Assembly (NCBI GenBank): GCA_027294635.1
Contig: JAPULR010000002.1
Coordinates: 1-24,000 of the forward strand
DNA length: 24,000 nucleotides
Source of the DNA: Chloroflexota bacterium
GTDB lineage: Bacteria; Chloroflexota; Dehalococcoidia; Lucifugimonadales; GCA-2712585
Direction of reading: 5' to 3'
The position numbers were made by a program, and so were the translations under genes. Within the stretch, counting starts at the first letter, position 1, and every line of letters starts with the position of its first letter. The notes under the pieces were generated by a model. It had not been told where the DNA came from. It was given only the letters and a program-made list of their open reading frames with translations, and did no database searches. Positions 1 through 24,000 of the stretch are shown piece after piece.

Positions 1-1
1 C

Positions 2-601
2 ACCATTGCCAAGCGGCTGAAGCAGGGCGAGCAGCCAATTGTCGATAGCTTCAGTGGAGTGAGTGTGCTTTTTGCCGACATAGTTGGCTTTACTAGCTTG
101 TCGACTCGGAAATCTCCCAGAGAACTGATCGAGATACTGAACCAAATATTCTCAGCCTTTGATGAACTATCTGATAGGCATGGATTGGAGAAGATAAAGA
201 CCATCGGCGACGCCTATATGGTCGTTGGGGGGTTGCCTACCCCTATGGCGGACCACGCCGAATCTATCGCCGAAATGGCTCTCGACATGCAGAAGTACAT
301 AATCCGATTCAATGCTGAAACTGAACAAGAGCTTAGCATTCGGATAGGGATCAACAGCGGGCCTGTGGTTGCGGGTGTTGTCGGAACGAAGAAGTTCCTC
401 TACGATATTTGGGGCGACGTAGTCAATACTGCAGCCCGAATGGAATCCCACGGTGTTGGAGGACGAATCCAAGTGACTGAGGAGACCTACCAGCGCTTAC
501 GGCACAACTATTCCTTTGAGGACCGTGGCATTGTCGATGTGAAGGGCAAAGGGAATATGCATGTATACTTCCTCGTGGGGAGGAAAACGACTGGTATGTA
601 G
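2..601 (+). CDS. Class III adenylate cyclase catalytic domain; 5' end lies upstream of the window
   Basis: The frame of ORF 59..601 stays open back to base 2 (TIAKRLKQGEQPIVDSFSGVSVLFADIVGFT...). Metal-binding Asp motifs FADIVGFT and KTIGDAYM and the NTAARMES motif are present. The Lys (KTIGD) plus Asp (YDIWGD) pair is typical of ATP-specific cyclases. Stop TAG at 599-601. Confidence 0.85.
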   Translation, partial: TIAKRLKQGEQPIVDSFSGVSVLFADIVGFTSLSTRKSPRELIEILNQIFSAFDELSDRHGLEKIKTIGDAYMVVGGLPTPMADHAESIAEMALDMQKYIIRFNAETEQELSIRIGINSGPVVAGVVGTKKFLYDIWGDVVNTAARMESHGVGGRIQVTEETYQRLRHNYSFEDRGIVDVKGKGNMHVYFLVGRKTTGM

Positions 602-858
602 GACACGCCAGTGGGATTATTTAAGGTGAGCTAGAGGTCTATGTGGAAAACTTCAGGTTCCTAAATCGCCTGCATATGGTGCATGGCACAGCCTAATTGA
701 GTGAACGACCACTCACGAACAGCCCAATCAAGCGCGTAAGGTTTGGATCCCTCGATAGCACTTAGCTTCACACAAAAGTAGGGTCTTATCCTGCGCTAGC
801 CGTATCTCGGGGATTCTCCGGCCAGTCGTCCGAAAAAACACAGACTTTAGCTTAATCA

Positions 859-900
859 AGGAGCCTACTGATCTCCGACAGTAGGCTCCTCTTCTTTATT
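859..900 (+). terminator. Rho-independent terminator-like hairpin
   Basis: Perfect 12-bp stem AGGAGCCTACTG (859-870) / CAGTAGGCTCCT (879-890), 8-nt loop, then the T-rich tail cttctttatt. It lies 258 nt downstream of the cyclase stop. Confidence 0.5.
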
Positions 901-1233
901 CTGGTTTACGCCGATGCGTTGCTAGAGTGGGACGGTGATGTAGACCGCGCCAAAGCAATGACAGTGCTGGACGCGTCTCTGGCCATCGCCAGCGAGTTGG
1001 GCACTGGCCTTCCTCGGAAACGAACACTTGCCTTTATCCTGCTTACCAGCACAGTCCCCGGTGGGCGCTCGGTTCGCTCCCCGCCTTCATCCGGCGCTGC
1101 TGGAAGACCTTTCGTCAAGTAGAACAAAAACTTGACTTAGGTTCAGGGTATAAGTACCATCTCACTGCTTACAAGGAATATTAGCCTGCGCGTCGGTAAT
1201 ACTGAATGAAGAGCGGGGAAAGAAGGGAAAGAG

Positions 1234-1800
1234 ATGGAAGCTAGGGTAGTTAGCATATCGAGGACTCTGGCCGCAGGAGGCGAGGAAGTGGGCCGACTGG
1301 TTGCTGATGGACTGGATTTCCGTTATGTGGACGACGAAGTCATTATCCGAGCAGCAGGAGAGGCGGGCGTCTCCCCTGCCACGATCGCCCAGGTCGAACA
1401 CTCGCGGTCCCTGAGCGAACGTATAGCCGAGGCTATGTCCAGCTTCACCCGGGTCGAGGGCGCTCCGGAGCCCTGGTCTCCCCGGGTCGACCGGGAGGGT
1501 TACCAGGCGCTGATCCAATGGGTAGTCGAGGATACGGCCAATGAAGGGCAGGTGGTATTCGTAGCTCATGGCACCAGCATCACCCTAGCTACCATGAGTG
1601 GCATTCTGCGAGTCCTGGTCACAGCCTCACCCGCGGTCAGGACTGAGCGTCTCATGGCCCTGACTGATGTGGGGGAGCCACAGGCAAAAAAAGCCATCCA
1701 GGACTCAGACAGCGAACGCCTGAAATTCTTTCGGCGCTTCTATGACCTTCGTCAAGAGCTACCGACCCAATACGATCTAGTAGTGAATACGGACCGATGA
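1234..1800 (+). CDS. Cytidylate kinase-like family protein (Cytidylate_kin2-type), divergent high-GC paralog A; possibly truncated by an in-frame TGA
   Basis: N-terminus VVSISRTLAAGGEEVGRLVADGLDFRYVDDEVI, central VVFVAHGTSITLA, and C-terminal RLKFFRRFYDLRQELPTQYDLVVNTD align along the full length with ORFs 2224, 5332 and 12057. In-frame codons after TGA 1798-1800 still resemble the family C-terminus. Confidence 0.75.
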   Translation: MEARVVSISRTLAAGGEEVGRLVADGLDFRYVDDEVIIRAAGEAGVSPATIAQVEHSRSLSERIAEAMSSFTRVEGAPEPWSPRVDREGYQALIQWVVEDTANEGQVVFVAHGTSITLATMSGILRVLVTASPAVRTERLMALTDVGEPQAKKAIQDSDSERLKFFRRFYDLRQELPTQYDLVVNTDR

Positions 1801-2131
1801 ACCGTGCCAGAGGCTGTTAGTCTGATTGTGGCGGCTGCCAAGGTAGTTCGCAGGAATGGTGTCCTGCCACATGACTCCATGTAAGACGGCCCATTTTGCC
1901 ACGACCATACTGTCTTAGGCCGCCACTGGGGTGCGAAGGTGCAGACTAGAAATTGGAGGCGAGTACCTAGTGTACCGTCACCACCTTCAAACCGCGACGC
2001 TCCACCCGAGACCGGAAGTCCGGGAGTTGGTCGACCAACAATATTAAACGGTAATGCACCACCTGTGGCCGTACCACTGAGGGATTGGATGATCTAACAG
2101 TCCAACATCAACAAGTAATACACTTCTCGAT

Positions 2132-2159
2132 TTGGTAAAGTCTGCCACTTCTGTATAGT
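2132..2159 (+). promoter_or_regulatory. Candidate sigma70-type promoter upstream of paralog B
   Basis: TTGGTA (2132-2137), 16-nt spacer, TATAGT (2154-2159), about 65 nt upstream of the TTG start at 2224. Confidence 0.4.
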
Positions 2160-2223
2160 GATGGACACTTTTACAGAGTGGCCTATACACTGTACTTTGG
2201 AAGTCTAGGAATGGAGGCATTAA

Positions 2224-2850
2224 TTGGCGAATCAAAATGAGGCTAAGGCAATTTGTTTTTCGAGAAGCATGTCGTCGGATGGGGAAGAAATCGCTCGCAT
2301 CGTTGCAGAAAAGATGAGCTATCGATATGTGGACGATGAAATTATTGCCATGGCGGCAGAAAAAGAGGGTGTCTCTCCAGAAACGATTGGGAAAGTTGAA
2401 CGTCCTAGTGCGATTACTAACCGCATCCTTGAATACATGTCCCATGATTCTGGGGGAGCCTACGAGTTCATGAGCCTCGAGATGGCTCAGTCAGAGGAAT
2501 ACCGACGAATGATCGAAGATGTGATCGTTGAAACTGCTAAAACAGGGAACGTCGTAATTGTCGCCCATGGCGCTGCTATCCCGTTAGCAGATATGCCTGG
2601 CGTCTTGCGGGTATTTGTTTCGGCCTCTCAATCTAAGCGGACCAAACGACACATGGCTGAAGCTAATCGGGATGAGCAAAAAGCAAGGGAAGATATTGCC
2701 GCCTCCGATCGCCAACGTGCGGACTACTTTCAACATTTTTACGATATCAATCAAGAACTACCGACTCATTACGATATAGTTTTAAACACTGACCACCTAA
2801 CACCGTCAGTTGCTGCAGATGTTGTGGAACGTGCCGCCAGGAGGATGTAG
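2224..2850 (+). CDS. Cytidylate kinase-like family protein, paralog B
   Basis: TTG start preceded by GGAGG (cattaa spacer). Motifs ICFSRSMSSDGEEIARIVAEKMSYRYVDDEII, VVIVAHGAAIPLA and DYFQHFYDINQELPTHYDIVLNTDHLTPSVAADVV. Long near-identical DNA stretches shared with 5332..5946 and 12057..12731. Confidence 0.8.
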   Translation: MANQNEAKAICFSRSMSSDGEEIARIVAEKMSYRYVDDEIIAMAAEKEGVSPETIGKVERPSAITNRILEYMSHDSGGAYEFMSLEMAQSEEYRRMIEDVIVETAKTGNVVIVAHGAAIPLADMPGVLRVFVSASQSKRTKRHMAEANRDEQKAREDIAASDRQRADYFQHFYDINQELPTHYDIVLNTDHLTPSVAADVVERAARRM

Positions 2851-2895
2851 GAATCCGGTAGAGATATACCCATTGAGAATGAGAAGGATTTGATA

Positions 2896-3054
2896 ATGGG
2901 AAAAGGTTTGGTGATTGGAGCAACTGGGACCATCGAAAGATTGTTGGTCCCAAGACTGCTAGCCAGAGGGACCAAGGTTCGAGCATTCGTGTACAGAGAA
3001 TTTGGTCTCCCTGTCACATTCCTAAAGCCTACCTTCTTTAAGCAAGTCAGCTGA
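2896..3054 (+). pseudogene. Mini-ORF (52 aa) that looks like an internally deleted NmrA/atypical-SDR NAD(P)-binding gene
   Basis: MGKGLVIGATGTIERLLVPRLLARGTKVRAFVYRE resembles the Rossmann N-terminus (xLVxGATGxxGxxVVxxLLxRGxxVRAxxR), but the third Gly is Glu. It runs straight into a short tail (GLPVTFLKPTFF) and stops. Its TGA overlaps the next ATG (TGATG at 3052-3056). Confidence 0.4.
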
Positions 3055-4223
3055 TGGGCGCGAACACTGTTCGCGATCAATGGCCTCGCATGTTCCTAGC
3101 ATTGATCTTGTCCATTACCCTTGTGGCAACAGTAATCGCTTGTGGCGGGCAACCGGAGCAGAAGGAATTTCGCATCGGCCTGATAGCCCCGATTACGGGG
3201 GATATACCGACGACAGGACGAGCCGCCGTTGACGGAGCGACGCTTGCGGTAAAGGAGGTAAACGATGGCGGCGGCCTGGTAGTAGCCGGCGAAGCCTACC
3301 AGATCGTGCTCGTCATCGAAGATAACCAGGATAAAGCTGAGGTATCAGCGCAGGCCGTCCTCAAATTGGTTAACCAACAAAATGTCATCGCTATCGTCGG
3401 GCCTATGGCGAGCCGAAATGCTATTCCGGCGTCAACTGTGGCGGAGCGAACCAAGATTCCGATGATCAGTCCCTCGTCCACTAACCCTGCAACTACCTTA
3501 AACAAGACTTGGGTTTTCCGGGCAACCTTCATTGACCCTTTCCAGGGACAGGTCATGGCCCAGTTCGCCTGGGAGGAGTTGGACGCGCAAAAGGTTGCCG
3601 TGCTTTATGATATAGCCAGTGAATACAATCGGGGATTGGCCGAGTTTTTCAGATCCTCCTATGAAGGTTATGGTGGGGAAATGGTGGCATTCGAATCCTA
3701 CACCACCGACGCACCAGACGTGACCCAACAAATGGCACGAATCAAAGAGAGTGGGGCAGACGTGCTATTCCTTCCCAACTATCACAACGAAGTGCTAAAA
3801 CAAGTGGGTCAAGCGCGAGAAATGGGTATCAAAGCACAGATCATCGGCGGCGACACCTGGAGCTCGATACAAGGCGCTGATCGTTCGGCCGTAGAAGGAT
3901 CCTACTTCAGTACCCACTATGCAGTGGACGTTGCTGACGAGAAAGCCCAGGGATTTGTCACCAGGTTTCAGGAAGCCTACGGCCGGGACCCTGAAGATAA
4001 CGCCGCACTGACCTATGATTCTTTTGGCCTACTGTTCAAGGCGGTTAAGGATCAAGGTAAAGTGGACCCGGACGCCATTCGTGACGGTCTAGCGGCCATC
4101 GTCTACAGGGGCGTCACTGGAACAATTGAATATGGCATAGGTAGTGGTGATCCACTAAAGAGCGCCGTGATCATGGAGATTAAGGATGGAAATTTTGTTT
4201 TCCACTCGCGCGCTGAACCGTAG
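3054..4223 (+). CDS. ABC-transporter periplasmic solute-binding lipoprotein, LivK/branched-chain amino-acid type (Peripla_BP_6-like)
   Basis: Signal peptide with lipobox (LVATVIAC-GG), then FRIGLIAPITGDIPTTGRAAVDGATLAVKEVN...VIAIVGPMASRNA...IPMISPSSTNP, typical of the family. No strong SD; an alternative start at Met 3090 is possible. No permease or ATPase genes in the window. Confidence 0.85.
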   Translation: MGANTVRDQWPRMFLALILSITLVATVIACGGQPEQKEFRIGLIAPITGDIPTTGRAAVDGATLAVKEVNDGGGLVVAGEAYQIVLVIEDNQDKAEVSAQAVLKLVNQQNVIAIVGPMASRNAIPASTVAERTKIPMISPSSTNPATTLNKTWVFRATFIDPFQGQVMAQFAWEELDAQKVAVLYDIASEYNRGLAEFFRSSYEGYGGEMVAFESYTTDAPDVTQQMARIKESGADVLFLPNYHNEVLKQVGQAREMGIKAQIIGGDTWSSIQGADRSAVEGSYFSTHYAVDVADEKAQGFVTRFQEAYGRDPEDNAALTYDSFGLLFKAVKDQGKVDPDAIRDGLAAIVYRGVTGTIEYGIGSGDPLKSAVIMEIKDGNFVFHSRAEP

Positions 4224-4304
4224 GCTCAATGGTGTCGCCTGCCCAATCCGACTCTTAATAATTCGCTCTTACCAATGTCTTTTAACACGAAGTAATATTG
4301 AATT

Positions 4305-5162
4305 ATGCGATTTGAAGTTACCCATCTCACGAAGTTCATTTACAGTCGTCCCGTTTTCTTAGAACCCCATGAGGTAAGATTGCGGCCACGATGTGATAGT
4401 TGGCAAAATCTTCTTAGCTTCAAAATACATGTCGATCCATCACCAGCTGGCATAACTCATAACATTGATCTCCATAATAACTCTTCCACTCGAATGTGGT
4501 TTAACGGAACCCATAAATCTCTCATCATTACAACCGCCTTTAGTGTGGAGACTCTACGAACAGACCCTTTCGATTTCATTGTTGATTCTCAGGCTCTTGT
4601 ATTACCCGTAAACTATTCTGATGAAGACTCTGACTCCTTGGCCCCTTTCCGAGAAGTTTCAAACTTTTCTGTTGATGTAAAGAATCTAGCTAAGTCCATC
4701 TCCAACGATGCTAAAAATGAAACGCTCGCATTTCTTGTGTCTCTAAACCAGCGAATTCACGAGACAATTGAGCCTATATTTCGCGCTGTAGGTGATCCAT
4801 GGCCTGCATCGACGACACTTGAAAAAAGGAAAGGTTCTTGCCGAGATCAGTCGGTTCTTTTCATTGCTGTCTGCCGAACTGTTGGATTGGCGGCGCGATT
4901 TGTCAGTGGTTATCAGGAAGGCGACTATCAGCGAGCGAAGCGAGAATTACATGCATGGGCAGAAGTATATCTGCCTGGAGCTGGTTGGCGCGGCTATGAT
5001 CCAATGAGCGGACTAGTAATTTCCGACCGTCACGTTGCGGTCGCTTCGGGACACATCCCAAGCGCCGCAGCCCCGACATCCGGTACATTCCGGGGCACAA
5101 ACGTGGAATCTACTATGCGCACACAAATCGACATCGAAGTTCAGCCTGTCCGCCAAGTCTAA
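4305..5162 (+). CDS. Transglutaminase-family protein (Bact_transglu_N plus transglutaminase core)
   Basis: N-terminus MRFEVTHLTKFIYSRPVFLEPHEVRLRPR is typical of the bacterial N-terminal domain. Catalytic triad context GSCRDQSVLFIAVCRTVGLAARFVSGY (Cys), HAWAEVYLPGAGWRGYDP (His, Asp). Confidence 0.85.
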   Translation: MRFEVTHLTKFIYSRPVFLEPHEVRLRPRCDSWQNLLSFKIHVDPSPAGITHNIDLHNNSSTRMWFNGTHKSLIITTAFSVETLRTDPFDFIVDSQALVLPVNYSDEDSDSLAPFREVSNFSVDVKNLAKSISNDAKNETLAFLVSLNQRIHETIEPIFRAVGDPWPASTTLEKRKGSCRDQSVLFIAVCRTVGLAARFVSGYQEGDYQRAKRELHAWAEVYLPGAGWRGYDPMSGLVISDRHVAVASGHIPSAAAPTSGTFRGTNVESTMRTQIDIEVQPVRQV

Positions 5163-5177
5163 GGTACGACTGTAGAT

Positions 5178-5206
5178 TTGACATTTCACTGTAGCAGTGA
5201 TAATTT
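5178..5206 (+). promoter_or_regulatory. Candidate sigma70-type promoter upstream of paralog C
   Basis: TTGACA (5178-5183), 17-nt spacer ending in TGa, TAATTT (5201-5206). About 125 nt upstream of ATG 5332. Confidence 0.35.
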
Positions 5207-5331
5207 CCAACGGCTGTCATCCAATGATACTTGGTGCATCCAATAGCTCAGTAGCTAAAAGGATTGACGGGCAGAATTTAAGAGTAATCTGAGATCGGAA
5301 ATCTTGGGAAACCGAACAAAGGAGAGTCGCA

Positions 5332-5946
5332 ATGGACAACGGGGCAATTTGTTTTTCGAGAAGCATGTCATCGGGAGGGGAAGAGATCGCTAGCATCGTT
5401 GCAGAAAAGATGAGCTATCGCTATGTAGACGATAATATTATCACCATAGCGGCAGAAAAAGGGGGAGTCACTCCGGAAACGATTGGGAAAGTTGAACGTT
5501 CTAGCGAGATGATTAACCGCATCCTTGGATATATGTCCCATGATACTGGGAGATCCAACCATTTCACGAGCATCCGGATGGGTCAGTCAGAGGAATACCG
5601 ACAATTGATCCAAGAAGTGGTCGTTGAAACTGCCAAATCAGGGAAGGTCGTAATCGTTGCTCATGGCGCTGCCATCCCGCTAGCAGATATGGCTCGCGTT
5701 TTGCGGGTATTTGTTACTGCCTCTCAATCGAACCGAACCAAACGACACATGAGCACATCGAACGTGGATGAGCAAAAAGCAAGGGAAGATATCGCTGCCT
5801 CTGATCGCCAACGTGCGGAGTACTTTCGAAACTTCTACGATATCAATCTAGAACTACCGACTCATTACGACATAGTACTGAACACTGACCACATTACACC
5901 GTCAGTTGCTGCAGATGTAGTGGTAAGTGCCGCCAGGGGGATGTAG
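5332..5946 (+). CDS. Cytidylate kinase-like family protein, paralog C
   Basis: SD aaaGGAGAg 8 nt upstream of the ATG. ICFSRSMSSGGEEIASIVAEKMSYRYVDDNII...VVIVAHGAAIPLA...ELPTHYDIVLNTDHITPSVAADVV. 111/120 nt identical between 5701-5820 and 12447-12566 (hand alignment). Confidence 0.85.
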   Translation: MDNGAICFSRSMSSGGEEIASIVAEKMSYRYVDDNIITIAAEKGGVTPETIGKVERSSEMINRILGYMSHDTGRSNHFTSIRMGQSEEYRQLIQEVVVETAKSGKVVIVAHGAAIPLADMARVLRVFVTASQSNRTKRHMSTSNVDEQKAREDIAASDRQRAEYFRNFYDINLELPTHYDIVLNTDHITPSVAADVVVSAARGM

Positions 5947-6066
5947 GACTCCTCATAGTTGAGGATATGTAACCCAGCACATCAAAAACCGACAGGGGCC
6001 TCAGGCAGATCTTTCGGAAGCAGCGGCATCCGAATTGCGAGTTGTTGCAGGGGGCGGAGGACTTTG

Positions 6067-6411
6067 CTAAAGTGATTTTGCTCCACGTTCGGCAGTATCG
6101 ATACGAACCGCATCTAATATCCGGCTTACAAAAATTCGGCCGTCACCTGCTTTGCCCGTTGCTGCAGAGTCTATAATGAAACCTATCACCTTATCAGTGT
6201 CCTCGTCCGAGACCACGATTTCCAATTTTATTTTGGAAAGAGTAGGATCTACATAGGTCCCGGTGCCTCGGCTGGACGTCCTACTAGAGCCCGGGTTATC
6301 TCCTTGACCTAAGATACGAGTCACAGTCATCCCTTTAAACCCAGCATCGTTCAGAGCTATTTGAACACTAGTTAATTTCTCCGGTCTAATGATAGCTTCT
6401 ATCTTATTCAC
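6067..6411 (-). CDS. P-II family nitrogen-regulatory protein (GlnB/GlnK-like) with a non-canonical, longer T-loop
   Basis: GTG start with AGGAGG 5 nt upstream. MNKIEAIIRPEKL...GMTVT...KIKLEIVV...TGKAGDGRIFV...RIDT matches the P-II core and B-loop. The T-loop reads GQGDNPGSSRTSSRGTGTYVD in place of the GFGRQKGHTELYRGAEY consensus. Confidence 0.85.
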   Translation of the reverse strand: MNKIEAIIRPEKLTSVQIALNDAGFKGMTVTRILGQGDNPGSSRTSSRGTGTYVDPTLSKIKLEIVVSDEDTDKVIGFIIDSAATGKAGDGRIFVSRILDAVRIDTAERGAKSL

Positions 6412-6704
6412 GGAAACCTCCTATCGTCGCCACTTAAGACCGTGCTCAATCCAGAAATTTGCCTTTTAGATCTCAACTTTTCAAACGTATACGGAAGGCT
6501 CCAGCCCTTATGGTAGCTCAGAAGTCAATATAAGGCTTCCTTTGTTGATCTGCAAGTTGGTTGATCTCCCGCAATAAAGTCGTATGCGCCTCCGAATAGG
6601 TTAGGCCGGTTTTTACTCGAACCCAATAGCCTGCGCAGTATTCAACAATCGTGCGTTAAGATTGTGCCGTCATGAACCAACTTTGACCGACTAACTATCA
6701 CAAA

Positions 6705-6733
6705 TTGCCAGCGAAATCTATTTTCATTATAAT
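6705..6733 (+). promoter_or_regulatory. Candidate sigma70-type promoter for the GSII gene
   Basis: TTGCCA (6705-6710), exactly 17 nt spacer, TATAAT (6728-6733). Downstream SD AGGAGGAGG (6753-6761) and ATG at 6770. Confidence 0.5.
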
Positions 6734-6769
6734 CCCCTATGTTCAAGTTAATAGGAGGAGGTTATCTAG

Positions 6770-7783
6770 ATGGATGTTCGGAGAGCTGAATACATATGGA
6801 TAGATGGAACCACACCTACGGCTAAACTCAGATCAAAGACAAAAATAATCCCATTGGATGAAGACCCGCCTATTTGGGGGTTTGATGGTTCGAGTACAAA
6901 TCAGGCCCCGGGGAACCGATCTGATTGTGTTTTGAGGCCGGTATTCAACTGTCCTGATCCCACGAGGAAAGATCCTAATGGGCTGCTGGTGATGACGGAA
7001 GTGCTGCTGCCCGAGATGACACCGCATTCAACCAACACGCGGGCTGCTTGCGAGGCGGCATCCAAGACCTATGCTGAGATGGAAACTGTTTTCGGCATTG
7101 AACAGGAATACACTTTCTTCAGAGGTATGAGGCCACTTGGATTTCCTGAACACGGATTCCCTCCTCCGCAGGGCGGGTACTACTGCGGTGTCGGTGCAGA
7201 CGAGGTTTTTGGTCGTGATGCTGTAGAGGCCCATTTAGACGCATGTCTCAGAGCTGGGCTTAAGATATTCGGCATCAACGCTGAGGTGATGCCAGGACAG
7301 TGGGAATTTCAGATTGGTACTTTGCCGGCTCTAGATGTTTCTGACCAACTATGGGTAGCCAGGTGGCTTCTATATAGAGTTTCGGAAGAATTTGGGATCA
7401 ACGCTACTTTGTACCCCAAACCTGCTCGGGGCGACTGGAACGGAGCAGGCGCCCATACTAATTTCTCTACTAGGAAAATGCGCTCTAGCTACGAAGCATG
7501 CATCGATGCTGCTGAAGCCCTTGGGAAAACACACGATTTGCACATCGAGAATTACGGATTCGGAATAGAGGAGAGGCTGACGGGTCTGCATGAAACCAGT
7601 TCGTACAAGGAATTCCGATATGGGGTTTCAGATCGTGGCGCCTCCATCCGTATCCCTTGGCAGGTGGAGGTTGAAGGCAGGGGCTATATAGAAGATCGTC
7701 GTCCCAATGCAAATATGGATCCCTACGTAGTCACACGCCTGATATTAGAGACGATCGGTACTCATTCCAAAATCGCAGCTTAA
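6770..7783 (+). CDS. glnII: Glutamine synthetase type II (eukaryote-like GSII)
   Basis: AEYIWIDGTTPTAKLRSKTKII N-terminus, GIEQEYTFF, GQWEFQIG, and KPARGDWNGAGAHTNFST (ATP-binding signature). The 337-aa length fits bacterial GSII, not the roughly 470-aa GSI. Confidence 0.9.
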   Translation: MDVRRAEYIWIDGTTPTAKLRSKTKIIPLDEDPPIWGFDGSSTNQAPGNRSDCVLRPVFNCPDPTRKDPNGLLVMTEVLLPEMTPHSTNTRAACEAASKTYAEMETVFGIEQEYTFFRGMRPLGFPEHGFPPPQGGYYCGVGADEVFGRDAVEAHLDACLRAGLKIFGINAEVMPGQWEFQIGTLPALDVSDQLWVARWLLYRVSEEFGINATLYPKPARGDWNGAGAHTNFSTRKMRSSYEACIDAAEALGKTHDLHIENYGFGIEERLTGLHETSSYKEFRYGVSDRGASIRIPWQVEVEGRGYIEDRRPNANMDPYVVTRLILETIGTHSKIAA

Positions 7784-7861
7784 CTGTCGACTACGTATCC
7801 CGGCTGAAACAATCTTGGCTGAATGAGATTAGCCCTGCTGTTATCTGGTAAGTGACCCTAC

Positions 7862-7900
7862 AAACCATTGGCGCTCTAATTAGAGCGCCAATGGTTTTAT
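7862..7900. terminator. Bidirectional rho-independent terminator between convergent glnII and the MBL hydrolase gene
   Basis: 36-nt perfect palindrome AAACCATTGGCGCTCTAA|TTAGAGCGCCAATGGTTT (7862-7897), followed by a T run on the + strand (GGTTTTAT). Confidence 0.7.
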
Positions 7901-8012
7901 AACTATCGGATGATCATCTGTCCTAAGAATTAAGATTTCAAGTCTTACCAACCCAAACTGATTGTATTGGACCGAATTGATAACCCGCAATATCCATGGG
8001 TCTAGAAAACCG

Positions 8013-8819
8013 CTATCCCTTGGGCGCATCGTGGGAAAGGGCGGTAGGTTGCTCACGAACAACTTTATACGTTTTACCTGGAATTGCCAATTCACATGCC
8101 CCGGAAAACTCTTTTGCTACTTCCGTTAATATTTGATCAGGGTCATGACTTTCCCAAATGTGAGTGACTAGCAAGTTACCCACATTCGCATTGGCAGCTG
8201 CGGCGCCTGCTTCCCTACCGGTCATGTGTCCCCGTTGGGCTGAGTTCTTTGGGCTGGTTATCCCATCACCTGCTTCACATAGGAAAAGACTGGATTCATT
8301 TGCGATAGAGATTAGAGGTTCGCACAGGCTAGAGTCTGCAGAGTAACACAACGAGCCAGCGTCATTTTCAATGCGCATTGCAAACGTGGGAATGAAGTGT
8401 TGTACCTGTTGAAATTTGATCTGGAGCCCTGGCAGACAAAGAACCGTCCCCGCCGTATATTCCTCCACATCATAAGCGTCTAGGGGATACCCCATGGACA
8501 ATTCGTCTAAAAACTTTAATAGTTGGGTGCGAGTATCGGGAGGAGTCCATACTTTAAATGGGGTGTTTGCATGGGTGACAGGAGATAGCTTTAGAAGATA
8601 GCTTAGTGGGACTAGGCCAAGCCAATGATCTATGTGCAGGTGGGATATCACTATACCAGAGAGTTCTGGCAGTGATTTTCTGAATTCAGGTGTCGCCACT
8701 ACACCAGGACCAATGTCCAGGACTACTGAGGTATCTCCTCCTTTGACTAGATAGCCGGATGACGCCCCTCCAGGGTTGGGGCATACGGGGCCGTTTCCGA
8801 GGATGGTAAGTTCCAACAT
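8013..8819 (-). CDS. MBL-fold metallo-hydrolase (Lactamase_B_2 / RNase Z-PhnP-like)
   Basis: HxHxDH motif in VISHLHIDHWLGLVPL and a C-terminal GHMTGREAG...LLVTHI motif. The start is moved to the second ATG (8819, MLELTILGNG...) because GGAGG sits 5 nt upstream of it. The ORF-track start at 8834 lacks an SD. Confidence 0.8.
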   Translation of the reverse strand: MLELTILGNGPVCPNPGGASSGYLVKGGDTSVVLDIGPGVVATPEFRKSLPELSGIVISHLHIDHWLGLVPLSYLLKLSPVTHANTPFKVWTPPDTRTQLLKFLDELSMGYPLDAYDVEEYTAGTVLCLPGLQIKFQQVQHFIPTFAMRIENDAGSLCYSADSSLCEPLISIANESSLFLCEAGDGITSPKNSAQRGHMTGREAGAAAANANVGNLLVTHIWESHDPDQILTEVAKEFSGACELAIPGKTYKVVREQPTALSHDAPKG

Positions 8820-8968
8820 CAACACCTCCGTCATTGTTTTATTATGTCCCTTTCACGCTGGGCAAGCCCCCCATTTTTAATCGACCGATCCATCTGCGGC
8901 AGTAGGGAACCGCTCGCCTTTGAGAAGCCCCCGCTGTAGAATTATGAATATGATTCAGGAGATGTAAA

Positions 8969-10891
8969 GTGGTTCAAGCCGACGAGCGATCACAACTGCT
9001 ACGAGAAGTTGAACTTTTCCGAGATATCGATGCCTCCGAGTTACAGTTAATCGTCCAACAGATGAAAGAGGAGTCCTATGCGGACCGACAGGTGGTCTTC
9101 CGTGAAGGGGATCCCGGCGACAGGTTGTTCATTCTACTCGAAGGCACTATGCACATATACGTCAATCGGGAAAACCAGGTCATCACCTATAACAGGCTTC
9201 AAGCAGGAGAGTGTTTTGGTGAGATGGCCCTTATCGAGAATACTCCCCGGTCGGCGACTGTCCAGGCAGAGGCACCCTCGAAGTGCCTCACATTATCTCG
9301 CCAGGGTTTTCTGGACCTGCTGAGTAACCACCCTCTCGTTGTCCTTAGACTGATGCGGGTTTTGGTTCCTCGACTTCGAAGTACAAACGTTCAGCTCCAA
9401 AATTATGCCACTCGGCGACGAGCCGGATCAGATAGTGCCCGGGTCGCCATGAACTTTTTGAATTACGAAACAGAGGGGTTCTTTGACGAAATGCTCGACG
9501 AAAGCGGTCGACCTCGCGACGCCGCAGCCCTCCTAATGCAACGCATTACTAACCTGCCAGAAGGCGAATTACAAGATCGGCAACAAGCAGCTGAACAAGC
9601 ACTACTAAACCTGGGTATCACATTTAACGTATACGGCGATGAATCCGGAACGGAGAAGATATTTCCTTTCGACATAATACCAAGGATCGTTGGGGCCAGT
9701 GACTGGAATTACATAGAGAAGGGATTAAAGCAGCGCATTCAAGCCCTAAACCTGTTTATAGATGATCTGTACCACTCTCAGAAGATTGTGAAAGACGGTA
9801 TCGTGCCAGAGCACCTGATTCAATCCGCTCAAAACTTGTTGCTACCTTGTGAGGGACTCAATCCACCAAAAGGCATCTGGTGTCATATCACTGGTACCGA
9901 CATAGTACGAGACGGGGATGGTCAATTATATGTTCTGGAAGACAACCTACGCTGCCCCTCAGGGGTCTCTTATGTCCTGGAAAACCGCCAGGTCCTAAAG
10001 GCTACATTCCCGCAAGTATTTGAGGCGTCTAAAGTTAGACCAGTTGACGATTATCCAAGCCGTCTGCTGGAAACCTTACAAAGTATTGCTCCAGAGGGTT
10101 CTGAATCACCTACGATCGTCTTGTTAACGCCAGGCACCTATAACTCTGCCTATTTCGAGCACGCATTTTTAGCTCAGCAAATGGGCATTGAACTGGTGCA
10201 AGGAAGCGATCTAATGGTAGTCGACGGTTATGTCAACATGCGCACCACTCATGGTCTTGAACAGGTGGACGTCATATATAGACGGATTGATGATGATTTT
10301 CTTGACCCTCAAATATTCAACCCAGAGTCTCAACTTGGTGTCCCAGGGTTGATAGATGTATATAGGGCTGGTCGGGTAGCGCTCGCAAATGCACCGGGAA
10401 CGGGAGTAGCTGATGACAAGGCCGTATACACCTACGTTCCGCAAATGATCAAATATTACCTGGACCAGGATATGATTTTGCCTAACGTTCCTACATACAT
10501 CTGTTGGGACGACAAACAGCGAGAACATGTCCTGGCCAATCTGGACAAGCTAGTGGTGAAGGTAACCAATGAATCAGGTGGCTACGGGATGCTTATTGGT
10601 CCACACTCCACCACTAAGGAGCAGGAACTATTCGCCGAACGTATAAAGGCTAATCCACGGAACTACATCGCGCAGCCGACCCTAGCCCTTTCCAGAGCCC
10701 CAGTAATCGTCGACGGCAAATTCGAAGGCCGTCACGTCGATTTACGTCCTTACATTCTATATGGATCGGACATCTATGTTCTCCCTGGCGGTCTAACGCG
10801 GGTTGCACTAAAGAAGGGCTCGCTGGTAGTTAATTCTTCACAGGGTGGCGGCAGCAAGGATACGTGGGTAATCGCGGAGGAACCACAATAA
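8969..10891 (+). CDS. Fusion protein: N-terminal cyclic-nucleotide-binding domain plus circularly permuted type-2 ATP-grasp (amidoligase-like) protein
   Basis: GTG start with AGGAGA 6 nt upstream. Residues 1 to about 140 form a CNB fold with the phosphate-binding cassette [18 protein letters not shown] (nt 9215-9268). From Met161 (ATG 9449) [15 protein letters not shown]...[26 protein letters not shown]...[21 protein letters not shown] matches the usual N-terminus and body of stand-alone CP ATP-grasp type-2 proteins (about 480 aa). Confidence 0.85.
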
Positions 10892-11871
10892 TGTTAAGCA
10901 GAGTTGCTGATTCAATATACTGGATGAATCGATACCTAGAACGGGCCGAGAACGTCGCCCGATTTGTTGACGTGAATCTAAACCTGCTGCTCGACCTGCC
11001 TGGATCTGCGGATGAACAGTGGGAGCCGTTAGTTCAGACTACAGGCGATGAATTGCTATTTCGGGAGAGGTTTGGTCAGGCTACCCAAGAGAATGTACTA
11101 GCTTTTTTAACATTTGATGCCGGTAATCCCAACTCTGTCTTTTCGTGTCTGGGTGCTGCGCGCGAAAATGCTCGATCAGTCCGCGAAACTATTTCTTCAG
11201 AAATGTGGGAACAGATAAACAAATTCTACCTTATGGTTAGGTCTGCCGCCGCCGCAGGAGGTGTTTTAGAAAATCCTCACAACTTTTATACTGATGTCAA
11301 AATGGCATCCCACTTATTCATGGGGATAACAGATGCCACCATGTCACATGGCGAAGCCTGGCACTTCGGACGTCTTGGAACTCTCCTTGAGCGGGCCGAC
11401 AAAACATCGCGAATGCTAGACGTCAAGTACTTCGTCCTTCTTCCCAGTGTGACGGATGTAGGTACCTCAATCGACGATATCCAGTGGTCTGCAGTGCTAA
11501 AATCAACTAGCGCATTTGAAATGTATCGGAAGCGTCATGGGCGCCTAGCGCCAGATCTTGTAGCCGATTTTTTGATCCTTGATAAAGAATTCCCACGATC
11601 CATCCGTTCCTGTGTGGTCAACGCTGAGGAATCTTTACACACCATCGGAGGCTCACCAATGAGCGCTTTCAATAACGTTGCCGAGCGGAGCCTCGGACGA
11701 ATTCGGTCAGAATTAGATTATGCCCAGATACAGGAAATTATTACAGGCGGTCTGCACGAATTTCACGTAGAGTTACGAAGCAAGCTATTTTCGGTCGGCA
11801 ATGACGTTTTTGACACCTTTTTCGCGACACGGTCTTCCCTGAATTCTTTGACTCCTATCACAGAATGTTGA
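10891..11871 (+). CDS. Alpha-E domain protein (usual partner of CP ATP-grasp type-2)
   Basis: [25 protein letters not shown] is the family's characteristic N-terminus. ATG 10891 overlaps the upstream TAA (TAATG), implying translational coupling. The ORF-track GTG at 10864 would overlap the ATP-grasp gene by 28 nt and is not favoured. Confidence 0.85.
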   Translation: MLSRVADSIYWMNRYLERAENVARFVDVNLNLLLDLPGSADEQWEPLVQTTGDELLFRERFGQATQENVLAFLTFDAGNPNSVFSCLGAARENARSVRETISSEMWEQINKFYLMVRSAAAAGGVLENPHNFYTDVKMASHLFMGITDATMSHGEAWHFGRLGTLLERADKTSRMLDVKYFVLLPSVTDVGTSIDDIQWSAVLKSTSAFEMYRKRHGRLAPDLVADFLILDKEFPRSIRSCVVNAEESLHTIGGSPMSAFNNVAERSLGRIRSELDYAQIQEIITGGLHEFHVELRSKLFSVGNDVFDTFFATRSSLNSLTPITEC

Positions 11872-11995
11872 CAGATCCACTCCAAAGCAATTGACGAAGT
11901 CTGTGGCCGTTAGCATTACGTCATCGAGTTTCCAACAATCGTTTACCTTTTGTCTCTTGCCGTACGGAAGAACCTATTAGTCGATTTATTGAAGG

Positions 11996-12024
11996 TTGGA
12001 TGACCTAGATACCGTAGATATTAA
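11996..12024 (+). promoter_or_regulatory. Candidate sigma70-type promoter upstream of paralog D
   Basis: TTGGAT (11996-12001), 17-nt spacer, TATTAA (12019-12024). SD aaGGAGa at 12043-12049 and ATG at 12057. Confidence 0.4.
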
Positions 12025-12056
12025 AATCTTCGATAGCCGAACAAGGAGATGTAGCG

Positions 12057-12731
12057 ATGGATACCAGGGTAATTTGCTTTTCAAGAAGCATGTCCGGTGG
12101 GGGAGATGAAATCGCTCGCAAGGTTGCAGATAAGATCCGTTTTCGCTATGTGGACGATGAGATCATCATCACGGCGGCAGAAAAAGAGGGAGTCTCTCCG
12201 ATAATGATTGGGAAGGTTGAACGTTCTAGCCCGATCATAGACCGTATCCTTGGATCCATGTCTTATAACAATCCCAAACAAGAGGAGAAAGGTGGGGGAT
12301 CCTATCAAATTACGAGTTCCAAACTGAGTCAGTCAGAGGGATACCGACAAATAATCCAAGATGTGATCGTTGAAACTGCCAAAATGGGTAAGGTCGTAAT
12401 CGTTGCGCATGGTGCAGCGATCCCCTTATCAGAGATGAGCGGGGTTTTGCGGGTATTTGTTACCGCCTCTCAATCGAACCGGACCAAACGACACATGAGC
12501 ACATCGAACTTGGATGAGCAAAAAGCGAGGGAAGATATCGTTGCCTCCGATCGTCAACGTACGGACTACTTTCGAAAATTTTACCATATCGATCAGGAAC
12601 TACCGACTCATTACGACATAGTATTGAACACTGACCACCTCACTCCTTCAATTGCTGTAGATGTGATAGTTAGAATCGCGAAGAAACTGAAGACAGACAT
12701 GTATGAACCCGCCCAAGACGAAAGAGGGTAG
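12057..12731 (+). CDS. Cytidylate kinase-like family protein, paralog D (longer central loop and C-terminal tail)
   Basis: ICFSRSMSGGGDEIARKVADKIRFRYVDDEII...VVIVAHGAAIPLS...ELPTHYDIVLNTDHLTPSIAVDVI. It shares about 30 nt of the upstream RBS region (ccgaacaaGGAGa) with paralog C. Confidence 0.85.
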   Translation: MDTRVICFSRSMSGGGDEIARKVADKIRFRYVDDEIIITAAEKEGVSPIMIGKVERSSPIIDRILGSMSYNNPKQEEKGGGSYQITSSKLSQSEGYRQIIQDVIVETAKMGKVVIVAHGAAIPLSEMSGVLRVFVTASQSNRTKRHMSTSNLDEQKAREDIVASDRQRTDYFRKFYHIDQELPTHYDIVLNTDHLTPSIAVDVIVRIAKKLKTDMYEPAQDERG

Positions 12732-12875
12732 CCAATAACTTTCAATAACATTGCTGCCCCGATCGGGAAATACGGCTAATTTATCGAATCACCTCAAGAA
12801 TTCGAACCAAGAAACTATCGTAGGACCTAGTTGTTGTACCGATTTGCCCCCCCCAGGAAGGATTAATCATGCTAA

Positions 12876-13115
12876 AGCGCCGCCGCTGGATTCAATCTGG
12901 GCCTGCTGCTGGAGGACGCCGGAGACGCCGACAAAGCGGCCCGGGCCAGAGGAAGAAAAGGTGGCCGGCCCAAGCGGCTCGATGAGAAGAAGAGGAAACT
13001 GGCTGTAGAGATGTACCGGGAACGTAAGCACTCTATCGAGGAGATCTGCGACATGATGGAGATTACAAAGCCAACGCTATACAGGTATATTCGAGAGGCA
13101 GGTAGCTTAACATAA
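12876..13115 (+). pseudogene. 3' remnant of a serine recombinase (resolvase/invertase): linker plus HTH_7 domain only
   Basis: The frame ending at TAA 13113-13115 reads ...AARARGRKGGRPKRLDEKKRKLAVEMYRERKHSIEEICDMMEITKPTLYRYIREAG, the classic resolvase linker and C-terminal HTH. Upstream it degenerates (AAAGFNLGLLLEDAGDADK versus the expected AEFERxLIxERTxAGL) and hits stops at 12864-66 and 12873-75. No catalytic domain; the only nearby ATG (12869) is in another frame. Confidence 0.65.
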
Positions 13116-13763
13116 CTGCGCCTTTTGTCTCGTTTGAACAAATGAAAGCAGCCGGGGAACCTCAGCTTCGGATTGATCGACCTTCCACTAAAGAATCCGA
13201 CTGCCTTGCGCAGAAGCGCATCACAAATCAGTCCTGGCCTTTGCCAAAGGCTGGGGTCCGGCATCGCAGCGTTCTTCCTAGCTGTGGTCTACCTGGTTAG
13301 GCCCCAGGCCCTAGAGGAGCCGCCTTGTCTCTCCTCCAAGCTCAGATCGCAGGTTCCTCTAGCTAATTCACCCGAAGGTGTCACCCTAGCTAGAACTTAC
13401 CCAGATAGGCTTTCCTGTAGAATCCCCGCGCCTTGAACCTCGGTTCAACTACAGTTCCACCTACCCGAGCCTCCAATTGGCATTTGGAGTCGTACTCAGC
13501 GGAGACCGGGTGAGGAGAAAACAGTTGCGAGAATAGTTTCTCCACAACGGTCCCTCCTTCTCCCTGAACCTGATTTACGAAAGGTCACGTCGTAGTGCAG
13601 GTATCTTCTATTTTATCATCATCGGACGATCTGTGATCTATAAGAGTCTCTGATGGTCGATTTTTGGGAGATCCCCCTGAAAACCGGCTACTCAGAAGCC
13701 CGTACAGCCTTTCTCTGAATGCCGGCCGACCAAGGGGTAAACTACTTTTGTTGCCGTTAGCCA

Positions 13764-13794
13764 GTTGACAAGAATCGCCACCTATGGGATGAGG
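13764..13794 (+). repeat. 31-nt direct repeat copy R1 (GTTGACAAGAAT-N6-CTATGGGATGAGG)
   Basis: 28/31 identical to 14368-14398. Contains a TTGACA hexamer. Followed by a hairpin rather than a gene. Confidence 0.8.
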
Positions 13795-13827
13795 AATAAA
13801 GAACGGACGGTGATCAGTCCGCCGTCC
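13791..13827 (-). terminator. Hairpin terminator candidate downstream of the 13862..14203 gene
   Basis: Stem 13805-13812 (GGACGGTG) pairs with 13820-13827 (CGCCGTCC) including one G-U pair, with a 7-nt loop. On the minus strand it is followed by GTTCTTTATTCC. It sits 35 nt past the stop codon. Confidence 0.45.
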
Positions 13828-13861
13828 ACTCTTTCTTGCTCCAGGAGCCTGGGATAGAGCC

Positions 13862-14203
13862 CTATCCGCTCCCGCTTTGCAGGTAAAGCTCAGGCATGGG
13901 TCCAGGCGGAGGGGCACTTACATCCAACCCGTGGATCTCTTTCACCTTACCGGCAAACCACAGGTCGAACGGAACAGTTGAGGAACTCAGCTTTGCCATG
14001 ACGTCATCTGCCCCAGGCCCTTCTTGTAGCACAACCACGACTGGTCCCATCGGCGTCTCGGCAAGCCATGCGTCGTGCCGAGTCAGGCGATACCTCTGGT
14101 TGTAGCTGTTAAGCTCTGATTGGCGGGGCCCTTTAAGCTCAGAGGCCCACGCCTTCCAAGCCTCAAGCTTCCCTTCGACGATTGGAGCTACGATTATTCC
14201 CAT
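13862..14203 (-). CDS. Small conserved-looking hypothetical protein (113 aa)
   Basis: Start moved to ATG 14203 (MGIIVAPIVEGKLEAWKAW...) because GGAGGG lies 5 nt upstream. The ORF-track start at 14248 has no SD. High-GC codon usage with a clean ORF; I cannot name a family with confidence. Confidence 0.55.
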   Translation of the reverse strand: MGIIVAPIVEGKLEAWKAWASELKGPRQSELNSYNQRYRLTRHDAWLAETPMGPVVVVLQEGPGADDVMAKLSSSTVPFDLWFAGKVKEIHGLDVSAPPPGPMPELYLQSGSG

Positions 14204-14367
14204 GATTACCCTCCTATATGGTGGGATATGGGGGGCATGATCCCACACCGGGCTCCCCAGGTCAATAAGCGTGCAGTGGGTGGATGATCACAAGCCGATC
14301 ACCTTTCCGACGAGGAACGCCAGGCCGCCGTCGGTCGTCGCCCCGCCCGTGAGGGCTCCCGTAGCGG

Positions 14368-14398
14368 GTTGACAAGAATTGGCAGCTATGGGATGAGG
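14368..14398 (+). repeat. 31-nt direct repeat copy R2; probable promoter/operator of the primase-finger stub
   Basis: GTTGACAAGAATTGGCAGCTATGGGATGAGG, ending 30 nt upstream of ATG 14428, with the strong SD AAAGGAGGGGG between them. Confidence 0.8.
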
Positions 14399-14427
14399 GA
14401 GGTAGCACAAAATGAAAGGAGGGGGTC

Positions 14428-14676
14428 ATGGCTCAAACTCAATGGGTTTCATTCCAAGAGCTGAAAGAAAAGATCTCGATGTCGGATCTGCTGGCGTACT
14501 ATGGTCTCCTTGCCTCTCTCCAACCCCGGCGCGACGGGGAGGAGCTGGTGGGGTTGTGTCCCTTCCACCAGGAGACCCGGGGATCCTTCCACGTGTCAAC
14601 GGTCAAGAATGCCTGGAACTGCTTTGGTTGCCAAATGAAAGGCAACATCCATGATCCCCGAAACGTAGATTGTTGA
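14428..14676 (+). pseudogene. Truncated DNA primase: CHC2 zinc-finger domain only (phage/plasmid-type)
   Basis: GLCPFHQETRGSFHVSTVKNAWNCFGCQMKGNI matches the zf-CHC2 pattern CPFHxExxPSFxV...CFGCxxxG. The ORF stops 9 codons after the motif, with no TOPRIM or helicase-binding part downstream. Confidence 0.55.
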
Positions 14677-14876
14677 CTCTAGAGAGGGATTGTCTGAAAA
14701 CGATACCTGGAAGTCTTCAATCACGAGGGGTGATAATTGGGATATCGAGAGGTGGACTTGCCGGCGCTCCTTGGCAAACCCAACCCTATACGTTTTCACT
14801 GAAATCTCCTTTTTTCCAAATAATTATGTACCTTTGAGTCAAAACTAGGCACGAATAATTTTGACTGTAGAACAAA

Positions 14877-15157
14877 GTGCTGGAAAAGAGCTTTGAAGTG
14901 GGCCCCGCCGTGGCGCGAAACGACCTTCTGTGCTGTGACCGGTTCGACGTTATGGACCGGGTACACGAAATCCCTCTGTCTTCCCTGGTTATCTGCGGCA
15001 CTGAGGACATCATGACCCCGGTCAAGTACGCGAACTACCTGGCGGAAAGGATACCAAGGTCGCAAAGGTGCTGGTGGAGGGTGGAACCCACTACGTCCAC
15101 CTGGAGCACCCAGGGGTGGTGAATCGGGCCATCAGCCGGTTTCTTGCCGCCCTCTAG
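14877..15157 (+). pseudogene. C-terminal remnant of an alpha/beta-hydrolase, 5'-truncated and frameshifted
   Basis: ...CDRFDVMDRVHEIPLSSLVICGTEDIMTPVKYANYLAERIP is the typical region before the catalytic His. After about 15056-15064 the homologous reading continues in another frame (AKVLVEGGTHYVHLEHPGVVNRAISRFLAAL, stop TAG 15155-15157). An in-frame TAG at 14868-14870 removes everything upstream, including the nucleophile elbow. Confidence 0.65.
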
Positions 15158-15187
15158 CAGCGACGCAGGTTTCCACCTAAGAAAGGG

Positions 15188-15709
15188 TCAGGGCTTCTCG
15201 TTTAGGCCCAGGTTGGTGAACTGGCTTTCGTAGAACAGTAGCGGCTTTCCCGAGCCGCCCAGCGAAATTTCGTCAACCTCTCCGATGTAGATGGTGTGGT
15301 CACCGTGGACGTGGGAATCCACGACGCGGCAGCCGAAAAATGCCAGGGAACCTTCAATAACCGGCAGACCCTTCTCACTCAGGCGGTGCTGGTAAGGCAC
15401 CTCGCCATGCCGGTCCTCGGGGGGGCGGGCAAAGTAGGCCCCAATATCCTTCTGCTGCTCGCTGAGGATGTTGACGCCAAAGGAGCCACTGGATTCCACG
15501 AAACGGTGGGTATGGGTGCGAAAGTCCACGCAGACCAGTACCAGGGGGGGCGCAAGGCAGACGGAGGTGAAGGAGTTGGCGGTCATGCCATGCAGGGCGC
15601 CCTGATGGTCCAGTGTTGTCACCACGGTTACTCCCGTAGCGAACTTGGCCAGGCTGTTTCTAAACTCGTCTTTGGTGACCACCAAACCCCTCGGCGCCGA
15701 TGTTGACAC
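15188..15709 (-). CDS. Flavin reductase-like FMN-binding split-barrel protein (HpaC/NAD(P)H-flavin oxidoreductase family)
   Basis: FRNSLAKFATGVTVVTTLDHQGALHGMTANSFTSVCLAPPLVLVCVD is the family core. The GTG 15709 start lacks an SD; a start about 9 codons downstream (TTG/GTG after GAGGGG) is possible. Confidence 0.8.
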   Translation of the reverse strand: MSTSAPRGLVVTKDEFRNSLAKFATGVTVVTTLDHQGALHGMTANSFTSVCLAPPLVLVCVDFRTHTHRFVESSGSFGVNILSEQQKDIGAYFARPPEDRHGEVPYQHRLSEKGLPVIEGSLAFFGCRVVDSHVHGDHTIYIGEVDEISLGGSGKPLLFYESQFTNLGLNEKP

Positions 15710-15810
15710 CTATTCTTGTATCCGATGCCGTCATGTGTCAACCGAGCGTGTTGCATATTTCCTAGGGGGGCTGCGGTAAAATGGCCGTATCACCTTTAGG
15801 AGGAGAGCCC

Positions 15811-16515
15811 GTGACGATAGTTGCCTTGCTTAAGGAATCTGATGATATTTTCTATCTTGGTGCCGATTCCCAATGGACAGACTCGGTGGGCACGAAGACC
15901 TTTAAGACTAAAATTACAGTCCTAAACGGCAAGGGGAATATTGTTGCTTGGGCAACGGCGGGGAACCCCCAAATAGGCGTAGCGGAGTTTGGTAATTGGG
16001 CCAAGAATTATCAGCGCACAGAAACGACGACATGGGAATCGTTTATTACGGATGCAGCAGGAGAGTTTGCACGGCTGAATCGTATTAAGAAAGAGATAGG
16101 AGAGAAAGCTGGGCAGGATATCAACGCCTCCGCTTTTAAACGGGAGCACCTTTGTGAAATGTTAATTTGTGGTTGGCTAAACCATAGAAGTGCTGGTTAT
16201 TTCGTTGGGGACGATGGGAATTATCAGAGCTTGGACCTTCTCGGCATGATGACGATTGGCACAGGTGGCCCATTCGCAGATGCAGTCTATAAGACTAGTC
16301 TCTACTTTCAAAAGAAGTTGGACTTAACTATTCATCAGGCTTTCCAGCACTTGATGGAGATTACATCACGCTATGCTGACCGATGTAGTCTCCCGTATGA
16401 ATTTGTCAAAATCTCTGAAGGGAAACGGGAACTGTTTCGGTCGAAGGAACCTGAGCCTGGTGTAGAGGAAATAAAGCCTGCAAAGCCAGAAGGGAAAGGT
16501 AGCAGTGAGTCGTAA
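15811..16515 (+). CDS. Stand-alone proteasome beta-subunit-like Ntn hydrolase (Anbu/BPH-like candidate)
   Basis: GTG 15811 has AGGAGG (15798-15803) 7 nt upstream and yields Met-Thr-Ile-Val-Ala-Leu-Leu. After Met removal: Thr1, GADS (Asp18), FKTKITVL (Lys31/33), ATAGNPQIG, IGTGGPFA (Ser129 position is Thr) and YADRCS (Asp-x-x-Ser). This spacing parallels 20S beta catalytic residues T1/D17/K33/S129/D166/S169. The C-terminal tail is low-complexity (KEPEPGVEEIKPAKPEGKGSSES). Confidence 0.7.
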   Translation: MTIVALLKESDDIFYLGADSQWTDSVGTKTFKTKITVLNGKGNIVAWATAGNPQIGVAEFGNWAKNYQRTETTTWESFITDAAGEFARLNRIKKEIGEKAGQDINASAFKREHLCEMLICGWLNHRSAGYFVGDDGNYQSLDLLGMMTIGTGGPFADAVYKTSLYFQKKLDLTIHQAFQHLMEITSRYADRCSLPYEFVKISEGKRELFRSKEPEPGVEEIKPAKPEGKGSSES

Positions 16516-16610
16516 CCTTACGCAGACTGCGCACAGTAACCTTGTTCAAGGAGCGTTGACCTTTAAGCCTGGAAAAGCATTTCTCGACTGCCGGTCACTG
16601 TCAGTAAGCC

Positions 16611-18776
16611 TCACCATCCGGGAATCACACGCTTCAGGAACTGAGGCGACCACCAGTTCCAGCGGTCCATAATCCGCATCAGCGCCGGGACCAGGAAGGC
16701 CCGAACCACCGTAGCATCCAATAGTATCGCAATGGCGGTCCCCACACCCAGAGCCTTGACTATGACTATGTCGGCGGTGGCGAAGGCGGCGGCCACCAGC
16801 ACCAGGATCAGAGCGCCGCTGGTTATGATGGGGCCGGTAATCTCCATCCCCTGGGCCACGCTCTGTTCGTTATCCCCGGTGGAATCGTAGACCTCCTTGA
16901 TTCGGCTGAGGAGGAATATCTCGTAGTCCATGCTGAGGCCAAAAATGATGGCGAACAGCAGTATGGGAATGGTGGCCTCGGTGACCCCCTCGGTGGTGAA
17001 GCCCAACAAGCCCTGGAAATGCCCCTGCTGGAAGATGAAGACAAGGGCGCCGTAGCTGGCGAAGATGCTCATCAGGTTCATTATTGTGGCCTTCAGGGGT
17101 AGCAGTACCGATCGGAACAGGACGAAGAGGGCAATGTAAACGGTGACCACCACAAAGATGATGGCGATTGGGAAGGCGCTGTACATTACGTCGATGGAGT
17201 CCATCAGATCGGCGGTGGCGCCCGTTACCATCAGGGAGAAGTCCTGCCCCGGGTCGAAGGAGCGAATTTGGCGGACCAGGTCCCGCGACTCATCCGCCAC
17301 CGGAGTAAACCGGCTGAAGACTCGAATCACCGTTGTGTCTCCGCTGAGGTACTTCTCGACGGCTTCATCGGATGGGAACCCGCTGGGCCGGGTGCCGCCG
17401 TCGGAGAGGTTGGGGGAGATCAGGCTTTCTACCCTGTCCACACTTGGGTCGTTTTGGAGTGTATCGACAAGACTGCGGAGCCGTGTCGTGTTTTCCTCGG
17501 TTAAAGTGTCTCCTGAAAACTGGGCCGCTATGACTATGGGGGCGATAGCTCCCGGCCCCATCCGCTCCGATACTACGTCCCATCCTCGTCTGGAAGGTAC
17601 GTCCTCAGGCAGAACCGTAGCCCAGACTGAGCCCAGGTTCACACCCAGAAAAGGTATACCCAGAGCTACGAGGAAAACCAGCAAGGGTATGGCCACAACC
17701 AAAGGACGCCGCATCACCCCGAGGGCGAGGCGGCGCCATAATCCCCTACCAACGCCGCGGTTGGGGAGGACTGGTTGTGCGTTCACCCTATCGCCTACCA
17801 CCGCCAGAATGGCGGGCAGCAGCGTAAGGGCCACCAGGAGGGAGATCATGATGACCATCACCCCACCCAGGCCCAGGGAGCGGAGCATCATGAAATCGAA
17901 CAAAAGCAGGGAAGACAGTCCCAGCATGGAGGTAAGTCCGGAAAAGAGGATGGTCTTTCCTGAGGTGGCCAGGGTGTGGGCCACGGCTTCCTTCTTTGGG
18001 TGCCGGTTTATCTCTTCCCTGAACCGGCTTACCACCAGCAGGGAATAGTCCACCGCTACCCCCAAGCCCAGGAAGGAGACTATGTTTAGCGCGAATATGG
18101 ACACGTCTGTTACCTGGGCCACGAAAAAGAGGAGAGCCAAAGCCGCCGATACACTTATGGCCCCAACGGCGACGGGGATGCTGGCGGCCACCAGCCCGCG
18201 GAAGACGAAGACGAGGGCAACCAGGACCAGGGGGATGGCTATGATTTCGCCCCGCCGCAGGTCCCGCTCCGAGGCTTTATTTATGTCGGAAAAGATGGCG
18301 ACACCCCCCGTGGTCCACACCTCCAGGTCACCTTCCCCCAGGGAATCTTCCAACTGTGGAAAGGACTCAATAGCCTCATCAATAGATAATCGCAGGGGCA
18401 CCAGAGCGAAGGTAGTTTTCCCGTCGGGGGACACCTGGGAAGGCGTCCCACCGTCGTAGAAGGTCGTGATTTCGCCCACGTCTGGTCGCCCTCTAAGAGG
18501 GGTGAGGACCTTCTCCATCTCGGCTCTATAAGCAGGGTCCTCCGTGGTTATTAACGGGCTCGAGAAGACGACGATTAGGGTTGATTCGGAGGTCCCAAAC
18601 CGGTCTTCCAGAAGGTCAAGAGCACGGCGGGACTCGGTGTCTATATCGCCAAAGCCGCCCTTGAGCTGGGAGGCGACACGGGGTAGGACGGACAGCGAGA
18701 GGAGAAAGACGAGGGCCCAGGCGATGATAATGGGCCAGCGGTACTTGGCCGAGAAAATACCCAGGCGGTAAAACAC
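16611..18776 (-). CDS. MMPL-family (RND superfamily) membrane transporter
   Basis: 721 aa. N-terminus MFYRLGIFSAKYRWPIIIAWALVFLL, two blocks of TM helices each followed by an extracytoplasmic domain, and DYSLLVVSRFREE / MDYEIFLLSRIKE motifs typical of MMPL proteins. Confidence 0.9.
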   Translation of the reverse strand: MFYRLGIFSAKYRWPIIIAWALVFLLSLSVLPRVASQLKGGFGDIDTESRRALDLLEDRFGTSESTLIVVFSSPLITTEDPAYRAEMEKVLTPLRGRPDVGEITTFYDGGTPSQVSPDGKTTFALVPLRLSIDEAIESFPQLEDSLGEGDLEVWTTGGVAIFSDINKASERDLRRGEIIAIPLVLVALVFVFRGLVAASIPVAVGAISVSAALALLFFVAQVTDVSIFALNIVSFLGLGVAVDYSLLVVSRFREEINRHPKKEAVAHTLATSGKTILFSGLTSMLGLSSLLLFDFMMLRSLGLGGVMVIMISLLVALTLLPAILAVVGDRVNAQPVLPNRGVGRGLWRRLALGVMRRPLVVAIPLLVFLVALGIPFLGVNLGSVWATVLPEDVPSRRGWDVVSERMGPGAIAPIVIAAQFSGDTLTEENTTRLRSLVDTLQNDPSVDRVESLISPNLSDGGTRPSGFPSDEAVEKYLSGDTTVIRVFSRFTPVADESRDLVRQIRSFDPGQDFSLMVTGATADLMDSIDVMYSAFPIAIIFVVVTVYIALFVLFRSVLLPLKATIMNLMSIFASYGALVFIFQQGHFQGLLGFTTEGVTEATIPILLFAIIFGLSMDYEIFLLSRIKEVYDSTGDNEQSVAQGMEITGPIITSGALILVLVAAAFATADIVIVKALGVGTAIAILLDATVVRAFLVPALMRIMDRWNWWSPQFLKRVIPGW

Positions 18777-18892
18777 CGAGTTAGAGAGGGTCCGTGGATA
18801 GGATATAGATTTCGCTCATCCCGCTGTAATTGTCTGCTAAGTCAAGAGGGTAAGTAAATCCCAGAGCTATACCATACCAGCCACTAGCATCC

Positions 18893-18921
18893 TTGGTGCC
18901 TCTCAAGAGTGATGCTATACT
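18893..18921 (+). promoter_or_regulatory. Candidate sigma70-type promoter for the citE-like/folB/tauE gene string
   Basis: TTGGTG (18893-18898), 17-nt spacer, TGc-TATACT extended -10 (18913-18921). SD AGGAGA 6 nt upstream of GTG 18964. Confidence 0.5.
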
Positions 18922-18963
18922 GGGCCTCAATCCAAGGCAGGGAAGAATATCAGGAGAGCCACG

Positions 18964-19848
18964 GTGGAGCTGCTAAGAAGCCTACAGTTTGTGCCCGGCA
19001 ATCGCCGCGATATGCTGGAGAAGTCCCGCACCTTTGATGCGGATGTCCTGGTGGCGGACTTAGAGGACTCGGTGCCGCCGGCGGAGAAGGCAGCCGCCCG
19101 TGAGCTGGTGCGAGAGCTGGCGCCATCCCTATCTGGCCGAGACCAGAAGGTTGTGGTGCGGGTAAACTCCCTCGACACGGGCCTGACCGCCGATGAGCTG
19201 GAAGCCATAGCTGGCCCTCACTTGTATGGAGTCAGCCTGGGTAAGGTAGACTCCCCCTGGCATATTCAGGAGTGTCACCGACTGCTGGCGACCCAGGAGT
19301 CTCGCCTGGGGATGGAATCAGGCGTCATCAAAATCATACCGTGGATCGAAAGCGCGGCGGGGATTTTGAGAGCTGCGGATATTGCCAGGGCCTCTCCTCG
19401 GGTGGTGGCCCTGGCCTTCGGCGCCGAAGACTACACCAACGATATGGGGATACAGCGCACCGATGAGGGCGAAGAGGTAAGGCTTCCCAGGTCAATGGTG
19501 CCCATAGTTGCTCAGGCGGCGGGCATAGTGGCCCTGGACACCCCATACGTCAAATTCCGTGACCCTGAGGGACTCCAGCGGGAGGCCGAGGCCGCGCGAA
19601 GGCTGGGGTACAAAGGCAAGTTCGCCATTCACCCGGTCCAGCTAGAGATCATAAACACTGTGTTTAGCCCCAGGGAAGAGGACCTGGAGTACGCCCGTCG
19701 GGTTGTGGAGGCGTGGGAGCAGGCTGAAGCCCAGGGCCGAGGCGCTCTGGCCCTGGATGGCAACATGGTGGACGTTCCCGTGGTGAAGAGGGCCTACAAT
19801 ATTCTTAAGCTGGCAAAGCAGATGGCAAAGAGGGGCCGAAGCGAATGA
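18964..19848 (+). CDS. HpcH/HpaI aldolase / citrate-lyase beta-subunit-like CoA-ester lyase (CitE family)
   Basis: LRSLQFVPGNRRDMLEKSRTFDADVLVADLEDSVPPAEK and AFGAEDYTNDMG match the CitE/malyl-CoA-lyase-like signature regions. Confidence 0.85.
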   Translation: MELLRSLQFVPGNRRDMLEKSRTFDADVLVADLEDSVPPAEKAAARELVRELAPSLSGRDQKVVVRVNSLDTGLTADELEAIAGPHLYGVSLGKVDSPWHIQECHRLLATQESRLGMESGVIKIIPWIESAAGILRAADIARASPRVVALAFGAEDYTNDMGIQRTDEGEEVRLPRSMVPIVAQAAGIVALDTPYVKFRDPEGLQREAEAARRLGYKGKFAIHPVQLEIINTVFSPREEDLEYARRVVEAWEQAEAQGRGALALDGNMVDVPVVKRAYNILKLAKQMAKRGRSE

Positions 19849-19918
19849 TAGATGAGGCTGAGGAGCGAGGAGTCGCCGCCGAGATTCTGGCCTACGGCAC
19901 AGCGGTGGTCGTAGACTG

Positions 19919-20296
19919 ATGGGTAAATCCCCATCCGACAAGATTATCCTGGAGGGGATGCAGTTTTACGCCTATCACGGTCGTAACCCCGAGGAGCGGA
20001 CCCTGGGCCAGCCCTTCGTTGTAGATCTGGAAGCGGAGGTCGACTTAAGGGCCGCCGGAGAATCGGACCACATCGGCGATACGGTGAGCTATACCGACCT
20101 TTATCGGGCCGTCAAAGCGGAGATGGAGGGGCCTGCCAAGAACCTCCTCGAAGGGGTGGCCCATGCCATTGCCCAGCGAATCCTAGACTCCTATTCCGTT
20201 CGAAGCGTCAGGGTAAGGGTAAAGAAGACTAGCCCTCCCATCAAGGACGCCTTTCTCTCCGGTGCTGCTGTAGAGGTGTACCGCTCCAGGGAATGA
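19919..20296 (+). CDS. folB: Dihydroneopterin aldolase
   Basis: DKIILEGMQFYAYHGRNPEERTLGQPFVVDLEAEVDL...DTVSYTDLYRAVK...LLEGVAHAIAQRIL; the 125-aa length fits FolB. Confidence 0.85.
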   Translation: MGKSPSDKIILEGMQFYAYHGRNPEERTLGQPFVVDLEAEVDLRAAGESDHIGDTVSYTDLYRAVKAEMEGPAKNLLEGVAHAIAQRILDSYSVRSVRVRVKKTSPPIKDAFLSGAAVEVYRSRE

Positions 20297-20314
20297 CTCT
20301 CTTCCTCCAAACCT

Positions 20315-21142
20315 ATGCTTGAGTTCTCCAGCGATCTTGCTCTCTGGCAGATCACTATCTTGTCCCTCGTTTCCCTCGTCGTGGGCCTCCTCGGTGGTTT
20401 TGTGGGTCTGGCCCTGGGTACCATGAGGCTTCCCGGCATACTGCTTACCGGACTGAACCCTCAGGTTGCGGCGGGCACCAACATACTGGTCAGTGCTTTG
20501 GCTGCGCTGTCCGGGGGGTACCGGCACTTACGGGAGCGCCGAGTGGACTGGAGTGTTGTCCTCTGGTTAGGGGTACCTTCGGTGGTTGGAGCTTTCGTTG
20601 GAGGTTTGTTCAGCGGTGAGGTGCCCGCGAGCTTGCTAATCTCCCTGGTCGGGCTTCTGGTGCTGTGGCAGGGGATTGAATTTTTGGGTTTACGCCGGCG
20701 CCTACTAGGTCAATCTCAGACTAAGGGGGCCGTATCAGCTACGGTGGATAACCCCCGTTCTCACAGGGCAGAGAAGACCACCGCAGGCACTTTTGGCCTG
20801 AGCATCGGGTTGCTGGGCGGCGCCGTGGGGCTGATCCTTGGCAGCTTGCGCCTTCCCCTGATGATCAGAATCATGCGTATGGACCCTCGCAAGGCCGCGG
20901 GCTCCAATCTAATCATAGGGGCTTCCCTGGGCCTTTTCGGGTTCGCAGGCCACGGCATTCGAGGGGAGGTAGACCTGCCCCTGCTGCTGTCCATGGGGCT
21001 AGCGGGCATGGTGGGTTCCTACGTAGGGGCCAGATATACGGGCCGGGTCAGCATCGACTCCCTGATGCTGGTGCTGGCTTGGGTTCTTGCCATCGTCGGG
21101 ATAATCCTGGTAGGCCAGGGAATCCTGGAGGCCCTAGACTAG
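20315..21142 (+). CDS. TauE/SafE-family sulfite/organosulfonate exporter-like membrane protein
   Basis: Two-fold repeated polytopic membrane protein with GGFVGLALGTMRLPGILL and GGAVGLILGSLRLPLMI repeats and AAGTN / AAGSN motifs typical of TauE/SafE. Confidence 0.85.
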   Translation: MLEFSSDLALWQITILSLVSLVVGLLGGFVGLALGTMRLPGILLTGLNPQVAAGTNILVSALAALSGGYRHLRERRVDWSVVLWLGVPSVVGAFVGGLFSGEVPASLLISLVGLLVLWQGIEFLGLRRRLLGQSQTKGAVSATVDNPRSHRAEKTTAGTFGLSIGLLGGAVGLILGSLRLPLMIRIMRMDPRKAAGSNLIIGASLGLFGFAGHGIRGEVDLPLLLSMGLAGMVGSYVGARYTGRVSIDSLMLVLAWVLAIVGIILVGQGILEALD

Positions 21143-21163
21143 GTTACGAACCGTTTGGCCCGT

Positions 21164-24000
21164 TTACAGCACCGCGTCTCGCAGCACCTCGATCAGGTGG
21201 CGGGGCCTACGGTTGGTGCCGTGCTCCACCTGCTGACGGCAGGAAATTCCCGTGACGGCTATCTCCCAGTCGTTGCTCTTGGACTCCACCGCTGGAAAGA
21301 GCTTCTCCCGCCCAATGGCCATGGAGACCTCGTAGTGCTCCCTCTCAAAGCCGAAGGCCCCCGCCATGCCGCAGCAGCCGGAATCGGCCTCCTCCACCTC
21401 GTAGTTGGGAGGAAGGCGCAGCGTGTTTAAGGAGGCCGCGGTGCCCACCAGGGCTTTCTGGTGGCAGTGGCCGTGGAACAGGACCCGTTTGGACAAGTCG
21501 GAGAACTTCAGGTCAAGGTTGCCAGCCTCTCGAAGCTTGTCTAGGAACTCGTCTATGAGGTAGCTGTTGGCCGCCACCTCTCTAGAGGCCTCATCCCGTA
21601 GCAGGTCAGGGTACTCGTCGCGGAGGGTAAGGAGGCAGCTGGGCTCGCAGCCTATGATAGGCGTTCCCTGCCGGACATGCGGGGTCAAGAGGTCCACGTT
21701 GAAGCGGGCCCTGGCTTTGGCCTCCTCCAGCAGACCCTTGGAGATCATGGGCCTGCCGCAGCACTGGCCGTTGGCCAGGATTACGCCGTATCCCGCCTTC
21801 TCCAGCACCTCCACCGCGGCGATGCCTACCTGGGGGGTGTTGTAGTTCATAAAGGTGTCGTTAAAGAGGACCACCGATCCCCTGGTTGCCGGGCCAAGGG
21901 GTTCATGACCCTTGAACCAGGCTGGGAAAGTGGTTCGAGCGAAGGTGGGAAGGGGACGCTCCGCATGGATGCCTATGAAGCGGTGCAAGAGCCAACGCAC
22001 TCCGGGCAATCTGGTGCTCCAGTTTGACACGGGCGCAAAGTGACATCCCAAGCGGCTTAAGGTGTTGATTCTGGCGAAGATTCGGGCCCTGATGGGCACC
22101 CCTCTGGCCTTGTTGTACCGATGCAGGAACTCGTATTTGAGCTTGGCCATATCTACCCCTGAGGGACACTCGCCCTTGCAGCCCTTGCACTCAAGGCAGA
22201 GGTCCAGGGCATCGTGGAGCCTTCGGCTGGTAAGGGTATCAGGTGGCAACGCGCCCGACAGGACGGCCCGCAGCAGGTTAGCCCGACCCCGGGTGGAGTG
22301 CTCCTCCTCCCGCGTAACCATGAAGGAGGGACACATGGTTCCGTCGGCCTTGCGGCATGCTCCCATGCCGTTGCACATATCCACCGCGCCGTCGAAACCT
22401 TCGTCTGCGGAGAAGTCCAGATGGGTGGAGAAGGAGAGGGCCTTGTAGCCCGGGCCGTATCTCAGATTTTCCGTCATGGGGGGGCAATCTATGATCTTGC
22501 CAGGGTTCATTATCCCTTGAGGATCGAAGGCCTCTTTGACCTGGCGAAAGGCCTGATAAATGGTGGAGCCGAACATCTTCTCCGTCCACACGCCCCTGAC
22601 GATACCGTCGCCGTGCTCACCGCTGAAGGAGCCCCCGAACTCCTTCACCAGGTCGCCTATCTCCGAGGCGATGGACACCATGGTGTCGATTCCTTCCTGG
22701 CTCTTGAGGTTCACCAGGGGCCGAATGTGCAGGCAGCCCACGCTGGCGTGGCCATAGTAACCCGCGTCGGTGCCGTGGCCCTTCACTATCTCATCGAAGC
22801 GACGGACGAACTCCCCCAATCGCTCCGGGTCCACCGCCGTGTCTTCCACAAAGGGTATGGGTTTGGCGCCGCCGCGTACACTCATCAGCAATCCCAGGCC
22901 CGCCTTGCGGACGGCCCAGACGTTTGCCTGGGCGGCCCGGTCGAGGATGGTAACGCAGTCGTAGCCCAGCCCTTTCAATGCCAGGTCCTGTTCCAGCTTC
23001 GCCGTCTTTGATGAAGCTTCTAGCTCGGATTCGCCGTTGAACTCCACTACCAGGACTGCGCCCGGCTCTCCGTTGATAAAGCTCATCTTGCGGGCGAAGC
23101 CGATGGATTCACGGGTCCGGTCCAGCAGCATCTTGCCCACCAGCTCTACCGCTGCGGGATGGTGCTCCAGGATGACCGACGTGGCCTCACATGCCTCGGC
23201 CAGCTCCCGGAAGTGGACCACCGCCAGGGCGGTCTCTTTGGGCCGTGGCACAAGGTTTACCTTGGCCTCGGTGATGATGCTCAGGGTTCCCTCGGACCCC
23301 ACCAACATCTGGGTCAGGTTAACGGGGCCTTCGTTCAGGAACTGGTCCAGATTGTAACCGCTGACCCTCCGCATGATGGTCGGGTAGCGGGCAAGAATCT
23401 CCTTACGGTTCTCCTGGGATATGCTCAAAACGCGGCGATAAATCTCGGACTCCAGGTTTTCACCGGACAGCTTGCTTTCTAGTTCGGGGCCGTCTATCGT
23501 GCCGAAGCGTGCTTCGCTTCCGTCGGACAGGACTGTATTAACCTCTATGACGTGGTCGCTGGTTTTGCCGTAGAGGACCGAGTGAGACCCGCAGGAGTTG
23601 TTGCCGATGCCCCCGCCCACCGAGGCCCGGTTGGATGTTGACGGGTCGGGGGCGTACTGGAGGCGATGTGTGAGAAGGTGTCGATTAAGCTGGTCCAGGA
23701 CCACCCCGGGCTGCACCCGGGCCCACTTTTCCTCCGGGTTGACCTCCAGGATGCCGTCCATGTGCTTGGAGAAGTCTATGACAATGGCGTGGTTCACCGT
23801 TTGACCCGCCAGGCTGGTGCCGCCGCCTCGCGGCAGGATGGGAACGCCGCTCCTGCGGGCCACGTCCACCACCGCTAATACGTCGTCCTTGTCCAGGGGG
23901 ATAACCACCCCCACCGGCTCCATCTGGTAGATGCTGGCGTCGGTGCTGTAAAGGACCTTGGAGAAGGCGTCGAAGCGCACCTCGCCGGAGACTAGCTTCC
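21164..24000 (-). CDS. FAD-linked oxidase fused to an Fe-S/CCG-domain module (GlcD-GlcF-type fusion); 5' end beyond the window
   Basis: FAD_binding_4 motif PRGGGTSLAGQ and two 4Fe-4S Cys clusters (CNGMGACRK...CP; CLECKGCKGECP). Two CCG motifs (NGQCCGRP; DSGCCGMAGAFG). The frame stays open upstream of the listed start (KLVSGEVRFDAF...) to base 24000, so the true start lies outside the window. Confidence 0.9.
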   Translation of the reverse strand, partial: KLVSGEVRFDAFSKVLYSTDASIYQMEPVGVVIPLDKDDVLAVVDVARRSGVPILPRGGGTSLAGQTVNHAIVIDFSKHMDGILEVNPEEKWARVQPGVVLDQLNRHLLTHRLQYAPDPSTSNRASVGGGIGNNSCGSHSVLYGKTSDHVIEVNTVLSDGSEARFGTIDGPELESKLSGENLESEIYRRVLSISQENRKEILARYPTIMRRVSGYNLDQFLNEGPVNLTQMLVGSEGTLSIITEAKVNLVPRPKETALAVVHFRELAEACEATSVILEHHPAAVELVGKMLLDRTRESIGFARKMSFINGEPGAVLVVEFNGESELEASSKTAKLEQDLALKGLGYDCVTILDRAAQANVWAVRKAGLGLLMSVRGGAKPIPFVEDTAVDPERLGEFVRRFDEIVKGHGTDAGYYGHASVGCLHIRPLVNLKSQEGIDTMVSIASEIGDLVKEFGGSFSGEHGDGIVRGVWTEKMFGSTIYQAFRQVKEAFDPQGIMNPGKIIDCPPMTENLRYGPGYKALSFSTHLDFSADEGFDGAVDMCNGMGACRKADGTMCPSFMVTREEEHSTRGRANLLRAVLSGALPPDTLTSRRLHDALDLCLECKGCKGECPSGVDMAKLKYEFLHRYNKARGVPIRARIFARINTLSRLGCHFAPVSNWSTRLPGVRWLLHRFIGIHAERPLPTFARTTFPAWFKGHEPLGPATRGSVVLFNDTFMNYNTPQVGIAAVEVLEKAGYGVILANGQCCGRPMISKGLLEEAKARARFNVDLLTPHVRQGTPIIGCEPSCLLTLRDEYPDLLRDEASREVAANSYLIDEFLDKLREAGNLDLKFSDLSKRVLFHGHCHQKALVGTAASLNTLRLPPNYEVEEADSGCCGMAGAFGFEREHYEVSMAIGREKLFPAVESKSNDWEIAVTGISCRQQVEHGTNRRPRHLIEVLRDAVL

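Follow-up and report, generated by a model that had tools for sequence, protein, structure and literature searches.

An in-frame fusion of a cyclic-nucleotide-binding domain to a circularly permuted ATP-grasp ligase, a putative sensor-ligase of a nitrogen-linked gene module in Chloroflexota

We found that a cyclic-nucleotide-binding (CNB) domain is fused to the N-terminus of a complete circularly permuted (CP) ATP-grasp type 2 ligase in a Chloroflexota genome. The window, which is the whole stretch of 24,000 nucleotides that was analyzed, carries the fusion as a single open reading frame of 640 codons with a GTG start (Table 1). The fusion of sensor and ligase is real, in frame and conserved, because the two profiles PF00027 and PF14403 occurred together in 58 of the 120 top-ranking clusters of the database search, a GGAG-type site precedes the start codon of the sensor domain by 6-9 nt in all seven homologous loci examined (7/7), the phosphate-binding cassette is kept at 90% or above, residue 161, where the ligase body begins, is not always Met, and no Shine-Dalgarno sequence was found in front of the ATG at 9449. 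On balance, we favor the reading that the protein is an amide-bond-forming ATP-grasp enzyme of an orphan module, which acquired the N-terminal CNB domain as a putative allosteric switch.

Table 1. Features of the window that bear on the fused gene and its neighborhood
Feature	Position	Strand	Basis
Class III nucleotide cyclase, C-terminal catalytic domain, cut by the window edge	1..601	+	Pfam Guanylate_cyc (PF00211), E 5e-67
Peripla_BP_6 solute-binding lipoprotein (branched-chain amino acid/urea binding family)	3054..4223	+	Pfam/NCBIfam; lipobox
Transglutaminase-like protein (Bact_transglu_N + Transglut_core), displaced third module member	4305..5162	+	Pfam; ~3.8 kb upstream of the ligase
P-II nitrogen regulatory protein	6067..6411	-	Pfam P-II, E 2e-24
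Glutamine synthetase GlnII (type II)	6770..7783	+	NCBIfam equivalog NF041605, 579 bits vs cut-off 500
Metallo-beta-lactamase-fold hydrolase, possible cNMP phosphodiesterase, divergent from the fused gene	8013..8834	-	NCBIfam NF041851
Shine-Dalgarno AGGAG	8957..8961	+	7 nt 5′ of the GTG of the fused gene; read from sequence
Fused gene: CNB domain, linker helix and CP ATP-grasp ligase, 640 aa	8969..10891	+	ORF, Pfam, PDB 3n6x
cNMP_binding domain core, residues 35-121	9071..9331	+	Pfam PF00027, E 4e-24
Phosphate-binding cassette, residues 83-100, Gly-Glu and Arg-Ser-Ala intact	9215..9268	+	read from sequence
Long C-terminal helix and linker, residues 122-160, LRxTNVQLQxYA motif	9332..9448	+	AF2 helix 122-153; motif conserved
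Ligase body, residues 161-640	9449..10891	+	equals a complete stand-alone CP ATP-grasp type 2; Pfam PF14403
Alpha-E gene	10891..11871	+	TAATG overlap; Pfam Alpha-E, E 1e-103

Sensor domain and its candidate ligand

The initial annotation had proposed an N-terminal CNB fold with an intact phosphate-binding cassette. The profile check bore out the fold, with PF00027 scoring 84.8 bits (Pfam gathering threshold 27.5) and aligning over profile positions 2-89 of 89, and the cassette lies at exactly the nucleotides that had been given for it. In such cassettes, the Gly-Glu pair contacts the ribose 2′-OH and the Arg-Ser-Ala triplet (R-[ST]-A) contacts the phosphate. Within the fused clade, no substitution occurs at G84, E85, R94 or A96, S95 is kept at 90% or above, and every canonical motif for contact with a cyclic nucleotide (cNMP) is kept in the sensor domain. 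The closest solved relatives in the PDB come from PKG and PKA, whose cNMP-binding domains matched at E 1e-34 to 1e-29; CRP-family regulators scored far lower. Judged by the cassette and these relatives, the sensor domain looks competent for cNMP binding. An AF2 model placed the strands of the beta-roll at residues 32-110 (pLDDT ~80-91), followed by helices 111-120 and 122-153; as a whole, the model is moderate (mean pLDDT 66.5, pTM 0.56), with an unreliable inter-domain interface. The LRxTNVQLQxYA motif of the linker is kept among the CNB fusions, and QLQDYA also occurs in the linker of two receiver-domain fusions (P0068 and P0089).

Candidate genes for the making and possible removal of cAMP lie in the same window. 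The truncated cyclase carries the motifs FADIVGFT and EKIKTIGDAYM, the latter including KTIGDAY, as read from the sequence. Together with EKIKTIGDAYM, the segment YDIWGDVVNTAARME holds a Lys/Asp pair plus Asn/Arg residues; the metal-binding Asp, the Asn/Arg residues and the adenine-specifying Lys/Asp residues were all found in the YDIWGDVVNTAAR motif taken with FADIVGFT and KTIGDAY. In class III cyclases, these Lys/Asp residues confer adenine specificity. The cyclase is 67% identical to a dCache-HAMP-cyclase that adjoins the fused gene in locus L084, and the Peripla_BP_6 protein, which has a signal peptide with a lipobox (...VIAC|GG), shares 66% identity with the binding protein next to that cyclase; an orthologous pair of the two genes adjoins the fused gene in L084. 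L086 is a third fused locus with a cyclase-containing gene nearby. Among NCBIfam families, the metallo-beta-lactamase (MBL)-fold protein matched NF041851 best ('cyclic nucleotide-degrading phosphodiesterase'), with E 7e-44 and an alignment over profile positions 2-252 of 253; its 150 bits fall far short of the curated membership cut-off of 400 bits, and the gene was absent from the other fused loci examined. As a putative counterpart of Rv1339, which is a characterized cAMP phosphodiesterase with an MBL fold (PMC9293780), the protein is a weak lead. Taken as a whole, the predicted functions of the neighboring genes support cAMP gating of the putative sensor-ligase. The direct gating by cAMP or cGMP that the initial annotation had suggested is partly supported.

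Domains with the CNB fold are able to bind other ligands, and those of the CRP/FNR type have been adapted to 2-oxoglutarate, haem and further molecules, which lends some weight to a different reading of this one. The domain might sense a ligand other than a cyclic nucleotide (for example a metabolite of nitrogen or carbon such as 2-oxoglutarate, as in the CRP-family regulator NtcA), or it might be a constitutive dimerization or autoinhibitory module. The tie of the locus to nitrogen metabolism through GlnII and P-II would suit such a ligand. Additionally, a cyclase was found within 10 kb in only three of nine CNB-fused loci, that of the window lying ~8 kb away, and the CNB domain of L084, the most divergent fused member, is only 30-35% identical, which indicates fast divergence. 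However, the near-perfect PKA/PKG type of the cassette, with Gly-Glu and Arg-Ser-Ala at least 90% conserved, and the best PDB matches, which are true cNMP binders (E 1e-34) with the CRP family much lower, both speak for a cyclic nucleotide, as does the linkage of an adenylate-type cyclase in the two most divergent loci. We regard a non-cNMP ligand as unlikely and prefer cAMP as the candidate signal.

Reading frame, translation start and coupled Alpha-E gene

As the initial annotation had claimed, the two halves form one unbroken frame: frame 0 is free of stops over 8969-9448, in which the other two frames contain 4 and 7. Its suggested profile check also returned the expected families, with CP_ATPgrasp_2 (PF14403) covering residues 238-613 (E 4e-168, 559.5 bits, profile positions 1-374 of 374) and Alpha-E matching the product of the next gene. 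PDB entry 3n6x matched residues 172-636 (E 9e-166). The proposed coupling of the Alpha-E gene was confirmed as well, since the TAA of the ligase (10889-10891) overlaps the ATG of the Alpha-E gene (10891-10893) with GGAGG 10 nt upstream; this start is backed by a 100% identical database protein of 326 aa. In every homologous locus examined, the Alpha-E gene lies directly 3′ of the ligase. Two matches of the Alpha-E search bore the label 'Candidatus Binatia'.

Met161 had been named as the usual beginning of stand-alone CP ATP-grasp type 2 proteins, and the stand-alone homologues of ~482 aa do begin at that alignment column. The NCBI gene call for the fused gene of the window also begins at Met161 and leaves the sensor domain unannotated; the NCBI records MCZ6865741.1 and MEE8158609.1 take the gene from this residue. 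Since Met occupies this position in 38 of 50 fused proteins and stand-alone proteins start at exactly this point, the main product could be a 480-aa ligase, with the upstream 160 codons decaying or optional, or two isoforms could be made. However, no stop separates the halves, the ribosome-binding signals stand in front of the sensor domain and not of ATG 9449, and the other 12 of the 50 proteins have Ile (8), Leu (3) or Val (1) at residue 161. Relative to the closer homologues, about half of the codons that differ in the CNB part do so synonymously (for example, 42 synonymous and 33 non-synonymous against L001), and the binding residues are strongly conserved, which also argues against decay. 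A main product from Met161 is improbable in our judgment, and we take the full 640-aa protein as the probable gene product. The homology-guided choice of start in the NCBI records removes the sensor domain; therefore, fusions of this kind are under-counted wherever domain architectures are tabulated from these records. The automatic annotation of JGI already names both halves.

In scans of the window for other signals, promoter-like sites were as frequent as expected from shuffled sequence, terminator-like sites (7) were not clearly higher than in shuffles (4.2 ± 2.4), and the tRNA and Rfam searches gave no match.

Nitrogen-linked neighborhood and proposed mechanism

The strongest context had been absent from the initial annotation, namely GlnII, P-II, the cyclase, the solute-binding protein and the displaced transglutaminase. 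Each of the 10 sensor-fused loci has GlnII no more than ~4 kb from the ligase, with varying order and strand, and GlnII adjoins none of 54 unfused ligases (52 stand-alone loci of other phyla among the matches listed, plus the two nearest stand-alone relatives), a contrast that is confounded by phylogeny since the fused loci are mutually related. A called P-II gene also adjoins the module in L085 and L086, and in L090 P-II is a partial, uncalled tblastn match only. Of the trio of ligase, Alpha-E and transglutaminase that the initial annotation had named as a widespread module, the first two are adjacent in the window, but the transglutaminase gene lies upstream rather than downstream. It is 46-57% identical to those that follow the Alpha-E gene in L002 and L084-L091, and as the third gene, directly after Alpha-E, a transglutaminase occurs in most of the homologous loci, namely L002, L084-L087 and L089-L091.

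The module of CP ATP-grasp, Alpha-E and transglutaminase genes, with the proteasome-like Anbu in some species, was reportedly described by Iyer and colleagues in 2009. Similar to that module, the window has a ligase that shares ~76-78% identity with the stand-alone ones over 480 aa, a translationally coupled Alpha-E gene, a transglutaminase-like gene in the set and a link to nitrogen status; it differs in the N-terminal sensor fused to the ligase and in GlnII as a fixed neighbor. An Anbu operon is present in Pseudomonas and Yersinia. Unlike it, the window has no sequence-detectable Anbu and a transglutaminase displaced upstream; among its ORFs, we found no match to the Anbu or proteasome families. 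The ORF at 15781-16515 was considered as Anbu and dropped, since it matched nothing significantly in Pfam, NCBIfam or the PDB. The module is widespread and induced by nitrogen limitation, and its substrate and role have been elusive for more than 15 years (PMC6376114, PMC5666114). In B. cenocepacia (PMC5491218) and P. putida (PMC8050072), it depended on NtrC or was induced when nitrogen was limiting; for P. putida, the nitrogen link was also drawn from Hervas 2008, as cited in PMC6376114. The GlnII linkage fits this nitrogen-starvation induction of the module in Pseudomonas and Burkholderia. For a homologous ATP-grasp protein of Yersinia, phosphate release from ATP is the only activity reported (PMC6376114). 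The entry 3n6x itself, a structural-genomics structure of 474 aa titled 'putative glutathionylspermidine synthase', has the same ligase fold; it differs in having no sensor domain, and its function is assigned as putative by the title.

A cyclase together with a CNB-containing effector could also denote anti-phage signaling of the Pycsar or CBASS type, with the ligase as the effector. In PADLOC, the sensor domain matched models of Pycsar effectors that contain a CNB domain (PycTIR, E 1e-15), a cyclase is present in the window, and four cytidylate-kinase-like paralogues lie near the module. However, the PADLOC match is limited to the generic CNB domain, with none for the Alpha-E, transglutaminase and MBL proteins; the cyclase has adenine-type residues, its orthologue bears dCache/HAMP sensor domains, and 8 kb separate it from the supposed effector. 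Moreover, the conserved partners are housekeeping nitrogen genes, and the kinase-like paralogues are missing from the other fused loci. An anti-phage role is thus very improbable, and we retained the sensor-ligase reading for the model below.

Overall, we provide a putative mechanism. The domain layout and its conservation, the intactness of the motifs and the linkage of the genes are observed; we infer that a ligand binds, in which direction it regulates, what the substrate is and how the signal is passed on. The solute-binding lipoprotein and the membrane adenylate cyclase, which would correspond to the dCache-HAMP-cyclase of the orthologous locus, would turn an external, probably nitrogen-related, nutrient signal into cAMP. 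The cAMP would bind to the sensor domain at its intact phosphate-binding cassette, and the long C-helix and the LRxTNVQLQxYA linker would carry the resulting change to residues 161-237 of the ligase, where it would relieve or impose inhibition of ATP-dependent ligation. The neighboring MBL-fold hydrolase may end the cAMP signal. Together with Alpha-E and the transglutaminase-like protein, the ligase would act on a nitrogen-linked substrate, possibly a peptide or conjugate derived from glutamine or glutamate because of the fixed GlnII and P-II neighborhood and because the module belongs to the Ntr regulon in other bacteria.

The same layout of an N-terminal CNB domain, a helix and a catalytic domain is found in the mycobacterial cAMP-regulated acetyltransferase Pat (Rv0998/MSMEG_5458) and in the cNMP-EAL enzyme Bd1971 of Bdellovibrio; the CNB domain of the window matched the NCBIfam family 'acetyltransferase Pat' (E 3e-12) and that of Bd1971 (E 2e-17). 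In contrast to both, the output domain here is an ATP-grasp ligase, and our literature search returned no report of an ATP-grasp ligase as a cNMP-controlled output. The fusion to a putative cAMP sensor, placed among genes of nitrogen metabolism and predicted cAMP signaling, suggests when this puzzling enzyme module might be switched on. With a recognizable, predicted ligand-gated switch, the enzyme could be activated in vitro by defined means; taken together, this switch, the natural variants with other switches and the fixed partner GlnII narrow the search for the substrate.

Spread of the fusion and other N-terminal inputs

The fused architecture is not unique to the window. The clusters holding both domains span 66-100% identity and derive from ENA, JGI, NCBI and Logan; their number is a lower bound of at least 58 clusters at 90% identity. 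The novelty raised by the initial annotation did not hold as rarity, the fusion being recurrent, and stood as regards prior description, in that no paper describing or characterizing a CNB and CP ATP-grasp fusion was found in the literature covered, which did not include Iyer et al. 2009. An assembly or sequencing artifact, in which a missed stop or frameshift joined two adjacent genes, is the least credible explanation: the gene is split in some long-read assemblies (it is called as 247 aa + 382 aa in L089, and the cluster of P0069 includes the fragments P0132 and P0133), but split copies are a minority in long-read contigs that split other genes too (the transglutaminase and cyclase of L084), and the uninterrupted frame recurs in independent samples across all four data sources.

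Close relatives bear a Response_reg domain, with or without HisKA, or a dCache_1 domain at the same N-terminal position, and they sit in the same GlnII/Alpha-E/transglutaminase module. Because these relatives hold other sensor domains in this place, we argue that the N-terminus of the ligase is a regulatory input port. We propose, as a tentative extension, that in one lineage (Chloroflexota, possibly Binatia) the module might be a signal-gated branch of nitrogen metabolism tied to GlnII, with the ligase as a control point whose N-terminus could take any of several exchangeable inputs (cAMP, phosphorylation by a two-component system or a dCache sensor of extracellular signals). If this were true, the substrate of the module would be a glutamine- or glutamate-derived compound or tag that is made or recycled on demand, and the fusion would be the first on-switch amenable to experiment in a system that has been puzzling since 2008-2009.

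Searches with the N-terminal part returned mostly other proteins. With residues 1-240, the best 150 matches in a representative library were dominated by multi-CNB proteins and short fragments, and the matches listed from a scan of a genome collection were stand-alone ligases aligning at 160-240, whose loci served as unfused controls. A CNB-only alignment used in a metagenome scan found CP ATP-grasp in 0 of 80 loci among the matches listed, with CNB identities of 28-44%. The 35 matches obtained with residues 1-200 were stand-alone CNB relatives and split copies, with no full-length fusion among them. Three fusion candidates (P0251, P0252 and P0263) were rejected as CNB-patatin or CNB-LysM proteins.

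Small stand-alone CNB proteins of ~148 aa (P0295-P0301) are 58-61% identical to residues 1-148, and this identity makes their lineage the likely donor of the sensor domain. They differ from the window in that the CNB domain is a separate gene in unrelated contexts, P0301 adjoining a Metallophos gene. In a neighbor-joining tree of the ligase part, which was midpoint-rooted and drawn from a narrow sample, the stand-alone proteins nest within the diversity of the fused ones.

A sensor and a ligase in one reading frame

The initial annotation had proposed that a cyclic-nucleotide-binding (CNB) domain and a CP ATP-grasp ligase share one frame and that cAMP or cGMP gates the enzyme. The single frame was confirmed, and Pfam matched both halves: residues 35-121 to cNMP_binding (E 4e-24) and residues 238-613 to CP_ATPgrasp_2 (E 4e-168). 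AGGAG lies 7 nt 5′ of the GTG start, and the phosphate-binding cassette occupies nt 9215-9268, as annotated. The predicted coupling to the next gene was also found: the stop of the fused gene and the alpha-E start share TAATG (10889-10893), with GGAGG upstream. Of the ligase, Alpha-E and transglutaminase trio, Alpha-E (E 1e-103) is directly downstream as claimed, but the transglutaminase lies upstream.

Across the fused clade, cassette residues G84, E85, R94 and A96 never vary, and conservation of S95 is 90% or more. Among solved structures, PKG and PKA come closest with their cNMP-binding domains (E 1e-34 to 1e-29), and Bd1971, a cNMP-regulated EAL enzyme, also matches. AF2 modelled a confident CNB beta-roll (pLDDT ~80-91) followed by a 32-residue helix (residues 122-153); the CNB-ligase interface is not interpretable because the whole model is only moderate (mean pLDDT 66.5, pTM 0.56). 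By sequence, the domain looks competent for cyclic nucleotide. Given the nitrogen context, it could plausibly bind something other than a cNMP (2-oxoglutarate, for example) or act without any ligand, but the PKA/PKG-type cassette makes this unlikely. The nearest relatives of the cyclic-nucleotide sensor are stand-alone CNB proteins of ~148 aa (58-61% identity) in unrelated gene contexts, a plausible donor lineage. The nearest of these, P0301 (148 aa), shares 58% identity with residues 1-148. A Metallophos-family gene directly follows it, and the two may form another small cNMP sensor/phosphodiesterase pair.

As annotated, Met161 is encoded by ATG 9449, and stand-alone relatives (~482 aa) begin exactly at its alignment column, which could suggest that the main product is a 480-aa protein started there. 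We consider this quite improbable. No Shine-Dalgarno site was found before ATG 9449, and GGAG precedes the sensor-domain start codon by 6-9 nt in all seven loci (7/7). In the fused clade, 38 proteins have Met at position 161, 8 have Ile, 3 have Leu and 1 has Val; therefore, Met161 is not a conserved internal start.

Features of the window and of homologous loci
Feature	Locus	Coordinates	Strand	Remarks
Class III cyclase	window	cut by left edge	+	PF00211, E 5e-67; same strand as fused gene
Cytidylate_kin2 (PF13189) paralogues	window	1234-1800; 2224-2850; 5332-5946; 12057-12731	+	four, within module
Peripla_BP_6 solute-binding protein	window	3054-4223	+	family match; lipoprotein signal peptide
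Transglutaminase of module	window	4305-5162		upstream of fused gene
GlnII	window	6770-7783		337 aa; 579 bits vs cut-off 500
Metallo-beta-lactamase-fold protein	window	8013-8834	-	divergent neighbour of fused gene
Fused gene	window	8969-10891	+	single ORF, 640 codons, GTG start
NCBI gene call	window	9449-10891		leaves 480 nt of clear CNB coding sequence unannotated
Short overlapping ORFs	window	12750-15100		~2.3 kb
CHC2 fragment	window	14428-14676		82 aa
ORF	window	15781-16515	+	244 aa
Metabolic/transport genes	window	16611-23980
Receiver-domain or dCache_1 relatives	L090; L091	8001-10103; 8001-10196		same GlnII/alpha-E/transglutaminase module
Cyclase; transglutaminase	L084	8022-9742; 12730-13571		each two adjacent gene calls; long-read metagenome assembly
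Fused ligase	L089	8001-9905		two adjacent gene calls; long-read metagenome assembly

Input signals and the nitrogen connection

The window cyclase retains the metal-binding Asp residues, KTIGDAY and YDIWGDVVNTAAR. In class III cyclases the Lys/Asp pair seen here specifies ATP, so the product would be cAMP. At L084, the locus of the most divergent fused protein found (CNB domain 30-35% identical), orthologues of the cyclase (67% identical; bearing dCache and HAMP domains) and of the binding protein (66%) directly adjoin the fused gene and are divergent from it. At a third fused locus, L086, a large kinase-cyclase gene lies close by. The metallo-beta-lactamase-fold neighbour is best matched, over its full length, by the family "cyclic nucleotide-degrading phosphodiesterase" (E 7e-44; 150 bits vs a 400-bit cut-off), and Rv1339 is a characterised cAMP phosphodiesterase of this fold (PMC9293780). 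No other fused locus has the gene, and a phosphodiesterase role is only a lead. That the locus might be a Pycsar-like defence system is a very remote prospect, as PADLOC matches the generic CNB only.

Other domains can take the CNB position. Among close ligase relatives, P0068 and P0089 carry Response_reg there (P0089 also HisKA) and P0113 an extracellular dCache_1; GlnII, alpha-E and transglutaminase genes are present in their loci too, with histidine-kinase genes upstream of the receiver-domain fusion. The motif QLQ(D/E)YA directly before the ligase is common to CNB and receiver-domain fusions, which fits a shared signal-transmitting helix. These sequences argue that the N-terminus of the ligase serves as an input port whose sensor can be exchanged.

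GlnII, adjoined by a P-II gene in the window, lies within ~4 kb of the ligase in all ten sensor-fused loci (the window, L001, L002, L084-L087 and L089-L091). It was found near the ligase in none of 52 stand-alone loci from other phyla, 44 of which have the transglutaminase, and in neither of the two nearest stand-alone relatives (76-77% identical). The fused loci are mutually related and phylogenetic inertia may underlie the linkage; the varied placement of GlnII (upstream on either strand, or downstream of the transglutaminase) argues for selection. The linkage agrees with the published nitrogen control of the module, which in B. cenocepacia ranks with the genes that depend most strongly on NtrC (PMC5491218) and which P. 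putida induces when its nitrogen source is poor (PMC8050072; PMC6376114 citing Hervas 2008). The only activity shown for the module comes from the Yersinia ATP-grasp protein, which releases phosphate from ATP (PMC6376114, PMC5666114).

Overall, we lean towards a cAMP-gated amide ligase. The binding protein and membrane cyclase would sense an external, probably nitrogen-related signal and produce cAMP, which would bind the CNB domain; the C-helix and linker would relay the change to residues 161-237 and the active site, and the ligase, Alpha-E and the transglutaminase-like protein would act on a glutamine- or glutamate-connected substrate. The architecture, conservation and linkage are observed; we infer the rest. 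Since CNB domains control several bacterial enzymes, the principle is not new; what is new, as variation on a known kind, is that the output is an ATP-grasp ligase, that the inputs are swapped and that GlnII is linked. No paper describing a CNB/ATP-grasp ligase fusion was found in the literature searched. The fusion is not startling, but it gives a practical way into a system that has long been an orphan.

Recurrence and database records

PF00027 and PF14403 occur together in 58 of the 120 best clusters from a 5.8-billion-cluster protein database, mostly at 630-660 aa and 66-100% identity, from ENA, JGI, NCBI and Logan. About half of the differing CNB-region codons are synonymous in closer homologues (synonymous vs non-synonymous, 42 vs 33 against L001 and 45 vs 41 against L002), a share that drops as divergence grows. 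A few split copies occur in long-read assemblies (for example, L089, 247 + 382 aa); because neighbouring genes are broken up in these assemblies too, indel errors are the probable cause, though the copies may be pseudogenes. With the 58 clusters independent and identical in frame, an assembly or sequencing artefact is scarcely credible; the fusion is genuine and not a mis-called gene pair.

The NCBI records of this gene, MCZ6865741.1 and MEE8158609.1 (P0018; Chloroflexota MAGs), start at Met161 (480 aa) and leave out the sensor domain. Several further "482-aa" NCBI or JGI entries fall among fused proteins in the tree and seem to be cut short in the same way, as do the relatives P0058, P0061, P0075 and P0128; the label Candidatus Binatia is attached to one truncated relative. 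Therefore, architecture tables built on deposited gene calls under-count the fusion, which is already in public data, with JGI automatic labels naming both halves. Another ligase relative, P0052 (651 aa, NCBI), matches CP_ATPgrasp twice, each time in part, and lacks a CNB domain; its gene model may be chimeric or duplicated.

Other genes in the window

The Cytidylate_kin2 paralogues, of an uncharacterised P-loop kinase-like family, are 45-78% identical among themselves; none occur in other fused loci, and one weakly matches the PADLOC 'viperin-kinase' model (E 9e-6). The 244-aa ORF had no significant match in Pfam, NCBIfam, PADLOC or PDB, and an Anbu-like identity found no support. The ordinary genes at the right end (MMPL transporter, HpcH/HpaI aldolase, FolB, TauE and a large FAD-oxidase/CCG/Fe-S protein) have no evident tie to the module. 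The stretch of short ORFs, without family matches except for a DnaG-type CHC2 zinc finger in the 82-aa fragment, may represent a mobile element in decay or what remains of a primase.

Follow-up and report, generated by a model that had tools for sequence, protein, structure and literature searches.

Which protein is encoded by the open reading frame at positions 15781–16515 (plus strand, stop codon at 16513–16515) of the window, a 24,000-nucleotide stretch of a Chloroflexota contig, and does it belong with the genes that surround it? The data described below make it probable that the segment starting at 15811 encodes a stand-alone proteasome-type Ntn hydrolase of a rare, unannotated family, which is not native to this locus and is carried as cargo of mobile DNA (Table 1).

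The AlphaFold2 model of the protein (pLDDT 86, pTM 0.84) strongly supports the four-layer alpha-beta-beta-alpha sandwich of proteasome subunits, with the predicted elements in the order S1–S5, H1, H2, S6–S9, H3, H4, S10 and S11. The model terminates with two strands (residues 196–202 and 205–210), after which the pLDDT is 60 for residues 211–220 and below 50 for residues 218–234. An extra short helix (residues 107–113) is predicted in the loop after helix 2, and the modeled domain is about 35 residues longer than HslV. A Foldseek search against the PDB returned 1026 matches at E ≤ 1e-3, with values of about 1e-8 to 1e-9 for the leading ones, and the best 50 were all proteasome subunits or Anbu with a probability of 1.00. 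Phage proteasome-like proteins were matched in BFVD. The sequence-only reading had assigned a proteasome-beta-like Ntn hydrolase to this gene and had named structure prediction and a profile search as its checks; the fold search bears the assignment out, and so does the profile of the family described next.

The window protein alone matched no model of Pfam, NCBIfam, PADLOC or PHROGs, and its assignment therefore rests on the family profile and the predicted structure; a TelK_stirrup match (E = 0.13) was discarded as noise. Fourteen close homologs were found and an exhaustive search extended the set to 222 clusters; a 96-member family alignment provided the conservation counts used throughout. 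The profile of the family, unlike the single protein, gave 103 matches to PDB sequences at E ≤ 1, with proteasome beta1 as the best (E = 1.8e-9) and HslV chains at 4.9e-9 to 4e-5, and no Anbu or BPH chain was present among the best 60 of these 103. The profile of the close clade alone reached only E ~0.1, to beta5. The Pfam Proteasome model (PF00227) was matched by 27 of the 96 members, all below the gathering score, and the NCBIfam HslV models NF003964 and TIGR03692 were matched weakly by 26 and 21 members, respectively, below their cut-offs (best E = 1.7e-8). At the sequence level this Ntn-hydrolase family, which is rare and has no Pfam or NCBIfam model, is closest to HslV and 20S beta subunits. 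Nearly all of its members are metagenomic singletons and one is present in NCBI nr (TAK23879.1, a 'hypothetical protein' of a Chloroflexota MAG). No relatives of the close clade were found in GTDB genomes, JGI metagenome contigs or IMG/VR, and tblastn with the protein and the family consensus gave no match in 50,697 phage genomes or 72,556 plasmids. One homolog (P0001) is 96% identical to the window protein.

A closer inspection of the active site could be made on the motifs GADS (residues 17–20, with Met as 1), FKTKITVL (31–38), AGNPQIG (50–56), IGTGG (149–153) and ADRCS (189–193), which had been noted from the letters as recurring at the spacing of the proteasome catalytic set. This spacing is real, as the family residues fall in register with Thr1, Asp17, Lys33 and GSG of HslV and 20S beta subunits (E = 1.8e-9 to 1e-6) and are conserved in the alignment: the Thr in 94 of 96 members (Ser in the remaining two), the Asp and the Lys in 95 each, the Gly of AGN in 93 and the first Gly of G(S/T)G in 95. 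A complete catalytic set is strongly supported, formed by Thr1, Asp18 (Asp17 of the proteasome), Lys33, which in the window protein stands at exactly position 33 counted from Thr1, Gly50 (Gly47, at the oxyanion hole) and Thr150 (Ser129). The position of Ser169 is occupied by a family-specific cysteine (Cys191) and Asp166 is not conserved across the 96 members, so that the chemistry of the active site may differ from that of the proteasome. Trp47, Phe60, Trp63, Trp75, Asn90, Cys192 and Pro195 are conserved in a family-specific manner. The catalytic set is kept among members that are only 20–30% identical, a pattern that requires purifying selection on the family over a long time. The product probably acts as a Thr1 peptidase or amidase that is independent of ATP; with no ATPase involved, it may be a peptidase that assembles by itself, as HslV, BPH and Anbu do, or an amidase of narrower specificity.

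The exposure of Thr1 depends on the start codon. The frame opens with ATG at 15781–15783 and, as had been pointed out and can be read directly from the sequence, an AGGAGG hexamer further on is separated by seven nucleotides (15804–15810) from GTG (15811–15813), the next codon being ACG; translation from this GTG gives (M)TIVALL. Methionine aminopeptidase would then remove the initiator Met, Thr being a permitted second residue, and leave Thr1 with a free alpha-amine, which together with the hydroxyl would constitute the nucleophile, no propeptide being needed. The residue preceding the Thr is Met in 72 members, Leu in 14 and Val in 10, that is, one of these three in 96/96, and the codon at this place is a start-type codon in all 11 loci for which DNA is at hand (GTG in two, TTG in three, ATG in the rest), the probability of finding this by chance at the five non-ATG cases being ~3e-4 to 2e-3. 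These two observations support the propeptide-less start. In the aligned upstream regions GGAGG lies 6–9 nt 5' of the start, and its nucleotides are kept while the reading frame shifts, the peptide across it reading LGG, WRV, RRA, WGG or REV depending on the locus. Initiation at ATG 15781, with a 10-residue propeptide (MAVSPLGGEPV) removed autocatalytically before the Thr as in 20S beta subunits, would account for an ATG that is invariant at –30 nt in six close loci, for the 10-residue extension called in 9 of the 96 members and for a G-rich stretch 8–13 nt 5' of the ATG. However, it leaves the restriction of the –1 residue and its codon without explanation, the supposed propeptide is unconserved where GGAGG is conserved, and 51/96 members are called at the codon before the Thr, with extensions of 9 to 30 residues in the others. 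Moreover, a –10-like hexamer (TAAAAT, TAGAAT or TAAGAT) runs into the ATG at each of the loci, and the usual last residue of proteasome beta propeptides is a Gly at –1. This alternative is considered unlikely. Initiation at GTG 15811, with AGGAGG as its Shine-Dalgarno sequence, proposed from the start as the arrangement that exposes Thr1, is much the better supported on these alignments and should be the annotated start.

Table 1. Features of the window that bear on the Ntn-hydrolase gene.
Feature	Position	Strand	Basis
Ntn-hydrolase gene, 234 codons from GTG	15811..16515	+	AlphaFold2, Foldseek, family conservation, register with HslV and beta subunits
Key codon, Thr1	15814–15816	+	
Key codon, Asp	15865–15867	+	
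Key codon, Lys33	15910–15912	+	
Key codon, oxyanion Gly	15961–15963	+	
Key codon, Thr of IGTGG (Ser129 equivalent)	16261–16263	+	
Key codon, Cys (Ser169 equivalent)	16384–16386	+	
Conserved 5' flank travelling with the gene	15737..15810	+	Alignments of the window (W), L001, L002, L003, L005, L007 and L025
5' flank element, GTCAA	15737–15741	+	Upstream alignments
5' flank element, TTGCATATTTCC	15751–15762	+	Upstream alignments
5' flank element, –10-like TAAAAT overlapping ATG 15781	15777–15782	+	Upstream alignments
5' flank element, Shine-Dalgarno AGGAGG	15798–15803	+	Upstream alignments
Inserted unit of ~875 bp: 5' flank, Ntn-hydrolase gene and IS-end fragment	15737..16613	.	Empty site in relatives
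Last 22 codons (EPEPGVEEIKPAKPEGKGSSES) and stop, read-through into IS5/IS1182-like terminus	16447..16515	+	Shared junction, low pLDDT
DDE transposase remnant, C-terminal 54 codons, AVEKCFSRLKGQRSLNKVTVRSLRKVTTHCYLSLLALQALFPLHQAQVP	16445..16606	–	tblastn with L002 transposase
Putative promoter-like site for flavin reductase: TTGACA, 18 nt spacer, AAGAAT	15712..15741	–	Consensus scan only
cNMP-binding and CP_ATPgrasp_2 fusion	8969–10891		
Alpha-E	10864–11871		
Transglutaminase	4305–5162		

The gene had been described as an orphan, and no alpha subunit, HslU or other AAA+ protein was in fact present among the window ORFs of at least 100 aa or among nine ORFs of 80–130 aa at 12751–15122. Neither tRNAs nor Rfam families were detected in the window, and no intrinsic terminator or flanking repeats of note around the gene. 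Its GC content is 46.4% (GC3 0.47), which confirms the reported contrast in composition, but the flanks amount to 59.4% for the flavin reductase (GC3 0.74) and 58.9% for MMPL (GC3 0.73), and not to the approximately 70% total GC given before.

The insertion of this low-GC gene could be seen by comparison with related genomes. Searches with MMPL as the query led to two Dehalococcoidia MAG loci, L013 (66% identity) and L014 (58%), in which the order FAD-oxidase/TauE/FolB/HpcH/MMPL/flavin reductase is conserved, with ~80–90 nt from the MMPL stop to the flavin reductase start and no Ntn gene. Global alignments show solid homology as far as position 16614 on one side and 15681 on the other, boundaries that are accurate to about ±10 nt. 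As judged from these alignments, the Ntn gene is not native to the locus and would have been gained in this Dehalococcoidia lineage through an insertion of ~875 bp between MMPL and the flavin reductase. The –35 hexamer of the promoter-like site of the flavin reductase is created at the left junction of the insert, its GTCAA being the conserved left end. The same unit, composed of 5' flank, gene and IS end, recurs as a low-GC islet in unrelated contexts of other metagenomic genomes. An integron cassette was also considered and rejected, since the 3' flank, judged by eye, is unlike attC core sites (RYYYAAC / GTTRRRY).

These observations bear on the claim that the gene is Anbu/BPH-like and belongs by composition with a low-GC block of genes. 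Anbu-type homologs typically adjoin CP ATP-grasp, alpha-E and transglutaminase genes, and all three are present in the window, the first as CP_ATPgrasp_2 fused to a cNMP-binding domain, with GC3 values of 0.40–0.50 that resemble that of the Ntn gene. A divergent Anbu/BPH-type protease working with this block, 4 kb away, would also agree with the top Foldseek TM-scores, which are to Anbu 5nyw (0.62–0.67). Yet the block genes lie at least 3.3 kb from the Ntn gene, past the synteny break and outside the inserted unit, and the interval between Alpha-E and the gene is taken up by a gene resembling cytidylate kinase, by 2.4 kb of DNA that is poor in ORFs and contains a fragment of a primase zinc finger, and by the flavin reductase, which is oppositely oriented. 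The Ntn gene itself sits in an insertion between genes that are adjacent in related genomes, as the empty site of L013 and L014 indicates. None of 13 homolog contexts carries CP ATP-grasp, Alpha-E, transglutaminase, AAA+ or alpha-subunit genes, and the gene is a low-GC islet wherever close relatives occur, so that a composition shared with the block is not specific. Regarding the protein, the TM-scores are the only Anbu-like signal, the C-terminal helix H5 of Anbu is missing, and the significant sequence matches are to HslV and beta subunits. An Anbu operon is therefore already largely refuted and highly improbable, and the closeness to the ATP-grasp and Alpha-E genes should not be read as one; the Anbu/BPH-like reading and the partnership proposed earlier are not supported.

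The 3' end of the gene revealed its connection with an insertion sequence. A common junction, AAG followed by GAACCTGAGCC, is found in the window copy and in L002, L001, L005 and L007, and more distant members of the family terminate immediately behind the final beta strand; the 22 C-terminal residues of the window protein, a tail modeled as disordered, are outside the hydrolase fold and are IS-derived. A conserved tail, 'SKEPEPGV..PASQ', had been considered as a docking motif and was dropped in favour of IS read-through. The transposase remnant, convergent with the Ntn gene and overlapping its 3' end, corresponds to residues 278–331 of the transposase of L002 (76% identity, E = 1.3e-19). In L002 the transposase is intact, with its stop codon at the gene/IS junction, and matches Pfam DDE_Tnp_1 (4.8e-25) and DUF772 (1.1e-11) as well as NCBIfam IS1182 (8e-39) and IS5 (1.5e-25), the latter two below cut-offs. 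Inspection of L002 by eye points to a possible element of ~1.03 kb, putatively delimited by a 4-bp repeat (TAAG) and by imperfect ends (GAACCTGAGC / CGACCCCTGACC), which the repeat finder did not report. A 479-aa ORF located 3' in L002 was discarded as a translationally coupled partner, given that its sequence is not protein-like and the DDE transposase lies on the opposite strand.

The Ntn gene is fused at its 3' side to an IS5/IS1182-like terminus, the transposase of which has meanwhile been reduced by deletion to 54 codons. No second IS end is recognisable in the window copy. Transport of the gene as a passenger between two IS ends is less likely, because the transposase of L002 extends as far as the IS terminus, and the gene lies immediately against that terminus. 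Mobilisation of the ISEcp1 type can be put forward by analogy, purely as a hypothesis: the arrangement agrees with an alternative end followed by the gene, the genuine IS end and the transposase, the gene/IS junction is identical in all close copies, and the sequence at which homology stops on the left (GTCAACCGAGCGTG) bears a loose resemblance to the IS end (GAACCTGAGCTTG), oriented as a surrogate end should be. However, the transposase is IS5/IS1182-like here and not IS1380, the resemblance of the ends is weak and clear only in the window copy, and the unit as a whole showed no target-site duplication. The insertion, the fusion to the IS and the recurrence in unrelated contexts together indicate that mobile DNA carries the gene as cargo, and that the gene is no part of the ATP-grasp/Alpha-E/transglutaminase set.

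Whether this cargo is functional has to be weighed against its state of preservation. Two of seven close copies, L001 and L003, are frameshifted, and the gene is dispensable in some hosts. Together with the reduced transposase, the accidental read-through at the C-terminus and the scarcity of members other than metagenomic singletons, this would suit a decaying passenger of a dead IS with no current function in the host. Against such an inert passenger, which appears improbable, the window copy is intact over its 234 codons with all catalytic residues present, the catalytic set persists in highly divergent members, and the promoter-like and Shine-Dalgarno sequences have been kept along with the gene.

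The contexts of the family members are varied. One of the 13 is an integrative element with relaxase, coupling protein, integrase and HicA, another presents MmeI-type restriction-modification, HicB-like and DUF433 genes beside a tRNA, and others contain a primase-polymerase block, a terminase or XRE/HicB genes; several lie among housekeeping genes. This wealth of mobile and defence-type genes would be consistent with a sequence-specific transpeptidase, ligase or amidase of the connectase kind, or with a protein of genetic conflict, directed against phages or defence systems, whose cleavage is confined to one particular target. Either of these would explain the fast divergence and the location in mobile DNA. 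The coding cores are 45–47% identical in DNA, compared with 68–72% for the IS-derived 3' flank, the family has the conserved residues of its own listed above, and connectase is reported to set a precedent for a proteasome fold acting as a ligase (PMC7980362). On the other hand, PADLOC gave no match, sequenced phages and plasmids gave none, the AlphaFold2 model shows no connectase-like insertion over the active site, and the context evidence is anecdotal, with 13 loci of which several are among housekeeping genes. Such a specific enzyme or conflict protein is therefore possible, if rather doubtful. A broader proposal is offered with similar reserve, as one that may well not hold: a proteasome-like family outside the 27 described, made of a fast-diverging Thr1 hydrolase, could be spread among Chloroflexota as cargo of an IS-derived unit and serve in genetic conflict, with a phage, plasmid or host target, and not in housekeeping proteolysis, the unusually conserved IS-derived 3' segment being kept because mobility or expression requires it.

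Proteasome-type hydrolases are a model for the origin of self-compartmentalising proteases, and the present locus adds to them a well-supported Chloroflexota member without a database model. It also adds direct empty-site evidence that genes of this kind can be acquired singly, by insertion, and a physical link to an IS, which would be a new type of vehicle in addition to the phages described before. Should the family turn out to be conflict-related or substrate-specific, the known uses of the proteasome fold would be widened, as they were by connectase; as a plain ATP-independent peptidase it would represent one more orphan homolog.

Among the known systems, HslV is the best relative of the family at the sequence level. 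Both present a Met-Thr start without propeptide, Thr1 as the nucleophile, Asp17, Lys33, the Gly of the oxyanion hole and G-S/T-G, all in register, in a compact subunit without the C-terminal helix H5. In contrast, HslV has HslU as its partner, normally encoded adjacent, and neither hslU nor another AAA+ gene accompanies the Ntn gene in the window or in the 13 contexts; the window protein matches no HslV model and the family scores below the NCBIfam cut-offs, has Cys at the Ser169 equivalent and a Trp/Asn set of its own, and is carried by mobile DNA. The 20S beta subunits (PF00227) share the fold and the catalytic residues and provide the best single PDB sequence match, beta1, but the Ntn hydrolase lacks an alpha subunit, a propeptide with Gly at –1 and helix H5, and Asp166 is unconserved. 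Anbu (5nyw, 5lox) gives the best superposition, with an identity to 5nyw of 14–16% in Foldseek, has a similar length, carries Thr1 directly after Met and has no dedicated ATPase. It differs in its long coiled-coil helix H5, absent from the model of the Ntn hydrolase, and in its operon, to which the Ntn gene has no such link. Neither Anbu nor BPH is known to have a clear peptidase activity in vitro.

The survey of Fuchs, Alva and Lupas (2021) described 22 further proteasome-like families, none with a genomic context hinting at function, and reported neither conserved contexts nor AAA+ partners (PMC8665760), in agreement with the lack of a partner gene at the loci described here; a literature search for later work on proteasome-like homologs returned nothing beyond it. 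The survey comprises a compact, bacteria- and phage-borne group I (BPH, AAH, CPH, PPH, RPC and DPH) and further families such as WPH, PHI, PMI and DAH, with phage members in PPH, AAH, CPH and DAH (PMC8665760). By description, the present family resembles the 22 as divergent orphans with Thr1, Asp17, Lys33 and Gly47, without propeptide, conserved context, AAA+ partner or S12/H5; some of the 22 are spread by phages. Group I is, by the same description, the closest to it. The family differs from them in having no match in phage genomes and in its vehicle, which is an insertion sequence, in Chloroflexota.

Sequence reading at the 5' end of the Ntn gene, which encodes the orphan proteasome-like protein, gives ATG 15781, AGGAGG (15798–15803), a 7-nt spacer, GTG 15811 and ACG (Thr), with the stop codon at 16513–16515, exactly the AGGAGG spacing and adjacent Thr that the sequence-only reading had described. 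The product translated from the GTG is (M)TIVALLKESDDIFYLGADS...FKTKITVL...AGNPQIG...IGTGG...ADRCS. In the alignment of 96 family members, the residue preceding Thr is Met (72), Leu (14) or Val (10) in 96 of 96, and in every locus whose DNA was examined the codon preceding Thr is a start codon (see the table), the chance odds for this in the five non-ATG cases being about 3e-4 to 2e-3. GGAGG lies 6–9 nt 5' of the start in the close loci and is kept at the nucleotide level, while the encoded peptide varies by locus (LGG, WRV, RRA, WGG, REV) because the motif occupies different codon phases. Annotation begins at the codon before Thr for 51 of the 96 members, and the rest carry extensions of 9–30 residues whose ends resemble a translated Shine-Dalgarno site (…KEPPMT). 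A longer form translated from the in-frame ATG 15781, 30 nt upstream, is quite improbable: this ATG is preceded by a G-rich stretch and is invariant in the six close loci, but it overlaps a –10-like hexamer in each close locus (TAAAAT, TAGAAT, TAAGAT). The start at GTG 15811, which puts Thr beside the initiator Met, is strongly supported. Methionine aminopeptidase removes an initiator Met that precedes Thr.

Taken alone, the protein matched no model of Pfam, NCBIfam, PADLOC or PHROGs. A word-indexed search of 5.8 billion proteins found 14 relatives only, all metagenomic and unnamed, and 1.84 billion cluster representatives, searched exhaustively with a profile, yielded 222 clusters at E ≤ 1e-3, of which 149 reached E ≤ 1e-10. 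NCBI nr contains at least one member, annotated as hypothetical, from a Chloroflexota MAG (TAK23879.1, locus L019). Near-invariant positions in the 96-member alignment (Met = 1) are Thr2, Asp19, Lys34, Trp47, Gly51, Phe60, Trp63, Trp75, Asn90, Gly121, Gly136, Gly150, Cys192 and Pro195; with this Thr as residue 1, the Asp becomes residue 18 and the Lys falls exactly on 33. One member (P0055, L021 10001–10648) begins Met-Ser-Val and not Met-Thr, a Ser1 nucleophile variant seen in 2 of the 96.

The AlphaFold2 model, calculated from the alignment of the close clade (the window protein and its nearest homologs; pLDDT 86, pTM 0.84), has the strand and helix order of proteasome subunits, with a disordered tail (residues 218–234). 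The top 50 Foldseek matches in the PDB were proteasome subunits and Anbu only (E ~1e-8 to 1e-9), the best TM-scores being those of Anbu 5nyw (0.62–0.67), and phage proteasome-like proteins matched structurally at a comparable level. The close-clade profile reached only beta5, at a sub-significant level (E ~0.1), yet the register was already right; the 96-member profile matched beta1 at 1.8e-9 and HslV of several species at 4.9e-9 to 4e-5, with Thr1, Asp17, Lys33 and the G-S-G motif in register. When the family is aligned with beta1, the conserved Cys192 occupies the Ser169 position, and Asp166 has no conserved counterpart. Some members matched curated models individually, namely Pfam Proteasome (27/96, weakly), the NCBIfam HslV model (26/96) and the archaeal beta model (16/96). 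Therefore, on the fold, profile and family-member matches, the gene product is a proteasome-type Ntn hydrolase from a divergent family outside all curated models; the proteasome-beta-like hydrolase proposed at first sight is borne out by the fold search, the significant family-profile matches and the catalytic residues. Excision of Met would expose Thr1, which with Lys33 and Asp18 may act as in the proteasome, Gly50 forming the putative oxyanion hole and Thr150 and Cys191 being candidate second-shell residues. Its activity would be independent of ATP, the protein being either a peptidase that forms rings or an amidase or ligase of narrower specificity.

When GTDB genomes were searched with the adjacent MMPL protein, Dehalococcoidia MAGs were recovered. 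In two of them, L013 (66% identity) and L014 (58%), the gene order FAD-oxidase/TauE/FolB/HpcH/MMPL/flavin reductase is conserved, with about 80–90 nt and nothing else between the last two genes. Global alignments place the end of homology to these empty sites at window 16614 and, on the other side, at 15681. Given the empty site and these breaks, the window carries an insertion of ~875 bp (about 15737–16613). The Ntn gene has 46% GC (GC3 0.47) and its flanking flavin reductase and MMPL genes 59% (GC3 0.73–0.74); the compositional contrast reported earlier is thus real, its size having been overstated. Low GC also marks the close homologs as islets (45–51% within surroundings of 54–64%), as it does those of the distant L025 (44% vs 62%) and of L026. 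Acquisition of the gene by insertion, together with the end of an IS5/IS1182-like insertion sequence (IS), is well supported.

Both neighbours seem, judging from the junctions, to have been remodelled by the insertion. A consensus –35 TTGACA is created at the left junction, in a promoter-like site of the flavin reductase gene (15712–15741). MMPL ends in PGW with a stop codon from the insert (16611–16616), and L014 reads on to PGWEPPT before its stop. The 5' flank (15737–15783; GTCAA…TTGCATATTTCC…TAAAATG) is shared by seven loci, the distant L025 included, and the left end, GTCAACCGAGCGTG, bears a loose likeness to the terminus of the IS, GAACCTGAGCTTG, and is oriented as a surrogate transposon end would be. 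Two close homologs are frameshifted, L001 (9873–10579) near codon 35 and L003 (1765–2474) near codon 149, the latter in two assemblies (L003, L004); these copies are either pseudogenes or assembly errors.

The ~55 nt that follow the Ntn stop show conservation across the window, L001, L002 and L003. The opposite strand of L002 (2176–3171) encodes a 331-residue IS1182/IS5-like DDE transposase (DDE_Tnp_1 4.8e-25, plus DUF772), convergent with the Ntn gene and overlapping its last 24 codons; a 479-residue ORF called in the same flank (2239–3678) is not protein-like, lies opposite the transposase and was rejected as spurious. In the window, residues 278–331 of this transposase are recovered on the minus strand (16606–16445; 76% identity, tblastn E = 1.3e-19). 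L001, L003, L005 and L007 have shorter remnants, the only intact copy being that of L002. Truncation falls at residue 278 in the window (~274 by eye) and at 275, 292, 288, 306 and 313 elsewhere; each truncated copy retains fewer than 60 C-terminal codons, unlike the outcome of random deletion. Beyond the L002 transposase come a tRNA gene (3373–3443) and an HTH_17 excisionase-like ORF (3663–3842), so that this copy occupies a typical integration hot spot.

The junction, AAG followed directly by GAACCTGAGC, is common to the close clade. Since the IS terminus in the window is at 16447, residues 213–234 (EPEPGV…SES) are read-through into the IS end. This origin explains why the tail is conserved at the nucleotide level and why the model shows it as disordered. 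Family members at a greater distance end directly after the last strand. When the distant L025 is compared with the window, L001 or L002, the IS-derived 3' flank (window 16516–16572; L025 1845–1946) has 68–72% identity, against 45–47% DNA identity (32% protein) for the Ntn coding cores. That a dead transposase fragment outconserves the gene may be due to rapid evolution of the gene, to gene conversion, or to some function of the fragment in mobility or expression.

Features of the window and settings of Ntn family members, with the codon preceding Thr
Locus	Position	Strand	Feature or setting	Codon before Thr
Window			Ntn gene between flavin reductase and MMPL	GTG
Window	16445–16618	-	Transposase remnant, antisense to Ntn 3' end (tblastn and reading by eye)
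Window	1–12731 block		Adenylate/guanylate cyclase
Window	1234, 2224, 5332, 12057		Four paralogous Cytidylate_kin2-family genes
Window	1–12731 block		Periplasmic binding protein, transglutaminase, P-II, short GlnA-like gene, MBL hydrolase
Window	1–12731 block		CP ATP-grasp fused to cyclic-nucleotide-binding domain, overlapping Alpha-E by 28 nt
L001			DDE transposase nearby	TTG
L002			IS, tRNA, HTH_17 excisionase-like gene	TTG
L003			Metabolic genes around	ATG
L005			End of primase-polymerase/DUF3987 block	TTG
L007			Adjoins SSB gene	GTG
L010, L011			Integrative element: relaxase, Toprim primase, HicA, DUF3800, TrwB-type coupling protein, integrase	ATG (L010)
L012			XRE and HicB genes
L019	9840–13562		Chloroflexota MAG; ~70 nt 3' of tRNA; adjoins 938-aa MmeI-type restriction-modification enzyme	ATG
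L021			Follows XRE regulator	ATG
L023, L024, L025			Beside succinate-dehydrogenase-like flavoprotein; YbeY on other side in L025	ATG (L025)
L026			Terminase large subunit, then directly Ntn gene	ATG

Thirteen contexts of family members were surveyed. AAA+ ATPase, CP ATP-grasp, Alpha-E and transglutaminase genes are absent from the homolog contexts, as confirmed by tblastn with the window proteins, and the family consensus had no match among sequenced phages and plasmids. HicB-like and DUF433 genes lie near the L019 member, in a setting like a defence island. No alpha subunit, HslU or other AAA+ protein, whose absence from the window had already been remarked, was found among the window ORFs of ≥100 aa and nine of 80–130 aa (12751–15122). 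The findings in the thirteen contexts agree with what Fuchs, Alva and Lupas state (PMC8665760), namely that divergent proteasome homologs lack informative contexts and co-occurring AAA+ partners; PPH and AAH are among the homologs spread by phages (PMC8665760). The fold, the catalytic residues and the absence of a partner gene are all firmly supported. A role in genetic conflict would be compatible with neighbours enriched in mobile and defence-type genes, and with coding cores less conserved than the IS-derived flank.

The left block of the window (1–12731) has a lower GC content (GC3 0.40–0.62) and an unusual gene set; it lacks an Anbu gene and shows no synteny with L013. In the ORF-poor 2.4-kb stretch that follows (12731–15188), an 82-aa ORF (14428–14676, +) has a match (Pfam 3e-15) to the CHC2 zinc finger of DnaG-type primases, the rest of the stretch having no other Pfam match; the ORF looks like mobile-element debris where synteny with L013 ends. 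The Ntn gene had been assigned by composition to the ATP-grasp genes of this block, a link that is unsupported since the GC similarity is non-specific, the position of the gene was set by the insertion event, and no such genes accompany the homologs.

What emerges is a well-defined orphan proteasome homolog that spreads in an unusual way, in a superfamily already rich in such orphans; the empty site, the IS fusion making a C-terminal tail and the conserved flanks are new here. It is possible, though in our view rather unlikely, that the proteins make up a family of their own that an insertion sequence has mobilised. With its Thr1 and no propeptide, the Ntn protein is a stand-alone hydrolase in the manner of HslV, Anbu and BPH. 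It differs from HslV in having no HslU and in scoring below the model cut-offs, and from 20S beta in lacking both an alpha subunit and a propeptide; the Anbu label of the sequence-only reading is wrong, as the H5 helix and the operon are missing. Compared by description with the 22 families of the 2021 survey (PMC8665760), the Ntn family resembles 'group I' in its compact architecture and its beta/HslV-biased similarity.
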